This document shows positions 1 to 64,000 of a stretch of 64,000 nt of DNA, piece by piece. The notes under the pieces were generated by a model. It had not been told where the DNA came from. It saw nothing but the letters and a program-made list of their open reading frames with translations, and ran no database searches. The translations under genes and the position numbers were made by a program. The stretch lies in the NCBI GenBank assembly GCA_030700025.1, contig JAUYKI010000017.1, positions 2,748-66,747 on the forward strand. The letters are read 5' to 3'. Positions within the stretch are counted from its first letter, which is position 1; every line of letters starts with the position of its first letter. Origin of the DNA: a bacterium. Lineage in GTDB: Bacteria; Patescibacteriota; Minisyncoccia; UBA6257; 02-FULL-45-10c.

Positions 1-56
1 TACCTTAAATCAGGCATGGGCAGGCGCTATCTAAAAAATAGATTAAAGCGCTTCCT

Positions 57-68
57 GGCTCTAACGGG
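57..68 (+). repeat. 3' arm of a CCCGTTAGA/TCTAACGGG inverted-repeat cassette (5' arm lies outside the window)
   Basis: ggcTCTAACGGG fused directly to ATG at 69. Same arm as at 1946-1959, 40504-40518 and 62471-62484. Confidence 0.5.
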
Positions 69-1781
69 ATGACGTCAAAAAATTTAAAAATTATCATTGG
101 GGCTCTTTTGGGAGTCATTGTCATCAGCCTTTTCTATATTTATATCAACGGGCGGCGGAATTTGGACTTGGCGATTGACGCGCCCGAAGAAGCGCTAATC
201 GGCGTGCCTTTTGATTTCAGGGTTGAGTTTAGCAACCAGTCCGGCTCGGTTTTGAAAGACGTTAACTTAACGGTGAGCTTGCCGGACGGAGCGGTATTTG
301 CCGGAAGCGGAGAGGACAAATTATTGGCGAATAAGAACTTGGGCAATGTCGGCGAAGGAAGCCTGATCGCGGAAACTTACCAAATCGTTTTTTTACGAGG
401 CGGTAATACTTCCCAGGAAATAAAATCCGTTATCAGTTACGCGCCGGGCAATTTACGCACGCATTTTGAAACAGTTAAGAAAGCGGAGATAGCTGTCCGG
501 GAAAGCGGAGTGGCAGTGGAGTTGGTAGGCCCGGAAAAAGTTTTTAACGGCGAAGAGTTTAGTTTTGATCTGGTTTATCGGAATGTTTCCGAGCTGGATT
601 TTTCCAATCTGGAGTTGCGGTTGGAATATCCGCCCAGTTTTACTTTTTTGGGCTCTTCTTTGGAGCCGGATAAGGGAAAGAACACCTGGACGTTAGGAGA
701 TTTGCGGAAGGGGTCGGAGGGGACTTTTGCCATCACCGGCAGTATTATCGGTCCGGAGAATGCCACGGCGGATTTTAAGTTTGGCTTGACCGCGAATATT
801 GCCGGTAAGAATTATGACTTGGAGATTAAGCCGTTTACTATGACTATCGCTCCGTCGTCATTGGGCTTGTCGGTGGTTTTGAATAACAAGCCCGAATACA
901 TTGCTAAAGCCAACGACGATTTGAATTACGTTATCAGCTACATTAATAATACCGATACTACTTTGCGGGATGTGGTAATCCGCGCCCAAGTAGTCGGAGA
1001 GATGTTTGATTTGGGCCTTTTGAATACCGACGGTCTGTTCCGTTCCTCGGATAATAAAATTATTTGGAATTCCCAAACAACGCCTTCCTTAGGTGTAGTT
1101 TCGCCCAGCAGCGCCGGCTTTGTTAAGTTCAGCATAAAAACCAAGGCCAGTTATCCAATCCGCCGGTTTGGCGATAAGAATTTTGTTTTGCGGATTAACG
1201 CGGAAATTGAATCGCCGACTCCGCCGGATTCCGGGGCTTCTTCCCGGACTTACAGCCTGGCCCGATTAGACAGCAAAGTTTCTGGTAATATAGTATTAGA
1301 CGTACGAGGATATTTCCGGGACGCGGAGGCGGGAATTTTAAATAAAGGAACTATGCCGCCGCGGGTGGGCCAGCCGACTAATTTTACGGTTCATTGGGTT
1401 TTGAAAAATTTTGCCAATGATATTTCCGGTTTGGAAATCCGTTCGGAGCTGAAAAGCGGAGTGCAATTTACCGGCGTGGCAAAAAGCAATTTCGGCCCCC
1501 TGCCATTTTACGACGAAAAAAACCGCCAATTAGTCTGGCAGTTGGATAAATTGTCGGCAAATAAAGGCGTGGTGGATCAGCCGCTGGAAGCAATATTTCA
1601 GATAGAAGCTACGCCATCGGCGAATCAGGTAGGGAATTATATGCCGCTTCTGGGCGAGACAATGGTTAAAGCGCTGGATAGCTTTACCGGACAGGAATTT
1701 TTAGCTTCCATGTCCGCGCTGACTACCGCTCTGCCCAATGATGTGACTATCGGCTCGCAAGGAGGAGTGGTACAGCCGTAA
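69..1781 (+). CDS. Membrane-anchored surface protein with repeated beta-rich (DUF11/CARDB-like) segments
   Basis: 570-aa ORF with an N-terminal TM helix (IIIGALLGVIVISLFYIYI) and repeated ~110-aa segments. The family assignment is from motif memory only. Confidence 0.6.
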   Translation: MTSKNLKIIIGALLGVIVISLFYIYINGRRNLDLAIDAPEEALIGVPFDFRVEFSNQSGSVLKDVNLTVSLPDGAVFAGSGEDKLLANKNLGNVGEGSLIAETYQIVFLRGGNTSQEIKSVISYAPGNLRTHFETVKKAEIAVRESGVAVELVGPEKVFNGEEFSFDLVYRNVSELDFSNLELRLEYPPSFTFLGSSLEPDKGKNTWTLGDLRKGSEGTFAITGSIIGPENATADFKFGLTANIAGKNYDLEIKPFTMTIAPSSLGLSVVLNNKPEYIAKANDDLNYVISYINNTDTTLRDVVIRAQVVGEMFDLGLLNTDGLFRSSDNKIIWNSQTTPSLGVVSPSSAGFVKFSIKTKASYPIRRFGDKNFVLRINAEIESPTPPDSGASSRTYSLARLDSKVSGNIVLDVRGYFRDAEAGILNKGTMPPRVGQPTNFTVHWVLKNFANDISGLEIRSELKSGVQFTGVAKSNFGPLPFYDEKNRQLVWQLDKLSANKGVVDQPLEAIFQIEATPSANQVGNYMPLLGETMVKALDSFTGQEFLASMSALTTALPNDVTIGSQGGVVQP

Positions 1782-1850
1782 TTTAGAATCTAATATCTAG
1801 AATCTAGAAAATAGAATTTATGAAAAATAAAGAACAAAACGATTTAATGG

Positions 1851-1959
1851 ATCCCGTTAGAAGGTGAAGAATCTTCGTTATTTTAGTAAAATTGCCAAGT
1901 ATTATGAAAATTAATAAAAATAATCAAAAAAGTGACGTTGGGGCCCCTTCTAACGGGAT
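1851..1959. repeat. Inverted-repeat-bounded intergenic cassette (CCCGTTAGA family)
   Basis: ATCCCGTTAGAAGG (1851-1864) is the perfect reverse complement of CCTTCTAACGGGAT (1946-1959). ATGGAT occurs directly at both outer junctions (1848-1853 and 1958-1963). Confidence 0.75.
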
Positions 1960-3340
1960 GGATAAGGTGATTAGCTTGTGCAAGCGGCGGGGTTTTATTT
2001 TTCCCGGATCGGAAATTTACGGGGGATTGGCAAATTCCTGGGATTACGGCCCATTAGGGGTGGAATTGAAAAATAATATCAAGCAGGAATGGTGGAGGCG
2101 TTTTGTGCATTCCCGGACGGATGTGGTGGGTTTGGATACGGCTTTAATTATGAACACCAAAGTTTGGGAAGCGAGCGGACATTTGAAGGAATTTTCTGAC
2201 CCGTTGGTGGAGTGCGATGTGTGTAAAAATCGGTGGCGTATTGATGCATTGGATCAAATGAGGGCTCGTAAAGCAGATGGCTCATATAGATGTCCAACAA
2301 TGACGGCCTCTTTTATTAAGGGGGGTGCCGATAGTTATTGCTCGGGCAAATTAAGTGAACCACGCCAGTTTAATTTAATGTTCAAAACTTTTTTAGGCCC
2401 AGTGGAAAGCGAAGACAATACAGTTTATTTCCGTCCGGAAACCGCGCAGGGAATGTTCGTAAATTTTAAAAACGTTTTAGAAACTACCCGCAAGCGTTTG
2501 CCGTTCGGCATTGCCCAGGTCGGCAAAGCATTCCGGAATGAAATTACTCCGGGCAATTTTATTTTCCGCACCCGCGAGTTTGAACAAATGGAAATAGAGT
2601 ATTTTACTCACGAAAAAGATTGGAAAGCTCATTTTGAAATGTGGCTGGAAGAAATGAGAAATTGGCTCCGGCATTTGGGGGTGAAGAAATTCCACGAAAC
2701 GGAAATTCCGGACGGCGAACGCGCCCACTATTCCAAGCGGACCGTGGATATTGAATATGACTTTCCGTTCGGCAAAAAGGAGCTTTATGGCCTGGCCTAT
2801 CGGACAGATTTTGATTTAAAAAAACACATGGATAAAAGCGGGGAGGATTTCCGGTATACCGATCCGGAAACTAATGAGAAGTTTTTACCGCATGTTATTG
2901 AGCCGACTTGGGGCGTTGACCGCTCGGTATTGGTTGCATTGCTGGAGGCTTACCATGAAGAAACGGTTAAAAGTGAAAAGTTAAAAGTGAAAAGTGAGGA
3001 CGATGAAGATACGCGGGTAGTTATGAAATTTCCAAAATGGCTGGCGCCGGTTAAGGTGGCAGTTCTGCCTCTTTCCAAGAAAGAAAATCTTTCCAGCCAA
3101 GCTAAAAAAATTCATGAAGATTTGGCAAAAGATTTTGTCTGTGAATATGACGAAACCCAAAGTATCGGCAAGCGCTATCGCCGGCAGGACGAAATTGGAA
3201 CGCCGTTTTGCGTAACAGTTGATTTTGAATCGCTGGAGGATAAAGCGGTAACGGTGAGAGATCGTGATACAATGAAACAAGAGAGAATTTCTATTTCTGA
3301 ATTAAAGAACTATCTAAATCAGAAATTAAATTCCGAATAA
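1958..3340 (+). CDS. glyQS: Glycine--tRNA ligase (class II, alpha2 type)
   Basis: MDKVISLCKRRGFIFPGSEIYGGLANSWDYGPLG is a typical GlyRS N-terminus. The ORF is open from TTG at 1892, but ATG 1958 matches family N-termini. It sits at the end of the repeat arm. Confidence 0.9.
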   Translation: MDKVISLCKRRGFIFPGSEIYGGLANSWDYGPLGVELKNNIKQEWWRRFVHSRTDVVGLDTALIMNTKVWEASGHLKEFSDPLVECDVCKNRWRIDALDQMRARKADGSYRCPTMTASFIKGGADSYCSGKLSEPRQFNLMFKTFLGPVESEDNTVYFRPETAQGMFVNFKNVLETTRKRLPFGIAQVGKAFRNEITPGNFIFRTREFEQMEIEYFTHEKDWKAHFEMWLEEMRNWLRHLGVKKFHETEIPDGERAHYSKRTVDIEYDFPFGKKELYGLAYRTDFDLKKHMDKSGEDFRYTDPETNEKFLPHVIEPTWGVDRSVLVALLEAYHEETVKSEKLKVKSEDDEDTRVVMKFPKWLAPVKVAVLPLSKKENLSSQAKKIHEDLAKDFVCEYDETQSIGKRYRRQDEIGTPFCVTVDFESLEDKAVTVRDRDTMKQERISISELKNYLNQKLNSE

Positions 3341-3399
3341 TTTTTTAAATTGGACATTTAGAATTTTATTAGAAATTAGATATTAGTAATTAGAAATTT

Positions 3400-4668
3400 A
3401 TGTTTAAAAAGTATGTTTTATCCAGCGGTTTAAGAGTGGTGTTGGCTCCCCAGCCGGACAATGTGGCGGCCACGGTTTTGGTATTGGTAGAGGCGGGATC
3501 AAAATACGAAACCAAAAAAATTAACGGCTTATCTCATTTTTTGGAACATTTATGTTTTAAGGGAACGGCTAAGCGGCCGACGGCGATTGCCATTGCTTCA
3601 GAATTGGAATCTTTGGGAGCGGTTTACAATGCTTTTACCGGGCACGAAGTAACCGGTTATTACGCCAAAGTCGGCGCGTCTAAAATTAATTCGGCTTTGG
3701 ATATTATCGCCGATCTTTATCAGGACCCGGTTTTTGACGAAGCGGAATTTGAAAAAGAAAAAGGAGTTATTATTGAAGAAATTAATTTATACGAAGATAC
3801 GCCGACCCGGAAAGTCCAGGAACTTTTTACGGAATTGATGTACGGCGATCAGCCGGCCGGCTGGCCCATCGGCGGTTTGAAGGAAGTAATTTTGTCGTTA
3901 AAAAAACAGGATGTTTTGAATTACCGCTCGGAGCACTACGTGGCTAAGGCTACGACCGTAGTGGTTGCTGGCGCTTTTAATGAAAAAGAAATGCTGAAAA
4001 GAATAAAAACGCTTTTTGCTAAAACTCCGGCTAACAAAAAATTCTCTAAAATCCGCACTCAAGAATCCCAGGCCCGGCCTCAAACTTTAGTGCGCTTTAA
4101 AAAATCAGACCAAACTCATTTGGTAATGGGCTTCCGGGCATTTGACCGGTACGATAAACGGCAGTACGCGCTGGAAGTTTTAGCGGATATTTTGGGCGGC
4201 GGCATGAGCTCCCGGCTTTTTCAAAGAATCAGGGCAGAATTAGGCGCGGCTTATTACGTTAAAGCCGGAACCGATTTATTTACGGATCATGGATTTTTGT
4301 CCGTATCGGCCGGAGTGGACCACCGGAAATTAAAAGAAGTTATTGAGGCAGCTTTGGGGGAGTTTAAGAAAATTTCTTCGGTTTTGGTAACTTCCAATGA
4401 GCTAGAAAAATCTAAGAATCATTTGACCGGCCAGGCGATGCTGGGTTTGGAAACCTCGGACGCCTTAGCCAGTTTTTACGGAGAACAGGAGATTTTCCAG
4501 GAAAAGATATTGAACCTTCGGGACGTTATTAAAAAAATAGAGGCCGTGACCGCTAAAGACGTTTTAAACGTTGCCCGTGAAATTATGAAGGATAAAAAGT
4601 TGAATTTGGCGCTTATCGGACCGGTCAAGAAGCTTCCGACCGGGCTGGATTTTAGTTTGGGGCGGTAG
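3400..4668 (+). CDS. M16 family zinc peptidase (pitrilysin-like)
   Basis: HFLEHLCFKGT carries the inverted zinc motif HxxEH. The 422-aa two-domain length is typical. Confidence 0.85.
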   Translation: MFKKYVLSSGLRVVLAPQPDNVAATVLVLVEAGSKYETKKINGLSHFLEHLCFKGTAKRPTAIAIASELESLGAVYNAFTGHEVTGYYAKVGASKINSALDIIADLYQDPVFDEAEFEKEKGVIIEEINLYEDTPTRKVQELFTELMYGDQPAGWPIGGLKEVILSLKKQDVLNYRSEHYVAKATTVVVAGAFNEKEMLKRIKTLFAKTPANKKFSKIRTQESQARPQTLVRFKKSDQTHLVMGFRAFDRYDKRQYALEVLADILGGGMSSRLFQRIRAELGAAYYVKAGTDLFTDHGFLSVSAGVDHRKLKEVIEAALGEFKKISSVLVTSNELEKSKNHLTGQAMLGLETSDALASFYGEQEIFQEKILNLRDVIKKIEAVTAKDVLNVAREIMKDKKLNLALIGPVKKLPTGLDFSLGR

Positions 4669-4716
4669 GTTCTAGTAACTAACCACTAAGAGATTGCGTT
4701 ATAAATAGTATATACA

Positions 4717-5745
4717 ATGGAAAAAGGAACTTTATTTGAGATTAGCTGGAGCAGCCTGTGGCGCATAGTGGTAATGCTGGTTTTGGGCAGCATTGTTTTT
4801 TTTGCTAAAGACGTTTTGGTGGCGGTGGCTTTGGCGATAGTCATTTCCTCGGCCTTTGATCCGCTGGTGAGCGCTTTGGAGCGCTGGCGGATTCCCCGGG
4901 TTTTGGGCACTCTTGGCATTTTTATTTTGATTATTGTCGGTTTAGCAATGGTGCTTTACACTATTGTTCCTTTGGCGCTTTCGGAGTTAAACGTTTTGTT
5001 GAATACTTTAACCGAAATTGACGCTCCGTTTTTGGGATTGGAACAATTATCCGCGGTAGTTAAAACCCTTAACGAGGGAATCGGCCGGCTGGCGAATCTT
5101 TTAATCAGCGGCAGCGCTTCTATATTAGATGCCGTATCTCGGTTTTTGGGCGGAATTGCTTTAGTAATCTCGGTTTTTATCCTTTCCTTCTATTTAACTA
5201 TTGACCGGGACGGCATAGAGAACTTCTTAAAGGCAATTTTGCCGCCTAGTTACGAAGATCAGGTTTTAGATATTTATTTCCGGGTCCGGAGGAAGATTGG
5301 CCGCTGGCTGCAGGGCCAGATTTTCTTGAGCTTGAGCATCGGTTTTAGCACCTTTATAGCCCTTTGGAGTTTGGGAATTAAATACAGCCTGATCCTGGGA
5401 ATCTTGGCTGGTATGTTAGAAATTGTTCCGTTTGTGGGCCCGATTTTCAGCGGCGCCATAGCTTTCTTGATTGCCCTTTCGCAGTCATTCTCGTCGGCAA
5501 TTTACGTTCTGATACTTTTTATCGTGATTCAGCAATTAGAAGGGCATTTATTGGTACCGACTTTTATGCGTTTGGCCACCGGCTTGAATCCGGCTTTAAT
5601 TCTGATCGCCCTTTTAATCGGAAGCCAGCTTTTGGGATTTATCGGATTGATTTTGGCGGTTCCAGCCGCGGTGCTGGCGCAAGAAGTTATTAATTTCTGG
5701 TCTTTGTCTAAAAACAAAAAGAAGGCAGCGATGCTAAACGTTTAG
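4717..5745 (+). CDS. AI-2E family transporter (PerM/UPF0118)
   Basis: 342 aa and polytopic, with a ...EIVPFVGPI...QQLEGHLLVP... pattern typical of the family. Confidence 0.8.
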   Translation: MEKGTLFEISWSSLWRIVVMLVLGSIVFFAKDVLVAVALAIVISSAFDPLVSALERWRIPRVLGTLGIFILIIVGLAMVLYTIVPLALSELNVLLNTLTEIDAPFLGLEQLSAVVKTLNEGIGRLANLLISGSASILDAVSRFLGGIALVISVFILSFYLTIDRDGIENFLKAILPPSYEDQVLDIYFRVRRKIGRWLQGQIFLSLSIGFSTFIALWSLGIKYSLILGILAGMLEIVPFVGPIFSGAIAFLIALSQSFSSAIYVLILFIVIQQLEGHLLVPTFMRLATGLNPALILIALLIGSQLLGFIGLILAVPAAVLAQEVINFWSLSKNKKKAAMLNV

Positions 5746-5773
5746 AATCTAGAATCTAATATCTAGAATAAGA

Positions 5774-5796
5774 ATCGCCAAAACGGCGATTTTTTA
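5774..5796 (+). terminator. Intrinsic terminator
   Basis: ATCGCC-aaaac-GGCGAT followed by TTTTT. Confidence 0.6.
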
Positions 5797-5803
5797 TTAT
5801 TTA

Positions 5804-6092
5804 GAACCTATCTCAATAATATTTCCTAACCGCGTTGCTAAGATAAATGCCAGATTTCAAGGCACGACGACGAAATTATGGCCATAGCCACATTGAGGAG
5901 GAGTAACGAAGAAATATGGCATTTAGACCGCAACCCAAAGGGACATAGTAAATTTTGTTCATAACTTCGTTGCTCGGGCTCGACGTAGCCAAGCTACAGT
6001 CTCGCCCCTGCCTGCCGGTAGGCAGGCTCGCGCCTTGTTCTGAATCAAAATTTACTTATATCGCGTTTGGAATTATTATTGGGATAGGTTCT
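5804..6092 (+). ncRNA. Candidate structured element, ~280-nt family, copy 1 (RNA versus DNA repeat unresolved)
   Basis: 24-nt terminal arms pair (5804-5827 with 6069-6092, 2 mismatches). P2 pairs 5844-5858 with 5911-5925 (14/15). P3 pairs 5947-5957 with 6046-6056 (11/11). Shares the core TGAGGAGGAGTAACGAAG and CTTCGTTGCTCG with the copies at 27767 and 44559. Confidence 0.5.
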
Positions 6093-6093
6093 T

Positions 6094-7722
6094 ATGTCTA
6101 AGTTCTATATCACTACCTCTATTGCTTATGTTAATGCCGCCCCGCATATTGGTTTTGCGCTGGAAGCGGTTCAGGCGGACGTAGTTGCCCGCTGGCATAA
6201 GCAGGAGGAAGTCTTCTTTTTAACCGGCACAGACGAGCACGGAGCGAAAATTGCCAGGGCCGCGGCCGCCTCGCGCGGCGAGGCGCCGCCGAAAGCGAGC
6301 CTCGCCACTGGCGGGAGCCTCGCCCCAAAGGGGCGGGAAGCCGACAATAAGTTAATAAAAGAATTTGTTGATCAGCAAGCAGAAAAGTTTAAAGCGTTAA
6401 AAAGCGCGCTTAATTTATCCTGGGACAACTTCATCCGGACTTCCGACCAAAAAGTTCATTGGCCGGTGGCGCAAGAAGTCTGGAAGCGGATTGCGGAGGC
6501 GGGCGATTTATATAAAAAAACTTATCAGGGGCTTTATTGCGTCGGCCACGAAGCGTTTGTTACCCAGAAAGACTTAGTGGCGGAAACCCCGACGCTAGAG
6601 GGTCGGGGCTCCGACCGAAGCGCCGGAGATGCCTTAGTATGTAAAGATCATAAAAAAGCCCCGGAGCTTATAGAAGAAGAAAACTGGTTTTTTAAATTAT
6701 CAAAATATACGAAAGATATTGAATTGCGAATAAAGAATGATGAATTACGGATTATTCCGGAAGGCCGGAAAAATGAGGTTTTGGGCTTGCTTAAGGACGA
6801 TCCGGAAGATGGTTCGGCAAGCTCACCACAAGACGTGAGTTTCTCCCGGCCGAGCAAAGACTTAACCTGGGGCGTTCCGGTGCCGGGCGATGATTCGCAA
6901 ACCATGTATGTCTGGGCAGATGCCCTCACGAACTATATTAGCGGTTATGGCGGAGTTAAAAACTGGGAAAAGCATCCGGCGGATATCCATTTTATCGGTA
7001 AAGATATTTTACGTTTTCACGCGATCATTTGGCCGGCGATGCTTTTATCGGCAAAATTGCCCTTGCCGAAAACTATTTTTGTGCACGGCCATATTTTGTC
7101 TGACGGGCAGAAGATGTCTAAATCCTTAGGCAATGTGGTGGATCCGTTTGAATTAGTAAAAAAGTATGGTTCGGCAAGCTCATCACAAGCTGGCACAGAT
7201 GCAGTTCGGTATTTTCTTTTGCGGGAAATTCCGTCGGCGGAAGACGGCGATTTTAGCTATGAAAAATTTACCCAGCGGTATAACGCGGATTTGGCAAACG
7301 GATTAGGTAATTTTGCGGCCCGGGTTTTAACCCTTGCGAGTAATTACAGCGAATATTTTACAATTCACGCTAACCCCCAGAACGTTCACGAGGTGGTTAA
7401 TGACAAAATTAAGGAAACCCAATTATTAGCTAATAAGAAAATCACGGATTTTAAACTTAACGAAGCACTAGAAATAATTTGGAGCTTAATCCATTTTGGG
7501 GATCAGTATATAAATGAAAAAAAACCATGGGAGCGAAAGGATGAAAAAATAATAGAGGCAAATGGCGTAGCGATTCACAGTTCGGTAGCAATTTTAAATA
7601 ACGTGGCGATTTTACTCCAACCATTTTTGCCGGACACCGCGGATAAAATTACCAAGAGCATCGTTTGGGAAGAAGGTAGGCTGGAAATCCAAAAGACCGA
7701 AAATTTATTTCCGAGATTGTAA
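6094..7722 (+). CDS. metG: Methionine--tRNA ligase
   Basis: N-terminus YITTSIAYVNAAPHIGF, a KMSKS motif (KMSKSLGN) and WADALTNY. Carries several in-frame repeat-derived insertions (see findings). Confidence 0.9.
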   Translation: MSKFYITTSIAYVNAAPHIGFALEAVQADVVARWHKQEEVFFLTGTDEHGAKIARAAAASRGEAPPKASLATGGSLAPKGREADNKLIKEFVDQQAEKFKALKSALNLSWDNFIRTSDQKVHWPVAQEVWKRIAEAGDLYKKTYQGLYCVGHEAFVTQKDLVAETPTLEGRGSDRSAGDALVCKDHKKAPELIEEENWFFKLSKYTKDIELRIKNDELRIIPEGRKNEVLGLLKDDPEDGSASSPQDVSFSRPSKDLTWGVPVPGDDSQTMYVWADALTNYISGYGGVKNWEKHPADIHFIGKDILRFHAIIWPAMLLSAKLPLPKTIFVHGHILSDGQKMSKSLGNVVDPFELVKKYGSASSSQAGTDAVRYFLLREIPSAEDGDFSYEKFTQRYNADLANGLGNFAARVLTLASNYSEYFTIHANPQNVHEVVNDKIKETQLLANKKITDFKLNEALEIIWSLIHFGDQYINEKKPWERKDEKIIEANGVAIHSSVAILNNVAILLQPFLPDTADKITKSIVWEEGRLEIQKTENLFPRL

Positions 7723-7736
7723 TAACCCCGGTACTA

Positions 7737-8410
7737 AAAAGAAAAATCCCCCGACATGCGTCAGGGGAAATGATGATGGGCAACAGTTGCTTTGCAGTGT
7801 TATGAGGTATTAGCCTCTAGCCATAAAGTGGCTGTCTGTTCTGCGTTGCTTCTGTTGCCGTTGACTCGGAATTTTGTCAGGGCGGGTGGACACCGGGTTA
7901 GCTCGCGCGGCTGAAAGAAAGTCAGCCTTCTATTCCCGGCGCCACCTTTGGCAGTGAGATGGTTGTAACACCCCACCGGCCAGCAGCCTGCCCCGACTTT
8001 ACGTCGGGGTCCCCTCCGGCTTGTGACCGGAGGATGATTCCAAATAGCAGTTGCCTTTCGCAGATTATGAGCCTATTGGGCTCTGACCAAAAAAGTGGTC
8101 TTCTTTCTGTTAGCTTCTGTTATTGGATGATTCCGCCCCGACGCTTTGTAAGCCGTCGGGGATACTGCTACTTGGTGAGCCGGTCCTAAGGTAGCGAATC
8201 TTTGGTTTCCTACCCACCAAGATGATGCTTCTTATTGTAGTTAAGGAACGAAAGTAGCGCGATGTGACTCTGCAACTGTCCAGTTTGTGTTGCATCGGAG
8301 CGGAATACCCGGGTGGACGGCCCCAAGGCTCCTACGGCTCTTTGCCTGATCTCGGGTTCTTCCCGACGTCAACCAAGCATTGTAAGAACCAAAGCCAGCA
8401 TCGCTAAGTA
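7737..8410 (-). ncRNA. Candidate large structured RNA (unclassified); boundaries approximate
   Basis: ORF-poor 880-bp gap with many perfect helices. Two helices carry G-U pairs only when read on the minus strand. A minus-strand terminator sits at 7748-7767 with a T-run, and a TTGACA-N17-TATCCT match at 8439-8411 (-). Confidence 0.45.
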
Positions 8411-8603
8411 AGGATAGCACACCTCAAACCCTTTGTCAATAGCGGGTTTGCAATCTCTAAATTCTAATCCCTAATCTCTAAATAAACTCGAAGCTCAAAT
8501 ATCCGGATTTTTAAATTTTATTTTTGAGATTGGACATTGGAAATTGTTTAGAAATTAGGGTTTAGGAATTAGAAATTTATCAAAACATGTTATTATTAAT
8601 TCC

Positions 8604-9473
8604 ATGAAACTTTTTGATTCTCACACCCACGTTCAATTCTCGGCTTACGATAATGACCGCGAAGAAGTTATTAAACGCGCTCGAGAAGCGGGCGTAAAAA
8701 TGATTTGCGTGGGTACGCAGTTTTCCACTTCCGAGGCGGGGATAAAATTGGCGGAAAAATATCCGGACGATATTTGGGCGTCGGTTGGTTTTCATCCGAA
8801 TCACGCGGTGAGCGAGGGCTGGCATCACGATCCGGACGAACAAAGCGAAGCTCGGCCGGAAAAGTTTGATTCGGACCAATTGGAAAAATTAGCCCTGAAT
8901 CCGAAAGTGGTGGCGATTGGGGAATGCGGATTGGACTACTATAGAATCAGGAATGATGAATTAGGAATTAAGAATAAGCAGAAAGAAGTTTTTTTGGCGC
9001 AAGCGGAGATTGCCCAAAAATTAAATAAAGCCCTTATGATTCATTGCCGTTCCTCGGTTTTGAAAAGCCCCGAAGGTAAATCAATAAAAACTGACGATGC
9101 TTATGAAGACCTATTTAACTTAATGACCAATAACCAATTACCAATAACCAAAGTAATTCACTTTTTTGCCGGGTCTTTAGAAATAGCAAAAAAATTATTA
9201 AATGCCGGCTGTTATTTTACTTTTGGCGGGGTCATAACGTTTACCCGGGATTATGACGAGGCAATTAAATATCTTCCTTTGGACAGAATCCTTTTGGAAA
9301 CCGACGCGCCCTATGTCGCGCCGGAGCCGTACCGGGGGAAGAGGAATGAGCCGGCTTATGTTGTGGAAGTAGCGAAAAAAATGGCGGAGTTCAAAGGCGT
9401 AAGTTTGGAGAAGGTGGCGGAAGCGACCACGCAAAATAACTTGACTATTTTTAGATTATCTGATATTGTATAG
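8604..9473 (+). CDS. tatD: TatD family metal-dependent hydrolase
   Basis: Motifs FDSHTHV, GECGLDY, IHCR and ETDAPY. Confidence 0.85.
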   Translation: MKLFDSHTHVQFSAYDNDREEVIKRAREAGVKMICVGTQFSTSEAGIKLAEKYPDDIWASVGFHPNHAVSEGWHHDPDEQSEARPEKFDSDQLEKLALNPKVVAIGECGLDYYRIRNDELGIKNKQKEVFLAQAEIAQKLNKALMIHCRSSVLKSPEGKSIKTDDAYEDLFNLMTNNQLPITKVIHFFAGSLEIAKKLLNAGCYFTFGGVITFTRDYDEAIKYLPLDRILLETDAPYVAPEPYRGKRNEPAYVVEVAKKMAEFKGVSLEKVAEATTQNNLTIFRLSDIV

Positions 9474-9551
9474 GCAGTTTCACTTTGATAAGCCCTCCGA
9501 CGGGTTCGACAAGCTCACCGCGGGCAATCTTGGGGTAAAGGAGGCGCTAAC

Positions 9552-9920
9552 GTGGGCAAATGGGTGTGGTGGCTCTGGATTTGGCCGGCATCAATTTTGC
9601 ACGCTTTGGATGTGACTACGACTTATGCCGGATTATCCACCGGTAAATTCCAGGAAACCAACCCTCTCATCAGCTCTTTAATTGAGAGATGGGGATTAGA
9701 AGTCGGATTGCTGGCAACGCTGGCAATTAAGATTTTGATCATAGTTGCCGGATGCGCTTTGTGCTGGTCGGCAGCGGAATTACGAAAGATTTTCAAAGAA
9801 TGGGGAGTGATTCTGGTTCCGTGGGCGTTGTCGGTTCTTCTGTACGCATCTTTGGGATTTCATTTGGCAGTCATGGTTTTCGTGGCAATGAATAATTTAA
9901 CAGTTTTGGCTCTGGGTTGA
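9552..9920 (+). CDS. Small integral membrane protein
   Basis: 122 aa with 4 hydrophobic segments. GTG start preceded by AAGGAGG. Confidence 0.55.
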   Translation: MGKWVWWLWIWPASILHALDVTTTYAGLSTGKFQETNPLISSLIERWGLEVGLLATLAIKILIIVAGCALCWSAAELRKIFKEWGVILVPWALSVLLYASLGFHLAVMVFVAMNNLTVLALG

Positions 9921-9984
9921 CCCCGGAGCATTTTTTTGTTATCATATCTCTGCAGTTTTTTGACAACCCACTTGGGAGGAAACA

Positions 9985-11694
9985 ATGAATTACAACCAGA
10001 CCGTGCCGGAGCTTTTTGCCCAGACAGTTCAGCGATATCCGAATAAAGACGCGATTCTTTTCCATGGCCGGTTTACTTACTCGGATTTGGATAAGATGTC
10101 AGATGAATTTGCCAAAGTGCTTTTGATGAACGGCATTTACAAGGGCGACCGGGTTTCGTTACTGTTGCCCAATAGCGTACATTTTGACGTGGCCTTTTTA
10201 GGCATTTTGAAAATCGGAGCGGTAGTGTCGGCGATGAATCCGTTGGTCAGCACTCCGGAAATTCTGGAGATGGCGAAACAAGCGAAGCCCACAATGATCA
10301 TTACCTTGGATATCGCGCCTTTTTACGCGCATAACCAGGCGATTTACAAGAGCTTGAAGCCCAACCAGATTATGATGGTTTGCGATTTGCGGGATTATTT
10401 CTCGCCGATTTTAAAGATTCTTTATACGCTGAAAACTTGGCGGGATAAACACTTCTTGGGAATCAGCTCCGAAGATGGCAGGCGGTCGGTATATTCGTGG
10501 GGCTATTGGAAGCGCGACAGTTTATCACAGAAATATTTGTTGCCTGACAATCCCACAATGGCAGCATTAACGAAAAAGAATTGTCCGACTCCGGACGATT
10601 TGGCTGTTTTGCAATCTACCGGCGGAACGACTGGAATTCCGAAGTTTGCTATGTTGAGCCATCGGAATATCATCAGTAACACTTTGCAGGCCTTGGCGCA
10701 TGTTAATGCCACGGGCCAGCTGGTTACCAAGGATTCTATTTTCTTGGGCGTTTTGCCGTTTTTCCATGTTTTCGGGCTTTCGGTTTGCCTGAACTTGGCT
10801 TTTGCGGTTGGCGCGACTGTGGTGATTATGCCGAAGTTTGACAGCGCGGAAGCGCTAAAGCTGATCAAGAAATACGGAGTGGATATTTTTCCGGCGATTA
10901 CCCGGATGTACGCGGCTTTGGTCGCGTTCGGATCTAAGGATTCGGAAAAATGCCGGACAATGTGCGCTAGCTTGAGGCTGTGCTTTTCCGGAGCCGGAGC
11001 TTTGGATCTGGCGGTAAAAGCCCAATGGGAAAAAATGACCGGAAAAGAAATCACCGAAGGCTACGGCTTGTCCGAAGCGTCGCCGATCGTTTCTTTTAAT
11101 CCGATTGGTGAAGGAAAAACCGGAAGCATGGGCACCTTGGTTCCGGATACGGAATTGAAATTAGTTCACCAGGATACCGGCGAACCGGTTGGCTGGGATG
11201 AATCTGGTGAATTGTGGATCCGTGGCCCGCAAGTGATGATGGGCTATTGGCAGAATGAAGAAGAAACGCGAATGGCGCTCCGCGAAGGCGGATGGCTGGC
11301 TACCGGCGATATCGTCCGATATCACGACGGATATTTATGGTTCGTGGACCGGAAAAAGGACATGGTGAAGATTAACGGAGAGAATGTTTATCCCAAGTCC
11401 ATTGAAGATGTAATCCGTACCTGTCCGATAGTGGCTGATGTGGCGGTGTTTGGCGTGCCAGATAAAGAAACCGGCGAACAGCTGGTAGCGTGCGTAGTTT
11501 TAAACGATAAAGCAGAGGGCGCGCTGAAATACACCGATTCGGCCTTGACTGACGCGATACACGGCCATTGCCGCAATAACCATCTGGCGGGAATCAAGAT
11601 TCCCAAGCGAGTGGTATCGGTTCCCGAAATTCCCAAAACGGTTGTAGGAAAAGTTCTGAAGAGAGTATTGAAAGAAAACCTTTTAAAAAACTAA
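9985..11694 (+). CDS. AMP-dependent acyl-CoA synthetase/ligase (FadD-like)
   Basis: Motifs TGGTTGIPK, GYGLSEASP and TGDIV...DRKKDMVKINGENVYP. GGGAGG Shine-Dalgarno upstream. Confidence 0.85.
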   Translation: MNYNQTVPELFAQTVQRYPNKDAILFHGRFTYSDLDKMSDEFAKVLLMNGIYKGDRVSLLLPNSVHFDVAFLGILKIGAVVSAMNPLVSTPEILEMAKQAKPTMIITLDIAPFYAHNQAIYKSLKPNQIMMVCDLRDYFSPILKILYTLKTWRDKHFLGISSEDGRRSVYSWGYWKRDSLSQKYLLPDNPTMAALTKKNCPTPDDLAVLQSTGGTTGIPKFAMLSHRNIISNTLQALAHVNATGQLVTKDSIFLGVLPFFHVFGLSVCLNLAFAVGATVVIMPKFDSAEALKLIKKYGVDIFPAITRMYAALVAFGSKDSEKCRTMCASLRLCFSGAGALDLAVKAQWEKMTGKEITEGYGLSEASPIVSFNPIGEGKTGSMGTLVPDTELKLVHQDTGEPVGWDESGELWIRGPQVMMGYWQNEEETRMALREGGWLATGDIVRYHDGYLWFVDRKKDMVKINGENVYPKSIEDVIRTCPIVADVAVFGVPDKETGEQLVACVVLNDKAEGALKYTDSALTDAIHGHCRNNHLAGIKIPKRVVSVPEIPKTVVGKVLKRVLKENLLKN

Positions 11695-11715
11695 AGACTA
11701 AAAATCAAAAAATTT

Positions 11716-11740
11716 AACCCCGATAAATGTCGGGGTTTTT
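11716..11740 (+). terminator. Intrinsic terminator
   Basis: CCCCGA-taaatg-TCGGGG followed by TTTTT. Confidence 0.6.
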
Positions 11741-11745
11741 AATTT

Positions 11746-11891
11746 AGAAAGAGTGTTTTATTCTCCCGCTACTGTTCAAACTCCCGGCGAGAGTTTTCAC
11801 TGGGTCTCGGGCTTCGCTCTTTCCGCCTTTGGCGGAAAACCCTGCCCGCTCAGCCCTCAGCCCGCGCTACGGAGAATAAAACACTCTTTCT
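11746..11891 (+). repeat. GC-rich inverted-repeat-bounded element, copy E1
   Basis: AGAAAGAGTGTTTTATTCTCC and GGAGAATAAAACACTCTTTCT form perfect 21-nt arms. The interior is homologous to the reverse complement of 36623-36810. Confidence 0.7.
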
Positions 11892-11904
11892 AATTTTTAT
11901 GGAA

Positions 11905-11934
11905 ATAAAAAAACCACGGCTTAACGCACCGTGG
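11905..11934 (-). terminator. Intrinsic terminator (minus strand)
   Basis: CCACGG/CCGTGG hairpin followed on the minus strand by a T-run. Confidence 0.55.
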
Positions 11935-11996
11935 TATTGATTAGCGCCCTTGCTAATGCCCGCAAGAGTAAAGGGTTATGCCGAAACGGGCCCTGA

Positions 11997-12116
11997 TCAG
12001 GAATAGTGGCAGGTCAGGTTCAGGGCCATTACCAGAAGGATCATCGCGCCCGCCACGCCCACTATCACCCAGGCGACCTCCTGGCTCACCTTCTTCTCGT
12101 TCAGATACTTCATCAT
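11997..12116 (-). CDS. Small hydrophobic protein (39 aa, one TM)
   Basis: ATG preceded by AAGGAGG at a 6-nt spacing. Sequence MMKYLNEKKVSQEVAWVIVGVAGAMILLVMALNLTCHYS. GC-rich codons unlike the neighbouring genes. Below the ORF-track length cutoff. Confidence 0.5.
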   Translation of the reverse strand: MMKYLNEKKVSQEVAWVIVGVAGAMILLVMALNLTCHYS

Positions 12117-12135
12117 GTGCAGCCTCCTTGTTAGT

Positions 12136-12333
12136 TTACTTTGGGCCCGAGATGGGGTTCTGTCGTTTCTTGAGCCCGCCTAACAAAAGACCAATCAGAA
12201 GGCCGATCAGGTATCCGATGTACAAACTGCAGCCTATGGTCACGAACGATGCGTGAGGGGTTCGCGGAGTCTCGAAGGCGTAGGGCAAAAACATGGCAAC
12301 TATCAACCCGATACCAAGCTGAATCATATACAC
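12136..12333 (-). CDS. Small membrane protein (65 aa, two TM)
   Basis: GTG/ATG start preceded by GGGAGGA. Hydrophobic, and co-oriented with the 39-aa ORF. Confidence 0.5.
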   Translation of the reverse strand: MYMIQLGIGLIVAMFLPYAFETPRTPHASFVTIGCSLYIGYLIGLLIGLLLGGLKKRQNPISGPK

Positions 12334-12368
12334 GATAGTCCTCCCAGCGTTTTCAAGTTTCTAAACAT

Positions 12369-12397
12369 ATCTTATCATATTATTCCAATCTTGTCAA
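12369..12397 (-). promoter_or_regulatory. Sigma70-like promoter for the small membrane ORF pair
   Basis: TTGACA-N17-TAAGAT on the minus strand. Confidence 0.45.
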
Positions 12398-12440
12398 TCG
12401 GGGATAGCAAATACCCCATTTTTAGCTTAAAATTTACCTA

Positions 12441-14966
12441 ATGAAGTACGACTTCAAAAAGATAGAAAAAAAGTGGCAGAAGACTTGGAGTAAGAATGAC
12501 TACGCCGTCTGGCACGCGGAGGAAAAGCCCAGGGCAAGGGAAATGTATGTTTTGGACATGTTTCCGTATCCTTCCGGCGAAGGTTTGCATGTGGGCCATG
12601 TGGAGGGCTACACTGCCTCGGATATTTTAAGCCGTTATTATCGGATGCGCGGTTTTAATGTTTTGCACCCAATGGGCTGGGACGCTTTCGGTTTGCCCGC
12701 GGAAAATTACGCGATTAAAAAGAAGGTCCATCCCGCGGAAGTAGTGAAGCAAAATGTTAAGCGGTTCAAAGAACAGCTGAACAAGCTGGGCTTCAGCTAT
12801 GACTGGCAAAGGGAAGTGAATACCACCGACCCGGAATATTATAAGTGGACTCAATGGATTTTCCTCCAGCTTTTTGAAAAGGGCTTGGCTTATGAAGCGG
12901 AAGTGCCGGTGAATTGGTGCCCGAAAGATAAAACGGTTTTAGCGAACGAGGAAGTGATTGACGGCTGTTGTGAACGCTGTAGCGAACAGGTGGAAAGGAA
13001 AAATCTCAAGCAATGGGTTTTAAAAATCACGGCTTACGCGGACCGGCTTTTAAAGGACTTGGAAGATTTGGACTGGCCGGACAAAGTGAAAGAAATGCAG
13101 AAAAATTGGATCGGCCGTTCCGAGGGCGCGGAAATTGATTTTCCAGTGGCTAATTCCACTTTAAAAATAAAAGTCTTCACCACCCGGCCGGACACGATTC
13201 CGGGAGTTACTTATTTAGTGCTGGCGCCGGAACATGCGCTGATTTCCCAGCTGGACGCGAGAATTACCAATCCGAACGCGGTTAAGGAATATCTGGAAAC
13301 CGCCAGGCATAAATCGGAACGGGAAAGAATCGCCGATATCAGGCAAAAAACCGGAGTGGAATTGCGGGGCATCAAGGCCGTGAATCCTTTAACCGGAAAA
13401 GAAATACCGGTTTGGACTTCGGATTACGTTTTATCCGGCTACGGCACCGGAGCGATTATGGCGGTTCCGGCGCATGACCAGCGGGATTTTGAATTTGCCA
13501 AGAATTTCGAATTGCCGATTGTCCAGGTCATTTCCCTTACCGGACGGGAAGAGGATTTAGCGTCGGCGTACGGAGGCGACGGCATTATGATTAACGCCGG
13601 CGAAGAATTAAACGGCTTGGGCAATCAGTTAGCGAAAGAAACAATTATTGAAAAATTGGAAGCTCATAAAAAGGTAAATTATAAGCTTCGGGACTGGGTA
13701 TTTTCCCGCCAGCGTTATTGGGGAGAACCTATACCGCTTATTTTTTGTGAACAGTGTAAAAAACAAGCGGTAAATTCCAAATTCCAAACTCCAAATTCCA
13801 AACATAATGAATTTAACGAAGGCGAGATTTTAAATCCGGGCTGGGTTCCGGTGCCGGAAGAAGATTTGCCGGTAGAACTGCCGAAAGTTAAAAACTATGA
13901 GCCGACCGGTTCGGCGGAGTCTCCGCTAGCAGGGATTGATAAGTGGGTGAATGTAAAATGTCCGCAATGCGGCGAGCCGGCGAAAAGAGAAACCAACACT
14001 ATGCCGCAATGGGCGGGCTCTTGCTGGTATTATCTCGCGTATATTTTAAGTGAAAAGTTAAAAGTTAAAAGTGACAAAGATTTTTGGGATAAAAAATCTT
14101 TGGATTATTGGCTGCCGGTGGATGTTTATATCGGCGGAGTAGAGCACGCCGTACTCCATCTTTTATATGCTCGTTTTTGGCATAAGTTTTTGCATGATAT
14201 TGAAGCTGTTTCTACGAAAGAGCCGTTTCAGCGGTTGGTGAATCAGGGCTTGATTTTGGGACCGGATAATCAAAAGATGTCCAAATCCCGCGGGAACGTG
14301 GTTAATCCGGATGAGCTGGTAGAAAAGTTCGGAGCGGATTCTTTGCGGTTATATGAAATGTTTATGGGGCCGTTGGAAGACGCTAAACCGTGGCAGCCGG
14401 ACGGAATTGTCGGCGTGCATCGGTTTCTTAATCGTGTATGGAATCTAGTAGGCGAAAAGCGAAAAACGAAAAGCGAAAAGACGGACGATAAATTAGAAAG
14501 ATTATTACACAAGACGATTAAAAAAGTTACTGAAGACGTAGAGGGGCTTAAATTTAATACCGCTATTTCCAGTTTAATGATTTTAGTGAATGAAATGGAG
14601 AAGGCGGAGTCAATAGTTAATAGTCAATTGTTATTAGTTACTAAGTTGCTGTTTCCTTTTGCTCCGCATATTGCCCAAGAGCTTTGGAGCCAGCTTGGCC
14701 CTTCGGCAAGTTCAGGACAAGCAAGCTTGCTGGATCATGAAGATTGGCCGAAATATGACGAGAAATTGATTACCGAAGAAGACTTTGAGCTTTTGATTCA
14801 GGTTAACGGAAAATTGCGCGATAAGGTTATGGTTTCAAAAAATACTACGCAAGAAGAAGCGGAGAAGTTGGTTTTGGGAATGGAAAAGATTAAAGAGTTT
14901 GTCGGCAAAGCTAAGCCTAAAAAAATAATTTTTGTGCCAGGCCGGTTAATTAATATTGTGGTTTAG
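12441..14966 (+). CDS. leuS: Leucine--tRNA ligase
   Basis: HVGHVEGYTASD (HIGH-type motif), KMSKSRGN and the CP1 editing region. 841 aa. Confidence 0.93.
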   Translation: MKYDFKKIEKKWQKTWSKNDYAVWHAEEKPRAREMYVLDMFPYPSGEGLHVGHVEGYTASDILSRYYRMRGFNVLHPMGWDAFGLPAENYAIKKKVHPAEVVKQNVKRFKEQLNKLGFSYDWQREVNTTDPEYYKWTQWIFLQLFEKGLAYEAEVPVNWCPKDKTVLANEEVIDGCCERCSEQVERKNLKQWVLKITAYADRLLKDLEDLDWPDKVKEMQKNWIGRSEGAEIDFPVANSTLKIKVFTTRPDTIPGVTYLVLAPEHALISQLDARITNPNAVKEYLETARHKSERERIADIRQKTGVELRGIKAVNPLTGKEIPVWTSDYVLSGYGTGAIMAVPAHDQRDFEFAKNFELPIVQVISLTGREEDLASAYGGDGIMINAGEELNGLGNQLAKETIIEKLEAHKKVNYKLRDWVFSRQRYWGEPIPLIFCEQCKKQAVNSKFQTPNSKHNEFNEGEILNPGWVPVPEEDLPVELPKVKNYEPTGSAESPLAGIDKWVNVKCPQCGEPAKRETNTMPQWAGSCWYYLAYILSEKLKVKSDKDFWDKKSLDYWLPVDVYIGGVEHAVLHLLYARFWHKFLHDIEAVSTKEPFQRLVNQGLILGPDNQKMSKSRGNVVNPDELVEKFGADSLRLYEMFMGPLEDAKPWQPDGIVGVHRFLNRVWNLVGEKRKTKSEKTDDKLERLLHKTIKKVTEDVEGLKFNTAISSLMILVNEMEKAESIVNSQLLLVTKLLFPFAPHIAQELWSQLGPSASSGQASLLDHEDWPKYDEKLITEEDFELLIQVNGKLRDKVMVSKNTTQEEAEKLVLGMEKIKEFVGKAKPKKIIFVPGRLINIVV

Positions 14967-15028
14967 AAGAAAAATTATCTCGTCTTCGTTGCTTTAGTAT
15001 AAAATCATCAGTTATATATGTATATATG

Positions 15029-15164
15029 CCCGGTATTACAACTTTGATCGTAAAAGTTTCAGCGAGTTATTTAAGAAAAACTATGAAATTACCTAATTTA
15101 TTAATTATAAAGTCGACAAAGCGCTTAATTTTAATTAAGCGCCAATCAAAGTTGTAATACCGGG
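15029..15164. repeat. Inverted-repeat-bounded intergenic cassette abutting the glmS start
   Basis: CCCGGTATTACAACTTTGAT (15029-15048) is the perfect reverse complement of 15145-15164. TATG flanks both outer junctions. Confidence 0.75.
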
Positions 15165-15165
15165 T

Positions 15166-17028
15166 ATGTGCGGTATAGTCGGTTACATCGGAAAACAGAA
15201 AGCCGCTCCCATACTTTTGGACGGCATTAAAAGCTTGGAGTATCGCGGTTATGATTCAGCGGGAATTTCCGTGATTAATAATCAAGGAGGAGTGGCGGAG
15301 GCGCAAGTGGAAAAAGCGGTTGGCAAAGTAATTAATTTAGAAAATAAAATAAAGTCCCGGGAGCTGTTAGGCGGCCTCGGGATTATTCATACCCGCTGGG
15401 CCACTCATGGCGGAGCCACCGAGGCCAATGCTCATCCGCATAGCGATTGCGCTGGCAATATTTGGCTGGTTCACAATGGAATTATTGAGAATTATAAAGA
15501 GCTAAAAAATGAACTGATTTCCGCCGGCCATCAGTTTAAATCGGAAACTGACACGGAAGTCGTTGCTCATTTAATCGAAGAGCAAGTTAAAAGTTTAAAG
15601 TCAAAAGTTCAAAGTTATGCGTTAGAGGACGCGGTGCGGTTAGCTTTGAAAAAAGTCCGCGGAGCTTACGCGCTGGCGATTATTGATAAGCGCGAGCCGG
15701 AAAAATTAGTGGCCGTCCGGAATTCCAGCCCGCTGATTTTGGGAATCGGCAATGATGAATATCTGGTGGCTTCGGACGCTTCGGCGGTAGTAAAGCATAC
15801 CCGCAAAGTGATTTATTTTAATGACGGCGAAATGGCAATTTTAACTCCGGATAATCATCGGGTGGTTAATCTGGAAAACCAGGCAGTAGATTCTCAGCCG
15901 CAAGAATTAGATTGGACTGTGGAAAGCGCCCAGAAAGGAGGCTATCCGCATTTTATGCTGAAAGAAATTTTTGAACAGCCGGAAGCGGTAGAAAATTGTT
16001 TGCGCGGAAGATTGGTAGTTCAAGAGGGAACGGCTAAACTGGGCGGATTGGAATCCATTAAAGATAAATTGCGGGAAATAAAAAGAATTCATATTTCCGC
16101 CTGCGGTACGGCTTATTTGGCCGGAAAAGTGGGTGAATATATGCTGGAAGAATATGCCGGCATTCCGGTAGAAGTGGATTTGGCTTCCGAGCTTCGTTAT
16201 CGCAAACCCGTTTTTGATAATCATGACGCGGTGCTGGTGATTTCCCAATCCGGAGAAACGGCGGATACGCTGGCTTCGGTAAAAGAAGCCAAGGAAAAGG
16301 GAATTTTAACTTTAGGCATTGTTAATACGGTGGGATCGTCCATTGCCCGGGAAACCGAAGCCGGAATTTATCAGCATATCGGTCCGGAAATCGGCGTAGC
16401 TTCCACCAAAGCATTTACTTCGCAGGTGGCGGTGCTGGCGCTCTTAACTTTATTTTTGGGAAGGCAGCGGCAAATGTCTTTGGTAACCGGCGAGCGGATC
16501 GCGCGGGAATTGCAGAGGTTGCCGGAATTAATCCGAAAAGTTTTGCAGTCCGAAGATTTAATAAAACAAATCGCCGTCAAATATCAGACCCACAATAATT
16601 TTTTATACTTAGGCCGGAAATATAATCTGCCGATTGCTTACGAGGGAGCGTTAAAATTAAAAGAAATTTCCTATATCCACGCTGAAGGCTATGGCGCCGG
16701 AGAAATGAAGCACGGCCCGATTGCCATGATTGACCAGAATTTGCCGTCGGTAGTAATTGTTCCGTCGGACTCGGTTTATGAAAAAACTGTTTCTAATATT
16801 GAGGAAATTCGCGCCCGTCGAGGTCCGGTTATCGCCATTGCCACTGAAGGCAACGAAGATATTAAAAGTTTGGCGGACGACGTTATTTATATTCCGAAAT
16901 CTTTGGAAATGCTGACTCCGATTTTATCGGCGGTTCCGCTCCAGCTTTTTGCTTATCATGTCGGAGTTTTGCGGGGATTGGACGTAGATAAGCCCCGTAA
17001 TCTCGCTAAATCGGTTACCGTGGAATAA
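15166..17028 (+). CDS. glmS: Glutamine--fructose-6-phosphate aminotransferase
   Basis: MCGIVGY N-terminal nucleophile, two SIS domains and a C-terminal ...KPRNLAKSVTVE. Confidence 0.95.
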   Translation: MCGIVGYIGKQKAAPILLDGIKSLEYRGYDSAGISVINNQGGVAEAQVEKAVGKVINLENKIKSRELLGGLGIIHTRWATHGGATEANAHPHSDCAGNIWLVHNGIIENYKELKNELISAGHQFKSETDTEVVAHLIEEQVKSLKSKVQSYALEDAVRLALKKVRGAYALAIIDKREPEKLVAVRNSSPLILGIGNDEYLVASDASAVVKHTRKVIYFNDGEMAILTPDNHRVVNLENQAVDSQPQELDWTVESAQKGGYPHFMLKEIFEQPEAVENCLRGRLVVQEGTAKLGGLESIKDKLREIKRIHISACGTAYLAGKVGEYMLEEYAGIPVEVDLASELRYRKPVFDNHDAVLVISQSGETADTLASVKEAKEKGILTLGIVNTVGSSIARETEAGIYQHIGPEIGVASTKAFTSQVAVLALLTLFLGRQRQMSLVTGERIARELQRLPELIRKVLQSEDLIKQIAVKYQTHNNFLYLGRKYNLPIAYEGALKLKEISYIHAEGYGAGEMKHGPIAMIDQNLPSVVIVPSDSVYEKTVSNIEEIRARRGPVIAIATEGNEDIKSLADDVIYIPKSLEMLTPILSAVPLQLFAYHVGVLRGLDVDKPRNLAKSVTVE

Positions 17029-17048
17029 AGTCGCCGTGAATAAAAAAT

Positions 17049-17072
17049 GCCCATCCTTCCGGATGGGCTTTA
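17049..17072. terminator. Bidirectional intrinsic terminator
   Basis: GCCCATCC-ttcc-GGATGGGC flanked by an A-run and a T-run, between convergent genes. Confidence 0.6.
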
Positions 17073-17074
17073 AT

Positions 17075-17530
17075 TTATTTAGTGGCAGGCTTTTTGCGTG
17101 GCGGCAGTTTTTCCAGCGGAATGACATTAGAAGTTTCGGTGTAAGCAAACCAGATAGTTGCGCTTTCTTGTTTTGATTCATCAAACACCCGGACAACTTG
17201 GAGGATCGTAAACTTGCCGGCGTCTCTAACAATTTCGTGGAAAAGCGCGCGAAGCGTTTTTCCTCCTCCGTAGTTGCCGGCGTATTCTTGGGCAAAGTTA
17301 AATTCTTTAGATTGCAGGCGGATGGCTAGAGGGTCTTTTACTCTTTCGGATGCCCGCGGCAGGGTATAAATGATATTGGAGCTGTTGCCGACAGTAGTTT
17401 CGTCTCCGCCAAATAATACGGCGCCGGTTACCATGCCGAGAAGGAAGGTGCTCCCTTGGGCAGGCTGGGCGGTGGTTAATCCGAAGATCAGCAGAGCTGA
17501 CATTGCCAGGACACTCGCGGTTTTTTTCAT
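17075..17530 (-). CDS. Secreted/hypothetical protein
   Basis: 151 aa with signal-peptide-like MKKTASVLAMSALLIFGLTTAQPAQG. Confidence 0.6.
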   Translation of the reverse strand: MKKTASVLAMSALLIFGLTTAQPAQGSTFLLGMVTGAVLFGGDETTVGNSSNIIYTLPRASERVKDPLAIRLQSKEFNFAQEYAGNYGGGKTLRALFHEIVRDAGKFTILQVVRVFDESKQESATIWFAYTETSNVIPLEKLPPRKKPATK

Positions 17531-17630
17531 GTTTTTCCCCGTGCTGAGCTTGTCGAAGCGCTCGATTCACTTTTCAATCTGCGTTAGCAATACTATTATG
17601 ACAGCCGTTAAGTGTCAATTGTTAAAAGTT

Positions 17631-18701
17631 TTAGATGCCGAGATAATCCAAGAATTTTCCAAGTTGGGCGTTTTTGGGGCTATGGCTGGTTTTTTCGTTT
17701 GGCGGATTAATAACCATAGATCCGCGAATCAGCTGGGTGTCCAGAAAAGCATCTTTCAGTTTTTTAAAAACTCCGGTTAATTTTTTGGTTTGGGATGTAA
17801 GGAAAAAACTGCTATTAGCAGAACTCCACAAAGCATAAGTATCAAAGCCTAGCGCTTTGGCGGCGGTAAATCCTAGAGGAATTTGATTGCGTTGTTTGAG
17901 CCGTCCGGTTTTTGGATCTTGCGTAGTTTCCACGATGTTTAATAATACTTTTCCCAATTCGGCGCTTTCCGGCTTGGCTCCGCCTTCTGCCATGCGTTTT
18001 TTGGCGGCTTCAATTCCGTTTAAAGATATTTGGACCAATCCTTTATTTTGAAGGCAGATATCCCATAAATTAACCTTTTTACCGCCGGATTCTTTTACCG
18101 TGATTTGTTTGGCCTCTTCTTCGGCAAATGGCTGGCGCGGATCCCGGCCCTCCTGGAAGAATTTGGCAATTAAGCTTAGTGGCAGGGCTTTATAGATTCC
18201 ATAAGGAGTCCGCCACCAGTCATTTTTTAAAAACTCTTCGTCAATCGGATAATCTAAATTATCTATTTGGGTTACAAACTCGGAAAAATTATCCAGCCAC
18301 TTTTCCTTTTTCAGCATTCCGGCTTTAGTCAGGGATTCATAAACAATTGCGGTGGCGGAAGTGGGCTTGCCTTGTTCCGGACCGTGATGGTCAAAGAAAA
18401 TACTGCCGTCTTCTTCCATGGTTAATTCCGGCTTGCCCCCGGTATCAATATGCACCGCGCCGGCCAGGTCTTTTCCTTTTGGCACGAAAGTTACCATTTT
18501 ATAATTAATGCCCGCTAAATCCATTAAAAAGACTCCGCCCATCGCGTCTAAGTCGGGCCGGAGCTTTAATTGGCTTTTTCCGCCTTCGTGGCGGAAATCA
18601 CCGTGGATAACCAGCTGGTCAAAGCCGGCCTTCAGGGTTTCCGCTACCCGTTCTAATGTTTTTTGCTCTGATTTTTCCGGATTGGCTTTAAATTGTTCCA
18701 T
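17631..18701 (-). CDS. DHH-superfamily phosphoesterase-like protein (divergent)
   Basis: Ordered motifs PDLDAMGG, HIDTGG and FFDHHG resemble DHH motifs I-III. No clear DHHA1 GGGH motif. Confidence 0.5.
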   Translation of the reverse strand: MEQFKANPEKSEQKTLERVAETLKAGFDQLVIHGDFRHEGGKSQLKLRPDLDAMGGVFLMDLAGINYKMVTFVPKGKDLAGAVHIDTGGKPELTMEEDGSIFFDHHGPEQGKPTSATAIVYESLTKAGMLKKEKWLDNFSEFVTQIDNLDYPIDEEFLKNDWWRTPYGIYKALPLSLIAKFFQEGRDPRQPFAEEEAKQITVKESGGKKVNLWDICLQNKGLVQISLNGIEAAKKRMAEGGAKPESAELGKVLLNIVETTQDPKTGRLKQRNQIPLGFTAAKALGFDTYALWSSANSSFFLTSQTKKLTGVFKKLKDAFLDTQLIRGSMVINPPNEKTSHSPKNAQLGKFLDYLGI

Positions 18702-18833
18702 CCCTCACCTTTAAAGAACTGCGACGCTATCGCAATTCTTGATTTTAATTAAATGACTTTTTATTGTTGAAAACATAGTTTTGAGTATTAACTTGGCTTC
18801 GGACGCATTATTGGTTCTTTAAGGGTGAGGGAT
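18700..18833. repeat. Inverted-repeat-bounded cassette abutting the start codon of the minus-strand gene
   Basis: ATCCCTCACCTTTAAAGAAC (18700-18719) pairs with GTTCTTTAAGGGTGAGGGAT (18814-18833), 19/20. Read on the minus strand: GTGAGGG-ATG. Confidence 0.7.
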
Positions 18834-18892
18834 TACTTTCTTTACGATAGCTTAAAACGGCTAACTTGGAAATGGGGGAATACATGGGGTAC

Positions 18893-18921
18893 TTGACAAA
18901 ATAAGCCCTATATATTATCAT
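18893..18921 (+). promoter_or_regulatory. Sigma70-like promoter, probably giving a leaderless transcript
   Basis: TTGACA-N17-TATCAT, with ATG 7 nt after the -10 box. Confidence 0.5.
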
Positions 18922-18928
18922 ATAAACT

Positions 18929-19045
18929 ATGGAAATAAATTCCAATCGACAATTTAATATACAAGTTAAACCTCTTGGCACCCACTATGGGATGGTTTCG
19001 GTTTTTAGCCAAGGCGGTTTTTATATTAATTGGAGAATAGAGTAA
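18929..19045 (+). CDS. Small protein (38 aa), hypothetical
   Basis: ATG at the predicted transcription start, with an intrinsic terminator 35 nt after the stop. Sequence MEINSNRQFNIQVKPLGTHYGMVSVFSQGGFYINWRIE. Confidence 0.35.
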   Translation: MEINSNRQFNIQVKPLGTHYGMVSVFSQGGFYINWRIE

Positions 19046-19079
19046 TTTAAACTTCAAAAGATATTGATCTTATTTAAAG

Positions 19080-19112
19080 AACGCCTCGGCTAGATAAACC
19101 GAGGCGTTTTGG
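19080..19112 (+). terminator. Intrinsic terminator
   Basis: AACGCCTCGG/CCGAGGCGTT 10-bp stem followed by TTTT. Confidence 0.65.
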
Positions 19113-19148
19113 TTTATCTAGAAAGCACCTTGAAAAGGAGAAAAGAAA

Positions 19149-19637
19149 ATGGACATCCGGGCAGTGATTCGCGGTGTCGGGCCGGACAAGAAGTTTCTGC
19201 TGGTTAGCTATAATTTGGTTTGGGGATTTAAGAGCGGAATACAGAACGGCGGACGGCTGATTATTTGCGCTGGCGATTCTAGAAGCGCCAGCTTAATGAG
19301 CGGAGAAGATAGGTTTGAAGCAGTAAGGCCCCGTTCCGAGTATGATGAGTTGGGATCTAGATTCGTTACCCCTTCGGGCCAGGAAGTTAGAAAGAGCGAC
19401 CTTGGGTTAGTAGTAGTTTACGCGGGATTCGATTTTAAGCTTGCCATAGATTGGGCAAGAATTTTAAAGAAGAATCGATCGATTATTGTCTGGGTCGTAG
19501 CTTGTGATTGTGACTGGGGAAGAAAGAAGAGGATGATAGAAGGAACCGATATTGAGTTAATAGAGGCACGGTGTGGCGGAGACTTTGAGATGGGAAATAT
19601 CGCGCGGGAGATATTGACTGCCACTAATCCAAATTAA
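19149..19637 (+). CDS. Hypothetical protein
   Basis: 162-aa ORF with AAGGAG upstream. No family recognised. Confidence 0.6.
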   Translation: MDIRAVIRGVGPDKKFLLVSYNLVWGFKSGIQNGGRLIICAGDSRSASLMSGEDRFEAVRPRSEYDELGSRFVTPSGQEVRKSDLGLVVVYAGFDFKLAIDWARILKKNRSIIVWVVACDCDWGRKKRMIEGTDIELIEARCGGDFEMGNIAREILTATNPN

Positions 19638-19643
19638 GTTTGA

Positions 19644-19669
19644 AGCCGGGCATAATACCCGGCTTTTTT
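19644..19669 (+). terminator. Intrinsic terminator
   Basis: AGCCGGG-cataata-CCCGGCT followed by TTTTTT. Confidence 0.65.
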
Positions 19670-19734
19670 ATTGACAGATTGATCGGGCCCATATATATTA
19701 ATTTGGCTACAAGAGCTTTGCGGGAGGTGGCGCA

Positions 19735-19974
19735 ATGGCAGTGGTTCACAAGAGAAATAAAGTTGCGGAAGCTCAGGAATTTTTGAATAGCGACGTTGCG
19801 AAGAGCCATGGACTTCGAATTATGAAATGGGATGGCAAAAAAGTTCTGGCATGGGATAGCCGAAGGCAAAAATGGACCATTGACGATTGCTTTCGGGGCG
19901 GACCACTATGGGAGGGCTTTGTACGGCTGGCATTCTATTTTCAACGAAAGAAGCCGTTTCAAGTTTCCATTTAA
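19735..19974 (+). CDS. Hypothetical small protein (79 aa)
   Basis: Strong GGGAGGTG Shine-Dalgarno 5 nt before ATG, a TTGACA-N17-TATATT promoter at 19672-19700 and a terminator at 19986-20011. Confidence 0.6.
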   Translation: MAVVHKRNKVAEAQEFLNSDVAKSHGLRIMKWDGKKVLAWDSRRQKWTIDDCFRGGPLWEGFVRLAFYFQRKKPFQVSI

Positions 19975-19985
19975 GATGGTATATC

Positions 19986-20011
19986 GCCCGCGGAATTCCG
20001 CGGGCATTTTT
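19986..20011 (+). terminator. Intrinsic terminator
   Basis: GCCCGCGG-aatt-CCGCGGGC followed by ATTTTT. Confidence 0.6.
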
Positions 20012-20017
20012 ATTTTT

Positions 20018-20062
20018 AATTGGCTTGTATCGCGTTATGGGATTACTATTAGAATAGGTTCT
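20018..20062 (+). repeat. Solo 3' end of the ~280-nt element family
   Basis: 40 of 45 nt identical to 44787-44831 (AATTGGCT..TATCGCGTTATGGGATTA.TATT.G.ATAGGTTCT). Confidence 0.65.
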
Positions 20063-20065
20063 ATT

Positions 20066-20905
20066 ATGGAAAAGTTTATCGGATTAATTTTATTGGCTTT
20101 TGCCGTTGCCGCGGGAATCTTTATATTTTCCCGCGAGGGCGGTTTGTCCAAGTTGGCGGCTCCTTACACTGTTAAGTTGGAGCCGTATTCTTACCGGCAA
20201 AGATATTCGGATGCCGGAGCGGATCAGCCCTCTGGATCGGACTATAGCTCTTACGGCCAATCGGAAATTGAAAACAGAAAGTTGTTAACCATTTCTTCGT
20301 TCCGGCCAGCCAATAGTTATGTTTCTTATTCGGAGATAGTTTTAGATTCCAATTTGAACAGCGGCGAGACCGCGGACATTACCGGCTGGATCATTAAGGG
20401 TGAACACGGATCATTCACTATTCCGCGGGCGCAGGAAGTTTTTTCTTCCGGCGGAGTTGAGGGCAATATCGTGGCGCGTTCCCGGGACGCGATTTATCTT
20501 TATTCCGGCTTTGGACCGAAGGGCAATTTCCGTTTGAATAAATGCCTTGGTTACATAGAAGACGTTGCTCCGTTTACGCCGCCTCTGCCTAAAGATTGCC
20601 CGCAAATTTCCTGGTCGGAGATGCAGAGGTTCGGGGGTTATTGCCGGGATTATATTTCTTCGCTGGATACTTGCCAGACACCGAATGCTAATCCGCCGGT
20701 GCCCTTGGAAGATACGGCTTGCCACGCTTTTTTGCGGGATTTGAACTATGTCGGCTGTGTTGCGAATCATCGGAACGATCAGGATTTTCGTTCCAACGAA
20801 TGGAGGGTTTGGATGGGGGATCAGATGAATATCTTTGACCCAATTCACGATCGAATCCAGCTTTGGGATAAAAGCGGAAAATTGGTAGACGAATACATTT
20901 ATTAG
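20066..20905 (+). CDS. Membrane-anchored lamin-tail-domain-like protein
   Basis: Start moved to MEKFIGLILLAFAVAAGIFIF (TM helix). The upstream part of the ORF crosses a terminator. ...ADITGWIIKGEHGSFTIP... resembles the LTD signature. Confidence 0.6.
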   Translation: MEKFIGLILLAFAVAAGIFIFSREGGLSKLAAPYTVKLEPYSYRQRYSDAGADQPSGSDYSSYGQSEIENRKLLTISSFRPANSYVSYSEIVLDSNLNSGETADITGWIIKGEHGSFTIPRAQEVFSSGGVEGNIVARSRDAIYLYSGFGPKGNFRLNKCLGYIEDVAPFTPPLPKDCPQISWSEMQRFGGYCRDYISSLDTCQTPNANPPVPLEDTACHAFLRDLNYVGCVANHRNDQDFRSNEWRVWMGDQMNIFDPIHDRIQLWDKSGKLVDEYIY

Positions 20906-20947
20906 GCTACGAAATACGAAACAATACGAAATTACGAAAAAGAGGGA

Positions 20948-21985
20948 TTATTTTCTTTCCGCTAGGATAATCTTAAGCTCTAATTCTTTATTGCCGCGCA
21001 GAACCTTCATTTTTAAAATATCTCCGGCCCCAAGCTCTTCCAGGAAATCCTGAATGGTTTTTTGCATAGTAATTTTTTCGCCGTTGCATTCCAAAACAAT
21101 ATCTTTTTCTTGCAGGCCGGCTATTTCCGCCGGAGTGCCGGGCACGATTCCCGCGTGATGCGGGCCCTTACCAATAACTAAAGCGCCGTAATTTATCGGC
21201 AATTTCATTTTTTCTTGAAGAGTTTCGTCAATGGTGATGTAGCGGACTCCTAGAAGCGGACGGCGGACGTGGCCGAACTTAGCCACATCTTCCAAATCCC
21301 GCCTGGCATAATTGATTGGTATGGCAAAGCCGATATTCTGGGCGCCGAAGACAATGGCGGCATTAATGCCAATGGCCTCTCCGTTTATATTTACCAATGG
21401 GCCCCCGGAGTTGCCCGGATTGATAGCGGCGTCGGTTTGAATGAGCCCGCGCATTTCTTGAATTGGCGATTCTTGATCCGCCTTGGCGGCTATGGATCGG
21501 GATAATCCGGAGATGATTCCCGAAGAAACCGTATTTTGGAAGATTCCCAAGGCATTGCCAATTGCCAGAACAGTTTGTCCCAATTCCACCGTGGCGGATT
21601 CGCCCAGCGGAATAGTCGGCAAGTTTTTTGCGTCAATTTTGAGAATGGCTACGTCGTCTACCGGATCGCGCCCTAGAATAACCGCGGGGTATTTTTTATT
21701 ATCAAATGTAACAATGGTATATTCGGCGTTCGGGTCGGCGATTACGTGCTTGTTAGTTAAAATTATTCCATTTGGATCAACGATAAACCCCGATCCGCCG
21801 CCAATTTGCACCCGTCCATGGGCGTCAATTTTTTCTTCGGGGATTCTCATTTCCGGAACGCCGAACGGAAAAAAAGGAAACATTTCCAAGGGCAGTTCTT
21901 TTTCCAGCTCTTCCAGGCTTTTGGAAATAATAACAGAGACTACAGCCGGCATTGTTTTCTTAATTATTTTAGGAAATTCTTCCAT
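20948..21985 (-). CDS. htrA: HtrA/DegP family serine protease with PDZ domain
   Basis: GNSGGPLVN catalytic motif, trypsin-like core and a C-terminal PDZ domain. Confidence 0.9.
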   Translation of the reverse strand: MEEFPKIIKKTMPAVVSVIISKSLEELEKELPLEMFPFFPFGVPEMRIPEEKIDAHGRVQIGGGSGFIVDPNGIILTNKHVIADPNAEYTIVTFDNKKYPAVILGRDPVDDVAILKIDAKNLPTIPLGESATVELGQTVLAIGNALGIFQNTVSSGIISGLSRSIAAKADQESPIQEMRGLIQTDAAINPGNSGGPLVNINGEAIGINAAIVFGAQNIGFAIPINYARRDLEDVAKFGHVRRPLLGVRYITIDETLQEKMKLPINYGALVIGKGPHHAGIVPGTPAEIAGLQEKDIVLECNGEKITMQKTIQDFLEELGAGDILKMKVLRGNKELELKIILAERK

Positions 21986-22088
21986 AAGAGTATTCGCTAA
22001 TAATGCGAATTACGGCAAATAACACGAATAACAAAATATTTTTTTATCTTATATTCGCATTATTTAATGCTATTCGCGATTACTCATA

Positions 22089-24686
22089 TTATAGCTTTTT
22101 AATTACCAACTTACCAACTTCAATTGCTAGAATGTTTACAAAACCGACTGCGAATACTCCCCAAAGCCAAACTGGCGGCAGGGCGATGGTATTTAAGATA
22201 TTTTGAAGCGGCAGCCAATAGATGGAGAAGGCCATCAACGTCAGTCCGAGAACTACGCCAGCTACCACATAGAGGTTAGAGAATGGATTAAAGGTGAAAA
22301 TACTTCTTTGAAGATTGCGGATGGCAAATATCAGGAATAGCGAATAAGTTCCGAATGACGCGAAAATAAAAGTCCTGACCAATAGCGGATCAAATCCCGC
22401 TTTAAGCAATCCGTAATAAAGTCCGAAAAGTAAAAAGCTGGTTGGAAGGCTGATGGCAAAGATTAAGAACTTCATTTCTCTGTCTAGCAGGCCCTTGGTT
22501 AGTTTTCGCGGCTGGGTAAACAGATATTCAAAGCGATCTTCAAAGGCCAGGGTAATAGCCGGCAAGCTATCGGTGATTAAATTAACCCATAAAATTTGAA
22601 CGGCGCTTAGGGGCAGGGTTAGGCCAAACAGCAATGACCCGCCGATTAGAATCAATTCATCTCCTACGGAAGAGAAGAAATAGACAATGACTTTGCGGAT
22701 GTTTTCCATAATACGGCGGCCCTCGGCAATGGCGGTTACGATAGTTTCGTAGTTGTCATTTAAGAGCACCAGCTCGGAAACATCTTTAGCGACATCAGCG
22801 CCGGATCCCATGGCGATGCCAATGTCCGCTTGTTTTAAGCTGGGCGCGTCATTAACTCCGTCGCCGGTCATAGCGACAATCGCGCCCATTTCCTGGTATC
22901 CTTTAACAATTTTTACTTTTCCTTCCGGGCTGACGCGGGAAACAAAACTTAAATTCGGCAGGCGGAGCTTCAATTCTTCCATGGAAAGATTTTCTAATTC
23001 GGCGCCATCCAAGCCATTTTCCTTTTTAATTGGAAAACCCAGTTCTTTGGCAATAGTTTCGGCGGTGCCTCGATGATCGCCGGTGACAATAACGGTTTTA
23101 ATTCCGACTTGCTGGGTGCGGTGAATGGCGTCGTGAACGCCCGGCCGCAAGGGATCGCGAAACGAAATAGTGCCGAGAAATTTCAGATTTTCTATTTTCG
23201 CATTGGCGGTTAAGGAAAAATTTTTGCCGGTTACATCTTTAGTGGCCACGCCCAGCACCCTTTCACCGCTGTGCGCCATATGGTTGATATTTTGCGTTAT
23301 TTTTTTGCCTTCTTCTTCGGAAGTCTGGCCGGACAATTTTAATAATATTTCCGGCGCGCCAAAAACCGTTAGCCATTCTTTTCCCTCGGATTCAATTATG
23401 GCCGCGGAATATTTATTTAAAGAGTTAAACGGCAGATAGCCGAGAGTTTTTACCTCTTTTTTTATTTTATGCGCTAAAACTCCGAATGCCGCGCCAGCCC
23501 GCACGACCGCGGTTTCCAGCGGACGCCCGACAATCCGCCACTTTTCGTAAGGATCCTTGGGATTCTCAATTACCACATCCGAATTAATAATGGCAATTTG
23601 AAGCAAGAACTTTTGAGTAGATTCTGAATTGTCCATTGTGGTGATATTGGCTAGCGACATCTTAGCTTCGGTCAGAGTTCCGGTTTTGTCGGTCAAGATT
23701 ATCGAAGTGCTGCCTAAGGTTTCCGCCGCGAGCAATTTTTTTACCACGGCTTTTTTTCGCGCTAATCTTTGGACGCCGACAGCTAGAATAACCGTTAAAG
23801 CCACAGGCAATCCTTCGGGAACGGCTGAAACCGCGATGGCGACGGAAGTCAGGAACATTTCAAATGGCGAGCGTCCGCTAAAAAGTCCTATGGCAAAAAC
23901 AACGGCAGTAAGGCTGATTAAAATAATGGATGCCTTGACGCTGAAGCGATTGATGGCAGTTTGAAGCGGAGTGTCTTCTTGCCGGTGATGATTCCGGACC
24001 AAAGAGGCGATTCTTCCTAGTTCGGAATTAAGCCCGGTATTACAGACTACGGCATTAGCAAATCCCTGGACAATCAATGTTCCGCTGAAAACCATATTTT
24101 TTTGGTCGCCGATAACCGCCTGGAAATTAACCGGCTGGATTGATTTTCGGACCGGCAGAGATTCGCCGGTAAGAATTGACTCGTCCACCGTTAAATCATT
24201 GATGTAAAGCAATCGGCCGTCGGCCGGAATCCGGTCGCCTTGCGTAAGATGGATGATATCCCCGGGAACTAATTCCGTGGAGTCAATTTCATATTCGCGG
24301 TTTTCCCGGATGGTCCTCACCCTTTCTTCAATATAGCTTTTCAAGTGGGCAAGCGCGTTGCCGGCTTTATTTTCCTGATAGAACCCCAAAAAAGTATTAA
24401 AAAAAGCCGCCGCTAAAATAATTAGGGCGTCATTATAATCTTTTACTAAAACGCTAACCAAGCCGGCAATGACCAGCAGAAAAATCAGCGGGCTTTGGAG
24501 CTGTTCCAAAAAAATTTTGAATTTTGTGGCGCGGCTTTTTTCCGGGATGGCATTGGCGCCAAATATATTGAGCCGTTCCTTGGCTTCGTTTTCGGTTAAC
24601 CCTTCCTGGTTAGTTTCCAGGCAGTCCAGAACCTCCGGAATGGGCAGGGCCCAAAAAGATTTTTTTATAATATTTTCAGATATCAC
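22089..24686 (-). CDS. P-type cation-transporting ATPase (P2/Ca2+-Mg2+ type)
   Basis: Motifs DKTGTLT, TGES and TGDGVNDAPSLKQADIGIAMG, with about 10 TM segments. Confidence 0.92.
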   Translation of the reverse strand: MISENIIKKSFWALPIPEVLDCLETNQEGLTENEAKERLNIFGANAIPEKSRATKFKIFLEQLQSPLIFLLVIAGLVSVLVKDYNDALIILAAAFFNTFLGFYQENKAGNALAHLKSYIEERVRTIRENREYEIDSTELVPGDIIHLTQGDRIPADGRLLYINDLTVDESILTGESLPVRKSIQPVNFQAVIGDQKNMVFSGTLIVQGFANAVVCNTGLNSELGRIASLVRNHHRQEDTPLQTAINRFSVKASIILISLTAVVFAIGLFSGRSPFEMFLTSVAIAVSAVPEGLPVALTVILAVGVQRLARKKAVVKKLLAAETLGSTSIILTDKTGTLTEAKMSLANITTMDNSESTQKFLLQIAIINSDVVIENPKDPYEKWRIVGRPLETAVVRAGAAFGVLAHKIKKEVKTLGYLPFNSLNKYSAAIIESEGKEWLTVFGAPEILLKLSGQTSEEEGKKITQNINHMAHSGERVLGVATKDVTGKNFSLTANAKIENLKFLGTISFRDPLRPGVHDAIHRTQQVGIKTVIVTGDHRGTAETIAKELGFPIKKENGLDGAELENLSMEELKLRLPNLSFVSRVSPEGKVKIVKGYQEMGAIVAMTGDGVNDAPSLKQADIGIAMGSGADVAKDVSELVLLNDNYETIVTAIAEGRRIMENIRKVIVYFFSSVGDELILIGGSLLFGLTLPLSAVQILWVNLITDSLPAITLAFEDRFEYLFTQPRKLTKGLLDREMKFLIFAISLPTSFLLFGLYYGLLKAGFDPLLVRTFIFASFGTYSLFLIFAIRNLQRSIFTFNPFSNLYVVAGVVLGLTLMAFSIYWLPLQNILNTIALPPVWLWGVFAVGFVNILAIEVGKLVIKKL

Positions 24687-24822
24687 TTCCTCTAATTATA
24701 ACAGATGGGGCGGGGATTGCGTTTTAAAACCCCCGCGTTTGCGGGGGTTAAATCGTAGCTCCGATGCTTCGATCGGGGCATAAGAAAATTTAAAGCTCAT
24801 TTTTCGCTAAGATTTTCTAATG

Positions 24823-24909
24823 CGGAAGCGGAAGGATTCGAACCTTCGAAGCCATTTCTGGCTTACCGCATTTCAAGTGCGGCCCATTCAACCGCTCTGG
24901 CACGCTTCC
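24823..24909 (-). tRNA. tRNA-Ser (anticodon UGA)
   Basis: Manual cloverleaf: GGAAGCG acceptor stem, anticodon loop CTTGAAA, long variable arm and GGTTCGAATCC T-arm. Confidence 0.9.
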
Positions 24910-24925
24910 ATCGAGGGTAACTAAT

Positions 24926-25282
24926 TTATAATAACCATAAAAGGAAACTAGCGACACTAATCGGAAAAATAATCAGCTGGATAGTTTTAACCTTTTCCAT
25001 ATCCAGGTTCATTCCTATCCGGTTGAAGAAATCAGCCACGAAGCTGTCCAGCGCCGGTTTGGGGGGATTCATTTTTTCCCGCAATTGATTTTGAATGATA
25101 GTCACTGCGCAACGCGGCCAGGTTATGGCTTGAGTTATTGAAACAACCAGGAAGAAAGCAATATTAAATACTTTAAGCGCAGGATGCCATAAGGCAATGG
25201 AGTTCGTAACCGGAAGAAAAATAACCCACATTACGATAAGGGCGTGCAGCCAGTACAGGATGGCTTCCAGGAGTACGATCAT
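24926..25282 (-). CDS. Small integral membrane protein
   Basis: 118 aa with 3-4 TM segments. Confidence 0.6.
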   Translation of the reverse strand: MIVLLEAILYWLHALIVMWVIFLPVTNSIALWHPALKVFNIAFFLVVSITQAITWPRCAVTIIQNQLREKMNPPKPALDSFVADFFNRIGMNLDMEKVKTIQLIIFPISVASFLLWLL

Positions 25283-25341
25283 GATTGCGCCTCCTTCTTT
25301 ATATTAGATTTTAAACAGCTATCGAATTTTTATCAGGAAAA

Positions 25342-26547
25342 TTAGATATTGTCCAGCGCTTGGGAGAGGTCGTTGATTAAATCTCGGGGATCTTCCCGGC
25401 CGATTGAGAGTCGCAGGGTAGACTGGGAAATTCCGGCTTTCTTCAGCTCCGCCGGGGTTAATTGTCCGTGAGTGGTAGTGGCCGGATGGATGACCAATGA
25501 CCGGGCCTCGCCAATGTTAGCGGCGTGCCAAAAGAGTTTTAATGATTCCAGGACTTTTCGGGCTTCCCGGATTCCGCCCCTAACTTCAAAAGCCATGAGT
25601 CCTCCAAATCCTTTAGGCATCATTTTTTTATTAAAACGCCGGCGATCGCCGTATTCCGGATAAAGAACCCTTTTAACTTTCCGATGGCGGGAAAGATATT
25701 TAGCCACTAAAGAAGCGTTGCGACAGTGTTCTTTCATTCGGCCGAAAAGCGATTCAATGTGGTAGCACAAAATAGCGGCATTATCCGGAGAAATGCACGG
25801 ACCAGTATCGCGGAACCAGCCGATTCGGATTTCATTAATAAGTTTCTTTCGTCCCAAAATGGCTCCCGCCACCACTTCGCCGTCCCCCATATATTTAGAT
25901 AGCGAATGGATTACAATATCCGCTCCCAGTTTTAGCGGCCGGAGCAGGGCCGGAGTAGAGAGGGTGTTGTCTACCACCAGCGGCAAATTATATTTATGCG
26001 CCAGGTTGGCAAGCATTTTAATATCAAATACGTCTAAGGTGGGATTGGACGGATTTTCTACGTAAAGAAATTTAGTTTTAGGGCCGATGGCTTTAGTCCA
26101 GGATTTTTCTTCCAGCGGTTTTTCCACGAAAGTAGTTTTAATTCCGAGCGCCGGCAGGCGATCACGGAATAAATGAAAAGTTCCGCCGTAGATGCGGTTG
26201 GAAGTTACGATGTGCCCGCCGTTGTTGGCGAGATGAAGGGCGATTAATTGGATTGCGGACATTCCGGAAGAAGTGGCTAATCCGGCCTCGGCATTTTCTA
26301 AAGATGCCAGCCGTTTTTCTAATTTATCAACTGTGGGATTATTGACGCGGGTATAAATAAATCCTTCTTCTTCGCCGGCAAATAATCGTTTAGCACGTTC
26401 AAAGGAACCCAGCGAAAATCCGATAACCCGGTGCAGGCCGGGACGCATTTCCGAATCGGTCAGCGATCCGCCCCCGTGGATTTCCAAGGTATTGGGATGC
26501 AGGGGCATTATTCTTTCCGGTTTGTTTGCTTTGGATTTTTTTGCCAT
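25342..26547 (-). CDS. metY: O-acetylhomoserine/O-acetylserine sulfhydrylase (Cys/Met PLP family)
   Basis: SLSKYMGD PLP-lysine region and family-typical length (401 aa). Confidence 0.85.
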   Translation of the reverse strand: MAKKSKANKPERIMPLHPNTLEIHGGGSLTDSEMRPGLHRVIGFSLGSFERAKRLFAGEEEGFIYTRVNNPTVDKLEKRLASLENAEAGLATSSGMSAIQLIALHLANNGGHIVTSNRIYGGTFHLFRDRLPALGIKTTFVEKPLEEKSWTKAIGPKTKFLYVENPSNPTLDVFDIKMLANLAHKYNLPLVVDNTLSTPALLRPLKLGADIVIHSLSKYMGDGEVVAGAILGRKKLINEIRIGWFRDTGPCISPDNAAILCYHIESLFGRMKEHCRNASLVAKYLSRHRKVKRVLYPEYGDRRRFNKKMMPKGFGGLMAFEVRGGIREARKVLESLKLFWHAANIGEARSLVIHPATTTHGQLTPAELKKAGISQSTLRLSIGREDPRDLINDLSQALDNI

Positions 26548-26656
26548 TTGTGGAAATTATAACATTATTTACTGGACTCTCACAAAGGCGCAATGTTGTA
26601 ATTTATTTAGAAAAATGTTACTATTTTGCTAGTTTATTGAAACCTCGGAGGGGAAC

Positions 26657-27073
26657 ATGAAGGAAGAAAATGACCTTTCCTACCTTCAGGCAGTAAAGGA
26701 AGACCTTAGCGATATTCCGATTATGGACTTCGGCAATCTGGCGCTTAGCGATGATTTAAAGATTAATACCCGGCAGACGATTTATACGGTTCGTTTTCTG
26801 GGCCCGCCTTCTCAAAAGAAACGCCTGGCCGGCATTCAAAGCACCGGCAAGCATCTTTTTGACGGTCGAGTTACATTGATTGGTTCGGAAGTAAAATCTT
26901 CTCCCGGCGGCGCGCTGACGGTTTTGGAAGGGGGATTGATGGTTGGATTTTCGGCTGTGTTCTTTGATATCGTTGAAGAAAGATTGTTGAAATTGCCGGT
27001 TACTCAGGAAGTTTGGCTGAACGGAAAAAGAATTTTGCCGGATTTCTCCAGAGTTCCCGCAAGGGAAAAATAA
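26657..27073 (+). CDS. Hypothetical protein
   Basis: 138-aa ORF with GGAGGGG upstream. Confidence 0.55.
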   Translation: MKEENDLSYLQAVKEDLSDIPIMDFGNLALSDDLKINTRQTIYTVRFLGPPSQKKRLAGIQSTGKHLFDGRVTLIGSEVKSSPGGALTVLEGGLMVGFSAVFFDIVEERLLKLPVTQEVWLNGKRILPDFSRVPAREK

Positions 27074-27147
27074 ATCCCGCTTAGAAGCAGGCCGCCCCAA
27101 GGTGGCTGTAGCCACTCGCTAAAAGCGAGGGCGGCTTCTAACGGGAT
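27074..27147. repeat. Compact hairpin member of the CCCGTTAGA family
   Basis: ATCCCGcTTAGAAGC..GCCGCCC pairs with GGGCGGCTTCTAACGGGAT. Two small apical hairpins. Starts right after the stop codon. Confidence 0.65.
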
Positions 27148-27280
27148 AAACAAACACTCCGCATAGCGGGGTGTTTTACTTTGGCTTGTCCTGCCTGCCC
27201 TGAGTCGTATCGAAGGGAGTTTGCTGGCAGTGAGCTTGTCGAATCTGCCGAAGGGGCTTGCGTTGAGCAAGGTCGAAGTG

Positions 27281-27351
27281 TGGACCTAAGGAGAATCGAA
27301 CTCCTACCTCTTCCATGCCATGGAAGCGTAATGCCACTTTACTATAGGCCC
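27281..27351 (-). tRNA. tRNA-Ala (anticodon GGC)
   Basis: Manual cloverleaf with a G3-U70 pair, anticodon loop ATGGCAT and T-loop TTCGATT. Confidence 0.85.
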
Positions 27352-27398
27352 AAAATTAACTATTAACTTATAACCGATAATTTATAACTTTTCAAACC

Positions 27399-27473
27399 TG
27401 GTGTCCCCGGACTGAATCGAACAGTCATCCACTCCTTAGGACGGAGTTGTTCTATCCATTGAACTACGGGGAC
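27399..27473 (-). tRNA. tRNA-Arg (anticodon CCU)
   Basis: Manual cloverleaf with anticodon loop GTCCTAA and an encoded CCA. Confidence 0.85.
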
Positions 27474-27766
27474 GTTTTTCTTTATCCACAAGGCTTACTT
27501 TACAATGTTTGGCGGTAATTTGCTATAATAGTTTCTAGTTGTGTCGCGTCCATAAAAGGGTTTTTGTTGTTTCTTAGAACCCGGTTGTGAGGACTGGATT
27601 TTGAGAAAGGCAGGTTTGTTTCAAAAAATAAGAATCGAGTGGCGGGTCGAATATTATTTATATAATTTAATTCACCGCGCCCAAGCATTCTTTTTCAAAA
27701 ACAAAACGGAAAGTCTTATGAGCCCTCCGCGGAGTCATAAGACTTGCCAGCCCTTTTATGGGCGTA

Positions 27767-28041
27767 GGGGTCTGTCATAAAATTACTGGCTTAATTTGGA
27801 GGCCTGGATTTGAGACAGGTACGAGACGCGACGACGACAACGTGTCTGAATGAAGGACACGTTGAGGAGGAGTAACGAAGTAGCTGGCCAAAGATAGGCC
27901 TCCCCGAAGGGCCAAAGCATTTTATGGGCTGCGACTGCGTCACTCGTCGTCAATGTAGCTAAAGCTACAATCTCCTCCTCGTTTCTTGTCTCGCTCCAAA
28001 AATGCTATGGTAAATAAGTCATTAATTTTATGACAGACCCC
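27767..28041 (+). ncRNA. Candidate structured element, ~280-nt family, copy 3
   Basis: P1 pairs 27767-27785 with 28023-28041 (19/19, sequence unrelated to copies 1 and 2). P2 pairs 27798-27805 with 27896-27903. P3 pairs 27916-27923 with 27999-28006. Hairpins at 27839-27863 and 27954-27969. Core TGAGGAGGAGTAACGAAG at 27863-27880. Confidence 0.5.
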
Positions 28042-28151
28042 AGTATGGTATAGTTTAAGTAAGCATTATAAACAAGAACCTATTGAAATGGGTTCGGGCA
28101 ATCGATTTGATAAGGTCGCGATTAGCTCAATTCTAATTTTTCAAAAAAACT

Positions 28152-28400
28152 ATGGCAAATTCTGCATTTATGAAGCCGTTGAAAGTTAGCTCGGACTTAG
28201 CCGCGGTAGTCGGCAATGGCCCAATGCCTCGGAGCGAAGTTGTAAAGAAGCTCTGGGTATACATCAAAAAGAACAACCTTCAAGATCCTACAAATAAGCG
28301 CAACATCAACGCCGACGCGAACTTGAAAAAAGTTTTTGGCGGAAAGTCAGTTGTGAACATGTTTGAAATGACCAAATTGGTTTCCAAGCATCTTTCTTAA
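28152..28400 (+). CDS. SWIB/MDM2 domain protein
   Basis: 82 aa. ...PRSEVVKKLWVYIKKNNLQDP..KRNI..D..L..VFG... matches the SWIB pattern. Confidence 0.8.
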   Translation: MANSAFMKPLKVSSDLAAVVGNGPMPRSEVVKKLWVYIKKNNLQDPTNKRNINADANLKKVFGGKSVVNMFEMTKLVSKHLS

Positions 28401-28514
28401 TTGATTAAGAAATAAAAAATCCGGTCGCCTTAGGCGGCGGGATTTTTTATTTGGGGCATGATATAATGCAGTTAAAGCCCAAAGGTCTGACAATTAAATT
28501 AAGAATTTAATTTC

Positions 28515-28673
28515 ATGGAAGGATATTGTGTAAAGTGCAAAGCGAAAAGAGAAATGAAAGACGCCAAAGAGGTTGAAATGAAAGGAAAGGGCGGCAAGCC
28601 CAGGATGGCAATGACCGGCGTTTGCCCAGTTTGCGGCACTAAAATGTTTCGCATCATGGGCGCCAAGAAATAA
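28515..28673 (+). CDS. Small zinc-ribbon protein (DUF5679-like)
   Basis: 52 aa, MEGYCVKCKAKREM...GVCPVCGTKMFRIMG, with two CxxC pairs and a terminator downstream. The antisense 73-aa track ORF is rejected. Confidence 0.7.
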   Translation: MEGYCVKCKAKREMKDAKEVEMKGKGGKPRMAMTGVCPVCGTKMFRIMGAKK

Positions 28674-28705
28674 TTTATCTTCTCCAGCTTGGTAAGATAT
28701 CTAAC

Positions 28706-28735
28706 AAAAAATCTGGTCAAAAGCCGGATTTTTTG
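28706..28735 (+). terminator. Intrinsic terminator
   Basis: ATCTGG/CCGGAT stem followed by TTTTTT. Confidence 0.55.
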
Positions 28736-28813
28736 TTAGATTCTAGATTAGAGTAGGGCTAAATCTCACGAAGCGAGATCGCCCGAACATTTTATTGAAA
28801 TAAAATGTTTTAG

Positions 28814-28900
28814 GGAAGCGTGCCAGAGCGGTTGAATGGGCCGCACTCGAAATGCGGTATGCCCGAAAGGGCATCGAAGGTTCGAATCCTTCCGCTTCCG
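28814..28900 (+). tRNA. tRNA-Ser (anticodon CGA)
   Basis: Near-identical to the tRNA at 24823-24909, apart from the anticodon and a compensated variable arm. Confidence 0.9.
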
Positions 28901-28957
28901 CAATTTTTAAATTGAGGTTGTTTTTATTTGTTAATCGTGGTATTTATATAGAGCTTT

Positions 28958-30130
28958 TTGAAAACTGATAAAAAGGCGGTTACGATGGAACCGAAAAAGG
29001 GCTTGCGTGATGTTCCGGCCGGACAGACCCGGCTTTGCTTGTTGGATGAAGCCAACAGCGAACTTTATTATTGCGGTTATTCTATCAGGGATTTAGTTGA
29101 GCATTATCCCTATGAAGCCGTGGCTTATTTGATGCTTCACGGCGAATTGCCTTCCGAGTCGGAATTAAAAATTTTCACCCGTCGCCTGGTGAATAACGCA
29201 TGGAATATGCCTCAAGTGGTAGTTAAGAGTTTGGAGTTAAAAACTCCATTCACTGATGCCCATCCGATGGATAAATTGTCACTGATAATCCGGGCTGACG
29301 GCAATACTCACGGCATTCCGTTTTCTACGCCATCGTTAGAGAATAATTTGGACTTAGCGAAATCTTTGATTGCCCGGTTGCCTTTAATGGTTGCTTTGCT
29401 GGGCGGCGCTAGCCGGAATTATTTTGACTATTTTGATCCAGACCGCACGCTGATGGAAAATTTTGTAGATTCTTTGCGGATCCCGAACGAAGGCGGTTTG
29501 GCAACGAAATTAATGAATGTCGCGTTTATTCTTTACGCGGAACATGAATTCAACGCCGGGTCTTTCGCGGTTCGGGTGGCAGCCAGCGCGCACACCGATA
29601 TTTATTCCGCGGTTTTGGGAGGATTAGGAACTTTGCGCGGTACTCGCCACGGCGGAGCCAATGAAGAAGTAATGAAGAAGATGCTGGAAATCGGAACACC
29701 GGAAAAAACGCGCGAATATTGCGACCGATTTTTGTCTCAGCCGGGAGCGCGCTTGCCGGGATTTGGCCACGCGGTTTATACCATCGGCGATCCGCGGGTA
29801 GCGGTTCTCCGCCCGCTGGTAAAAGATTTGTCGGTCCGAAAGAACGATATGCGCTGGTATGAAATTGCTGTCGCGCTGGAAGAATATATGGCGGAGCGTT
29901 CTCGGGGAAAGTCTAAGCCCTTGCCGGCTAACACTGACCTTTGGACGGCGCCGTTATATCACTTGCTGGGCATCCCGATTCGTCTTTTCACCCCGCTTTT
30001 CGCCGCCTCCCGGGTTTCCGGCTGGTGCGGACATTATTTGGAAGTGCGGCATGTTTACAACGAACCGATTCTTCGGCCGCGCGCCGAATATGTCGGATCC
30101 GCTCCTCGGAAAGTAATCCCTCACTCTTGA
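28958..30130 (+). CDS. Citrate synthase family protein (citrate/2-methylcitrate synthase-like)
   Basis: GFGHAVYTIGDPR active-site region. Start uncertain (TTG 28958 or ATG 28985). The last 4 codons lie in a repeat arm. Confidence 0.85.
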   Translation: MKTDKKAVTMEPKKGLRDVPAGQTRLCLLDEANSELYYCGYSIRDLVEHYPYEAVAYLMLHGELPSESELKIFTRRLVNNAWNMPQVVVKSLELKTPFTDAHPMDKLSLIIRADGNTHGIPFSTPSLENNLDLAKSLIARLPLMVALLGGASRNYFDYFDPDRTLMENFVDSLRIPNEGGLATKLMNVAFILYAEHEFNAGSFAVRVAASAHTDIYSAVLGGLGTLRGTRHGGANEEVMKKMLEIGTPEKTREYCDRFLSQPGARLPGFGHAVYTIGDPRVAVLRPLVKDLSVRKNDMRWYEIAVALEEYMAERSRGKSKPLPANTDLWTAPLYHLLGIPIRLFTPLFAASRVSGWCGHYLEVRHVYNEPILRPRAEYVGSAPRKVIPHS

Positions 30131-30191
30131 AAGAATTAACCTCGCTTATAGCGAGGTTTTTTATAGCAACGTTATTTCAAAAGTGAGGGAT
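30116..30191. repeat. Inverted-repeat cassette, CCCTCAC family
   Basis: ATCCCTCACTCTTGAAA pairs with TTTCAAAAGTGAGGGAT (16/17). The interior holds a CCTCGC/GCGAGG terminator with a T-run. Confidence 0.7.
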
Positions 30192-30269
30192 TTATTTTGA
30201 AGTTGATTTTTATGGAATTTAGCATTAAACTATTCTCGTTCTTTAATAACGAGGTATGGAGGATGAAAC

Positions 30270-31586
30270 ATGTTGACTACTAAAAATCTGCTGAATCACT
30301 TAGTAAATTTTTCTCATGACCTCAAATACAAAGATCTGCCGCCGGAAGTTGTCCACGAAGCTAAGCGGCGCTTAATTGATTCTATGGCCTGCGCGATAGC
30401 TGGCTCGCATGATCCGGCCACGCTTTTACTTGCTAAAAACTCTTGCGAATCCATGGAAGAGAAAGCCTTCAGATTTACGCATTTAATCCGCGTACTGGAT
30501 TGGAACGATACCTATCTTTCCAAAGAGCCGGCTCATCCTTCTGATAATATCGGCGCCCTGCTCGCGCTTTGTAACTATGGCATTTCCGGAGAAGATTTTA
30601 TTACCGCCATGGTGCTGGCTTATGAAATCCAGTGCCGGTTCTGCGACGCGGCTTCGCTCCGTAAAAATGGCTGGGACCACGTTGCTTACGTTTCGTTAGC
30701 CACTGCGTTTGCCACGGCAAAAATCCTGAAACTCAACCGCGAAAAAATGACCCATGCCGCTTCGCTGGCTCTCCGCTGGATTCCGCTTCGCCAAGTGCGC
30801 GCCGGATCGGACCTTTCAATGTCAAAGGGGCTTTCGGCGGCAGAAGCGGTAAAATTCGGCGTTCATTCAGCTCAATTAGCTAATTGCGGAATTACCGGCC
30901 CAAGCGAAATGATGGAAGGACAATTTGGATTTATTAATCAAGCAACCGGCGAGCTGGATTTTTCCGCCTTTACTTCACTCGGTTCGGAATTCAAAATTCT
31001 GAAAACCCACATTAAACTTTATCCGGTGGAATACCATGCCCAAGCCGCAGTGGATGTGGCTCTGCAAATCCGAAAAACACTAAATGGACGAGTGGAGAAC
31101 ATTACTCGCCTTGACCTTGAATCCTATGAAGCATGCCGAGCCATTATTGCCGACAAAAACAAACGCCGGCCAGCCACTAAAGAATCTGCTGACCATTCCC
31201 TGTTTTATATCATGGCAGTTACTCTTTTAGACGGAGAAATGACCTTGAAGCAATACGCACCCGAAAGATACAATGATCCGGCAGTACTTCAGCTGATTGA
31301 TAAAATGAGCGACGTTCAAGAAACGCCAAAATTTAATGAAGCTTATCTCAATCGAGAAAAACCCGCTTTTCCGCTTCGTTGCAAAGTTATTGGCTACCCC
31401 ATTCCATATACGGTAGAGGTTGAATTTCCCAAGGGCCACTTTGCAAATCCTTTAACCGACGATGAATTAGTTGAAAAGTTTAAGGCCCTAACTAGCCAAG
31501 ATATAAATCCAGTTTCATTAAAATCGGGCCTGGAATATCTTTGGCACTTGGAAGACGAACCGCGCCTCGCTCCTGTAAAATTTTAA
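30270..31586 (+). CDS. MmgE/PrpD family protein (2-methylcitrate dehydratase-like)
   Basis: 438 aa with a PrpD-like pattern throughout and GGAGG upstream. Confidence 0.8.
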   Translation: MLTTKNLLNHLVNFSHDLKYKDLPPEVVHEAKRRLIDSMACAIAGSHDPATLLLAKNSCESMEEKAFRFTHLIRVLDWNDTYLSKEPAHPSDNIGALLALCNYGISGEDFITAMVLAYEIQCRFCDAASLRKNGWDHVAYVSLATAFATAKILKLNREKMTHAASLALRWIPLRQVRAGSDLSMSKGLSAAEAVKFGVHSAQLANCGITGPSEMMEGQFGFINQATGELDFSAFTSLGSEFKILKTHIKLYPVEYHAQAAVDVALQIRKTLNGRVENITRLDLESYEACRAIIADKNKRRPATKESADHSLFYIMAVTLLDGEMTLKQYAPERYNDPAVLQLIDKMSDVQETPKFNEAYLNREKPAFPLRCKVIGYPIPYTVEVEFPKGHFANPLTDDELVEKFKALTSQDINPVSLKSGLEYLWHLEDEPRLAPVKF

Positions 31587-31677
31587 TCTCCACCTTAAGT
31601 GGAGATCTTTTTCTTTTGTTTAAAGAAAACCTCGTAATATAAAAAAGCCACGACCCCAAGGTCGTGGTATTTTAATT

Positions 31678-32871
31678 TTATTTATCTTTTTTCTTTTCGC
31701 GGACTAACGGCAGAGCCAGCCACATCAGAGCGGTCAGTATGGCGGATAAGATTACCAGATTTGGATAGCCGATTTGTTCATAAAGTTTTGCTCCGGCAAG
31801 AGAGCCCAGCCGGCCGGCAAAATTGTAAAGCGACATCAAGAGGGCAAATACTATAGCTTCGGCATACTTCGGGCAAGCTTTGGCGGCAATGGTCAGCGTC
31901 CCCAGGAATCCGGCAATCGTTATAATCGGGTTCAGCGCGGAAATGATGTAAGCGCTCGTGGCATCGCGGTAGAAATAGAACATCAGATTGCCGATTACTC
32001 CAGTGATAATAATAGAGCGAATTAAGATTTCGTAGCTGATTCGCTTGGAATATATTCCGTACAGGAAAGTGCCGATAACAAAGGCGATGCTCCCAACTGT
32101 TTCAATGTTGCCGATTAAAACATCGGAAAACTTCAAAACATCTTTTTGATAATAGTAGAAAGTTTCTCCCAAGTGCGGATTACATTGGAATAGGAACAAA
32201 AAGATGGCGGCGGCCCAAAGAGTTCTGGACTTTACCGCGTCTTTCAGCCCGCCCCAAGATTGGCGCGAAGCTTCGCCGACAGAATTAACCGGTTCTTCTT
32301 TCAAGAAAAAGAAAGTAAACACCGCCATTAAAAGCGGAGCCCCAGCGGTCAGCATGATGGCGTCTTGAAGCGACCAATATTCAGCGATTCTTCCTTTGGT
32401 AGCGGCTATGAGAATTCCGGCTACTCCGCCGGCTGCCCATTGGGCGGCTTGCAAGCGATCGGTAATTTTTAACGGCTGGCCTTTTTCCACCATGACGGCG
32501 TCGCAGAGAACATCAGTGAAAGCGATTCCGATAGCGGCAATGACTAGCATTATCAGAAGCGTAGATTGGGTGAGGGGCAGAAAATAGATCGTACTATAGG
32601 CCGCGGCGGCGAGCAGGCTCATTAAGATGAAGTAGCTCTTCCGCCTTAATTTAAAAATCGGCAGAAAGTCAGAAATAATTCCGTAAAGCGGTTTAATCGT
32701 CCAAGGCAGGATAAGCATAGACATAAAGGCGGCCATTTCCGTTGGCGTGAAGTTTAGAACTTCTTTTAAATACTTTTGCAGAGATTGAATATGAAAACCC
32801 GGATTGCCTCCGGCGCCCTGCAAAAAGTAATAACCCCACATCAGGAACACTAAGTAGCGGACGCTTGCCAT
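31678..32871 (-). CDS. MFS transporter, BT1 (folate/biopterin transporter)-like
   Basis: About 12 TM segments. LPWTIKPLYGIISDFLPIFKLRRKSY resembles the BT1 signature. Confidence 0.65.
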   Translation of the reverse strand: MASVRYLVFLMWGYYFLQGAGGNPGFHIQSLQKYLKEVLNFTPTEMAAFMSMLILPWTIKPLYGIISDFLPIFKLRRKSYFILMSLLAAAAYSTIYFLPLTQSTLLIMLVIAAIGIAFTDVLCDAVMVEKGQPLKITDRLQAAQWAAGGVAGILIAATKGRIAEYWSLQDAIMLTAGAPLLMAVFTFFFLKEEPVNSVGEASRQSWGGLKDAVKSRTLWAAAIFLFLFQCNPHLGETFYYYQKDVLKFSDVLIGNIETVGSIAFVIGTFLYGIYSKRISYEILIRSIIITGVIGNLMFYFYRDATSAYIISALNPIITIAGFLGTLTIAAKACPKYAEAIVFALLMSLYNFAGRLGSLAGAKLYEQIGYPNLVILSAILTALMWLALPLVREKKKDK

Positions 32872-33060
32872 GTTGCCTCCCTAAATCAAATTTGCTTAGC
32901 AAATTTGATCGGGCGTCCCGCTTTGCGGGATTAGCCTGATTTCAAACAGCTGAGGAGATTTTAGTCGGGACTTGCTTCAAAGTCAAATTATTCTTATAAT
33001 CATTAACGGCTCATTAAAAATATCAGCGTTCTTGATGGGGCGCTAAGGAGAAAATTTACG

Positions 33061-34599
33061 ATGGGACCGGAAGAAGCAGATCAGTTAGTTCAGAAATATT
33101 TTAAGCGAAAGGGATTGCCGTTAATGCCAGCAGTTACCTTTGATGATGTTTTAGTTCGGGAAGGAATTTCCAGCATTGCTAGCCGGAGCGACATTACTAA
33201 TTTAAAGGCTCAGCTGGCAAAAGATTTTTGGCTGAATATTCCGGTAGTGTCCGCTAATATGGACACGGTTACGGATTCGCGTATGGCAATTGCTTTGGCT
33301 CGGCTGGGCGGTATGGGTTTCATCCATCAGTTCGTTTCGCTGGAAGACCGGCTGGAAGAAGTCAGCAAGGTTAAGCGGGCGGACAATATGGTGATTGAAA
33401 ATCCGGCGACCATTCGTCCGGAAGCAACTTGGGCGGAAGCGCAAGCGGTAATGGCGGAACGGGAAATTTCCTGTTTGCTGGTTACTGACGCGCAAGGAAT
33501 TTTGGCCGGCATCTTAACGTCGCGCGATACTCAATTTTGTTCCGACCCCAACGCTTTAGTTGGAGATTTAATGACTCCGAAAACCAGAGACGGACACTTT
33601 GTTTTGCAAACTGCCCGTCCGGATATTTCCAATGAAGACGCGGAAAAAATGTTAAAGCGTTCCAAGGTAGAAAAACTTCCTTTAATAGATGATGAGGGCA
33701 AGGTGGTTGGATTGATTACGGCGAAAGATATTTTAAAGCGCCGGATGTTTCCCAACGCGGCCCGGGACGAAAAGGGCCAGCTGTTAGTTGGCGCTACTTT
33801 GCGGTTCAGCGGAAATTATTTGGAAGAAGCGAAAGCGTTGATCGACGCCGGAGCGGATGTATTGCTGTTAGATACGGCGCGAGCCAGTTCTTCATCAGAG
33901 GACGGAATTTTGGCGTCGCAGTATTTAACGCCCGGGAAAATTGTGGAATTAGCCGCGGAAAGAACCGCGAAAATTAAATACGTGTTTCCAAAAATAGTTT
34001 TAGTGGTTGGTAATACTGCCAATCCGGAAGCGGTGGCGCTTCTGGCAAGCCGTGGAGCGGATTGCGTTAAAATCGGAATTGGGCCGGGAGCGGGATGTAA
34101 GACTCAGGAAGTAGCCGGAATCGGTTCGCCTCAGCTTCACGCGATCGCGCAATGCGCGGCGGTGGCCAGAGAAATCGGAGTTTGTTTAATGGCTGACGGC
34201 GGAATTAGAAATGGCGGTTGCATGGTTAAAGCGCTAGTTGGCGGAGCAAATGTGGTGATGCTGGGAAGTTTGCTGGCGGGAACCGACAAATCTCCGGGCC
34301 TGCTGGTTTGGAATCGAAAGGAAAATAAACTGGTTAAGAAATACCGCGGTTCGGCATCCACTGAACATCAGCTGGATAGGATTAAAGTTGGGGATTTGCA
34401 CGCGGTTAGAACGTCAGAGGGCGAAGCCGGAGCGGTTCCTTACATGGGCACGACGGTTTCGCTGATTGATGATCTGCTTGGCGGATTGCGGTCGGGCATG
34501 AGTTATGTCGGCGCCCATAACCTAGAAGAGCTTTGGCAGTTCGGCAGATTTGTTTGGAGAACGCAGGCCGGAATTGAAGAAGGAAGACCCCGAATATAA
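33061..34599 (+). CDS. guaB: IMP dehydrogenase family protein with CBS pair
   Basis: GIGPGAGCKTQEVAGIGSPQ catalytic-Cys loop, and a CBS pair at roughly aa 110-230. Confidence 0.85.
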   Translation: MGPEEADQLVQKYFKRKGLPLMPAVTFDDVLVREGISSIASRSDITNLKAQLAKDFWLNIPVVSANMDTVTDSRMAIALARLGGMGFIHQFVSLEDRLEEVSKVKRADNMVIENPATIRPEATWAEAQAVMAEREISCLLVTDAQGILAGILTSRDTQFCSDPNALVGDLMTPKTRDGHFVLQTARPDISNEDAEKMLKRSKVEKLPLIDDEGKVVGLITAKDILKRRMFPNAARDEKGQLLVGATLRFSGNYLEEAKALIDAGADVLLLDTARASSSSEDGILASQYLTPGKIVELAAERTAKIKYVFPKIVLVVGNTANPEAVALLASRGADCVKIGIGPGAGCKTQEVAGIGSPQLHAIAQCAAVAREIGVCLMADGGIRNGGCMVKALVGGANVVMLGSLLAGTDKSPGLLVWNRKENKLVKKYRGSASTEHQLDRIKVGDLHAVRTSEGEAGAVPYMGTTVSLIDDLLGGLRSGMSYVGAHNLEELWQFGRFVWRTQAGIEEGRPRI

Positions 34600-34711
34600 A
34601 TTTCTAATTACTAATTTCTAATTACTAATGACTAAGTTCAAAATTCAAATCCCGCAATTGCGGGATTTTTTATTTGAAAATACTTCAAAATTGATTTAAT
34701 ATATTTTCAAC

Positions 34712-34785
34712 GGGCCGTTAGCTTAGTGGCAGAGCACCCGGTTTGCATCCGGGAGATGCGAGTTCGATTCTCGCACGGTCCACCA
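34712..34785 (+). tRNA. tRNA-Ala (anticodon UGC)
   Basis: G3-U70 pair, anticodon loop TTTGCAT and an encoded CCA. Confidence 0.9.
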
Positions 34786-34787
34786 AA

Positions 34788-34827
34788 TAAAAATTCCCTC
34801 CGACGCAAGGTCGGAGGGAATTTTTAT
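34788..34827. terminator. Bidirectional intrinsic terminator
   Basis: 13-bp stem AATTCCCTCCGAC/GTCGGAGGGAATT flanked by an A-run and a T-run. Confidence 0.65.
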
Positions 34828-35597
34828 TATGAAGTCAAAGATAAATTTTTATTGAATTCTTTTCTTGGTTTGGATTTTTTGATAATCCGCAACGCTTCCG
34901 CCGGAGTGTCCACGATTGTGAAAAGATTCAAGTCCGCTTTATCAATGGCGTCAAACTTTTCATACATTTCCACTTCAAACCATTTGACCAGCGGTTCCCA
35001 GAATTTTTTCCCGTAAAGGATAATCGGAATCTTATCAGTTATTTTTTTAGTTTGGACAAGAGTAAGAATCTCAAAAAATTCGTCCAAGGTTCCGAAACCG
35101 CCCGGAAAATAAACATAGGCCTGGGCAGAGTAGGAGAGCATCACTTTTCTCACAAAGAAATAGTGAAAGGCGATGCTTTTGGAAACATAGGCGTTAATGC
35201 GCTGTTCAAACGGCAGTTTGATATTCAGGCCGATGGACTCACCCTTATTTTCAAAGGCGCCGTGGTTTCCGCCCTCCATGATTCCCGGTCCGCCGCCCGT
35301 TACTACGCCAAAGCCGTTTTTGGCCAATAAGCCTCCCAATTTTCTGGCCTCTTCATACCAGCGGCTTCCTTCTGGAAATCGGGCGGAACCGAAAATAGTG
35401 ACGGTTTTTTTGAAGTCGGCCAAAAATTGCCAGCCGTCCACAAACTCGGACATAATGCGCAACACTCTCCAGTGGAAGGAAGACCGGAAGTCGGTTGGAT
35501 GCCGCCGGACATCTATCGGCAGTTTAGATGCCGGCAGATTCAAGTGCCCCCTTTTGGAATTATTATTTTTCCCGTTTTTATTCTTTTTCTTAAGCAT
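34827..35597 (-). CDS. LOG family (TIGR00730) nucleotide phosphoribohydrolase-like protein
   Basis: Motifs GGGPGIMEG and PGGFGTLDE. Confidence 0.85.
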   Translation of the reverse strand: MLKKKNKNGKNNNSKRGHLNLPASKLPIDVRRHPTDFRSSFHWRVLRIMSEFVDGWQFLADFKKTVTIFGSARFPEGSRWYEEARKLGGLLAKNGFGVVTGGGPGIMEGGNHGAFENKGESIGLNIKLPFEQRINAYVSKSIAFHYFFVRKVMLSYSAQAYVYFPGGFGTLDEFFEILTLVQTKKITDKIPIILYGKKFWEPLVKWFEVEMYEKFDAIDKADLNLFTIVDTPAEALRIIKKSKPRKEFNKNLSLTS

Positions 35598-35776
35598 TTA
35601 TTAAGTATATCAGATATGACAAGAACTACGGAACTAATAACTATTAACCAATGACTAATTGACTTTATCCCAAAATGATATATAATATCCCCAAGCATCA
35701 GATACTTCGGTATTTGATGCGGTTCGTTGAAAAAGAAAACCAATTCAGCCGCTAATCCCGGCTGAGCGGAACAGGG

Positions 35777-35819
35777 GTCCTAAATCCGCTAAGCGCGGAT
35801 CGGACAAGGAGAGAGAAAG
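35777..35819 (+). promoter_or_regulatory. Conserved 5' leader hairpin next to the Shine-Dalgarno (copy A)
   Basis: GTCC-taa-ATCCGC-taagc-GCGGAT-c-GGAC followed by AAGGAG. Near-identical motif at 55321-55363. Confidence 0.45.
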
Positions 35820-36566
35820 ATGGCTGCTAATGACAGCGTCAGAGTAAGGGTGACGGATTTAGTCACCAAGCTGTTGGAGTACGTTCGGGACGGAAAACGG
35901 GACGCTAATGACGTGGCCCGGGTTCTCCAGGTCGTAAAAGACGACCCGAATTTCATCCACCAGCTGTTTCCGGAAGAAACCGGTAGGCCGCAAGTACCCG
36001 CGCGTAATCGGAGAGCCAGGCATTTGCTGGACCAGTGGTACGACATCTATGTCAGAGAGTTTGGAATGAAATTAGATCTTGAGGAATTTCGAGCTATTAA
36101 AATTCCGCCTCGTAGATCCGAATTTGACCGTCTGATTGTCGTGCTGAAGGGACTGACTCTTGGTCAGATTGTCCAAGTCCTTCAAAAACATATGAAGATT
36201 GATATTCGCGCTGGCCATCTCAATTCCATCACTTCCGTCCGAAACACCAGTCAAACTTATGCCATCTGGGTCCGCGACTACCAGGAAGCCGACAAAGAGT
36301 TCGAGAATATGTCAGCTGAGTACTTAATCGGAAAGCAAATTAAGGGTATTACCTTGGAAGAGTATTTTCTCTTTGAACTTAAGTATTACTTGGAGTTAGG
36401 CCTGCACCTGGATATTAAGAATGTTACTCGTTGCGATGGTTCGCGCAATTCGAATGGCAATGTTCTGATCGCGAGCTGGGATCCGGACGATGGCGAGGTC
36501 ATCGTCTATTGGTACGATCCGTTGGATGCAGGTTCTGGTGTGCGTTCCCGTCAGGTTATTGCTTAA
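35820..36566 (+). CDS. Hypothetical protein
   Basis: 248-aa ORF with a strong Shine-Dalgarno. No family recognised. Confidence 0.65.
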   Translation: MAANDSVRVRVTDLVTKLLEYVRDGKRDANDVARVLQVVKDDPNFIHQLFPEETGRPQVPARNRRARHLLDQWYDIYVREFGMKLDLEEFRAIKIPPRRSEFDRLIVVLKGLTLGQIVQVLQKHMKIDIRAGHLNSITSVRNTSQTYAIWVRDYQEADKEFENMSAEYLIGKQIKGITLEEYFLFELKYYLELGLHLDIKNVTRCDGSRNSNGNVLIASWDPDDGEVIVYWYDPLDAGSGVRSRQVIA

Positions 36567-36622
36567 AAATTTTCGCCTCGGCTTTTTGCCGGGGCTTTTT
36601 ATTTCTACGAAAGCAGTTTTTG

Positions 36623-36810
36623 AGAAAAGAAACTTTATTCTCCGTAGCGCGGGCTGAGCCTGCCTGCCGGTAGGCAGGGGCTGAGCGGGCAGGGTGTCCC
36701 GCGAAGCGGGACGAGCGAAGCCCGAGACCCAGTGAAAACTTCCCTCACTCTTGTACAAAAGTGAGGGACTGGGAGTTTGAACGGTAGCGGGAGAATAAAG
36801 TTTCTTTTCT
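36623..36810 (-). repeat. GC-rich inverted-repeat-bounded element, copy E2 (inverted relative to E1)
   Basis: AGAAAAGAAACTTTATTCTCC and GGAGAATAAAGTTTCTTTTCT form perfect arms. Homologous to E1, with two nested hairpin insertions (36659-36678, 36741-36768). Its end overlaps the comFC stop codon. Confidence 0.7.
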
Positions 36811-37507
36811 AGCGTGTTTTAGCAATTACCAACGCGATTATTTTTTTGGCGCCGGCGGATTTTAAAGTTTTAGCGGCTTCGCGGATAGTGGCTCCGGAAG
36901 TGTGAACGTCGTCAACGAGAAGGATATTTTTTCCCACTATCAGTTCTGGGTAATTAACCGCGAAGCAGTTAATCACATTTTGCGCCCGTTCTTCATGATT
37001 CTTGGCAAGCGACTGGGTTTTAGTATTTTTAATTCTTTGAATCGGCTCCGTTAAATCTAATTTATAAAAATCAGCAACAATTTTCGCAATCAATTTTGCC
37101 TGATTAAATCCGCGTTCTTTTTCCCGATCTTCGTGAAGCGGGATTGGAACCACGGTAAAATTTCTAATATCTAAATCCAAATTTCTAAGATACGAGACTA
37201 GAATTTCGCCTAATGGCCTTTGAAGCCGCTGCCATTTTTTAAATTTAAATAATTTCAGCAAAGTCCGGATGGAATCGTTATCGTAATTAGTGGCGGCGGC
37301 CAAAAGATAAGGAGAATCTTTATGGCAGACCTTTTTATTATCCGCCAGGCGCAATCCGCAAACCGGGCAAAAAAGCGAAGTATTGAGGCGGATGCCGGCC
37401 CAGCACTCCGGGCAAAGATCGCCTTCAGCGTTTTTTTGGCAGTTTAAGCAGAGCGGAGGAAAGAGGATGTCCCACAGCCAGGTTTTCATTTTTTGGAGAT
37501 AGCTCAT
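36809..37507 (-). CDS. comFC: ComF family protein (double zinc ribbon plus phosphoribosyltransferase domain)
   Basis: CLNC...CPEC...CPVCG zinc ribbons and a PRTase motif ILLVDDVHTSGAT. ATG 37507 preferred over TTG 37543. Confidence 0.85.
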   Translation of the reverse strand: MSYLQKMKTWLWDILFPPLCLNCQKNAEGDLCPECWAGIRLNTSLFCPVCGLRLADNKKVCHKDSPYLLAAATNYDNDSIRTLLKLFKFKKWQRLQRPLGEILVSYLRNLDLDIRNFTVVPIPLHEDREKERGFNQAKLIAKIVADFYKLDLTEPIQRIKNTKTQSLAKNHEERAQNVINCFAVNYPELIVGKNILLVDDVHTSGATIREAAKTLKSAGAKKIIALVIAKTR

Positions 37508-37750
37508 GTCTGTTATACTAATAATAGATTTAGAATAAGGCAATGGATTCCAATAACTAATTTCTAATATCTAATTTCTAATAAAATGACCGAAATCACA
37601 AACCACAAGCACCAAATCACAAACAAGCACCAATGACCAAAATCATAAATTTAAAACCCGTTTGGAATTTCTATTATTTGAATTTAGAATTTGTTTGTAA
37701 TTTGAGATTTGTAATTTGGAATTTTATCAGAAATTGTAAATTGTAAATTT

Positions 37751-38812
37751 ATGTCTTTTTTTGAAAAACTTCTTCATAACAAAACTTATTTCGGCGTGGA
37801 TATCGGCACGACCTCTATTAAAATTGTGGAATTAAAACAGGGAGGCCAGAAGCCGGGCCTGAAAGATTATTGCGTTTTGGAAAGCTACGCGCATCTGGAA
37901 AAATTTAACGCGGCCATTCAAACCAGCAATTTAAAAATGCTGGACCAGAAAACCGCGGAATATTTGAAAACCGCGATTCAGCAGATAGAGTCTAAAGACA
38001 TTGAAGCCATTGCTTCGGTTCCGACTTTTTCCGCTTTTACTACTTTGATTGAAATGCCGGCTATGTCGGAGGCGGATACGAGCAAGGCCATGGCATTCCA
38101 GGTTAGGCAGTATGTTCCTTTGCCGATTTCGGAAGTAACCACCGACTGGATAAAAATTATGGAAAAAAAGGATTCTGCCGGCAATTTAATCCAGCAAGTT
38201 CTGCTGATTTCCATTCCGAATGAAATTATTAATAAGTATAAAAATGTTTTTCAGTTGGCGGGCGTGAAATTAATCGCTTTAGAAGTGGAAGGATTGAGTT
38301 TGGCGCGGGCGCTGACTCTTGGTTCGCCGGAAGTTTCGCTGATTGTGGATATCGGATCCCGGTCTACCAGTATTCTTATCGCCCAAAACGGCTTTTTGAA
38401 GTTTGTCAGCCAGACGGATTTCGCCGGCAGTTCCTTAACGCAGAATTTGGCTGCCGGAACCAGCCTTTCTCCGCAGGAGGCCGAAGAAATGAAACGGCAG
38501 AGGGGCATTGTCTCGGGGGAGTTATCCACACTGCTGATACCGGTGCTGGATGCTATAATAAATGAGACGAGACTAGTCAAGGAAGATTTTGAAAAGAACT
38601 ATAAAGAGCCGGTCCAAAAGCTTATTTTGACCGGAGGCGGGGCTAATCTGAGCGGCATTGAGAAGTACTTTGGCGAGCAATTGGGCTTGCCGGCCGTTAA
38701 GGGCAATCCGCTGTCACGGGTGGATTATCCGGAAGAATTAAACCCCTTGCTTGGAGAATTGAATAATACTTTGGCGATTGCCGCCGGACTCGCTTTAAGG
38801 GATGTACACTAG
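37751..38812 (+). CDS. pilM: Type IV pilus assembly protein PilM (actin-like ATPase fold)
   Basis: YFGVDIGTTSIKIVEL N-terminus, 353 aa, first gene of the pilus cluster. Confidence 0.85.
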   Translation: MSFFEKLLHNKTYFGVDIGTTSIKIVELKQGGQKPGLKDYCVLESYAHLEKFNAAIQTSNLKMLDQKTAEYLKTAIQQIESKDIEAIASVPTFSAFTTLIEMPAMSEADTSKAMAFQVRQYVPLPISEVTTDWIKIMEKKDSAGNLIQQVLLISIPNEIINKYKNVFQLAGVKLIALEVEGLSLARALTLGSPEVSLIVDIGSRSTSILIAQNGFLKFVSQTDFAGSSLTQNLAAGTSLSPQEAEEMKRQRGIVSGELSTLLIPVLDAIINETRLVKEDFEKNYKEPVQKLILTGGGANLSGIEKYFGEQLGLPAVKGNPLSRVDYPEELNPLLGELNNTLAIAAGLALRDVH

Positions 38813-38830
38813 TTAAAAAAATAAATTGTA

Positions 38831-39373
38831 ATGGCGCTATTAAATCAAAAACCAATGGAGCACTACGTGCCGGAAACACCGGTTGCCGGAACACCGTGGC
38901 GCCTTTTTACTTACGCCGGATTGGCATTTTTGGCGTCTTTGTTGATTTATCTGGGATTAAGCATGGGCTATAGCGCTTACTTAAGTTCCCGGATTACCGC
39001 GGTGGAACAGCAATTAAAACAATTGGGAACTTCCATTTCCAAAGAAGATCAGGATAAGTTTGTCCGATTTTATTCCCAGCTGGTTAACTTTAATAAGCTT
39101 TTAGATAATCATATTTTATCCGCCGATACATTTTCTTTATTGGAAAAAAATACCAATCAAAAAGTCCGTTATACTAATTTTGATTTAAAAATTGACGAGC
39201 GGAAGCTTACTTTAGACGGTTCGGCTCTTTCTTATGAAATTTTGGCGCAACAGCTGGCGTCTTTTGCCGCCGATCCCGGCGTAGAGAACTACATGCTTAA
39301 TCAATCGCAAATGAGCGATGGAAGCGTAAAATTCAAGGCGGTATTAATATTAAAAAAGGAAGTTTTAAAATAA
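38831..39373 (+). CDS. pilN: PilN-like pilus assembly protein
   Basis: Single TM followed by a coiled coil. Position after pilM. Confidence 0.55.
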   Translation: MALLNQKPMEHYVPETPVAGTPWRLFTYAGLAFLASLLIYLGLSMGYSAYLSSRITAVEQQLKQLGTSISKEDQDKFVRFYSQLVNFNKLLDNHILSADTFSLLEKNTNQKVRYTNFDLKIDERKLTLDGSALSYEILAQQLASFAADPGVENYMLNQSQMSDGSVKFKAVLILKKEVLK

Positions 39374-39378
39374 GATGA

Positions 39379-39504
39379 ATCCCACACATAACAAAGACTA
39401 TAGGATATTTAAGCTAATAACTATGATAGTAGAATTAAAATGTCACATTAAATTAAAAGGCAAGGATTTGCGGAAAACTTCGCAGTCTTTGTTATGTGTG
39501 GGAT
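39379..39504. repeat. Inverted-repeat-bounded intergenic cassette abutting the pilO start
   Basis: ATCCCACACATAACAAAGACT (39379-39399) is the perfect 21-nt reverse complement of 39484-39504. ATGAA occurs at both outer junctions. Confidence 0.75.
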
Positions 39505-40078
39505 GAAAGCTTCTACTCAAAGAGCCTTGGGATTGTTGGGAACCGGACTATTGTTTGTCGGAGCGGCGGCGATTTTTGCTTTTTTATCGGTTCCGGCTTA
39601 TCAGGACATCCAGGATTTGAAATCCACGCTGTCGTCTAAATCAACATTATTTCAAAATCAATCCCGCGATTTGACCCAGGTTCAAAACTTGTTATCGCAA
39701 TATCAGGGAGTGGTCCGGCTGGAAGAATCTTTAAATTTGGCTCTGCCTACCAAAGAAGAGTCCGGAAGCATCGTGAATCAGCTGGATGTTATTACTAAGT
39801 CCAACGGCGTTTTAATTAAATCCCTCGGGCTGGATTATGTTCCGGCCGGACGGACCGCCGGGACCGCTTTGGTAAAAAATGTTTCTACTTTGCGGCTGAC
39901 AATAAAATTAGCCGGTTCTTATTCCGCGTTTAAAAAAGCTTTAGCCGCGCTGGAAACCAATATTCGCATCATGGATTTAGTGAGTTTGAAGATGGAGCCG
40001 GTTAGCGCCGCGCCCGGCCAGGAATCCGCGGATTTATTTGATTACACCTTAGTTATTAATACTTATTATCAATTGTAA
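39503..40078 (+). CDS. pilO: PilO-like pilus assembly protein
   Basis: TM followed by a coiled coil. ATG 39503 chosen at the end of the repeat arm; ATG 39494 lies inside the arm. Confidence 0.5.
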   Translation: MKASTQRALGLLGTGLLFVGAAAIFAFLSVPAYQDIQDLKSTLSSKSTLFQNQSRDLTQVQNLLSQYQGVVRLEESLNLALPTKEESGSIVNQLDVITKSNGVLIKSLGLDYVPAGRTAGTALVKNVSTLRLTIKLAGSYSAFKKALAALETNIRIMDLVSLKMEPVSAAPGQESADLFDYTLVINTYYQL

Positions 40079-40101
40079 AATTTATTAGAGATTTAAATAA
40101 T

Positions 40102-40392
40102 ATGGCAATTACATTTGAAAAAGAAAAAAAACCGTTTGGCATTGTTCGGCTTGTTATCGTGATAGCGGCGGTGGTGTTTATTGTCGGCGGAGCCTACTTT
40201 TTATTCTTCGCTTCAACTCCGGGCATAGAAGCTTTAGTTCCTTCGGAACAAAGGTTAGCCACCCAGATTTCTAAATTAGAATTGAATACCCAGCCGGCCG
40301 TGGAAGCTTTTACTTCTAACCGCCTTAAAAGATACGCCGGTCCGCCTTCGGTTGGACAAGTTGGCAGATTAAATCCATTTGTCCGATTTTAG
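40102..40392 (+). CDS. Small single-TM pilus-cluster protein
   Basis: 96 aa with TM VRLVIVIAAVVFIVGGAYFLFF. Confidence 0.55.
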   Translation: MAITFEKEKKPFGIVRLVIVIAAVVFIVGGAYFLFFASTPGIEALVPSEQRLATQISKLELNTQPAVEAFTSNRLKRYAGPPSVGQVGRLNPFVRF

Positions 40393-40398
40393 GAATGG

Positions 40399-40518
40399 AT
40401 CCCGTTAGAGATAGGCCGTCAAAGGCGGCCGTAGCTCGTCCGTTCTAATGGCGCTCAGAGTTTAAAATAAAAACAAAGGTTAATAATATAAATCTAATTT
40501 AGTTATCTCTAACGGGAT
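40399..40518. repeat. Inverted-repeat-bounded intergenic cassette (CCCGTTAGA family)
   Basis: ATCCCGTTAGAGATA (40399-40413) is the perfect reverse complement of 40504-40518. ATGGAT occurs at both outer junctions. Confidence 0.75.
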
Positions 40519-42250
40519 GGATGCTCAAGTTTTACTTAAAGCTCTTGTTGATAAGGAACTTCTAAAACAGGATCAGGCGGATAAGCTGATTCAGGAATCT
40601 TCGGCTGGGCAAAAATCCGCTGAAGATTTAATTTACGAAAACCGGCTGGTGGACGAAACCGAAGTGGCGAAAACCAAAAGCCAGCTTTTAAAAATACCTT
40701 ATAAGAAAATTTCGGCGGATACTCTGGATAAAGAATTTTTAAAAGTTATTCCGATTGAAACCGCCCAAACTTATAAAATAATTCCTATTTCCCGGACGGA
40801 AAATATGCTGGTGGTGGGAATGGTGAATCCGGACGACCAAAAAGCCCAGGACGCGCTCCGGTTTGTCGCTAAGCAATTGCACTCCAATCTTGGAGTTTAT
40901 TTGATTTCACACGGCGATTTGGACGCAGTCTTAAAAAAATATTCTCCGTTTAAAGATGAAGTAGAAGCGGCAGTGCGGGCTTTGGGGACTAGGCCGGGCA
41001 GGAAAGTCGGCCAGGCAATTCAACTGGAAGAGGGAACCGCGGTTACGGAAGAAGCGCCGGTAATTAAAATTGTCGCTTCAACGCTTAGAGAAGCGGTCAA
41101 CGTCGGAGCTTCGGACATTCACGTTGAGCCAGAGCGGGAAAAATTCCGGATTCGTTTCCGGATTTCCGGAGATTTGCAGACCATCAGCGAAATGCCGATT
41201 GAATTGCACCAGCCGATAGTTTCCCGCATTAAAGTTATGTCCAAGTTAAAATTAGATGAAAACCGCGTTCCGCAAGACGGCCGGTTTCGCAGCCAGGTAT
41301 CGGGCCGGGACATTGATTTCCGGATCGCGACTTTTCCAACTCCAGCCGGAGAAAAAGTGGCAATCCGGGTTCTGGATTCTTCTACCGGCTTACGGACTTT
41401 AAATGAATTGGGATATAGCGATCGGAATGTAAAAATTGCCATGGAGGCGATTGAGCGCCCGTTTGGCACCGTGGTCATTACCGGTCCGACCGGTTCGGGA
41501 AAATCCACCACTCTTTATTCGTTGATGCAGATTTTAAATCAGCCGGACGTTAACATCGTCAGCTTGGAAGATCCGGTGGAGTATTATATTGACGGCGCCA
41601 ACCAGTCGCAGGTTCGGCCGGAAATCGGCTATGATTTCGCCGCCGGTTTGCGGCAAATTTTGCGGCAAGACCCGGACGTGATTATGGTTGGAGAAGTGCG
41701 GGACGTGGAAACTGCCACTTTGACCATCCACGCCGCTTTAACCGGACACATCGTATTAACCACCTTGCACACTAATAATGTAGTGGGCGTAGTGCCCCGC
41801 TTATTGGATTTAAAAGTAGACGCGTTTTTATTGCCGCCGGCGGTAAATTTGATGGTGGCCCAGCGCTTGCTTTCCAAGCTTTGCCCGAAATGCAAAAAGC
41901 CCGAACCTGCTCCGGGAAATATCGCCGAAATGATCAAAAAAGAATTGGAAAAATTGCCGGCAGACGTCAGGGCGGAATTAAAATCTAAAGAACCGTATAA
42001 AATCTATCGGTCGGCCGGATGCGCTTCTTGTAAAAATAAAGGGACAGCCGGGCGGATGGCCATTTCGGAGCTTTTAAAAATGACTCCACAATTGTCGGAA
42101 ATTATCAGCGCCGGCCCGACCGAGAACCGGATTTTAGAAGAGGCTAAGCGCCAAGGAATGGTAACGATGCGGCAAGACGGAATTATTAAAGCCCTGGACG
42201 GATTATTGGGAATGGAGGAGGTATTGCGAGAGACTGCGGAGCTGACCTAA
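40517..42250 (+). CDS. pilB: Type IV pilus assembly ATPase PilB (GspE family)
   Basis: Walker A GPTGSGKST, Asp/His boxes and a tetracysteine motif CPKC...CASC. Confidence 0.92.
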   Translation: MDAQVLLKALVDKELLKQDQADKLIQESSAGQKSAEDLIYENRLVDETEVAKTKSQLLKIPYKKISADTLDKEFLKVIPIETAQTYKIIPISRTENMLVVGMVNPDDQKAQDALRFVAKQLHSNLGVYLISHGDLDAVLKKYSPFKDEVEAAVRALGTRPGRKVGQAIQLEEGTAVTEEAPVIKIVASTLREAVNVGASDIHVEPEREKFRIRFRISGDLQTISEMPIELHQPIVSRIKVMSKLKLDENRVPQDGRFRSQVSGRDIDFRIATFPTPAGEKVAIRVLDSSTGLRTLNELGYSDRNVKIAMEAIERPFGTVVITGPTGSGKSTTLYSLMQILNQPDVNIVSLEDPVEYYIDGANQSQVRPEIGYDFAAGLRQILRQDPDVIMVGEVRDVETATLTIHAALTGHIVLTTLHTNNVVGVVPRLLDLKVDAFLLPPAVNLMVAQRLLSKLCPKCKKPEPAPGNIAEMIKKELEKLPADVRAELKSKEPYKIYRSAGCASCKNKGTAGRMAISELLKMTPQLSEIISAGPTENRILEEAKRQGMVTMRQDGIIKALDGLLGMEEVLRETAELT

Positions 42251-42284
42251 CCAATAACCGCCGACTAATGATATTATAAAGTGT

Positions 42285-43352
42285 ATGGCTGATTATAAGG
42301 CGAGATTAATAGATTTACTTTCCGAGGCGGTCAAGCAAGACGCTTCGGATTTGCATATTGCGGTAGGTCAAAAGCCGATGCTTCGGAAGGACGGAAGTTT
42401 GGTAGCTTTAGAAAGTGAATCGGTTCTGAACCCTAAGGACGCCGAAGGATTGGTGTTGGCGTTATTAAACCCTGATCAAAAAAACAAATTCTTGGAAGAA
42501 AAGCAGTTAGATTTTGCGTATGACCTGGATGGCAGAGCCAGGTTCCGTATTAACGCCTATTTTCAAAGAGGATTTATGTCGGCGGCGCTCCGTTTAATTT
42601 CGGCGAAAGTTAAAACATTGGAAGAATTGGGCTTGCCGATGGTGTTGAGGGAATTTGCCAAATTATCCCAAGGGCTCTTGCTGGCAGTCGGTCCGGCTGG
42701 ACAAGGAAAGTCCACGACTTTAGCGGTGGTAGTAGATGAAATCAATCGCCAGCGCGCCGACCATATTATTACCATTGAAGACCCGATTGAATATTTGTTT
42801 GAACAAAATAAAAGCATTATTTCCCAGCGGGAAGTTCGTTTGGATACTTTAACGTTTCACGACGCCTTGCGATCGGTTTTGCGGCAGGATCCGGATGCAA
42901 TTATGATCGGTGAAATGCGCGACGCGGAATCTATTGCCAGCGCTTTAACCGCCGCGGAAACCGGCCATTTGGTTCTTTCCACCTTGCATACTAATTCGGC
43001 TTCTCAGACTATTGACCGGATTGTGGATAGTTTTCCGTCCGGCCAGCAGCCGCAAATTATTTCTCAGCTGGCATCCACTTTGATAGGCATTGTTTCCAAA
43101 AGATTAATTCCTAAAATTGGCGGCGGACGGGTTCCGGCTTGCGAAATTATGATAATGAATCCGGCAATCCGGAATTTAATCCGGGAAAAGAAGTTTTTCC
43201 AGATAGATAACGTTATTGAAACCAGCAAAGGCGAGGGCATGATCAGCTTAAACCGTTCTTTATCGGAGCTGGTGAAGGCCAAGCAAATTACTCCGGCGAA
43301 CGCGGAATTATATTCCATTAGCCCGAAAGAATTAAAATTGATGTTAAAATGA
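42285..43352 (+). CDS. pilT: Twitching motility (retraction) ATPase PilT
   Basis: GPAGQGKSTT Walker A, 355 aa, PilT-type length. Confidence 0.9.
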   Translation: MADYKARLIDLLSEAVKQDASDLHIAVGQKPMLRKDGSLVALESESVLNPKDAEGLVLALLNPDQKNKFLEEKQLDFAYDLDGRARFRINAYFQRGFMSAALRLISAKVKTLEELGLPMVLREFAKLSQGLLLAVGPAGQGKSTTLAVVVDEINRQRADHIITIEDPIEYLFEQNKSIISQREVRLDTLTFHDALRSVLRQDPDAIMIGEMRDAESIASALTAAETGHLVLSTLHTNSASQTIDRIVDSFPSGQQPQIISQLASTLIGIVSKRLIPKIGGGRVPACEIMIMNPAIRNLIREKKFFQIDNVIETSKGEGMISLNRSLSELVKAKQITPANAELYSISPKELKLMLK

Positions 43353-44557
43353 AATTTAAATACGTTGCTAAAACTAAAACCGGCGAGCTGCAAACAGGAT
43401 TTATTGAATCGCAGGACCGCAATTCCGCCACTAGCGCTTTGGTTAGCCACGAGCTGGCAGTTTTAAGCTTAGAATCCGCGGATGTGCCAAAGTGGTACGA
43501 ACAATTTTTAAATTTATTTAAAAGAGTAAGCAGTACCGACCTGATGGTTTTTACCCGCCAATTCGCCACTTTATTGGATGCTAAAATTTCCTTGGGCGAT
43601 TCTTTAAAAAATCTTCATCGCCAAACCCGCAATGTTGCCTTAAAAGAAGCGGTATTTGATATTTCGGCGGACATTGAAGCCGGCTTGTCTTTATCGCAGG
43701 CCTTGGAGCGGCACTCCGCGATTTTTCCGGACTTCTACGTTAACATGGTGCGTTCGGCGGAAATTACCGGCCGGATGAGCGAAGTTATGATGTTTTTGGC
43801 GGATTATCTGGAAAAGACCCAGGCGACTTCCACTAAAGTCCGGAACGCCATGATTTATCCGGTAGTGGTAATTATTTTGCTGGTTGGCGTGATGCTGGTG
43901 ATGGTAGGTTTTGTTTTTCCTAAGTTAATTCCGGTTTTTGAAGAATCAAACGTGGAATTGCCGTTAATCACTAAAATAATTTTTGCCATTGGAACCTTTA
44001 TCAGCAATTGGTGGTGGCTGGTTTTGCTGGCTTCTATTGCCGGAGCTTATTTTCTGGTTTCTTACTTAAAAACCAAAGAGGGCAGGGTAGTGTTAGACGA
44101 AGTTTTAATGAAATTGCCGGTTTTTGGAACTATGCTTCGGAAGCTGTATATTTCTAGATTTGCCGAACTGACCAGCGTTTTGATAAAAGGCGGAACTCCG
44201 ATAGCCCAAAGTTTGGGAATTGCCGGCAATACCGTGGGCAGTTTTATTTATCGGGACCAGATTTTAGAAATTGCCGAAGCGGTCCGGCAGGGACAGCTGA
44301 TGTCCCAGGCGCTGGAAGAACGGCAGGTGTATTTTCCGGTTTTAGTCAGCCAGATGGTTTCCGTGGGCGAAAGCACCGGCAAGCTGGAAGAGTTATTAAG
44401 CCGGGTATCAAGCTTTTACACAAGAGAAGTGGATGACTTGGTTAATAATTTGGTAGAATTAATTCAGCCCCTTCTGATGGTAGTAATCGGCGTGGCAGTA
44501 GGAATTTTATTTGCTTCAGTATTGCTGCCAATTTTCAGCTTGGTGCAGACTTTCTAA
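43349..44557 (+). CDS. pilC: Type IV pilus platform protein PilC (GspF family)
   Basis: 402 aa with two GspF repeats and 3 TM segments. Overlaps pilT by 4 nt. Confidence 0.9.
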   Translation: MKFKYVAKTKTGELQTGFIESQDRNSATSALVSHELAVLSLESADVPKWYEQFLNLFKRVSSTDLMVFTRQFATLLDAKISLGDSLKNLHRQTRNVALKEAVFDISADIEAGLSLSQALERHSAIFPDFYVNMVRSAEITGRMSEVMMFLADYLEKTQATSTKVRNAMIYPVVVIILLVGVMLVMVGFVFPKLIPVFEESNVELPLITKIIFAIGTFISNWWWLVLLASIAGAYFLVSYLKTKEGRVVLDEVLMKLPVFGTMLRKLYISRFAELTSVLIKGGTPIAQSLGIAGNTVGSFIYRDQILEIAEAVRQGQLMSQALEERQVYFPVLVSQMVSVGESTGKLEELLSRVSSFYTREVDDLVNNLVELIQPLLMVVIGVAVGILFASVLLPIFSLVQTF

Positions 44558-44558
44558 T

Positions 44559-44830
44559 GAACCTATCCCAATAATAATCCTCAAACGCGTTGCTAGTATA
44601 AATTGAAAATTTCTAGGCCTGCCGAGGAGCTTGTGGCCATAGCCACAGTGAGGAGGCAGAACAACGAAATTTTCAATTTAGACAGCAACCCCAAGAGGGA
44701 TACAGCCAATTTTATCCATAACGTCGTTGCTCGTCGAAGATATAGCTTACGCTATAAATCTTCTCCTCGCGTCTAGTTCTGAATAAAATTGGCTAATATC
44801 GCGTTATGGGATTATTATTGGGATAGGTTC
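44559..44830 (+). ncRNA. Candidate structured element, ~280-nt family, copy 2 (best preserved)
   Basis: P1 22/22, P2 15/15, P3 12/12, two hairpins and conserved cores. See the finding for coordinates. Confidence 0.55.
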
Positions 44831-44932
44831 TATGTTACACTTATTAAAGGTCGGAAATAAGATGTAATACCAATATACGAATTATTCGTATCATTAGTAT
44901 GAATTAGTATATTAGTATCTCATTATAAATAT

Positions 44933-45382
44933 ATGAAAAATAAAAAAGGTTTTACATTAATAGAAATTTTAATCGTTATCTCCATTATCGGGCTTTTGGC
45001 CTCGGTAGTGTTGGTGAATTTGGGAGGTTTTAGGGCTAAAGGAAGAGATTCGCGCCGGATTGCGGACTTACGGACTTTGCAAAATACCTTGGAACTTTAT
45101 TTTGGAGTTAACAATAAGTATCCAAGCGCCATAACGGAATTAATTAGTCCGGAATTGGGAGTTACCAGGTTACCTCAAGATCCAGGCACTACTTTGGATT
45201 ACTCCTATTGTTATAAAAATGACAGCGGCGGCAATCCAACCAGTTATATTGTAGGCGCTAAGTTGGAGGGTAGAAATGTGGCTTTGGATTCCGATGAAGA
45301 TGACACCGCTGGCTACACTTGCAGCGCGGCCACGGATTGTTCTGACGCGGCGAATGTCTGGGGTTACTGCATAAAGTTCTAA
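44933..45382 (+). CDS. Type IV pilin (major pilin candidate)
   Basis: Prepilin leader MKNKKG|FTLIEILIVISIIGLLA, with C-terminal cysteines. Confidence 0.9.
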   Translation: MKNKKGFTLIEILIVISIIGLLASVVLVNLGGFRAKGRDSRRIADLRTLQNTLELYFGVNNKYPSAITELISPELGVTRLPQDPGTTLDYSYCYKNDSGGNPTSYIVGAKLEGRNVALDSDEDDTAGYTCSAATDCSDAANVWGYCIKF

Positions 45383-45389
45383 GGATTTT

Positions 45390-46175
45390 ATGGCCGCGGT
45401 ATTTCTATTTGTCTTTGGCCTAGTCATAGGAAGCTTTTTAAATGTGCTGGCATTTCGCTACGATCCGGATCAGCCGTTTTTTGGCTTGAAAAGATGGGGC
45501 GGCCGTTCTCATTGTTTGTTTTGCTCACAGCAATTGAAGTGGTATGAGCTGATTCCGATCCTCAGTTTTATTATTCAGGAGGGCCGTTGCCTGGTGTGCC
45601 GTAAAAAACTTTTTTGGCAATATCCTTTGGTGGAATTGGCCAGCGGGCTTACTTTTTTTCTGCCTTATTATTTTTATAATTCCGCGAACGAAGCCTCTTA
45701 TTTTATTACCGCGTTTTGGATTCTAATTTTCTTGATTTTTATTTTAATCTGGGCGATTGACGCGCGGATTTCCGTAATTCCGGACGAATTGAATTTCTTT
45801 TTAGGGCTGTTGGGAGTCGCTTTATTAGACATGACTAATGCCAGCCGGGTGATTTGGCTTAATCATTTTTGGGCCGCTCTGGCGGGCGCGTTATTCTTCG
45901 GAGCGATTATTTATTTCAGCGAGGGGCGGGCAATGGGCGGCGGAGATTTAAAAATGGCGGTGGCGCTCGGTTTAATTTTCGGCTGGCCGAATCTTGTCTA
46001 TATTTTGGCGGTAGCCTTTGTAGTGGGAGCTTTTTGGGGCCTGACGCTGATGGGATTAAACAAGAAAAATTCCAAAGACGCCGTGCCCTTCGGGCCATTC
46101 TTGATTCTCGGTTCGCTGGTGATATTTTTCTTTGGAGACGTTTTGATTTCCGCTTATTGGCGGTTGCTGATCTAG
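45390..46175 (+). CDS. pilD: Prepilin peptidase (A24 family)
   Basis: Polytopic. Zinc-finger-like CLFC...CLVC and a GGGDLKM active-site region. Confidence 0.88.
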   Translation: MAAVFLFVFGLVIGSFLNVLAFRYDPDQPFFGLKRWGGRSHCLFCSQQLKWYELIPILSFIIQEGRCLVCRKKLFWQYPLVELASGLTFFLPYYFYNSANEASYFITAFWILIFLIFILIWAIDARISVIPDELNFFLGLLGVALLDMTNASRVIWLNHFWAALAGALFFGAIIYFSEGRAMGGGDLKMAVALGLIFGWPNLVYILAVAFVVGAFWGLTLMGLNKKNSKDAVPFGPFLILGSLVIFFFGDVLISAYWRLLI

Positions 46176-46300
46176 TAGTGTTAAATATCTTAAATAAGAA
46201 ATAATCTTACCTATACTTATTCTCGCCATGGCGAGAATAAGTATAGGGCAGGATAGTTTAAGCTTGGTCTAAGCTTAAACTAAGTTCTATTCCGGCTTCA

Positions 46301-46810
46301 TTAATAAAGCCGCGCGCTGATTGAGGTTTGGATGTGTATAAACGGAGTGTCTAATTGAACAGCCGGCGCGCCAATAGACAGGGCAATAGTAATCCGATCC
46401 GGCAATTCGGCTCCGGCTGGATTTTCCAATAAATTAAATACTAGTTTTTCTACAGTCACATTTTCGGCGGTAATTCTTTCCCCGTCTTTTTCAATGGATT
46501 TCAGATTTGTATTCCACGTATAAGTAACATTTTGTTTTTCCCGGCTGCTGTAAAAAGTGACGCTTTCGCCTTCGCCGGCAGTTCCAAGGCCGAAACCAAC
46601 GTCAAAATCTTTGCCCGTCCTCATTTCTCGTGACATTTGTTCAATCGCTAAAGAGGCATTGCTGTTTGCGGCGATTAGCGCTACGGTTCCGCGCTGAGTC
46701 CGCAGGGATTGCACGAATACGCCGGAAATAATTGCCATCAACATGACAAAAAGCGACATCGCCACCAGTAATTCTACAATTGTAAACCCCCTTTGATTTG
46801 AATTGGTCAT
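46301..46810 (-). CDS. Minor pilin (PilW-like)
   Basis: QRG|FTIVELLVAMSLF prepilin N-terminus. Confidence 0.75.
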   Translation of the reverse strand: MTNSNQRGFTIVELLVAMSLFVMLMAIISGVFVQSLRTQRGTVALIAANSNASLAIEQMSREMRTGKDFDVGFGLGTAGEGESVTFYSSREKQNVTYTWNTNLKSIEKDGERITAENVTVEKLVFNLLENPAGAELPDRITIALSIGAPAVQLDTPFIHIQTSISARLY

Positions 46811-47310
46811 TGTTGCAGATTGAAAAAATGGCTTTCCACTTCGGATTTGGATTGGCCGCCTCCGCGCGTAGACCAGCTGACCCTAGAAACTACCTTAATC
46901 TCATCGCCATTATTTAGGGTTGGGTCTATGGATATTATCCTATGAAATTTAGTCGGCTGGCCGTTGCTGTAATTGTAATATTGATCGTCAAATAATAATG
47001 GCTGGCTGGCGCTGATAATCGGTTGCAAGCTTAATTCTTGAAAATCGATTTCATAATCGGTCGGATCGGCATCGGGGATGGCATCGGGGCTGTTCCAAGG
47101 ATGGCTGTCCACTAAATTTTTCACTAACTCAATTCCTTCGGCAGCTAAGTAAGTTCCGACATATTGGTCGGCAATAACGCGGTTCAAGCTAAAAGACCGG
47201 GAAACAAATTCAAAAACTCCGAGCAGTCCGACAACGGCTACGGAAATGGCCACCAGGGCCTCTACCATGACCTCTCCTTTTTTATTTTTGCGTAGTGACT
47301 TGTCCAGCAT
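46807..47310 (-). CDS. Minor pilin (PilV-like)
   Basis: KKG|EVMVEALVAISVAVVGLL prepilin-like N-terminus. 4-nt overlaps with its neighbours. Confidence 0.65.
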   Translation of the reverse strand: MLDKSLRKNKKGEVMVEALVAISVAVVGLLGVFEFVSRSFSLNRVIADQYVGTYLAAEGIELVKNLVDSHPWNSPDAIPDADPTDYEIDFQELSLQPIISASQPLLFDDQYYNYSNGQPTKFHRIISIDPTLNNGDEIKVVSRVSWSTRGGGQSKSEVESHFFNLQQ

Positions 47311-47788
47311 TGTTTATTTTAACGGTTATTTCGGCAGTTCCGTCGGCAGTTCCGATTCTAACTAAAGCCTCTTTTTTGGAAGGGTCTTGGTCTAAAAAGG
47401 TTTTCGGATCTGGCGGAACAAATACGACATCAGTTAAATCCAGCTGGGTAAACTGTAAATCTGCGGGCAAATCATGAGTTTCCAATTCCTCGCCTGGATC
47501 GTAGGATCTGTTGGCCCCCTCGCAATTCGGCGCGGAATCTTTAAAGAGAACAAAATTATTATCGGCAAGATTAAAGTGAATTCCGTAACCGCAAGCCGGA
47601 GCTTGTTCGGAAAAAGTCTGGATGGATAAAGATTTGGCGCGCAGAACCGCGCTGACTAAGCCCGCTTGTTCTTTGAATAGCATAATCTGTTTTTCGCCGG
47701 TCCGGCTGTAAAGCAATAACAGCGAAGTTAACAGCGCCATAATGCCCAAGGAAACCAATATCTCAATAATCGTGAAGCCGCGAGTCAT
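47282..47788 (-). CDS. Minor pilin (FimT/GspH-like)
   Basis: MTRG|FTIIEILVSLGIMALL. ATG 47788 lies 6 nt after TGTATAAT, so it is probably leaderless. The GTG 47806 extension is rejected. Confidence 0.75.
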   Translation of the reverse strand: MTRGFTIIEILVSLGIMALLTSLLLLYSRTGEKQIMLFKEQAGLVSAVLRAKSLSIQTFSEQAPACGYGIHFNLADNNFVLFKDSAPNCEGANRSYDPGEELETHDLPADLQFTQLDLTDVVFVPPDPKTFLDQDPSKKEALVRIGTADGTAEITVKINNAGQVTTQK

Positions 47789-47816
47789 ACTTAGATTATA
47801 CAACACAGGCGTTCTT

Positions 47817-47825
47817 TGCTATAAT
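47817..47825 (+). promoter_or_regulatory. Extended -10 element (TGCTATAAT) for the adhesin operon
   Basis: TGnTATAAT 11 nt before ATG 47837, divergent from TGTATAAT (47794-47802, minus strand). Confidence 0.45.
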
Positions 47826-47836
47826 ATAAGCGTTAT

Positions 47837-48049
47837 ATGAATAAGAATTTTTACGCGTTAGGAGTGTTGCTTTTGACGGGAGTTTGGCTGGCCGGAACCG
47901 GTTTTTTCCTGCAAGAGAATGGAATTTCCTTAAATTGGGATTTTTCTCCGAATTATGCCCAACGGCCTTTGCCGGTTCCGGCGCCGGTAGCGTCAGCGGA
48001 GAACTTTTTGAGCAATAATCTCTTTGCGTGGATTTTCCTCACGCACTAA
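47837..48049 (+). CDS. Small membrane protein
   Basis: 70 aa with an N-terminal TM. Confidence 0.45.
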   Translation: MNKNFYALGVLLLTGVWLAGTGFFLQENGISLNWDFSPNYAQRPLPVPAPVASAENFLSNNLFAWIFLTH

Positions 48050-48076
48050 GGAGGACTTTGTGTTATAATCTAAATA

Positions 48077-50476
48077 ATGATTAAGGGGTTGCGCATTTTT
48101 ATTATTTTATCCGGAGCGTTTCTTTTGTCTTCTTCCGCCCTGGCGGGGTCGGGGGTTTATTCAGCTAATATTTTTGACGCCGGATTAAATGTATCTGGCG
48201 TTGGGCCGGTTGATTATTCGGATATTTTGAGCGCTCGGCTGGCGGGCTGGAATAATTTATTGCAAAGAGTTAATCCCCAAACCCCGCCTAATTATTGGAT
48301 TTGGCTTGGCCATATTGCGTCTTATGGTTATGCTGGATGCAGCAGCGCTTCTATCGGCGCTTTGTCGAGCGCTTATGGCAATCAATATGGTTTGGAAGTT
48401 TATAAAGATTCGGCAACCGGAAATTGCACGGCGCTTCAATCCAAACCGCTTTCTTCCGGCGCCACCCACTCAATAAATTTAACTAAATCCGGATTGGGAG
48501 ACGGGACAGTTAGTTCCAATCCAACCGGCATTAGTTGCGGAGCGATTTGTTCCAGCGATTTTACTCATGGCGCCAGCGTTGCGCTTAGCGCGGCTGCGGA
48601 TGGAGTTTCGCAGTTTGCCGGCTGGGGAGGAAATTTTTGCGCCGCTACCAGCACGCCAAGTAATTGTATGGCGCTGATGGTCAGCGACCGGACGATTACC
48701 GCAACTTTCGTTCCGATCGGAACCCCATTAAATACTTTAACCGTTCAAAAAATTGCAGTTGGCAATGCCAATGGCGTGATTACGGATTCCGGACTGGGCC
48801 AAGGGTCATTTTTAAATATTAATTGCGGAACTGATTGTTCCGAGTCCTATGTTGCCGGCGCGTCAGTTATTCTTTATGCCTATCCTAATGCCGAATCTAA
48901 TTTCGGATCTTGGGTTGGCTGTAATAGCGTTTCCGGCAATGCCTGCACGGTAACGATGAGCGCGGCCAAAAATGTCCGGGCTGGTTTTAGTAATAAAAAT
49001 TTTCCGGTTACGGTTTCTAAGACTGGAGCGGGAACCGGCAGCGTGTCTGGCACCGGAATTAATTGCGGAGCGACTTGTTCCGCGAATCTTTCGGCCGGAA
49101 ACGGATTTTTGTTTATTGCCAGCCCGGGGGTTAATTCTAAATTTGAAAGTTGGAGCGGCTGCGATTATTCAGCGGGAAATAATTGCTTAATAGATGTATT
49201 TTCGGCTAAATCAATTACCGCGAATTTCTCCGCCTCTTATGCGGTCACCGTTACGAAAAGCGGTAATGGCGCGCCTGCGGGCAGCGTTACTTCTACTGGC
49301 GGAATAGACTGCGGAATTATTTGTTCGGCTAGTTTTGTTCCGGGAGCTAATGTAGCTTTAACCGCCTCCGTGGGCGATCCTCAATATCAATTTTCCGGCT
49401 GGGGAGGCGATTGCGCTTCTTTCGGAACTAATCTAACCTGCAGTTTAAATAACATTTCTTCCGCTAAATCAGTTTCCGCTGTTTTTGATGCTGTTCGCCC
49501 GACTTTAACTATTACCAAATCCGGCACCGGAGACGGATCGTTTAGTATTAGCGGCGGTTCACCAATTTGCACCCCCGGTTGCGTTTACGCGTATGGCTCG
49601 GTAGTGACAATTTCCGCTACTCCAAACGCCTTTTCTACATTTACCGGCTGGACCGGTGATTGCGCTAGTTTTGGCGCGAACACCACCTGTACTTTAACTA
49701 TGACTTCTAATAAAAGCGCCTCGGCTATTTTTGACTTGCCGGTTCTGACTTTAAATAAGAGCGGCGCCGGGCAGGGAACGGTTTCGGATGCCCCATTGAA
49801 AATTAATTGCGACCCGTCTTGCGTTACTGCTTCCGCTAGTTACAACAAGCAAAGCTCCGTAACTCTGACCGCGGCGCCGGACGCCGATTCCAGCTTTTTT
49901 GACTGGTCCGGCTGTGATAATTTTACCCCCACCACCTGCACGATATTAATGAATACCCACCGGACCGTTACAGCCGATTTTTTAGCCACGGACGTTAAAT
50001 ATGATTTAACGGTTTCTAAGTCCGGAGCGGGCGACGGAACAGTTACTTCTTCGGTGGCGGGAATTAATTGCGGCGCCGATTGTTCTGAAAAATATATTGA
50101 AAATTCCGATATCGTTCTCCACTCGTCTTCTAATCTTGATTCAGCCTTTGTCGGCTGGACCGGATGCGATAGCGTTAATGGCAATTCCTGCGTAGTTACT
50201 ATGAGTACCGCGAAAAATATTAGCGCGGAATTTGCCGCGTCGCCGGTGTCCGGAAGTTATTCTTTGAGTGTTTTTAAAGTTCCGGACGGCGGAACAATAG
50301 TTTCCAGTGAAAGTTATATTGATTGCGGCGGGACTTGTTCCAAAACCCTAGGCACTGTTTGGAGCACTACACTGACCGTAATGACTAATAATGATTATCA
50401 ATTTGCCGGATGGACTGGAGATTGCACCAGCACCAGCGGAAGCTCATGCGTAATTAATTTTACCCAATGCCAATAA
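48077..50476 (+). CDS. Secreted protein with ~8 tandem divergent InlB-B-repeat-type domains
   Basis: Signal-like N-terminus. Repeating ~85-aa units (G.G.V.S.P.GI.CG..C...F..G..V.L.A.P...S.F.GW.G.C....C.V.M...K.V.A.F). Confidence 0.8.
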   Translation: MIKGLRIFIILSGAFLLSSSALAGSGVYSANIFDAGLNVSGVGPVDYSDILSARLAGWNNLLQRVNPQTPPNYWIWLGHIASYGYAGCSSASIGALSSAYGNQYGLEVYKDSATGNCTALQSKPLSSGATHSINLTKSGLGDGTVSSNPTGISCGAICSSDFTHGASVALSAAADGVSQFAGWGGNFCAATSTPSNCMALMVSDRTITATFVPIGTPLNTLTVQKIAVGNANGVITDSGLGQGSFLNINCGTDCSESYVAGASVILYAYPNAESNFGSWVGCNSVSGNACTVTMSAAKNVRAGFSNKNFPVTVSKTGAGTGSVSGTGINCGATCSANLSAGNGFLFIASPGVNSKFESWSGCDYSAGNNCLIDVFSAKSITANFSASYAVTVTKSGNGAPAGSVTSTGGIDCGIICSASFVPGANVALTASVGDPQYQFSGWGGDCASFGTNLTCSLNNISSAKSVSAVFDAVRPTLTITKSGTGDGSFSISGGSPICTPGCVYAYGSVVTISATPNAFSTFTGWTGDCASFGANTTCTLTMTSNKSASAIFDLPVLTLNKSGAGQGTVSDAPLKINCDPSCVTASASYNKQSSVTLTAAPDADSSFFDWSGCDNFTPTTCTILMNTHRTVTADFLATDVKYDLTVSKSGAGDGTVTSSVAGINCGADCSEKYIENSDIVLHSSSNLDSAFVGWTGCDSVNGNSCVVTMSTAKNISAEFAASPVSGSYSLSVFKVPDGGTIVSSESYIDCGGTCSKTLGTVWSTTLTVMTNNDYQFAGWTGDCTSTSGSSCVINFTQCQ

Positions 50477-50477
50477 T

Positions 50478-53453
50478 ATGAATATCCGGAATTATAAATT
50501 TTTAATACTTTTCTTAATCGGCCTTTGGGGCGCCGGTAATTTGGCCTTTGCGCAAATTACGCCGGACCCTGGTGAGCACGCGGTTAGAGTTTATAAATCC
50601 GGCACCGGCAGTGGTTTGGTAACAGACCAGTATTCCCAAATTGACTGCGGGAACGATTGCCAGGGGAATTATATTGGGGCTGCTTCCACCTGGGTTACTT
50701 TGGAACCTTTTCCTTCTCCTAACAGCTCTTTTGCCGGTTGGTACGGTTGTGACTCCGTAAATACCATGGTTATATTGCCTGATTTGCCGACTTGCTCAGT
50801 TAATACGAGCCCCTTCGTTCCTAGATCAGTTAACGCGATTTTTAACTCTAACACCCCGTGGCATCAAGCTAAATTAACCGTGACTACATCGGGCGATGGC
50901 GGGGGATCGGTATTTTCCAATCCCGGATTTATCAGTTGCGGAGCGGTTTGTTCCGATAATTTTTCGAATCCTTCTTATCCTTTATTTACCGCCACTCTTA
51001 TCAACACCGGTTCCTTAGGGTCATTTACCAATCAGCAGGTAATACATATTGTTGATAGCAGTGGTAGAATCACAGTGGGCGGAAATAGGCTTCAGACCCT
51101 CAATTCGGAAGGTGTGACCAATCCTCAGCAAACTATTATTGACATAGCGGACGGATTTATAAACGTATCGCCGACTATTAAATATATTTACGCGCTGGGA
51201 TATAGGGGGAGTGGAAATATTGCTGAATATCTTTTGGACGTGATTAATCCTTCTGCTCCTCAGGGAGCGCAAGCTAGTGCGCCAGAGGTGGTGAATCGTA
51301 TTCCGCTCCCCATAGATTCAACTGGAGGGGAAGATTACAGCGTTTACTCTAAAATTGCTCTGGCCGGAAATTTTGTTTATATAACTCGTTGGTCAGGAAC
51401 TTCGGTCAGCGCGGGTGGCAGTGGAGGCGCTTTATTGATTTTTGATATATCTGATCCGTTGAATCCGGCGCAGGTCGGGTTCATTGCTCCCCGCTTCAGT
51501 CCTGGCTATGGAATCGCGGCGATTAATAATCCTTTTATTGGAAATTATGCTTATATGGGACAGCAGCATCAGTTCTCTGTAATTGATGTTTCCAGTCCGG
51601 CTAGTCCGGCAGTTGTCGGCACTGTCGGCGGCACCGGCCTATTTAAGGGCGTTTTTAATGAAGTGGCTGAAGCCTTTCCGTATGTTTATGTTTCCAGCGT
51701 GAATGCTTCGGATAATTCCAATACGCTTTATATTATAGACGTTAGTAAGCCGAACAGCCCGGCGTTGATTAGCGCGACACCGATTGATTATTTTAACGGC
51801 GATTTAAGGCCGGCCGTCGGAGGAAAGCTTCTTTTTATCGGTTCCACGGTTTATGATGTTTCTGATCCGTTTCATCCCAGAAAAATCGGCCAAGGGCCGG
51901 GAGGCGTTCAATATGGGGGCGATACTTCTTTTCAAGTTGGAAGTTTGAATGAAGGCAATGATTATGTTGTAACCGGAACCAACGCTACGGGATTCGGCAT
52001 CTACTCGATTAAAAGAACTTTTGTTACGGGTACTGGTTGGGTTCCCACTTATGACCTTTTATCTTTTGCTCCCGGATTGGGAATTTATCCTAACCCGACT
52101 GTTAGTTTATCCGGAGAGCCGGAAGACGATTCGATTTTGGGCGCTTGGTCCGGAGATGTTCCGGGAACTTGCGCCAACAACGCGTCGTGTTTAGTAACTG
52201 CTGTTTTGGGCGCGGAAACTAACGCAGATGCCAGATTTGATGCCGCCGCGGCGCTCGCGCCTACTTCGGCAACTTTAACCGTTACTAAATCCGGAAATGG
52301 ATCCGGCCATGTATCTGATTCGGCTTTGGATTCTTCTTCGTTAGGCGGCGCTTCTTTGGGCGGCGGATCATTGGGTTTTGTTTCCGGGGGAATTGATTGC
52401 GGCGGGGATTGCGATGAAACTTACCCAACGGACACCAGCGTAATTCTTTTGGCAACGCCAAGCGCCGGATCGGATTTTGTAAAATGGAATGGCTGTGTAA
52501 TCGGTGCGGTAATGAAAGATGACGGAGCGCTTTGGAATCCGGCTACTTTGGCGGCTAAACAATCTAACGGCGCTAATGCTTGGGACGGAAGAAATTACAG
52601 CGCCTTGGCTTTCCAAAACAAGCTTTGGGTTTTAGGAGGCGGGAGCACCTTAGGCCAAGTATGGTATTCGGCTGACAACGGCATTACTTGGGCGCAGTAT
52701 ACTCGGGCCTTTATCGCTCCGTCGTCGTGGGCTCCGTGGTGGTCAACTAAATTCGGATTCTCGGCGTTGAGCTACGGAACCAAGATGTGGGTTTTGGGCG
52801 GAACGGAGGGCGGTAGTTCTTATACTAATGAAGTTTGGAGTTCTTTTGACGGCCAAAATTGGAGTCAGGGGCTGAATGCCGATTGGTCTCCGCGGGTTAA
52901 CTTTGCCGCAACCAGATTTAACGGCTCTATGTGGGTATTGGGCGGAAATGCTAAAGAAAATAATAGTTTTGTAAATAAAAATGATGTCTGGTCTTCGGTT
53001 GGCAGTTCCGGATATTGGAGTCCTGTAAATGTATCTGCCGCTTGGTCTGCCCGACAAGGCCATGCCGCAGTCGCTTTTAATGGCCAATTATGGGTTTTAG
53101 GCGGATTGGACGCGGGCGGTTATAAGAATGACGTTTGGTCATCTTCCAACGGAACTGATTGGATTCAAAAAAATTCTTCGGCGCCTTGGCCGGCTCGGGC
53201 TTTTCATAAAGTTTTGGTTTTTGATAATAAACTTTGGGTGATGGGCGGTTCGGGCTCTTTTCAGCCGGCCGATTTTAAAAATGATGTGTGGTATTCCGTG
53301 GACGGCGTTAATTGGATTCAGTCGGGATTGGCGGATTGGCCGGCTCGGTTTGATTTTGGCGCTACGGTTTTCAATAATAAAATGTGGATTTTGGGCGGAA
53401 CGGTCGGGTCCAATTTATATGTAAATGACGTTTGGTATTCGGCGGCGCATTAA
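50478..53453 (+). CDS. Large secreted protein: B-repeats, LVIVD-like beta-propeller region and six Kelch-like blades
   Basis: Signal peptide. YVYVSS...LYIIDVSKPNSP-type repeats in the middle. C-terminal NKLWVLGG...NDVWSS.DG..W repeated six times. Confidence 0.8.
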   Translation: MNIRNYKFLILFLIGLWGAGNLAFAQITPDPGEHAVRVYKSGTGSGLVTDQYSQIDCGNDCQGNYIGAASTWVTLEPFPSPNSSFAGWYGCDSVNTMVILPDLPTCSVNTSPFVPRSVNAIFNSNTPWHQAKLTVTTSGDGGGSVFSNPGFISCGAVCSDNFSNPSYPLFTATLINTGSLGSFTNQQVIHIVDSSGRITVGGNRLQTLNSEGVTNPQQTIIDIADGFINVSPTIKYIYALGYRGSGNIAEYLLDVINPSAPQGAQASAPEVVNRIPLPIDSTGGEDYSVYSKIALAGNFVYITRWSGTSVSAGGSGGALLIFDISDPLNPAQVGFIAPRFSPGYGIAAINNPFIGNYAYMGQQHQFSVIDVSSPASPAVVGTVGGTGLFKGVFNEVAEAFPYVYVSSVNASDNSNTLYIIDVSKPNSPALISATPIDYFNGDLRPAVGGKLLFIGSTVYDVSDPFHPRKIGQGPGGVQYGGDTSFQVGSLNEGNDYVVTGTNATGFGIYSIKRTFVTGTGWVPTYDLLSFAPGLGIYPNPTVSLSGEPEDDSILGAWSGDVPGTCANNASCLVTAVLGAETNADARFDAAAALAPTSATLTVTKSGNGSGHVSDSALDSSSLGGASLGGGSLGFVSGGIDCGGDCDETYPTDTSVILLATPSAGSDFVKWNGCVIGAVMKDDGALWNPATLAAKQSNGANAWDGRNYSALAFQNKLWVLGGGSTLGQVWYSADNGITWAQYTRAFIAPSSWAPWWSTKFGFSALSYGTKMWVLGGTEGGSSYTNEVWSSFDGQNWSQGLNADWSPRVNFAATRFNGSMWVLGGNAKENNSFVNKNDVWSSVGSSGYWSPVNVSAAWSARQGHAAVAFNGQLWVLGGLDAGGYKNDVWSSSNGTDWIQKNSSAPWPARAFHKVLVFDNKLWVMGGSGSFQPADFKNDVWYSVDGVNWIQSGLADWPARFDFGATVFNNKMWILGGTVGSNLYVNDVWYSAAH

Positions 53454-53456
53454 AAT

Positions 53457-55103
53457 ATGGAAAACTGGAAACAAAAAATTTATTTATTGTTGGCGTTGGC
53501 GGGAATTGGATTTATCGCGGGAACCGTTTTTGCCGCGGATGCCGGGGTTCGCTGGTTTCAAACCGATCCGGTCGCCGGGGCAATCTGGACTGCCAGAAAC
53601 GGACACTCGGCTCTGGTTTTTAACAACAAAATGTGGATTTTAGGAGGAACTCTCTCGCCGGGTTATAAAAATGATGTTTGGCTTTCTTTTAATGGCATCA
53701 ATTGGGTTCAACGGACTCCGTCCGCCGCGTGGCAGGCCAGGACCGAACACGCGTCCCTAGTCTTTAATAATAAAATGTGGGTTTTGGGAGGATCTATCTC
53801 GACGGGTTTTAAAAATGATGTTTGGTCTTCCGCGGATGGATTTACTTGGAATTCAGAAACTGCCGCGGCCGCCTGGCCGGCAAGAGATCGCCACGCGTCC
53901 CTAGTTTTTAATAATAAAATGTGGATTTTAGGAGGATCTACCTCGGCGGGTTCGAAAAATGACGTTTGGTCTTCCGTGGACGGAATTACTTGGACGCAAG
54001 AAACTGCTTCCGCCGGCTGGTCTCCGCGTTTCGACTTAGTAGCTCTCGTTTTTAATAACAAGATGTGGGTTTTAGGCGGCAGTGGTTCTCTGAATGATGC
54101 TTGGTCTTCTTCAGATGGAGTTACGTGGACCAGGGTCAGTCCGGCAATTGGCGCTGATTGGCCGGGGCGGTCCGGGCATACCGGAGTGGTTTATGACGGA
54201 AAAATGTGGATTTTTGGCGGACAAAGAGCAAATACCATTTTTAATGATGCTTGGTATTCCGTGGACGGAATAAGTTGGTCTCAGGCGTTATTAGCGGCTG
54301 ATTCTCAATGGGGCGCCCGATGGAATCACGCTTCTTTAGTCTTTAATAATAAAATGTGGATTTTGGGCGGTTCTGGCGGCCCTAATAAAAATGATATTTG
54401 GCATTCCCAGCAGGATAATCTTCCGGTGGAAGCGTGCGTGATTACCAGTGATAGAAATCGGACTGTTGACGCGGAATTTAAAGGCCAGCTTTATACGGTT
54501 ACGGTGGTTAGCATTAATCAGGACGGAGCCGGAAAAGGCGCGGTTAGTTCCACGGATAATAAAATCAGCGATTGCCAAACGATTTGTTCCGCCGAAAATT
54601 ATGCTTACAATTCCAGTGTTGCTTTAAACGCCATGGCCGCCGACGGTTCGGAATTTGACCATTGGGAAGGGCCAAGCCCTTGCGATAACAGCGCCGAATT
54701 GAGCTGTTCTTTGACTTTAACCGGCGATGTAACTGTTTACGCGGTATTTAAATCGTTGATGGCCGCTTGCGTGGTGGAAAAATCAGTTACCGCGAACTTT
54801 GCCACTTCTTTTCCGACTTGTACGCTGACGATTGCTCCGCAAGGAACAAATGCCAGTCAGGCAATTATTTCTTGGACCACCACTAATAATCCGACTAGCG
54901 CTGTTATAGATGATGGCGTTGGTGCGCCAGTAGCGGTGACTATCCCGCCGGCCAGCGGTAGCATGACGATTACTCCGCCTGGCAACACTACTTATATTAT
55001 GACCGTCACGAATAACGCCGGCAGCCGCACTTGCAGCGCTCAGGCTTCAGCGGCGCCCGGAAGATTTCAATTTAAAGATATTCGCGAAATTCTCCCGTTT
55101 TAG
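53457..55103 (+). CDS. Secreted Kelch-repeat beta-propeller protein with C-terminal B-repeat/Ig-like region
   Basis: Six blades with the ATGTGG landmark spaced 141-150 nt apart (53631, 53775, 53919, 54063, 54204, 54354). Confidence 0.8.
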   Translation: MENWKQKIYLLLALAGIGFIAGTVFAADAGVRWFQTDPVAGAIWTARNGHSALVFNNKMWILGGTLSPGYKNDVWLSFNGINWVQRTPSAAWQARTEHASLVFNNKMWVLGGSISTGFKNDVWSSADGFTWNSETAAAAWPARDRHASLVFNNKMWILGGSTSAGSKNDVWSSVDGITWTQETASAGWSPRFDLVALVFNNKMWVLGGSGSLNDAWSSSDGVTWTRVSPAIGADWPGRSGHTGVVYDGKMWIFGGQRANTIFNDAWYSVDGISWSQALLAADSQWGARWNHASLVFNNKMWILGGSGGPNKNDIWHSQQDNLPVEACVITSDRNRTVDAEFKGQLYTVTVVSINQDGAGKGAVSSTDNKISDCQTICSAENYAYNSSVALNAMAADGSEFDHWEGPSPCDNSAELSCSLTLTGDVTVYAVFKSLMAACVVEKSVTANFATSFPTCTLTIAPQGTNASQAIISWTTTNNPTSAVIDDGVGAPVAVTIPPASGSMTITPPGNTTYIMTVTNNAGSRTCSAQASAAPGRFQFKDIREILPF

Positions 55104-55129
55104 TTAGAAGGTTTTAACTCGAAGTCGAA

Positions 55130-55252
55130 GCAACATCTCTTTAAGGGAACATCCCGCAGGCGTATTTTGCTTGGACCACAAAATACGCCGAGGGCGAAGA
55201 AAATCCGGCCGCTGGAGCCGGATTATTCTGTTTCCCAAAAAAGAGATGTTGC
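55130..55252 (+). other. Three-helix structured intergenic element
   Basis: Outer arms 55130-55151 and 55229-55252 (bulged) enclose hairpins at 55159-55189 (11 bp) and 55202-55224 (7-8 bp). Confidence 0.45.
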
Positions 55253-55320
55253 TAAGATCCTTGACGGGGATTTTTTAATGCCATAAAATATACTGGCGTT
55301 CTTTAACAAAGCAACAAGGT

Positions 55321-64000: not shown

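Follow-up and report, generated by a model that had tools for sequence, protein, structure and literature searches.

The ~290-nt element at positions 5803-6092 of the window (the whole stretch of DNA analyzed, 64 kb), whose closing stem stops 1 nt short of the metG ATG, is probably a decayed copy of a dispersed repeat of the MITE or REPIN kind rather than an evolved metG leader, and a 20-bp palindrome appears to have been inserted into it later. As judged from its sequence, the element (copy 1) is a member of an uncatalogued family of 275-300 nt, quasi-palindromic, predicted non-coding repeats. We propose that the repeat behaves as a non-autonomous mobile element, whose fold, as single-stranded DNA or as RNA, would be recognized by the propagation machinery. 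Copy 1 would fill the short spacer that runs from the terminator of an AI-2E transporter gene to the start codon of metG, and its 3′ arm would abut the ATG because the element lies there in a very compact genome. The palindrome would have entered copy 1 in its 3′ core strand and, in a separate event, a GC-rich repeat at 36.6 kb.

Copy 1 and the repeat family

Copy 1 (type A, + strand) matches the family profile with an nhmmer E-value of 9e-56 and folds in silico at −117.5 kcal/mol (z = −8.8 relative to shuffles). Its closing rod P1 joins a 5′ arm (5803-5832) to a 3′ arm (6065-6092), such that AGAACCTATCTCAATAATA, starting at 5803, base-pairs with TATTATTGGGATAGGTTCT, ending at 6092. The initial annotation correctly placed the 3′ arm against metG: GGGATAGGTTCT (6081-6092) is followed by a single t and by the ATG at 6094, which opens a 542-aa ORF (6094-7722, + strand) encoding MetRS (Pfam tRNA-synt_1g, E = 3.6e-85; 100% identical to P0001). 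The metG gene itself carries GC-rich in-frame inserts.

Inside the rod, the 5′ domain (5833-5933) consists of the P2 stem (5833-5858 with 5911-5933) capped by a conserved strand, S5, with parts a (5859-5866), b (5867-5874), hairpin 1 (5875-5894), c (GAGGAGG, 5895-5901) and d (5902-5910). It is followed by a central mini-hairpin, CCC-loop-GGG (5934-5943), kept in 28/28 aligned members, and by the 3′ domain (5944-6064), in which the P3 stem (5944-5965 with 6038-6064) is capped by strand S3, with parts d′ (5966-5973), b′ (5974-5979), hairpin 2 (5985-5997), c′ (5998-6029) and a′ (6030-6037); all of these parts are given on the + strand. Copy 1 is decayed: b′ is mutated to TCGGGC, and c′ is split by the nested 20-bp near-palindrome CCTGCCTGCCGGTAGGCAGG (6007-6026, + strand), leaving TCTCGCC plus the 20-bp insert in place of the CCTCCTC strand. 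This replacement of the core had been noted before, as had a mismatch in hairpin 1, where the outer pair is A.C in copy 1 versus G-C in copy 2. The accompanying description of copy 1 as partly degenerate holds for the damaged 3′ core strand and not for the copy as a whole, which scores no worse than copy 2 (185 vs 163 bits).

The window contains three full copies, with fold z-scores from −8.7 to −12.7, and two 3′-arm remnants. Copy 2 (type A; 44558-44831, + strand; z = −12.7) begins 1 nt after the stop codon of pilC (T2SS-F), and copy 3 (type B; 27767-28041, + strand; z = −8.7) differs in its arm sequences and has the same core. One remnant (20003-20062, + strand) is 5′-truncated to the last ~55 nt, comprising the P3 3′ strand and the P1 3′ arm, with a terminator just upstream (19986-20005) and an ATG 3 nt downstream. 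The other (57122-57146, + strand) is a short piece of the 3′-arm terminus, with TGGTATAAT after it and an ATG at 57163. Another 27 members were found in Patescibacteria and high-GC contigs (4 in species-representative genomes, 23 in metagenome contigs); the strict pattern matched one copy per species-representative genome, and high copy number is established for the window alone. A Logan assembly made independently from the same sequencing run breaks within the element, as expected for a repeat.

The ~280-nt family gave no match when its members were compared by BLAST with plasmid and phage collections or when viral contigs were scanned by pattern, and keyword and sequence-string searches of the literature found no description of this repeat or of the 20-bp palindrome. 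Across the whole window, Rfam 15 at gathering thresholds reported 6 tRNAs alone, and at E ≤ 10 copies 1 and 3 gave weak matches far under each family's gathering score.

The neighbors of family members are unrelated housekeeping genes, in either orientation. No Pfam family is common to more than 2 of the 76 flanking proteins; 9 loci are antisense to both neighbors, and 5 loci plus both window copies are co-oriented. Two loci (L001 and L012) have neighboring genes in common, with the element in different spacers and orientations. A conserved partner gene was rejected, the apparent excess of aminoacyl-tRNA synthetase (aaRS) genes consisting of this one homologous region and metG. Transposase, reverse transcriptase and integrase were absent from the 25 listed of the 69 Pfam families matched by 48 window ORFs, as was a RAYT gene from the listed Pfam families of the 64-kb window, and no transposase family was listed for the 76 flanking ORFs of the other family loci. 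No target-site duplication is consistent across elements: type A copies have no matching flanks, and the TA...TA flanks of type B are equally possibly part of the palindrome. We also considered whether AGAACCTAT could be a motif of the host itself, placed near gene starts, and set this aside, as it has just two exact sites outside the elements, one of them coding, a number compatible with chance. Nested palindromic layers in the window comprise the ~280-nt family, a ~160-nt GC-rich family, hairpins of 25-66 nt and the 20-bp palindrome.

A 20-bp palindrome nested in copy 1

The 20-mer CCTGCCTGCCGGTAGGCAGG differs by one base from the perfect palindrome CCTGCCTGCCGGCAGGCAGG. It occurs exactly twice in the window in the same orientation, at 6007-6026 and at 36659-36678 (+ strand), the latter within a GC-rich inverted-repeat element (36634-36800), against a chance expectation of 0.00 matches. 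The initial view of the 20-mer as a discrete module shared by two unrelated host elements is borne out. A GC-rich sister element (11741-11896, − strand) provides the empty state, lacking exactly these 20 bp in a clean indel that retains both flanking GGCTGAG heptamers, and copy 1 alone among the 28 family members has the insert. Sequence comparison makes the 20-mer a clean insertion of 20 bp, and the independent Logan assembly of the same run contains it too (L040:189-208).

We found 57 sites of the palindrome family on viral contigs of 33-70% GC. A padded 30-mer query of GenBank phages gave no match, a result that low-complexity masking of the query may explain. The family would be widespread and (near-)identical, landing in intergenic DNA and in the loops of hairpin-forming sequences. 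Sites are depleted in ORFs (29/57, versus 86% of the DNA in ORFs). At L079 the palindrome occupies the variable loop of a tRNA-Met gene, which encodes a still foldable 92-nt tRNA and becomes a canonical 72-nt tRNA-Met when the 20-mer is removed. At four loci (L058, L081, L070 and L077) it is nested centrally in diverged copies of itself, and several copies lie within single phage contigs bearing portal and terminase genes. Target duplication is absent at most palindrome sites, and no transposase was found in the palindrome-rich phage contigs.

A broader reading, which we advance tentatively, makes the 20-bp palindrome an ultra-small spreading module and its ~280-nt host an undescribed family with a functional fold. 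The palindrome, CCTGCCTGCCGG(C/T)AGGCAGG, may then spread across very distant hosts and their phages by an undescribed mechanism, inserting without target duplication and preferring intergenic DNA. Its loop targets would be other repeats, its own diverged copies, and the variable and D loops of tRNAs. For the ~280-nt host, the complementary strands of the cross-phylum core would suggest a functional fold over junk DNA. We continue to regard a decayed MITE/REPIN-like repeat with a later palindrome insertion as the probable account of copy 1.

Fold, covariation and conserved core

Members of the ~280-nt family share a predicted architecture of a 30-45-bp closing rod (P1), two arms of ~20 bp (P2 and P3) and two small hairpins; each arm is capped by a sequence-conserved strand with a small hairpin, and the two caps are mutually complementary. 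The P1 duplex averages −37.4 kcal/mol over the family versus −13 kcal/mol for mismatched partners, and the terminal inverted repeats form 30-58 Watson-Crick pairs between arms in 27/27 elements tested. Compensatory changes are present in 7/8 pairs of P2, 8/8 of hairpin 1 and 10/10 of P3 (25/26 together), and double changes in 32/59 pairs. Paired cells reach 87.8%, compared with 75.5% for shuffled and 32-50% for slid controls. Covariation scores 0.376 in the family; shuffles score 0.146 and 0/500 reach the observed value, a control that is generous as the sequences are related, and slid controls score 0.055-0.115. A single long rod was rejected in favor of the branched P1/P2/P3 fold (−27.7 and −20.5 versus about −11 kcal/mol).

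These properties could instead indicate that the family members are paralogous genes whose product is a structured, functional RNA (a ribozyme, a scaffold or a self-associating RNA), of which copy 1 would be a pseudogene, with S5 and S3 forming a pseudoknot, a conformational switch or intermolecular contacts. This reading draws on the core, whose blocks GGCGCGACGACGA, GAGGAGGAGCAACG, CGTYRCTCGTC and CCTCCTCG are kept across phyla, in contrast to the freely covarying P1, P2, P3 and hairpins. Sequence conservation of the core strands extends from Patescibacteria to a Planctomycetales MAG of ~70% GC; such cross-phylum conservation is unusual for a selfish MITE, and a functional RNA fits it better. 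The S5 × S3 duplex averages −52.9 kcal/mol, and the candidate b:b′ and c:c′ pairings are retained in 88-100%. The alternative, an in-register pairing of the two core strands, was rejected for its two universal mismatches; in the swapped register, type A pairs perfectly and type B has two broken pairs. Helix a favors the + strand (G.U 24 vs A.C 4), and the lack of a partner protein gene is also consistent with an RNA product.

Strand symmetry argues in the other direction. G.U and A.C are nearly balanced over all core helices (61 vs 58) and number 75 vs 54 in the arms, helix d is biased toward the − strand, and neither strand is favored overall. The family profile matches its own reverse complement (E = 1e-29 to 1e-15), as befits a quasi-palindrome, and both strands fold about equally well. 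The elements are randomly oriented with no conserved flanking promoter or terminator, copies have been gained or lost between relatives, truncated remnants exist, and no Rfam family matches. The core was also compared by eye with the topologies of hammerhead, HDV-like, hairpin and twister-sister ribozymes, group I introns (P3-P7) and RNase P (P2-P4); there is some topological likeness, and these candidates were rejected, with no matching sequence signature and no Rfam hit. On balance, we consider RNA genes unlikely.

Position before metG and known systems

The initial annotation also proposed that folding of P1 or processing of the element could set the metG mRNA 5′ end or access to a start codon without a Shine-Dalgarno sequence, in effect a cis-acting leader. 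Transcription of the element would indeed make positions −1 to −45 double-stranded; a −10-like TATTAT at 5795-5800, conserved with L035, a relative, could place a transcription start in the first bases of the element; and the L012 member likewise stops 1 nt before the ATG of an aaRS gene. GGAG, GAGG, AGGA and AAGG are absent from the 30 nt upstream of metG, as claimed, but 34/49 window ORFs also have no such motif, which makes metG typical rather than exceptional. The predicted fold leaves the metG AUG itself unpaired, and copy 1 is damaged in its conserved core. An intrinsic-terminator-like hairpin of the AI-2E transporter gene (5770-5794, + strand), conserved in the element-free L035, lies 8 nt upstream of the element. 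The last 45 nt hold weak promoter-like hexamers, a sigma-70-like site TTTACT-17-TATTAT (6051-6079, + strand) that agrees with 9/12 consensus positions, is not significant alone and has a counterpart in copy 2 (44789-44818).

Comparison of orthologous metG upstream regions weighs further against a leader. The order Peptidase_M16, AI-2E, metG is kept in the relatives L035, L037 and L038, and all three are missing the element: the AI-2E-metG spacer is 348 nt here versus 64, 55 and 66 nt, respectively, and subtracting the 290-nt element leaves 58 nt, near the relatives' lengths. Copy 2 lies in a pilC-pilin spacer of 375 nt, versus 97 nt and 31 nt in the relatives L090 and L091. These short spacers mark the copies as lineage gains or losses rather than conserved leaders, a comparison that does not separate gain from loss, as the relatives are distant (61-72% protein identity; 72% for MetRS in the nearest). 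The "empty" metG site could reflect loss rather than gain; L035 has an 11-nt ATAAGACCTAT immediately before its ATG that is similar to the end of the element and may be left over from a deletion.

An aaRS leader is also disfavored by the family at large, whose position and orientation are not conserved, which flanks unrelated genes in both orientations (antisense to both at 9 loci), and whose copy 2 directly follows a stop codon with the next gene 100 nt away. The element resembles T-box and SAM riboswitch leaders as a ~300-nt structure directly upstream of an aaRS gene; unlike them, copy 1 has no Rfam match and is not conserved before metG, and its family sits beside unrelated genes, also in antisense. 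We judge an evolved leader to be highly improbable. Under the favored reading of an inserted repeat, metG may be transcribed from the displaced TATTAT at 5795-5800, giving a ~286-nt structured leader, or its promoter may be the 3′-arm hexamers, giving an almost leaderless mRNA, like those of most genes here. A side effect of the element on metG expression is likely, and any predicted effect would be of this kind.

It is scarcely credible that an artefact of sequencing or assembly (an adapter or linker dimer, an assembly error) or coincidence explains the shared 20-mer. All copies do fit the search pattern exactly, ~0.5 Mb of loci yielded no additional diverged ones, identity over contigs with 33-70% GC would be odd in a natural repeat, and the string appears in no paper, but the null chance expectation, recovery in two independent assemblies, depletion in ORFs, precise tRNA-Met placement, nesting in diverged copies of itself and multiplicity in phage contigs all speak against it. 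To our knowledge, the 20-mer is unlike common sequencing adapters.

The decayed, dispersed repeat that we favor has partial counterparts among known elements. Bacterial MITEs, such as the Correia elements of Neisseria and the enterobacterial ERIC/IRU, fill intergenic spacers and fold as long hairpins. Like them, the ~280-nt element is predicted to be non-coding, falls in the 100-300 bp range, has terminal inverted repeats, is dispersed in either orientation, is present or absent between relatives and is often flush with ORFs; its arms can hold promoter-like hexamers and its transcripts would be long hairpins. Unlike a MITE, the family has no clear target-site duplication and no cognate IS among the listed Pfam families, is most conserved in its interior, across phyla, rather than at its termini, has arms that covary instead of staying fixed, and adopts a branched three-stem fold with two mutually complementary capping strands. 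Prokaryotic MITEs are the subject of a review (PMC10969869).

REP and REPIN elements are mobilized by RAYT transposases (PMC3116915; Di Nocera et al. 2013, PMC3733652). A REP is a palindrome of 20-40 bp, one end of which bears an unpaired tag, GTAG (or CGTC), and REPs occur in inverted doublets; REPs lie mostly just downstream of coding regions, sometimes within genes, and some families span species (PMC3733652). The ~280-nt family is similarly built of inverted palindromic units that fold into larger hairpins, its internal hairpins read GTAGC...GCTAC and its core contains CGTC. It differs in size, with ~140 nt per half compared with 20-40 bp for a REP and ~70-110 bp for a REPIN, and in that GTAG sits inside the 5-bp stem of hairpins 1 and 2 rather than unpaired.

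For the 20-mer, the nearest likenesses are smaller repeats. Elhai and colleagues reportedly described, in 2008, small dispersed repeats of 21-27 nt in heterocyst-forming cyanobacteria, and the GC clusters of yeast mitochondria are very small nested mobile repeats. The 20-mer is comparable to both as a ~20-nt hairpin module that nests in repeats and structured-RNA genes, is multicopy per genome and has no coding capacity. In contrast to both, it (or its one-base variant) spans contigs of 33-70% GC, mostly phage, with no visible lineage restriction and mostly no target duplication.

A synthetase-leader or riboswitch annotation upstream of metG would be tempting but probably wrong. As the structure upstream of metG is an inserted repeat on the favored reading, regulatory inferences based on its fold would not be transferable to other genomes. 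The ~280-nt family, with its covarying stems and invariant core, is a ready candidate for structure probing, and the 20-bp palindrome, if truly mobile, would be among the smallest sequence-defined insertions known. Small, gene-dense Patescibacteria genomes appear to tolerate several nested layers of palindromic insertion, which bear on the evolution of such genomes and on the transcription of their spacers.

Copy 1 and the fold of its repeat family

The closing stem of copy 1, a member of a ~280-nt repeat family, abuts metG: AGAACCTATCTCAATAATA begins at 5803 and its complement TATTATTGGGATAGGTTCT ends at 6092, followed by a single t and the ATG at 6094. The ORF that starts there (542 aa) is a methionyl-tRNA synthetase by Pfam (tRNA-synt_1g, E = 3.6e-85). 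Folded as RNA, copy 1 (291 nt) reaches -117.5 kcal/mol (z = -8.8 against dinucleotide shuffles), and the other full copies, copy 2 (44558-44831, z = -12.7) and copy 3 (27767-28041, z = -8.7), also fold far better than shuffles. Two fragments keep the 3′ arm terminus alone (20003-20062 and 57122-57146). The initial annotation's description of copy 1 holds overall, down to an A.C mismatch within hairpin 1 and loss of the CCTCCTC strand: block b′ reads TCGGGC (family, TCGTCG) and block c′ reads TCTCGCC (family, (T)CCTCCTC), split by a nested 20-mer. Its sequence is damaged by comparison with the rest of the family; copy 1 still folds well because its outer stems are intact.

We derived the layout of the family from a 28-sequence alignment (A2), RNAalifold, duplex energies and explicit pair counts. 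A closing rod of 30-45 bp (P1) leads to a junction from which arm P2, arm P3 and, between them, a tiny CCC-loop-GGG hairpin emerge. Strand S5 caps P2 with blocks a (GGCGCG) and b (ACGACGA), hairpin 1, and blocks c (GAGGAGG) and d (AGCAACGAAG); strand S3 caps P3 with d′ (CTTCGTTGC), b′ (TCGTCG), hairpin 2 (GTAGC..GCTAC), c′ (CCTCCTC) and a′ (GCGCC). Copy 3, of type B (copies 1 and 2 are type A), has the same core and quite different arm sequences, a first sign of covariation. Compensatory double changes occur at 7/8 pairs of P2, 8/8 of hairpin 1 and 10/10 of P3. Overall, 87.8% of cells are paired vs 75.5% in shuffles (0/500 at the observed value), and 32-50% pair in a slid-partner control. Duplex energies are -27.7 kcal/mol for P2 and -20.5 kcal/mol for P3; a single-rod fold (about -11 kcal/mol, the same as mismatched partners) is clearly beaten by P2/P3 pairing.

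Complementarity also exists between S5 and S3 (mean duplex, -52.9 kcal/mol), with the order of blocks b and c swapped. Pairing in this swapped register (b:b′, c:c′) is kept at 88-100% and does not vary, and the in-register alternative leaves C82.C273 and G119.G215 mismatched in 28/28 sequences. As the swapped register is well kept but two coordinated changes in type B favour in-register pairing, we choose neither. Candidate forms of the core pairing are a pseudoknot, a switch and an intermolecular contact; we infer that a simple nested fold cannot accommodate every helix simultaneously.

Against its own reverse complement, the family profile gives a full-length match (E = 1e-29 to 1e-15), and both strands of the members fold about equally well. 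The arms have a G.U:A.C ratio of 75:54 and the core helices 61:58; by helix, a (24:4) favours the + strand and d (6:35) the - strand. Neither strand can be called as the relevant one, and the structure may be relevant to single-stranded DNA, to RNA transcribed from whichever strand, or to both.

Distribution and orthologous sites

Rfam 15 matched tRNAs alone in the window and gave no credible match to copies 1 and 3 at E <= 10. A conserved-core pattern search of species-representative genomes found four members, hosted by two Candidatus Harrisonbacteria MAGs, one Patescibacteria MAG and one ~70% GC Planctomycetales MAG; MetRS homologues place the window itself in Patescibacteria near Harrisonbacteria, and its MetRS has an identical counterpart in an NCBI MAG, encoded on a contig of 98.9 kb. 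A looser pattern in metagenomes returned 30 stretches (23 true members and 7 coding-like chance matches). Searches of viral contigs, plasmids and GenBank phages returned no member, and the papers searched contain neither this element nor the 20-mer.

Apart from one pair of homologous loci, the 76 ORFs that flank 25 members have no family in common; they represent everyday housekeeping functions (aminoacyl-tRNA synthetases, ribosomal proteins, RRF, FtsH, primase, Dxr, cytochrome bd and others), often with the member 0-50 nt from an ORF end. At 9 loci the member is antisense to both neighbours; at 5 loci, and for copies 1 and 2 of the window, it is co-oriented. Transposase, reverse transcriptase and integrase were absent, near members and in the window, from the top 25 Pfam families listed. 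In an independent Logan assembly from the same sequencing run, the sequence breaks off within the element. Two related contigs (L001:4233-7558 and L012:1695-5098) share SerRS and Asp/Lys-type synthetase neighbours and carry the element in different spacers and orientations. Copy 3 lies, with two other tRNAs, in a 3.9-kb segment flanked by tRNA-Ser(TGA) (24822-24909, -) and tRNA-Ser(CGA) (28814-28901, +), which form an 89-nt inverted repeat (94% complementary).

We compared the metG region with its three nearest retrievable relatives (L035, L037 and L038; MetRS 72%, 68% and 65% identical). All three keep the gene order Peptidase_M16, AI-2E transporter, metG, and their AI-2E-metG spacers are 64, 55 and 66 nt vs 348 nt in the window, that is, 58 nt plus the 290-nt element. 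Likewise, copy 2 begins 1 nt after the pilC stop codon, in a pilC-pilin spacer of 375 nt vs 97 and 31 nt in two relatives that keep the T2SSE-T2SSE-T2SSF-pilin order; the conserved AAAGGTCGRAAAT... part of this spacer lies downstream of copy 2. The short orthologous spacers imply that the type A copies were gained specifically in this lineage or have disappeared from others. On this comparison copies 1 and 2 are evidently not conserved leaders, and the idea that copy 1 evolved as a metG leader finds no support, the element being missing in 3/3 relatives. In L035 the same terminator hairpin and T-tract are followed by the 11-mer ATAAGACCTAT (2987-2997) and the ATG. The 11-mer is nearly identical to the element terminus (AGAACCTAT) and would be either a deletion remnant or a target mimicking the element end; both readings stand. 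The terminus-like 9-mer is no general host motif.

In behaviour the family is closest to bacterial MITEs (Correia, ERIC) and REP/REPIN. Like MITEs, it has inverted termini, is small and non-coding, occurs in multiple copies and is present in some relatives and absent in others, whereas target duplication and a parent transposase are features it lacks or leaves open. By definition a REP is a 20-40-bp unit bearing a GTAG or CGTC tag that is unpaired (PMC3733652), and the family does not conform to this. Unlike either group, its interior is conserved across phyla while its arms covary. We file the element as a palindromic non-autonomous repeat; that the family is instead a functional structured RNA is a minority possibility that we consider unlikely.

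The 20-bp palindrome

The most surprising by-product is the 20-mer CCTGCCTGCCGGTAGGCAGG. It occurs exactly twice in the window (6007-6026 and 36659-36678; chance expectation 0.00), in the same orientation and with unrelated flanks, and again in the independent Logan assembly (L040:189-208). At the second site, within a GC-rich inverted-repeat element (36634-36800), it lies between two GGCTGAG heptamers. These are adjacent in the sister copy (11741-11896), which lacks precisely the 20 bp, so the two differ by one clean indel of 20 bp, and no duplication accompanies it. The sister copy and sites on viral contigs support and extend the proposal that a small module entered two host elements.

Viral contigs of 33-70% GC carry 14 exact sites in 12 stretches. 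Allowing any base at positions 8 and 13 yields 57 sites in 48 stretches: 42 of the perfect palindrome CCTGCCTGCCGGCAGGCAGG, 14 of the window's one-base variant (12 G..T and 2 reverse complement) and 1 A..T form. Several contigs carry 3-6 copies; between them, the copy-rich contigs that were scanned encode portal and terminase proteins, and a recognisable transposase is absent. After removal of duplicate flanks, the two window sites and the viral sites gave 57 distinct sites whose flanks we tested. Flanking direct repeats are 0-2 nt at 52/57, as randomly expected, and longer ones lie between tandem heptamer units. The sites are depleted from ORFs (29/57 inside vs 86% of the DNA, greedy ORFs).

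In a phage tRNA-Met(CAT) (L079:2239-2330, IMGVR_UViG_3300033148_008720), the perfect palindrome sits in the variable loop as a long variable arm; ARAGORN calls a 92-nt tRNA, which without the 20 bp becomes a canonical 72-nt tRNA. By eye, and with no ARAGORN tRNA call at any, one further site resembles a D-loop insertion (L086:515) and two seem tRNA-associated (L055:8616, L070:339). At some sites (L058, L081, L070, L077) the palindrome is also centred within diverged copies of itself. Because it is placed in structured sequences and recurs in two independent assemblies, a technical artefact seems unlikely. Small dispersed repeats of cyanobacteria and mitochondrial GC clusters are of similar size and also nest; the 20-mer differs from them in its apparent host range.

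Other small repeats occur nearby. Tandem heptamers (TTAGAAA, TTAGTAA and similar) abut several start codons in the window (3358-3401, 8537-8580, 34588-34649, 37548-37587, 58092-58135), and on phage contigs the palindrome is often found between such units too. The 36.6-kb element holds a second nested hairpin, CCCTCACTCTTGTACAAAAGTGAGGG (about 36741-36770), missing from the sister copy. Its stem recurs in a 66-nt palindrome that directly follows the pilC stop codon of one relative (L090:2710-2775) and is missing from another (L091); these hairpins look like a further family common to different genomes. MetRS has three in-frame inserts vs relatives: a GC-rich one of ~25 aa (AASRGEAPPKASLATGGSLAPKGRE; 6262-6345; DNA fold, -54.7 kcal/mol), shorter in two relatives and missing in three, and two of 8 aa unique to the window (about 6850-6875 and 7215-7240). 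By analogy, this recalls palindromic elements inserting in-frame into genes. GC-rich GCGAGCCTCGCC, in the first insert (6300-6335) and at 60559-60592 (ORF 60480-60800), may be another small palindrome family.

Possible consequences for metG expression

As initially annotated, metG has no SD-like motif, nor do 34/49 window ORFs; just 15/49 starts have one. Many ORFs without it show a TATAAT-like box 6-9 nt before the ATG, a leaderless-type arrangement, which suggests that leaderless or near-leaderless mRNAs are widespread in the window.

An intrinsic-terminator-like hairpin (5770-5794) lies 8 nt upstream of copy 1 and, in L035, directly before metG. A -10-like TATTAT (5795-5800) is now ~290 nt from the metG ATG; if used, the whole of copy 1 would become the metG leader. 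The P1 fold would then leave the AUG unpaired and positions -1 to -45 buried, so a full-length leader would need cleavage or unwinding. Alternatively, a weak TTTACT-17-TATTAT (6051-6079) could give a near-leaderless metG mRNA, like those of most window genes. The same promoter-like site recurs in copy 2 (44789-44818), and the remnant before the ORF at 20066 has TAGAAT; all of these are consensus matches only. Two cases prove nothing, but both remnants keep exactly the element's 3′ terminus beside a gene start, which fits a 3′ arm that became useful to the downstream gene.

Follow-up and report, generated by a model that had tools for sequence, protein, structure and literature searches.

Rickettsia palindromic elements (RPEs; Ogata et al. 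2000) lie both between genes and in frame within unrelated housekeeping genes, at positions compatible with the protein fold, and are thought to be selfish, according to two accounts (PMC10969869, PMC3184786). The first describes them as palindromic, ~100–150 bp long, encoding a conserved peptide and confined to Rickettsia (PMC10969869). REPs, at 21–65 bp, have been called some of the smallest repeats known (PMC3184786), and MITEs such as ERIC, the Coxiella QMITE and Correia/nemis are non-autonomous and may fuse in frame with open reading frames (PMC10969869; PMC5896051). PARCELs are coding repeats with dyad symmetry that form long tandem arrays of 25-residue units in function-unassigned, often membrane-targeted ORFs; they are shuffled within genomes, and their punctate occurrence across clades suggests horizontal transfer. 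The DUS and USS of Neisseria and the Pasteurellaceae are exact short words that lie between genes in both orientations and, within genes, in particular frames and at tolerant positions, with conservation at orthologous sites of related species; their cores are 9–12 nt, they occur about once per kb, arise by substitution and are specific to a family with a common uptake receptor. Fungal mitochondria have mobile GC clusters and double-hairpin elements, short GC-rich hairpins that sometimes lie in frame in protein genes.

We analysed a 64,000-nt stretch of DNA (the window) from an ultra-small CPR/Parcubacteria bacterium and think it fairly probable, on comparison of its sequences, that the gene metG has collected four micro-insertions (ins1 to ins4) from at least three families of dispersed, nucleotide-conserved short DNA modules. 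They have the look of selfish DNA on a very small scale, tolerated as surface loops, because a 22-base word recurs letter for letter in many unrelated bacteria. As with RPEs, a repeat is found between genes and in frame inside unrelated protein genes, at tolerated positions, and the functional analogy drawn in an earlier sequence-only reading of the window holds to that extent. Unlike RPEs, the elements span 24–75 nt rather than ~100–150 nt (5–10 times shorter), half are not palindromic (the ins1 and ins2 hairpins fold, z = -2.4 and -2.0, but family A has no palindrome), no single peptide is conserved (ins1 is read in two frames and family A in five), one family spans phyla instead of being private to a genome, and the same protein sites are struck in many lineages, three of them as shared hot spots. 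The element length by itself excludes membership of the RPE family.

The remaining systems compare as follows. The elements fall in the REP/REPIN size class, and ins1, ins2 and a block in gatC are GC-rich imperfect hairpins; REPs, however, are extragenic and number hundreds per genome, whereas here a handful occur in 64 kb, mostly intragenic, and family A lacks a hairpin. A Pfam scan of the 40 window ORFs found no RAYT gene. The terminal inverted repeats (TIRs), target-site duplications (TSDs) and length of at least 50 bp that characterize MITEs were not seen here. Like DUS/USS, the 22-mer is exact and sits at tolerant in-frame sites in an organism with type IV pilus genes; unlike them, the unit is 22–24 nt, occurs about once per 30 kb, forms discrete indels and is present in different phyla. 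PARCELs share the coding repeats, the dyad symmetry, the shuffling within genomes and a punctate distribution suggestive of horizontal spread, but the segments described here are single inserts of 8 to 25 aa in housekeeping enzymes. The likeness to the fungal mitochondrial elements, which is one of description only and between organelle and bacterium, lies in GC-rich hairpins within a lower-GC genome, ins2 being a double hairpin. Inteins, introns and translational bypass elements are removed from the RNA or protein and can therefore have any length and contain stops; here all versions are stop-free multiples of 3, and they have no Rfam match.

The metG ORF (6094..7722, + strand) encodes a methionyl-tRNA synthetase (MetRS) of 542 aa, with relatives of ~480 aa (Pfam PF09334, 3.6e-85; PDB MetRS matches to 1.6e-95). 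The product is identical to an NCBI protein from a metagenome-assembled genome (MAG; 98.9-kb contig), and its relatives are Cand. Harrisonbacteria/Parcubacteria. The sequences quoted in the sequence-only reading were located where it had put them and its translations were correct; its count of at least four in-frame insertions is likewise upheld, in that all four segments are gaps in the Brucella, Aquifex and Mycobacterium MetRS (alignment to solved structures) and in the majority of 119 Parcubacteria homologs. These 119 and the window sequence make up the 120 MetRS over which carriers are counted below; in a scan of GTDB genomes for related loci, the matches listed were mainly distant MetRS, at most 58% identical. 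The inserts measure 24, 24, ~51–60 and ~72–81 nt, and every version in every lineage is a stop-free multiple of 3 (24, 33, 45 and 48 nt among others), a conservation of frame from which we infer that they are translated as part of MetRS. The predicted insert-bearing protein would contain the peptide YGSASSSQAGTDAVR, in place of a KYGTDAVR-type peptide in an insert-less one, and the stretch DDPEDGSASSPQDVSFSR. In an AF2 model (mean pLDDT 90.4) all four insertions occupy predicted loops, as had been anticipated: low-confidence coil coincides with ins1, ins2 and ins3, and ins4 is coil between two helices.

Carriers of each insertion type are scattered over the MetRS tree with the insert at the same MetRS site, a patchy distribution in which the nearest neighbours of carriers lack the segments; in L001, the closest relative, the ins1, ins3 and ins4 sites are precisely empty. 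Three of the four sites are hot spots common to other lineages. Distant orthologs do carry the same segments at ins1, ins2 and ins4, formally the pattern that the sequence-only reading had named as its own refutation and as a sign of native sequence, and only ins3 is unique. That the segments are nevertheless not native protein sequence follows from the patchy tree, from the reading of one DNA segment in two frames and from frozen synonymous sites in ins4 next to scrambled flanks. As judged from these sequence comparisons, they are best described as recurrent or persistent DNA elements at hot-spot sites.

Family B is a GC hairpin with the core module GAGCCTCGCCCC-loop-GGGGCGGGAAGC. Its representative in metG is ins1 (6265..6345, + strand; aa 58–81, at 6265–6336, plus an altered flank), the longest GC island of the window, with hairpins at 6267–6285, 6295–6317 and 6315–6341 and an RNA fold of -54.6 kcal/mol (z = -2.4 against shuffles); here it is expanded by an internal 18-nt duplication. 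The AF2 model places it as coil between helices 51–59 and 78–100, with pLDDT below 50 at residues 69–76. Six of the 120 MetRS carry ins1 and 114 do without it. The window and L003 translate the left arm as ASLA(P), L084 and L088 as GEPR(P), and the right arm keeps one frame in all four. The word GCGAGCCTCGCC occurs at 6295 and at 60562, with a 1-mismatch copy at 6313, which bears out the proposal of a 12-mer shared between ins1 and gatC. The gatC in-frame hairpin (60546..60590, + strand; GAGCCTCGCCC-TGGCGAAGCC-GGGCGGGAA, encoding KGEPRPGEAGR) is a 12-aa insertion relative to the S. aureus GatC and the only one of its kind among 113 GatC homologs; both of its arms recur at metG 6315–6341, and it folds with z = -3.6. 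The same GatC loop carries ins2-type inserts in P0124 and P0161. A search of 2.2 Mb placed the ins1 word at the metG ins1 site in four lineages and in the window gatC and, apart from these, gave just two chance-looking matches in other ORFs. The expectation that the words recur in other genes and between genes holds for families A and C; the family B word is seen in metG and gatC alone and has no intergenic copy in the 2.2 Mb.

Family C has the consensus CCCGAC-loop-GTCGGG followed by CTCCGAY-loop-RTCGGAG. It is represented by ins2 (6580..6639, + strand; aa 163–182), a double hairpin in the CP-domain knuckle with hairpin A, CCCCGAC..GTCGGGG, at 6587–6608 and hairpin B, CTCCGAC..GCCGGAG, at 6609–6628 (fold z = -2.0 against shuffles). 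It is modelled as coil between strands 161–163 and 181–183 (pLDDT ~65–78), and ~18 of the 120 orthologs have a version at this site, the one in L001 holding a further nested 33-nt hairpin. Both stems are kept in the DNA of 5 lineages, with compensatory changes in 4 of 14 pairs; the changes include GAC/GTC to GAT/ATC, and G-U pairs are used on the sense strand. CCCCGAC-loop-GTCGGGG occurs at 6587, 7991 and 8136 (3 matches against 0.01 expected), so that of the three such hairpins noted earlier in the adjacent RNA-like region two are strict (7991 and 8136) and the others imperfect. Rfam searches of the whole window (gathering thresholds) and of 7700–8620 (E-value) returned only tRNAs and meaningless miRNA matches, with no family for that region. 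Hairpin B recurs in the TatD of L002. Across the insertions, the inserted sequences are conserved as DNA sequence or hairpin and not as peptide.

The family A unit is an unstructured ~23–24 nt, (A)TGGTTCGGCAAGCTCAYCACAAG, also written (A)TGGTTCGGCAAGCTCACCACAAG, and is read GSASSPQ; it is stop-free in five of six frames, and other frames encode VRQAHHK, FGKLTTS and VVSLPNH. The window has two near-exact copies, 357 nt apart and both in metG. The first is ins3 (6808..6834, + strand; 24 nt, DGSASSPQ, aa 239–246 at 6808–6831; pLDDT below 50 at residues 237–244), with the word GGTTCGGCAAGCTCACCACAAG at 6811–6832 and a register that is ambiguous by 1–2 nt. The second is ins4 (7168..7191, + strand; 24 nt, GSASSSQA, aa 359–366), directly after the KMSKS helix, whose word at 7168–7189 differs from that of ins3 by a single C>T change. 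GGTTCGGCAAGCTCAYCACAAG matches at both places, against no match in 100 shuffles. Only the window carries ins3 (1/120), and the site is empty and precise (GAR GAY) in all 8 other metG DNAs examined. Ten of the 120 carry ins4 at the same site, dispersed on the tree; over 7 alleles, residues that are identical also share their codon in 93% of cases within ins4, against 52% in the flanks. The preceding Tyr codon is TAT in all filled alleles examined, versus 16 TAC and 6 TAT in the empty-site matches, 2 of those 22 being second KMSKS-type matches within one locus. Two-unit versions of ins4 are present in L085 and L087.

The shorter TTCGRCAAGCTCA, at up to 1 mismatch, has 7 matches in the window where 0.19 are expected (274(-), 6813, 7170, 9505, 14702, 17545(-) and 27231(-)). 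The 64 kb contain two near-exact copies of the 22-mer, ~1 per 30 kb, and ~5 diverged ones. One relative, GGTTCGACAAGCTCACC (9503..9519, + strand; 4 mismatches to the 22-mer), lies between tatD and the next gene, and an intergenic core copy, TTCGACAAGCTCA (17545..17557, - strand), precedes the start codon of ORF 17530-17075 by 15 nt. Three tandem word-like units, TTCGACCTTGCTCAACGCAAGC, TTCGACAAGCTCACTGCCAGC and TTCGATACGACTCAGGGCAGGCAGGACAAGC (27150..27275, - strand), lie in the interval from tRNA-Ala to a terminator, and the third of them resembles the 2-unit ins4 of L085. The in-frame version reported in leuS, CCTTCGGCAAGTTCAGGACAAGCAAGC (14700..14726, + strand; PSASSGQAS, 5 mismatches to the 22-mer), is confirmed as an insertion, PSASSGQ being additional relative to the Thermus LeuRS and to five Parcubacteria LeuRS. 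The GSASS words do not fold (z = +1.4 for ins3, 0.0 for ins4 and +0.45 for another of them), and the description of the elements as palindromic is thus appropriate for ins1 and ins2 but not for ins3, ins4 or the leuS word.

An exact-match scan showed that the 22-mer is not a repeat private to this genome, as had been supposed: it is present in at least 120 metagenome contigs ranging from 31 to 69% GC, inside many housekeeping genes and in intergenic DNA, with an Acidobacteriota contig beside those of Parcubacteria. There are 106 unique contexts among the matches listed, about half of them without a long ORF, and where an ORF of at least 150 aa is present the GSASSPQ frame is used in 44 of 59. 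Five frames occur overall among these contexts, and genic copies survive almost only in the Gly/Ser/Pro/Gln frame, GSASSPQ. The hosts presumably include, by our own reading of the sequences, AlaRS, HisRS, DnaK, PolA, CTP synthase, a Mur ligase and an aminotransferase of the DegT type. A comparison with empty HisRS sites was dropped, as the collected loci encode class II synthetases that are not the same enzyme. Clustered copies are found in L094, L099, L161 and L164, head-to-tail 24-nt arrays in L174 and sub-repeat expansions in L139, and several related yet different words exist beside the 22-mer.

The metagenomic origin of the window and of nearly all its relatives raises the possibility that the insertions are assembly or binning artefacts, e.g. 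chimeric joins or mis-assembled repeats. Both flanks of every genic copy, however, belong to the same conserved gene, in frame, and the insert recurs in NCBI, ENA, JGI and Logan assemblies. GC content agrees on either side of the word (mean difference 0.03), on which ground chimeric contigs were rejected, and we give the artefact explanation almost no credence. Scarcely more probable, in our estimation, are ordinary lineage-specific variable protein loops whose shared words reflect coincidence or compositional bias. That ins1, ins2 and ins4 are common to some Parcubacteria at the same positions, and that the CP knuckle at the ins2 site is variable in the MetRS of all bacteria, would agree with such loops; they do not account for one DNA word read in two frames at the same site, for exact 13- to 22-mers that unrelated genes and intergenic DNA have in common far more often than chance allows, for frozen synonymous sites within an insert, or for tree neighbours without the segments, among them L001 with its empty ins1, ins3 and ins4 sites. 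The frame-shifted reading of ins1 and the metagenome census already contradict this explanation.

A more substantial alternative, though still an unlikely one, is that the words and hairpins are selected functional nucleic-acid signals, such as an mRNA structure, a binding site or a recognition sequence for uptake or recombination, with sites shared through recombination or drive. It draws on the conservation of ins4 at the nucleotide level where its flanks are saturated at synonymous sites (93% versus 52%), on the exactness of the 22-mer over 31–69% GC and two phyla, on the scarcity of partly decayed copies (few have 2–4 mismatches), and on the ins2 hairpins, whose pairing is preserved by compensatory changes and by G-U pairs on the sense strand; in addition, the window encodes a complete type IV pilus cluster that could serve DNA uptake. 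Copies at orthologous sites of lineages 55–70% identical are still nearly exact, and together with the few decayed copies this fits purifying selection on the nucleotide sequence, and hence a function, at least as well as repeated recent insertion. The density of two copies in 64 kb, on the other hand, is far below that of the DUS/USS type, the units are discrete 24-nt indels rather than motifs accrued by substitution, the majority of orthologs do without the inserts, and a lineage-specific uptake signal would not be common to Patescibacteria and Acidobacteriota. Intergenic family A copies show no preferred orientation with respect to the neighbouring genes (upstream, 15 in the same and 11 in the opposite direction; downstream, 15 and 13), which argues against an RNA-level target for family A; a sense-strand RNA target site was rejected on this basis.

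The flanks of the 106 contexts bear on how family A might be inserted. T is present at position -1 in 92%, so that the unit begins TGG, and beyond A/T at -2/-1 nothing is conserved; nothing is conserved or duplicated 3' of the word, and neither a TSD nor a TIR was found in these contexts. Target duplication or microhomology was dropped as a candidate: the flank is not repeated in any of the 106 contexts, and the registers that suit ins3 as well as ins4 give a 24-nt unit, which is either T + 22-mer + N or 22-mer + NN. A specific mechanism within the mobile-element reading is templated insertion, in which a reverse transcriptase or repair polymerase would write copies of a ~23-nt oligonucleotide, or of the 3'-terminal part of some abundant small RNA, into nicks or breaks, and enzyme and template would travel together between phyla; a longer template RNA would end ...CUUGUGGUGAGCUUGCCGAACCA. 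The fixed 5' boundary, with a TGG start that we read as the complement of a 3'-terminal CCA, the fixed length without TSD or TIR, the arrays in L174 and expansions in L139, and the identity of the sequence across phyla are all points in its favor. We nonetheless regard it as improbable: no reverse transcriptase was found in the window, no master RNA gene was identified, several related yet different words are not explained by a single template, and the word mismatches E. coli rRNA and tRNA as well as the geometry of a tRNA 3' end. A tRNA 3'-end mimic was rejected by hand check, as the GGTTCG to CCA spacing falls short by 7 nt. IMG/VR, PLSDB plasmids and GenBank phages lack the exact 22-mer, and E. 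coli genomes give only a chance neuB match (E = 0.5) with no rRNA or tRNA match; these negatives give no support to a known plasmid, a known phage or a universal rRNA or tRNA as its source.

In the mobile-module reading that we favor, the modules would be copied and pasted by machinery acting in trans, and selection would retain only those copies that preserve the frame, lack stops and fall in tolerant surface loops, where, once translated, they would form flexible loops that hardly affect the enzyme. They would then expand locally, as in the 18-nt duplication of ins1, the nested hairpin of L001 and the 2-unit ins4 of L085 and L087. No transposase, reverse transcriptase or integrase was found within the 64 kb (40 ORFs, Pfam). 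Each MetRS site always hosts one family, with the GSASSPQ word at the ins4 site in 10 lineages, which would not be expected if elements were drawn at random from a pool. A bolder proposal, which we offer tentatively and would expect to prove wrong somewhat more readily than right, is that family A is the smallest known mobile element, a ~24-nt whole-codon unit free of inverted repeats and target duplication, written letter-perfect into different phyla by putative machinery that is possibly oligonucleotide- or RNA-templated, and recolonising the same surface loops of MetRS, HisRS, AlaRS, DnaK and PolA; the GC hairpins of families B and C would then form a second, structure-defined class in Parcubacteria.

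No description of the insertion phenomenon was found in the searchable literature, which here means open-access papers. Family A poses a puzzle of its own in being identical over 31–69% GC and synonymous-frozen in essential genes, yet having no hairpin, inverted repeat or target duplication. If the favored reading is true, a measurable part of the odd low-complexity loops in proteins of uncultivated bacteria (GSASSPQ, SDRSVG, GEPRP...GREA and the like) would have been deposited by DNA elements rather than evolved by the proteins. Protein alignments, phylogenies and structure prediction would all be affected, as would the way in which spurious ORFs are annotated in MAGs. Should family A be mobile, its machinery would be widespread and unlike known transposases; should it be functional, it would represent an unrecognised cross-phylum signal, and as the word is exact and easily counted the question of mobility or signal is directly testable. 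For protein engineering, the hot-spot loops would in turn show where aminoacyl-tRNA synthetases and other core enzymes naturally tolerate insertions.

The metG ORF (6094-7722, + strand) encodes a 542-residue methionyl-tRNA synthetase (MetRS) that matches Pfam tRNA-synt_1g (3.6e-85), with the match split in two around residues 60-86. The best solved-structure relatives are the MetRS of Brucella, Aquifex, Mycobacterium and Thermus; a 98.9-kb MAG contig at NCBI encodes an identical protein, and the nearest relatives belong to Candidatus Harrisonbacteria and other Parcubacteria (CPR), most being 470-500 aa long. Alignment with PDB MetRS and 119 Parcubacteria homologs confirms the four in-frame insertions proposed in the sequence-only reading, whose words and hairpins all lie where it placed them and each exceed shuffle expectation. 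These are ins1 (residues 58-81, 6265-6336; AASRGEAPPKASLATGGSLAPKGR), ins2 (residues 163-182, 6580-6639; AETPTLEGRGSDRSAGDALV, with a baseline of V-DGK-C), ins3 (residues 239-246, 6808-6831; DGSASSPQ) and ins4 (residues 359-366, 7168-7191; GSASSSQA). In the closest relative, locus L001 (~80% identity), the ins1, ins3 and ins4 sites are precisely empty; ins2 is shared, with a further 33-nt hairpin nested in it. An AlphaFold model from a 120-sequence alignment (mean pLDDT 90.4, confident overall) places all four inserts in coil: ins1 is predicted between helices 51-59 and 78-100 (pLDDT <50 at residues 69-76), ins2 between strands 161-163 and 181-183 (pLDDT ~65-78), ins3 after helix 223-234 (pLDDT <50 at residues 237-244), and ins4 between helices 351-357 and 364-378. 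The segments cited in leuS and gatC are also insertions: Thermus LeuRS and five Parcubacteria LeuRS lack PSASSGQ, and the gatC block is a 12-aa insertion relative to S. aureus GatC, unique among 113 GatC homologs.

The inserts comprise an unstructured unit of ~23-24 nt (family A; ins3, ins4 and a diverged leuS copy), a GC hairpin (family B; ins1 and the gatC block) and a double hairpin (family C; ins2), and those in metG are DNA entities, not peptide motifs. The window and L003 read the left arm of ins1, GCGAGCCTCGCC(CC), as A-S-L-A-(P), L084 and L088 read it as G-E-P-R-(P), and the right arm, GGGCGGGA(A/G)GC, has one common frame in all four. The two arms form a ~13-bp stem in L088, and both are present in the window's gatC insert (GAGCCTCGCCC...GGGCGGGAA) in the GEPRP frame. 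For ins2, the DNA of five lineages gives one shared fold of two adjacent hairpins, A and B; RNAalifold on six sequences predicts 14 pairs, four of them with pair-keeping changes on both sides (e.g. GAC...GTC to GAT...ATC, a synonymous change plus Val-to-Ile), and G-U pairs also occur in the stems. From six sequences this is suggestive, not proof, that compensatory changes keep the hairpins. Ins1, ins2 and the gatC block are predicted to fold better than shuffles, and the GSASS words do not fold. The 24 nt of ins4 are GGT TCG GCA AGC TC(A/G) (C/T)CA CAA G(C/T)T in seven lineages (window, L002, L086, L107, L111, L130 and L205) whose proteins are ~55-70% identical. Codon identity at identical residues is 93% inside ins4 versus 52% in the 30 codons on each side, a large effect, with nominal significance overstated because allele pairs are not independent. 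Such frozen synonymous sites are better accounted for by the main rival to our interpretation, that the inserts are functional signals kept by selection; we regard this as unlikely, given its poor fit with the low density of the words and with the many orthologs, the majority, that have no inserts.

The 22-mer word of family A is preceded by T at -1 in 92% and by A at -2 in 70% of 106 contexts among the matches listed, AT precedes both metG copies, and no position 3' of the word is conserved in these contexts; the unit is thus (A)TGGTTCGGCAAGCTCACCACAAG. Comparison with empty sites shows that the inserted 24 nt are either T + 22-mer + N or 22-mer + NN, with no evident target duplication. All filled alleles examined (about eight lineages) have TAT as the Tyr codon ahead of ins4, whereas 22 empty-site matches, including two that are probably not MetRS but a second KMSKS-type match within a locus, divide into 16 TAC and six TAT; either the T arrives with the insert or the insert requires it. 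In the collected DNA, which is biased by locus retrieval, copies are exact or nearly so, or have at least five differences, and few have 2-4 mismatches; the more different ones are other sub-families, e.g. CCTTCGGCAAGCTCAGG(G/A)C. Spurious ORFs in MAGs across many phyla often contain the peptides VRQAHHE, FDKLRANG and SLSKHE. Presumably these peptides correspond to sister words of family A (GGTTCGACAAGCTCACCACGAAC), which would probably make the family larger than counted.

Within the window the family A core TTCGRCAAGCTCA is intergenic at 9505 (+), 17545 (-) and 27231 (-), in addition to metG and leuS. JGI metagenome contigs scanned for the exact 22-mer, with R/Y allowed at two variable positions, yielded at least 120 stretches, with at least 106 distinct contexts among the matches listed. 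ORFs of 150 aa or longer contain 59 of these 106, with 44 in the GSASSPQ frame and the others read as LVVSLPN (7), FGKLTT (4), CGELAEP (3) and VRQAHHK (1); about half of the listed contexts have no long ORF. By our reading of the sequences, the putative hosts include MetRS (at the ins4 site), AlaRS, HisRS, DnaK, a DegT-type aminotransferase, DNA polymerase I, CTP synthase, a Mur ligase and a succinyl-CoA-synthetase-like protein; among the same matches the word recurs at one site of the apparent HisRS in three lineages, in the C-terminal tail of DnaK in four to five, and in the aminotransferase in three. Intergenic copies show no orientation preference relative to neighbouring genes, which also fits poorly with a functional signal, and some are found in loops formed by larger inverted repeats specific to a lineage. 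Copies may also be arrayed: L174 (3110-3230) has five 24-nt units head-to-tail, L161 (1050-1500) a 108-nt tandem repeat with the word plus a hairpin in every unit, and in L139 (4010-4130) each half of the word is expanded separately. Such arrays, and a unit starting TGG, suggest templated copying of family A from a discrete oligonucleotide or RNA 3' end, a speculation to which we give little weight.

The other families are also dispersed. The ins1 word is present only at the metG ins1 site (four lineages) and in the window's gatC within 2.2 Mb of collected CPR-rich DNA, apart from matches in L010 and L049 that look like chance. Hairpin B of ins2 (CTCCGACCGAAGCGTCGGAG, read SDRSVG) is in frame in TatD of L002, and is absent from the window's own TatD. 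The GatC loop that has an ins1-type hairpin in the window holds ins2-type peptides (APTLSRGSDMEVGK, APTPKRDRGPDQSVGK) in homologs, so different families can use the same permissive loop. Other in-frame inserts, of low complexity or hairpin type and with peptide words that recur, are present in L002 (leuS, tatD), L087 (leuS), L106 (polA) and L118 (mur ligase), pointing to families beyond these three; words in inserts of relatives include FAQGSGGQ, APTPAEGEVGGPT, SPALRSPAYRTGRLGEGG, IASEAKQS...APRNDK and PSTRAKPGTRAELGSG.

Collected loci with the exact 22-mer range from 31 to 69% GC. The ATP synthase beta subunit of L147 (66% GC) shares ~89-91% identity with proteins named as Candidatus Acidiferrales/Acidobacteria, and L171 encodes dihydroorotate dehydrogenase and a protein ending in what resembles a type IX secretion sorting domain, both atypical for CPR by our reading. 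GC on the two sides of the word agrees (mean difference 0.03), so the contigs are not chimeric joins. The 22-mer is absent from IMG/VR, PLSDB and GenBank phages, and an E. coli search gave a chance match only. Identity across phyla is the second observation that retention as a functional signal would explain better.

In a neighbour-joining tree of 120 MetRS proteins, with insertion columns left out, the carriers of each insert are scattered and the nearest neighbours of most are without it. Carriers of ins4 are P0001, P0010, P0022, P0036, P0037, P0041, P0048, P0064, P0084 and P0094, those of ins1 are P0001, P0003, P0005, P0056, P0097 and P0100, and about 18 of the 120 have ins2; each site always has the same single family. 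The scatter could reflect many insertions that arose independently with a strong preference for certain sites, an old insert that was lost precisely on many occasions and is nonetheless frozen in nucleotides, or lateral spread via very short recombination tracts. Ins3 is found only in this genome, 357 nt from ins4; its 22-mer core equals the ins4 core of L086 and is one base off that of L002, and it is most simply read as a recent local copy. Clustered copies also occur in L094, L099, L161 and L164.

Relatives keep the gene order M16 peptidase, AI-2E transporter, metG, tatD and DUF5658, with leuS slightly further downstream. The rest of the 64 kb has housekeeping functions and a complete type IV pilus cluster (37751-47806; PilM, two T2SSE ATPases, PilC, pilins with N-methylation motifs, and prepilin peptidase), which is relevant to any hypothesis of DNA uptake; the 40 window ORFs scanned include no transposase, integrase or reverse transcriptase. 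The metG leader (5805-6092) has nested long inverted repeats (AGAACCTATCTCAATAATATT pairing with AATTATTATTGGGATAGGTTCT, AGTAAATTTTGTTCA with TGAATCAAAATTTACT) that may be leader structure or a MITE-like element; it gives no T-box match, and its word ATTATTGGGATAGGTTC recurs at 44559 and 44811. The metG-tatD gap (7740-8450) spans ~700 nt of non-coding sequence rich in GC hairpins, within which one module is duplicated (CAGTTGC..GCAG.TTATGAG..AAAGTGG..GCTTCTGTT) and one motif resembles 23S rRNA (GGTCCTAAGGTAGCGA). The core of the region, GGATGATTCCGCCCCGACG...GGTCCTAAGGTAGCGAA...CCAAGATGATGC, is kept in L001 (5450-6250) with compensatory changes, metG and tatD abut in L002, which is without the region, and no Rfam family matches; it is probably an undescribed structured RNA.

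The window also has ~24 A/T-rich tandem arrays with a period of exactly 7 and 4-5 copies each; the unit differs from array to array, and the arrays resemble cyanobacterial STRR heptamer repeats. They are intergenic at 1780, 3368, 5743, 8548, 27364, 34599, 35632 and 37552-37749, and eleven are in frame in housekeeping genes (class II aaRS, tatD, leuS, glmS, ligA), at 2969, 8944, 9122, 13772, 14048, 14452, 14608, 15584, 58100, 59220 and 59423. In ligA, the array at 59220-59252 inserts 14 aa relative to E. coli LigA and that at 58100 inserts 4 aa, and the leuS array at 13772 is within a 27-aa insertion common to the window and L087. A 12-mer, ATCCCGTTAGAA, and its reverse complement (60, 1851/1948, 27136, 40399/40508, 62364/62473) form inverted pairs ~100 bp apart that flank short stretches of intergenic DNA immediately upstream of genes. 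A second GC-rich intergenic family is at 5999-6037, 11839-11874 and 36640-36730, with hairpin CCTGCCTGCCGGTAGGCAGG at 6007 and 36659, and CTCCGTAGCGCGGGCTGAG...GGCTGAGCGGGCAGGGT at 36640 and its reverse complement at 11839. The 144-nt tandem repeat at 53619-54076 (2.8 copies, 78% identity), within a Kelch-repeat protein gene, is ordinary repeat-domain coding sequence.

What we observe is insertion, nucleotide-level identity and dispersal across unrelated genes and genomes, with which we count the predicted loop location; frame is strictly preserved in every insert version (24, 33, 45, 48 nt and others). We think it reasonably probable that the inserts are very small selfish or neutral DNA modules, copied into new places and translated as loops in genes. 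Such modules would survive in a gene only where their length is a multiple of three, they lie in a surface loop and the frame in use, free of stops, encodes a hydrophilic, flexible peptide; survivors would be translated as loops and be neutral for the enzyme.

Rickettsia palindromic elements (RPE), to which the sequence-only reading likened the inserts, are the closest functional precedent, as in-frame selfish repeats. Membership fails, however, since lengths differ, half of the metG inserts are not palindromic, and they lack the conserved peptide of RPE. REP elements resemble ins1 and ins2 in size and GC-hairpin nature, but are extragenic and high-copy, and the TIR and TSD of MITEs are absent from the inserts. 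Uptake sequences, like family A, place an exact word at tolerant coding positions, but differ in density, origin by substitution and lineage restriction. Open-access text yielded no description of such elements in CPR bacteria, or of the 22-mer or its peptides. The finding is real and more general than first read. Far from being peculiar to one metG, it exemplifies a class of micro-insertions that is widespread in uncultivated bacteria, where it affects essential genes, and apparently undescribed; for family A the chance of something categorically new is substantial.

Follow-up and report, generated by a model that had tools for sequence, protein, structure and literature searches.

In the 64,000-nt stretch of DNA analysed here (the window), a gap of 881 bp separates two plus-strand genes whose products were assigned by Pfam, metG (6094-7722; MetG) and tatD (8604-9473; a TatD hydrolase). 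A first-pass annotation had described this gap as free of ORFs and as the site of a candidate large ncRNA on the minus strand. Indeed, it holds ORFs of 40-76 aa only, none of which is conserved in relatives: just fragments of 17-41 aa matched, on both strands, and gene callers placed no gene in the gap of either L081 or L082. With no ORF conserved in frame, and with the frames of the homologues broken by alignment gaps of 1, 2, 4, 5 and 8 nt (indels that are not multiples of three), a protein-coding gene or small protein was rejected. As had been noted, the region is also richer in GC than the AT-rich spacers (0.48-0.565 over 7800-8400 versus 0.30 in the spacer 8400-8599, and 0.454 for the entire window); it is present in the window as a single copy. 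Outside the RNA lies an AT-rich inverted repeat (8452-8577), and the only Rfam hits with E < 0.01 were plant-miRNA models on this repeat.

A syntenic element is present in three other Parcubacteria lineages (L082/L083, L093 and L205), either in the metG-tatD gap or immediately upstream of tatD and always on the same relative strand. MetG identity between the RNA-bearing lineages is 66-72%, and promoter, 5′ stem and intrinsic terminator are common to all four. In the window, the sigma-70-type promoter occupies 8411-8439 (minus strand) and consists of TTGACA, a 17-nt spacer ending in TGC (a TG extension) and TATCCT, so that the TTGACA-N17-TATCCT match given earlier for 8439-8411 is indeed there. 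By count alone such promoters are not enriched (2 versus 1.7), and the weight of this one derives from its conservation in the four homologues, with the same −35 hexamer, the same 17-nt spacing and a −10 element of the form TAT(C/A)(C/T)T (TATATT in L082, TATCTT in L093, TATACT in L205). At the other end, the minus-strand intrinsic terminator that had been proposed to follow the 7748-7767 helix was located at 7737-7768, with a 9-bp stem containing one U.G pair and then UUUUUCUUUU; on the DNA, the hairpin at 7768-7747 (minus strand) runs into the T-run TTTTTCTTTT, and 15 nt separate the terminator end from the stop codon of the convergent metG. Equivalent U-tailed terminators exist in L082, L093 and L205, and terminator-like sites numbered 5 as against 1.7 ± 1.4 in shuffles. 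The predicted transcript, whose ends are deduced from promoter and terminator, measures ~670 nt (7737-8405, minus strand) and starts ~6 nt past the −10 hexamer and stops with the last U of the terminator run. The homologues measure ~576, 774 and 430 nt.

The RNA is modular, comprising a 5′ stem and linker, a box hairpin, several GC hairpins, a long-range helix and modules (all on the minus strand, given here from 5′ to 3′). Its variable 5′ domain (8259-8404) is closed by a GCGAUG.../...CAUCGC stem kept in L082 (GCGAUGCUGG/CCAGCAUCGC), L205 (GCGAUGCUGG/CCAGUAUCGC) and L093 (ACGUUGUUGGUU/AACCACAGCGU), and the enclosed part ranges from ~15 to ~135 nt across homologues. On its 3′ side follows the linker UUCGUUCCUU (8243-8252), near-invariant in all four homologues (alignment A6); the linker block of L205 is 96.5% identical to that of L082 over 29 nt. 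The box hairpin (8171-8221) has a 10-bp stem, CUUGGUGGGU/GCUCACCAAG, and a ~31-nt loop containing the box itself (8181-8198; RNA 5′-UUCGCUACCUUAGGACCG-3′), which is the reverse complement of E. coli 23S rRNA positions 1920-1937. Hairpin A (8136-8161; CCCCGAC...GUCGGGG) covaries, with a U-A closing pair in L082 and CUUGGC/GCCGAG, including a U.G pair, in L093. The junction GGAAUCAUCC (8125-8134), conserved in L082 and represented by GGAAUCAUCA in L093, is copy 1 of a 10-nt direct repeat (family D4), of which copy 2 is GGAUGAUUCC (8032-8041). The repeat brackets module copy 2 (8039-8129), which is built of a P1 stem, an internal loop AAGC/GCAA and two hairpins. Hairpin B (8013-8033; CCUCCGG/CCGGAGG) has an invariant outer part, CCUCC/GGAGG, and a variable inner part (GA/UC in L082, a G.U pair in L093). 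Hairpin C (7991-8009; CCCCGAC GUAAA GUCGGGG) is window-specific, being absent from L093 and L082. In domain D (7885-7946), GGUGG-CG-CCGGG pairs over a long range with CCCGG-UGU-CCACC around a variable insert that includes the hairpin 7909-7927 (GGCTGA/TCAGCC); its strands are conserved in the three box-bearing homologues as GCCAAAGGUGGCGCCGGG... and ...CCCGGUGUCCACCCGCC, with CCCUGGCGUCCACC in L082. Module copy 1 lies at 7775-7864. All helices listed in the first-pass annotation were recovered, among them the CCCCGAC/GTCGGGG helices at 7991-8009 and 8136-8161 with an A-C-mismatched copy at 7748-7767, GGCAACAG/CTGTTGCC (7779-7786 paired with 7852-7859) and GGTTCTT/AAGAACC (8355-8390). Of the 11 CCCCGAC occurrences in the window (6.25 expected), 5 fall within the RNA region.

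That the window RNA carries a ~82-nt three-helix module in two copies had gone unmentioned before. Covariance model R1 scored copy 2 at 96 bits and copy 1 at 87.7 bits, and in alignment A4 93% of the module cells were paired, versus 24-34% with slid partners, 8 pairs showing compensatory change. Module copy 2 is an insertion relative to L082, which has a single copy of the GGAUGAUUCC repeat and lacks the second module; family members differ in having one or two module copies, and L205 has none. Among the homologues, helices covary in the module, the box stem and hairpin A, with the thin statistics that four lineages afford. A similarity of module 1 to 16S rRNA 168-183 (15/16) was treated as chance because the other module copies do not conserve it.

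We compared the folding of both strands with dinucleotide shuffles. For the window RNA the minus strand gave z = −9.4 and the plus strand z = −3.7, and in the two other RNAs folded the values were −6.2/−4.4 and −10.4/−6.3, the minus strand being lower each time. The two helices previously pointed out as having A-C mismatches on the plus strand that become G-U pairs on the minus strand (7748-7767, and 8171-8179 with 8213-8221) are both present. More broadly, the box stem, hairpins A and B, module hairpin 2 and the terminator all contain G.U pairs whose plus-strand counterparts would be A.C mismatches, and one G.U only favours the plus strand. These features bear on the possibility that the plus strand is the functional one, as a long structured metG 3′ UTR or tatD leader whose positions 8181-8198 mimic 23S H69/H70 and might, for instance, lure away a protein that binds or modifies rRNA. 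The 23S sense sequence does lie on that strand, its z-scores are still negative (−3.7 to −6.3), and sub-modules folded in isolation are slightly more stable on it, so that thermodynamics alone leaves the strand unsettled. However, the minus-strand promoter and U-tailed terminator are conserved in four lineages, the conserved A.C mismatches resolve into minus-strand G.U pairs, the minus strand has the better z-score in every whole RNA folded and no plus-strand terminator lies between metG and the region, making a plus-strand function very improbable.

Within the range searched, the family appears to be small, previously undescribed and limited to a few Parcubacteria (CPR) lineages. Blastn, nhmmer and two covariance models retrieved no homologue from 80 GTDB loci around metG, and four further metG relatives (P0003, P0004, P0005 and P0008) have no such RNA adjoining metG. 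Of two JGI metagenome pattern scans, one came back empty and the other returned 4 chance matches. The Logan run SRR13727534 contains a locus identical to that of the window. So narrow a distribution, together with the large length variation and the gain and loss of modules between lineages, would suit a non-functional remnant—a decayed mobile element, intron or pseudogene—that folds well by chance. Against this, synteny, promoter, terminator and helices with compensatory changes have been maintained at the MetG divergence given above. In addition, the single-copy region has no blastn match in plasmid or phage collections, for which reason an origin of the whole RNA from a plasmid, phage or mobile element was also rejected; we give the remnant explanation hardly any credence. 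On the evidence of conserved signals, z-scores, G.U pairs, covarying helices and synteny, the candidate large minus-strand ncRNA proposed at the outset is upheld, and the metG-tatD gap very probably harbours a genuine gene for a structured minus-strand RNA.

No known family could be assigned to this RNA in the Rfam comparison suggested by the first-pass annotation. At gathering score, cmscan with Rfam 15 found 6 tRNAs and nothing else in the whole window, and over 7650-8650 at E ≤ 10 it returned no hit to OLE, ROOL, GOLLD, HEARO or raiA. The absence of an RNase P core, a tmRNA end and a group II domain V, remarked on before, was borne out, as neither Rfam nor ARAGORN gave a signal for any of them. 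Bacterial RNase P RNA, recognized by the P4 core GGAAAGUCC...ACAGAA.CCGGCUUA together with a match to RNaseP_bact_a/b, was dismissed: neither model hit at E ≤ 10, the GGAAAGTCC motif is absent, and the ACAGAAG strings of the RNA sit in the duplicated, dispensable module. Likewise, tmRNA was set aside (ARAGORN empty over 7000-9000, no Rfam tmRNA hit), as were group I and II introns (no RF00028 or RF00029 hit at E ≤ 10 on either strand), although a very divergent core may have escaped detection, the Rfam group I model being known to miss some CPR introns (PMC11270868, PMC13011429). In the literature searched, we found no description of a large structured RNA from CPR/Patescibacteria.

Several known systems nevertheless offer partial likenesses. 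OLE, ROOL, GOLLD, raiA and HEARO/omega RNAs are likewise stand-alone, non-coding RNAs of several hundred nt with dense conserved structure, modular helices and a narrow phylogenetic range. The metG-tatD RNA matches none of them in sequence or structure in Rfam 15 (E ≤ 10) and, unlike OLE and HEARO, which are associated with oapA/B and IscB, respectively, has no associated protein gene evident beside it; to our knowledge, none of the five carries a long conserved antisense to rRNA. With trans-acting bacterial sRNAs the RNA shares its own promoter and Rho-independent terminator, both conserved in L082, L093 and L205, and a short invariant complementary segment in a loop, although the predicted accessibility of that segment is only 0.27-0.64. 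However, it is ~5-10 times longer, its putative target is an rRNA rather than an mRNA, and its 16-18 contiguous complementary pairs go far beyond the usual seed.

The segment at 8181-8198, which the first-pass annotation did not mention, is on the plus strand identical to E. coli 23S rRNA 1920-1937, the 3′ strand of H69 plus the start of H70 (blastn 18/18, E = 4e-5). This is the 23S sense sequence, and therefore the minus-strand RNA displays an antisense box in its ~30-nt loop. The box is unique in the window even when 3 mismatches are allowed, and among the loci compared it occurs only in L081, L082, L083 and L093 and in E. coli 23S (blastn 16/16 for L082; L082 and L093 carry 23S 1921-1936). 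Its 16-nt core (8182-8197) is invariant in three lineages, whereas 65 of 111 surrounding core columns (~59%) are; the fourth lineage, L205, has no box. Between three lineages, the stem that closes the loop has undergone compensatory changes from U-A to C-G, and from G.U to G-C (alignment A3), and its length is significant relative to shuffled flanks (p ≤ 0.008). A duplex between the loop and 23S 1906-1965 is predicted at −44 to −55 kcal/mol. A degenerate 23S pseudogene was rejected, as the three CPR loci show no significant 23S similarity outside the box.

Two readings of the RNA divide largely on this element. In the first, the large structured RNA would have no rRNA-pairing function and would serve as a protein scaffold, self-assembling particle or ribozyme in the manner of OLE, ROOL and GOLLD, with the box as a contact site or passenger. 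The large size, modular build and closely packed conserved helices of the RNA are consistent with this, and what all four members have in common is the 5′ stem and linker. L205 keeps promoter, 5′ stem, linker and terminator while lacking box and module, so the box is not essential to the family. Moreover, the box is not predicted to be notably accessible (mean P(unpaired) 0.40, 0.64 and 0.27 versus 0.35-0.42 for the whole RNAs). This reading would leave unexplained an 18-nt identity to a universal rRNA segment, which the BLAST E-value against E. coli rRNA makes unlikely by chance, a core held invariant while its flanks change, and a box for which no conserved intramolecular partner was found on inspection of three sequences. 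We therefore consider a purely non-pairing function unlikely, albeit a serious alternative.

In the second reading, which we favour tentatively and at somewhat short of even chances, a stand-alone gene for a ~670-nt minus-strand ncRNA uses its box hairpin to pair in trans with 23S rRNA. Gene, strand, structure, conservation and complementarity are all apparent in the sequences compared; from them we infer pairing in vivo and any part in splicing or assembly. Transcription would run on the minus strand from the promoter at 8439-8411 to the terminator at 7768-7737, and the box hairpin, offering 16-18 nt complementary to 23S 1920-1937, would be the most likely working part. In mature ribosomes, the established secondary structure has 1920-1937 base-paired or buried, and pairing would thus need unfolded rRNA, such as nascent pre-23S or late 50S assembly intermediates, in which the segment is still open. 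A further point against such pairing is that rRNA is vastly more abundant than any sRNA. The closest analogy for such an action is provided by box C/D, H/ACA and U3/snR30-type snoRNAs, whose 10-20-nt antisense elements address conserved rRNA in ribosome biogenesis. We claim no membership in that class, however, as inspection of the minus strand found neither C/D (RUGAUGA/CUGA) nor H/ACA boxes; a guide of either type was rejected, the recurrent minus-strand motif being AUCAUC and not UGAUGA, and the Rfam snoRNA hits were weak (E 0.17-3.7) and outside the box. We know of no guide or chaperone RNA of the snoRNA type in bacteria, and the literature searched contained no RNA complementary to the 23S 1920-1937 site.

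Introns and homing endonucleases of CPR rRNA genes accumulate at precisely the segment matched by the box: in CPR 23S genes, positions 1917, 1931 and 1952 are sites of group I introns that carry LAGLIDADG genes (PMC11270868), and the box spans 1931 and lies 4 nt from 1917. The most specific version of trans pairing would have the RNA bind the ligated exon junction or micro-exons and so help or monitor how this region, which extends between and across these sites, is spliced and folded. The host's own 23S gene is not within the window. An internal guide sequence of a group I intron at 1931 would address the same rRNA segment and would likewise be antisense to the exon junction, yet no group I core was detected and the complementarity of the box is 16-18 nt as opposed to 4-8 nt. 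The group I P1 helix has an obligatory U.G wobble at the terminal U of the 5′ exon; the box places A, not G, opposite U1931, in a Watson-Crick pair, and this candidate was rejected.

The same intron hot spots would fit a DNA-level origin, in which the box matters, or once mattered, as DNA. It would be an ectopic copy of the site at which 23S group I introns and LAGLIDADG endonucleases of the I-CeuI/I-CpaI type home, either left behind when illegitimate homing co-converted exon flanks or kept identical through gene conversion from rDNA, and the RNA gene would be merely its host. The 16-mer GGTCCTAAGGTAGCGA, which we take to be the core of the I-CeuI site, occurs in cloning and metagenomic-screening papers that employ a homing endonuclease. 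It is also found in 27 non-rRNA families of viral contigs, 21 of them, mutually unrelated, with the match outside long open frames, whereas two control rRNA 16-mers each gave 1 such family; we count this independent re-use of the sequence in favour of trans pairing. On the side of a DNA-level origin, many viral contigs carry 23S islands of variable extent and in both orientations. In the tRNA arrays of jumbo phages, where the tRNA strand has the sense form, the islands reach ~1912-1936, the span of the I-CeuI site, and the sense form fits a DNA-level explanation better. Several points oppose this origin. LAGLIDADG sites comprise ~19-26 bp centred on the insertion site (1923 for I-CeuI, 1931 for the I-CpaI type), so that the box DNA, covering 1920-1937 (18 bp) in the window and 1921-1936 in L082 and L093 with flanks that do not match 23S, is a partial homing site only, with 16-18 of ~22-26 bp. 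In the CPR RNA it falls exactly within the loop that a covarying stem closes, and a cleavable site in a conserved RNA gene of an endonuclease-rich clade should be counterselected, yet it is invariant in three lineages. Nor were endonuclease or integrase genes found beside the viral islands examined. We regard a homing relic as distinctly improbable, and trans pairing with 23S as the better account of the CPR box.

If pairing is real, rRNA-directed RNAs would exist in bacteria, and the family would offer a handle on the maturation of intron-laden CPR rRNAs. Large RNAs with a high degree of structure are rare among bacteria, and new classes have tended to reveal new biochemistry. By one account, CPR possess half the usual set of ribosome biogenesis factors (PMC12641178). 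A bolder proposal, which we consider speculative and rather unlikely, is that CPR and, independently, many phages use RNAs with a fixed antisense box against 23S 1921-1936 to act on large-subunit rRNA; in CPR, a dedicated RNA would chaperone or check splicing and folding of the intron-crowded H69-H71, making it the first bacterial counterpart of snoRNA-type biogenesis RNAs. A hairpin-loop design common to the CPR RNAs and the phage elements was dropped because the closing stem is significant in the CPR RNAs only, and a blastn search of cultured-phage records with a 57-nt 23S fragment yielded rRNA contamination only. The enrichment of the 16-mer outside long open frames of viral contigs is a separate lead, whether its cause is RNA pairing or the biology of homing sites. 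Wherever the protein genes flanking viral islands were examined, it is the antisense form that lies on their coding strand, frequently right ahead of a terminator, which we count as a further point for pairing. In family V1, which has phage head and tail genes in T7-like order, the antisense box lies upstream of the major head protein gene. This placement is reminiscent of 'epsilon' in the phage T7 gene 10 leader, an rRNA-complementary element of ~9 nt that pairs with 16S rRNA; in V1, by contrast, pairing would be with 23S rRNA, in a segment that mature ribosomes do not expose.

The 881-bp gap between metG (methionyl-tRNA synthetase, MetG; 6094-7722, plus strand) and tatD (TatD-family hydrolase; 8604-9473, plus strand) holds a genuine gene for a structured non-coding RNA, read from the minus strand (7737-8405). 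As the first-pass annotation had proposed, the gap contains no real ORF, its open frames spanning just 40-76 aa, and 7800-8400 is GC-richer (0.48-0.565) than the 8400-8599 spacer (0.30) or the whole window (0.454). All helices named there were recovered at their positions, and consensus scanning confirmed the minus-strand promoter (TTGACA-17-TATCCT with a TG extension; 8439-8411) and the intrinsic terminator, a 9-bp hairpin (7768-7747, minus strand) followed by TTTTTCTTTT. Conserved promoter, conserved terminator and co-varying structure together support the reading as a large minus-strand ncRNA. A protein-coding gene was rejected, since no ORF is conserved among homologues and indels of 1, 2, 4, 5 and 8 nt disrupt every frame. 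At gathering score, Rfam 15 reported six tRNAs and nothing else in the whole window; even at E <= 10, no match to OLE, ROOL, GOLLD, HEARO, raiA, RNase P, tmRNA or an intron fell within 7650-8650, and ARAGORN predicted nothing across 7000-9000. A repeat and a plasmid or phage origin were dismissed, the region having no second copy within the window and no match in plasmid or phage collections.

The source genome is a member of CPR/Patescibacteria, Parcubacteria group, the closest GTDB relatives of its MetG being Candidatus Harrisonbacteria and other Parcubacteria MAGs (<=61% identity). Besides a locus identical to the window and carrying the same RNA (L081; Logan SRR13727534), searching relatives for a syntenic conserved element, as the first-pass annotation had suggested, uncovered related RNAs in three further lineages: ~774 nt long in a 1.19-kb metG-tatD gap of ENA metagenomes (L082/L083; MetG 72% identical to that of the window), ~576 nt directly upstream of tatD in a Logan contig (L093; TatD 73%), and ~430 nt downstream of metG in a JGI locus (L205; MetG 66%). 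In 4/4 lineages, the RNA is oriented opposite to metG and tatD and shares a promoter (TTGACA and TAT(C/A)(C/T)T, 17 nt apart, with TGC at the end of the spacer), a 5' stem (GCGAUG(CUGG).../...(CCAG)CAUCGC; in L093, a co-varying form of it), a linker that hardly varies (UUCGUUCCUU / UUGUUCUUU) and a U-tailed terminator. Given such conservation, it is unlikely that the region is junk. The L205 relative (7455-7925, minus strand) keeps promoter, 5' stem, linker and terminator and lacks both the rRNA-antisense box and the ~82-nt module described below. We conclude that the RNA represents a new, narrowly distributed, modular family, known from four lineages only: it was found neither in 80 GTDB loci around metG, nor by two JGI metagenome pattern scans, nor beside metG in the next-closest relatives.

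From 5' to 3', the RNA comprises a variable 5' domain (8404-8259), the linker, the box hairpin (8221-8171), a junction (UAGCAGUA), hairpin A (8161-8136), module 2 (about 8124-8042) between two copies of GGAAUCAUCC, hairpin B (CCUCCGG/CCGGAGG; 8033-8013), hairpin C (8009-7991; window only), domain D (7946-7885; closed by GGUGG-CG-CCGGG / CCCGG-UGU-CCACC), module 1 (7864-7775) and the terminator. Each module consists of a P1 stem, an AAGC/GCAA internal loop and two hairpins. Alignment of its five copies across three lineages left 93% of cells paired, vs 24-34% with slid partners, with compensatory changes in 8/23 pairs. On either side of module 2 stands one copy of a perfect 10-nt direct repeat (GGATGATTCC; 8032-8041 and 8125-8134); L082 has a single copy and no module 2. 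Module 2 thus seems to have been duplicated or inserted within the RNA, the repeat then resembling a target-site duplication, or else L082 lost the module by repeat recombination.

Folding favoured the minus strand (z = -9.4 vs -3.7 for the plus strand, relative to dinucleotide shuffles), as in 3/3 RNAs folded. That the plus strand is the functional one is unlikely, even though sub-modules folded in isolation are slightly stabler on it and a lone G.U in module 2 P1 favours it. The main grounds for assigning the strand are thus the conserved promoter and terminator, together with wobble pairs. In the box stem (window, L082), hairpins A and B (L093), hairpin 2 of the module (L082) and the terminator, there are G.U pairs which the plus strand would turn into A.C mismatches.

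What makes the RNA more interesting is an rRNA-antisense loop. The plus strand at 8181-8198, CGGTCCTAAGGTAGCGAA, matches E. coli 23S rRNA 1920-1937 at every base (18/18, E = 4e-5), and L082 and L093 retain identity to 1921-1936. Being read from the minus strand, the RNA thus has the antisense of this segment, UCGCUACCUUAGGACC, which covers the H69 3' strand and the start of H70. The box flanks showed no significant similarity to 23S, which rules out an rRNA pseudogene. A stem of 9-10 bp closes a loop of ~31-39 nt, with the box on the 3' side of that loop. The stem co-varies (U-A to C-G, G.U to G-C) and exceeds shuffled controls in length (p <= 0.008). Its 16-nt core is invariant in a surrounding core alignment invariant at only 65/111 positions, and the predicted duplex of the loop with 23S 1906-1965 amounts to -44 to -55 kcal/mol. 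We infer that the box likely acts by pairing with 23S rRNA, which it would do while 1920-1937 is unfolded. Speaking against such pairing, the target is buried in mature ribosomes, predicted box accessibility is ordinary, and L205 is a family member devoid of the box, with a strong unrelated GC hairpin (10-12 bp) at the homologous position. One main alternative is that the RNA works as a scaffold or ribozyme, in a role that has nothing to do with rRNA.

Insertions occur in 82% of CPR 23S genes, and LAGLIDADG_1-encoding group I introns cluster at several E. coli positions, 1917, 1931 and 1952 included (Tsurumaki et al., PMC11270868). Position 1931 falls within the box, which begins 4 nt beyond 1917. 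In its narrowest version, the pairing model would tie the box to H69-H71 of CPR pre-23S rRNA, a region crowded with introns. The other main alternative is that the box is a DNA-level relic of a homing site; its sequence is also the core of the I-CeuI site. In the literature, the 16-mer turned up in papers on cloning and metagenomic screening that employ a homing endonuclease. The literature searches yielded no report of an RNA complementary to this 23S site.

The same 16-mer (23S 1921-1936) recurs in 45 IMG/VR viral loci (L097-L141; e.g., L102 7740-8052, L105 8364-8560, L109 4990-5060, L125 776-840, L141 8380-8470). These form 28 families, one of them true rRNA and 27 termed islands, 21 of which lie outside any stop-free frame of >=100 aa and 11 have >=4 nt of further 23S identity. 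Control 16-mers from the sarcin-ricin loop (12 loci; 9 families, all islands, 0 true rRNA, 0 with further identity) and 16S 515-530 (51 loci; 37 families, all islands, 0 true rRNA, 3 with further identity) gave one outside family each, so islands are enriched outside long open frames specifically for 23S 1921-1936. Beside protein genes, islands carry the antisense form on the coding strand, often right 3' of a gene and ahead of a terminator; one lies upstream of a major head gene, in a phage with head and tail genes in T7-like order. Some families show longer 23S complementarity (L116, 1919-1959; L138 and family V2, bipartite). The genes neighbouring the islands examined are diverse, with no endonucleases or integrases. 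Islands in sense orientation, by contrast, argue against box-23S pairing: in jumbo-phage tRNA arrays (L136 2972-2987, L120 241-256, L118 2199-2214, L112 2618-2633, L130 8102-8117, L114 1525-1540, L140 2984-2999, L129 3091-3106, L123 437-452), the tRNA strand bears the sense form, which here covers about 1912-1936, the span of an I-CeuI-type homing site. These arrays hold up to 27 tRNA genes, two also a tmRNA, and Rfam placed no family over their island-bearing spacers. A hairpin design common to viral islands and the CPR RNA was discarded, lacking statistical support.

As to the flanking genes, the MetG ORF (6094-7722) measures 542 aa as listed, vs 480-517 aa in its closest relatives, and the better of two tRNA-synt_1g stretches starts only at residue 87; the real start may lie downstream, or an N-terminal extension may be present. 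In two related genomes, what lies downstream of metG is an ORF on the minus strand, 192 or 216 aa long (L207 7583-8161; L086 2723-3373), with no Pfam family and no similarity to the RNA. Logan contigs of related organisms (L092 1-80; L094, L095 and L096 1-37) begin just 37-80 nt upstream of tatD; assemblies seem to break there repeatedly, which may conceal more RNA copies. Between RNA promoter and tatD sits an imperfect inverted repeat, rich in AT (8452-8577; 26% GC, 52-nt arms, 75% complementary, units of the AATCTCTAAAT type), that attracts spurious plant-miRNA Rfam matches (E down to 3e-5). Similar sequences recur in other Parcubacteria loci (e.g., L017 3836-4004, directly upstream of metG; L055; L034), and the element may be a MITE-like or regulatory palindrome.

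Follow-up and report, generated by a model that had tools for sequence, protein, structure and literature searches.

To our knowledge, the regulatory RNAs of bacteria pair with mRNAs, and guide RNAs with ribosomal RNA (rRNA) as their partner are known only from archaea and eukaryotes. There, box C/D and H/ACA guides act on pre-rRNA through 10-21 nt of complementarity to conserved rRNA, including helices 69 to 71 (H69-H71) of the large subunit. Bacterial small RNAs derived from 3'UTRs, such as CpxQ and SroC, carry a base-pairing seed beside an intrinsic terminator. Viral mRNAs can hold a ribosomal subunit through short stretches of rRNA complementarity, as in the Shine-Dalgarno sequence and in the calicivirus TURBS, which pairs with 18S rRNA; the viral tethers of this kind that we know of all pair with small-subunit rRNA. 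Mimicry of rRNA is also an established regulatory principle, seen in ribosomal-protein leaders and in the 23S-methyl motif. Complementarity to the large subunit has been explored with synthetic oligomers: a 13-mer PNA directed against H69 (Kulik et al. 2017, reviewed in PMC10777018) invades the strand, blocks translation and stops the growth of E. coli (PMC10777018). Our literature search on the sequence described below and on natural rRNA-antisense RNAs yielded I-CeuI sites, primers and work on synthetic antisense and nothing else, and within our knowledge and the literature searched, no RNA complementary to large-subunit rRNA has been described for bacteria or phages.

We analysed a 64-kb stretch of DNA from the genome of a CPR bacterium of the Parcubacteria, close to Harrisonbacteria (hereafter the window), in which an earlier note, made from the sequence alone, had pointed out an 18-nt identity to a conserved segment of 23S rRNA. 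The identity is exact, and the rRNA sequence given in that note was correct. The 18-mer, CGGTCCTAAGGTAGCGAA (positions 8181-8198, plus strand), is the same as positions 1920-1937 of 23S rRNA in E. coli K-12 (rrlH, of the rrnH operon, was compared), and it occurs as a single copy in the 64 kb, even when up to three mismatches are allowed. It covers the 3' strand of H69 and the strand leading into helix 70 (H70), at the subunit interface. The flanks do not continue the rRNA, just as the note had said, and the identity is confined to 1920-1937. The statement that no rRNA gene is nearby holds as well: Rfam found six tRNAs and nothing else in the 64 kb, with rRNA families absent at the gathering score, and between positions 7600 and 8700 they were absent even at E ≤ 10, where the only matches were spurious microRNA models on an AT-rich palindrome. 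With no match to an LSU covariance model and an identity that stops at 1920 and 1937, we rejected a 23S rRNA gene or gene fragment.

The note's judgement that a chance match is very unlikely was confirmed when we compared both strands of the window with E. coli 16S, 23S and 5S rRNA. Exact matches of at least 12 nt numbered 25, with about 35 expected by chance, and the next longest match after the 18-mer was 14 nt; the chance expectation for an 18-nt match in the window is 0.0085. Another study, with its own independent assembly (L002, L003), has the same stretch with diverged flanks, and the stretch also occurs in an assembly from raw reads (L001). A chance resemblance, or an artefact such as the I-CeuI site of a cloning vector, has nothing in its favour beyond the reader's looking for familiar sequences; the low expectation and the independent assemblies refute it to a reasonable standard, and we consider it exceedingly improbable. 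The segment is thus real, non-random and outside any rRNA gene.

The 18-mer lies within an 881-nt gap free of open reading frames (ORFs; 7723-8603) that separates metG, encoding methionyl-tRNA synthetase (MetRS; 6094-7722, plus strand), from tatD, encoding a TatD hydrolase (8604-9473, plus strand). On the minus strand, this gap encodes a predicted non-coding RNA of about 665 nt (7737..8404). Upstream of it stands a sigma-70-type promoter, TTGACA-17 nt-(TGc)TATCCT (8411..8439, minus strand), and it closes with an intrinsic terminator (7737..7768, minus strand) composed of a 9-bp stem (7768-7747) and then UUUUUCUUUU. The RNA is made up of a 5' domain (about 8404-8230), a hairpin that displays the antisense segment, GC hairpins, two copies of a junction module of about 85 nt (8040-8125 and 7779-7859, minus strand) and the terminator. 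Three similar CCCCGAC...GUCGGGG hairpins occur in it, together with repeated AUCAUC strings (8222-8227 and 7769-7777, minus strand) and a GGAAUCAUCC motif (GGATGATTCC on the plus strand) at 8125..8134 of the minus strand, which has a second copy at 8032-8041 and is identical in L002. The RNA belongs to no Rfam family, and the known large non-coding RNAs and other families considered (OLE, ROOL, GOLLD, HEARO, RNase P, tmRNA, 6S, SRP) had no Rfam match in the window. It resembles OLE, ROOL and GOLLD in being several hundred nucleotides long, highly structured and, by prediction, equipped with its own promoter and terminator. Unlike them, it matches no Rfam model, is found in three related Parcubacteria only, and is modular with variable content.

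Judging by promoter, terminator, G.U pairs and fold energy, it is probably the minus strand that is transcribed. The predicted fold energy is -292 kcal/mol (z -7.1) on the minus strand versus -273 kcal/mol (z -4.6) on the plus strand. As is expected of a trans-acting antisense RNA that is made as a discrete transcript, the strand bearing the complement has sequence signals for a promoter and a terminator of its own. Since both signals recur on the minus strand in two related CPR genomes, the RNA would carry the antisense of the rRNA. The minus-strand reading that the earlier note had drawn from wobble pairs is therefore strengthened by the strand check, as is its proposal of an 18-nt perfect antisense to 23S rRNA: read as RNA, the segment is 5'-UUCGCUACCUUAGGACCG-3' (8181..8198, minus strand), the perfect complement of 23S 1920-1937.

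The note had also considered that the plus strand might yield an rRNA mimic or decoy. In such a scenario, read-through from metG would produce a decoy or a binding site for a factor that recognizes H69/H70; an assembly factor, a modification enzyme or a ribotoxin like MazF-mt6 would be candidates. Transcription of the plus strand is conceivable, since metG has no clear terminator, and metG and tatD adjoin or overlap in relatives. However, the minus strand is indicated by its G.U pairs, by its fold energy and by a promoter and a terminator that are both conserved, and the stretch ends before the UUCCU toxin site. We therefore regard a sense-strand mimic as very unlikely.

On the minus strand, the antisense segment is displayed by a hairpin (8171..8221) in which 8212-8221 pair with 8171-8180 to give a closing stem of 10 bp. 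Two G.U pairs in this stem are possible on the minus strand only, and on the plus strand only 7 bp can form. The loop is 31 nt long (8181-8211), and the antisense makes up its 3' 18 nt, abutting the stem. On the 3' side of this hairpin follows a GC-rich one, CCCCGACG...CGUCGGGG (8136..8161, minus strand), which is kept in L002 with two compensatory pairs.

We followed the gap by a synteny walk through the 11 closest MetRS relatives of the window. Only L002/L003 (MetRS 72% identical) and L024 (66%) have a homologous RNA in the same gap; in the remaining eight, the gap holds a gene of 192-216 aa, other genes or nothing. The window, L002/L003 and L024 share conserved -35 and -10 elements at a conserved spacing, as well as the 5' end GCGAUGCUGG; the -10 element reads TATCCT in the window, TATATT in L002 and TATACT in L024 and lies at an equal spacing to GCGAUGCUGG. 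Both L002 and L024 have terminators consisting of a hairpin and a U-run at the equivalent place on the minus strand, and the sequences of these differ from the window's. In L024, one pair of the 5' stem GCGAUGCUGG/CCAGUAUCGC is a G.U, which the opposite strand would turn into a C.A mismatch.

For the antisense hairpin, we compared the window with L002. The stem shows one compensatory change from U-A to C-G, one change from U.G to C-G, and one G.U pair retained in both genomes; L002 retains GGTCCTAAGGTAGCGA while the stem goes from CTTGGTG/CACCAAG to CTTGGCG/CGCCAAG. The string UCGCUACCUUAGGACC is kept exactly, the 16-mer being the longest identical run in the alignment of the two RNAs, and the 16-nt core (8182-8197) is unchanged both in L002 and in a phage described below. 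Single-base indels between the window and L002 exclude a conserved ORF or reading frame. At the position of the hairpin, L024 has a different, perfectly paired hairpin with no rRNA complement. The antisense hairpin, present in two CPR genomes only (the window and L002), is thus an accessory module. Further complements to rRNA in the three CPR RNAs were 10-11-mers only, at chance level. The combined pattern of promoter and 5' end gave 0 matches in the GTDB species genomes, and MAFFT misaligned the 5' domains of the homologues, giving no usable consensus structure. The long RNA is a lineage-restricted, modular non-coding RNA, seen in three related Parcubacteria.

The absence of the hairpin from L024 also suits a different history, in which a copy of rDNA or rRNA was captured by the RNA gene and its loop is now conserved for binding a protein or another RNA. 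Other conserved single-stranded motifs, AUCAUC and UAGCAGUA, flank the hairpin, and the predicted accessibility of the 16-nt core is unremarkable: in partition functions computed on single sequences, the core is unpaired at 0.41 in the window and 0.27 in L002, with whole-RNA means of 0.40 and 0.35, respectively, and the predicted pairings that compete for the core differ between the two. Both observations are compatible with a captured sequence, a possibility to which we return with the viral data.

We then compared the element with systems that use rRNA complementarity. In contrast to box C/D and H/ACA guides, its guide is contiguous and not bipartite, it is bacterial, and no D box (CUGA) follows the antisense. 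Box C/D was rejected because the antisense is followed by GCUCACCAAG and the minus-strand RNA contains no CUGA; AUGAUGA and GAUGAU strings, similar to RUGAUGA, are found on the plus strand only, and L7Ae, Nop5 and fibrillarin are absent among the 48 ORFs of the 64-kb window. H/ACA was rejected since the complementarity forms one contiguous 18-nt block in a terminal loop. A group I intron or guide was rejected, as there was no Rfam group I match at E ≤ 10 (7600-8700), and the base opposite U1931 is an A, which forms a Watson-Crick pair and not the G.U wobble of a P1 5' splice site. Readings as a tRNA-like element, a ribozyme or a guide RNA of the IscB/TnpB type were discarded too, their defining features or partner genes being absent in the window. 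The element therefore fits no snoRNA-like guide, group I guide, rRNA fragment or Rfam family. With the H69 PNA it shares a short, perfect complementarity to H69, but the PNA is man-made and targets the H69 hairpin itself, whereas the window segment covers the 3' strand only, runs to 1937 and is a natural loop inside a 665-nt RNA. Unlike the viral mRNA tethers, the window and phage elements are complementary to large-subunit rRNA, at the subunit interface.

The position of the 18-mer within 23S rRNA raises a further explanation, at the level of DNA. Insertions are present in 82% of the 23S genes of CPR bacteria, where LAGLIDADG-bearing group I introns cluster at positions 1917, 1931 and 1952, and the enzyme I-ShaI, whose gene lies in the insertion at the frequent site 23IS7, cuts the intron-less sequence of its own site (PMC11270868); we took 23IS7 to be position 1931 from the order of the list in that paper. 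The remark in the earlier note that CPR rRNA genes are intron-rich is thus apt, and the 18-mer spans 1931, from -11 to +6. It also covers most of the I-CeuI site and is contained in the I-CeuI cloning-site sequence. The stretch might accordingly be a partial, intron-less LAGLIDADG homing site (for 1931, or for 1917/1923), left as a relic of ectopic homing or recombination, or serving as a decoy; 18 bp are present of a target of about 19-22 bp, which may or may not be enough for an enzyme of this type. However, on the 3' side part of the site is missing. We found no endonuclease, reverse transcriptase, integrase or transposase among the window's 48 ORFs, and the window has neither an intron nor an Rfam group I match. 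Decay would be expected of a homing relic, whereas the core is the run that is conserved best and lies inside a co-varying RNA hairpin, a pattern of conservation expected of RNA and different from that of the I-CeuI and I-ShaI sites. The note's suggestion of a relic of an rRNA-intron or homing event was thus not upheld, and we judge a homing site of this kind quite unlikely.

Viral contigs were scanned for the 16-mer outside an rRNA context. The string was found in 12 viral contigs; seven of these and one JGI contig represent a single phage (L010-L015, L018, L022). The phage string, AGCTGGTCCTAAGGTAGCGA(A/T)TCT, has 23 of 24 nt in common with the window. It lies in a 312-nt intergenic region that leads from a lipoprotein gene to the major head gene (PHROG 267, E 2e-61), upstream of the latter and on the coding strand as antisense. 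As rRNA sense and the phage genes are on opposite strands, RNA of mRNA sense again carries the antisense. The intergenic region folds better on the antisense-carrying strand (z -3.2 vs -1.4), and the predicted structure places the antisense in the 3' part of a 27-nt loop with a 6-bp closing stem, followed by a GC hairpin and a U-rich tail. A covariance model built from the two CPR hairpins matched the phage hairpin at E about 1 only, which is not significant; this does not establish common descent, and the string in common may be convergent. A scan of JGI metagenomes for the 24-mer returned the same phage and no other. In GTDB, GGTCCTAAGGTAGCGAWTCT had two matches, one inside a 402-aa ORF, which we took to be chance, and the other (L028) at an intergenic site in a Deltaproteobacteria MAG, where 28 of 29 positions are those of 23S 1908-1936, followed by TTCT.

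Scans of viral contigs seeded with neighbouring rRNA strings revealed a wider pattern. The H69 17-mer CTATAACGGTCCTAAGG (1914-1930) gave at least 120 matches and AAGGTAGCGAAATTCC (1927-1942) gave 70, whereas control rRNA 17-mers of equal conservation gave 0 for the sarcin-ricin loop and 20 for the 16S 515 region, the latter mostly in GC-rich coding sequence and true rRNA. Among the matches listed, real rRNA genes account for 2 of 208 segments, and the others are 16-35 nt long. In more than 100 viral contigs, antisense segments of 17-35 nt to 23S 1911-1946 adjoin terminators. It should be kept in mind that the viral scans were seeded with rRNA strings, that the count for 1914-1930 is a lower bound, and that IMG/VR contigs are not all viral. 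Rfam, run on 24 related and viral loci, has no family that covers the element, a BLAST search of the CPR RNA and the phage elements against 50,697 cultured-phage records gave no useful match, and we found no description of the phage elements in the literature searched.

The matches listed for the 1914-1930 class comprise about 110 loci in 50 distinct contexts and are strongly asymmetric between strands. A hairpin and U tail directly follow the segment in 41 of the 50 contexts when read as antisense and in 3 when read as sense; in 49 of 50, the antisense orientation gives the adjacent hairpin the greater stability (mean difference 12.7 kcal/mol); and the adjacent hairpins hold 199 G.U pairs on the antisense strand versus 18 on the sense strand. 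In L035, whose genes are all on one strand, the element (3381-3469) lies between two genes, beginning 12 nt past the stop codon of the first, which encodes an HNH endonuclease, and ending before the second, which is RuvC-like, and about half of the contexts listed for this class likewise lie just downstream of an HNH endonuclease gene. This synteny speaks for a homing site, but strand asymmetry as strong as that of the adjacent hairpins is a property of RNA.

Elements that reach position 1940 or beyond form another class, which includes some chance matches. They are often found within phage tRNA arrays and contain co-linear complements to domain IV, in pieces of about 1913-1946, 1962-1978 and 1990-1999 that skip or replace helix 71. 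Of the elements in such arrays, 19 of 21 are opposite to rRNA sense, that is, co-oriented with the neighbouring tRNA genes, and both the terminator test (24 vs 6) and the G.U test (94 vs 54) favour antisense. The small stable RNAs rnaC and rnaD of the T4 tRNA cluster were considered as relatives and rejected, as the sequence is absent from them. The strand picture is not uniform across the rRNA-like elements, as a few appear to be sense: L029 and L033 have elements, also ending at 1936, on the strand of the neighbouring tRNAs, and a longer domain-IV-like element on that strand with a promoter-like site upstream. These two loci are in keeping with a sense-strand mimic, against which stands the mostly antisense orientation of the phage elements.

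Across the classes, the windows of complementarity (1914-1930, 1921-1937, 1908-1936 and 1919-1946) differ but overlap. What recurs is thus complementarity to domain IV of 23S rRNA around helices 69-71, and not one fixed motif, and 23S rRNA is accordingly the most economical choice of partner for the loop in the window. Capture of an rRNA copy that then acquired another function leaves unexplained why unrelated phage RNA classes carry differing, overlapping windows of one rRNA region, and it does not account for the longer identity in L028 (28 of 29 nt, 1908-1936). We consider it an unlikely explanation.

Our combined findings suggest that the window element behaves like a base-pairing RNA with large-subunit rRNA as its complement. 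We favour, tentatively and with a little less than even confidence, the explanation that the hairpin loop base-pairs with domain IV of 23S rRNA in the H69/H70 region, including the intron site at 1931; we infer both the partner and the outcome of the pairing. The 18-mer would then be the DNA image of a functional single-stranded segment in the minus-strand RNA of about 665 nt. Its 16-18 nt in the loop would pair with 23S rRNA outside 70S ribosomes, candidate targets being nascent or unspliced pre-23S rRNA, an assembly intermediate or a free 50S subunit. Such pairing may tether the long RNA to large-subunit rRNA, and tethering could affect how domain IV folds or matures, or how the subunits join. 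In a genome with an intron at 1931, the complement would be contiguous in the spliced rRNA only. The pairing is physically plausible, given strand invasion by the H69 PNA (PMC10777018) and the exposure of helix/loop 70 in the free 50S subunit but not in the 70S ribosome, where MazF-mt6 cannot cut it (PMC5408214). Because the rRNA site is universal, any account of such an antisense must also explain the effect that it would have on the ribosomes of the cell itself.

The recurrence in viral contigs allows a broader and more doubtful proposal, namely that phages and some CPR bacteria encode an undescribed class of RNAs with 16-35 nt of perfect or near-perfect antisense to 23S H69-H71 that bind large-subunit rRNA, and that the class would serve to control ribosome assembly, subunit joining or rRNA maturation or repair, with the window hairpin as its chromosomal CPR version. 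We regard this joint proposal as possible, and hold it less firmly than the pairing of the window's loop itself. If true, large-subunit rRNA would itself be a target of trans-encoded RNAs, at a region (H69/H70) that makes up the main bridge between the subunits, can be reached only outside the 70S ribosome, serves as a target of toxins and is interrupted by introns in CPR bacteria. This bears on how CPR bacteria, with few assembly factors and intron-laden rRNA genes, build ribosomes, and on how phages handle the ribosomes of their hosts.

In their layout, the phage elements of the 1914-1930 class are similar to CpxQ and SroC, with 17-18 nt of antisense followed by a G.U-rich hairpin and a U tail. 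They differ from these small RNAs in that the complement is rRNA and not mRNA, and the copy in the window is internal to a long RNA, away from the terminator.

The stretch from metG to leuS is a local hotspot for the turnover of genes and RNAs, since leuS directly follows tatD in the more distant relatives (L006, L007 and L239-L241), and the two are separated in the window by a gene for DUF5658 and one for an AMP-binding enzyme (9552-11694). In the closest relative carrying a homologous long RNA, L002, approximately 215 nt of GC-rich, structured-looking sequence (5173-5390) separate the metG stop from the long-RNA terminator; nothing in the window corresponds to this segment, and it had no Rfam match at gathering score. 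On the other side of the long RNA, between its promoter and the start of tatD, the window carries an imperfect palindrome (8452-8577) that is AT-rich (26% GC) and has arms of 52 nt. The palindrome is present in a single copy in the window, its only matches being spurious ones to plant microRNAs, and it may be a regulatory region common to the divergent long RNA and tatD. Two other long ORF-free stretches, 11695-12440 (746 nt) and 27474-28813 (about 1.3 kb, with tRNA genes at its flanks), had no Rfam match and showed no similarity by BLAST to the metG-tatD long RNA.

A further rRNA-like match was found within the long RNA itself. The sequence GCCAGCAGCC at 7979-7988, adjoining a CCCCGAC hairpin, is identical to the core of the 16S 530 loop (517-526). 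It is oriented as the 23S match is and is therefore antisense in the long RNA. A match of 10 nt is expected by chance, and L002 does not conserve it.

Outside this group of bacteria, we observed a large family of phage elements (viral loci L030-L148) with a common antisense-hairpin layout, in which 17-18 nt antisense to 23S 1914-1930/31 directly precede a conserved G.U-rich hairpin with a U tail after it. This class numbers at least 105 loci in the viral contig scan, exemplified by L035 3381-3469 (+) and L038 about 4300-4400 (-), and its elements often have an HNH endonuclease gene on one side and a gene for a RuvC-like protein on the other. Separately, viral loci L149-L217 hold phage RNAs, often within tRNA arrays, in which several pieces of 23S domain IV (about 1913-1946, 1962-1978 and 1990-1999) have their complements in co-linear order, with the helix 71 complement skipped or another hairpin in its place. 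Several of these, in antisense orientation, have a T4-late-like TATAAATA upstream and a terminator downstream. L196 5449-5670 (-) is one example of this multi-piece element; L175, L207 and L212 are others.

In the Deltaproteobacteria MAG L028, 28 of 29 positions within 4130-4200 match 23S 1908-1936. The site is intergenic, with a divergent signal-peptidase-like gene on one side and another gene on the other; there is no rRNA gene within 8 kb of it. A 23S 1912-1936 element also occurs in a phage tRNA array in viral contigs L029 (about 2400-2900, -) and L033, where TTGACA-17-TAATAA comes before it and more domain-IV-like pieces (GCACGAAT...GGCGTAA) come after it. Relative to the tRNAs it lies in 23S sense orientation and, in contrast to the remaining classes, is possibly a sense mimic. 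It has GCGA-TCTCTCG...ATAGCGAC in common with L028.
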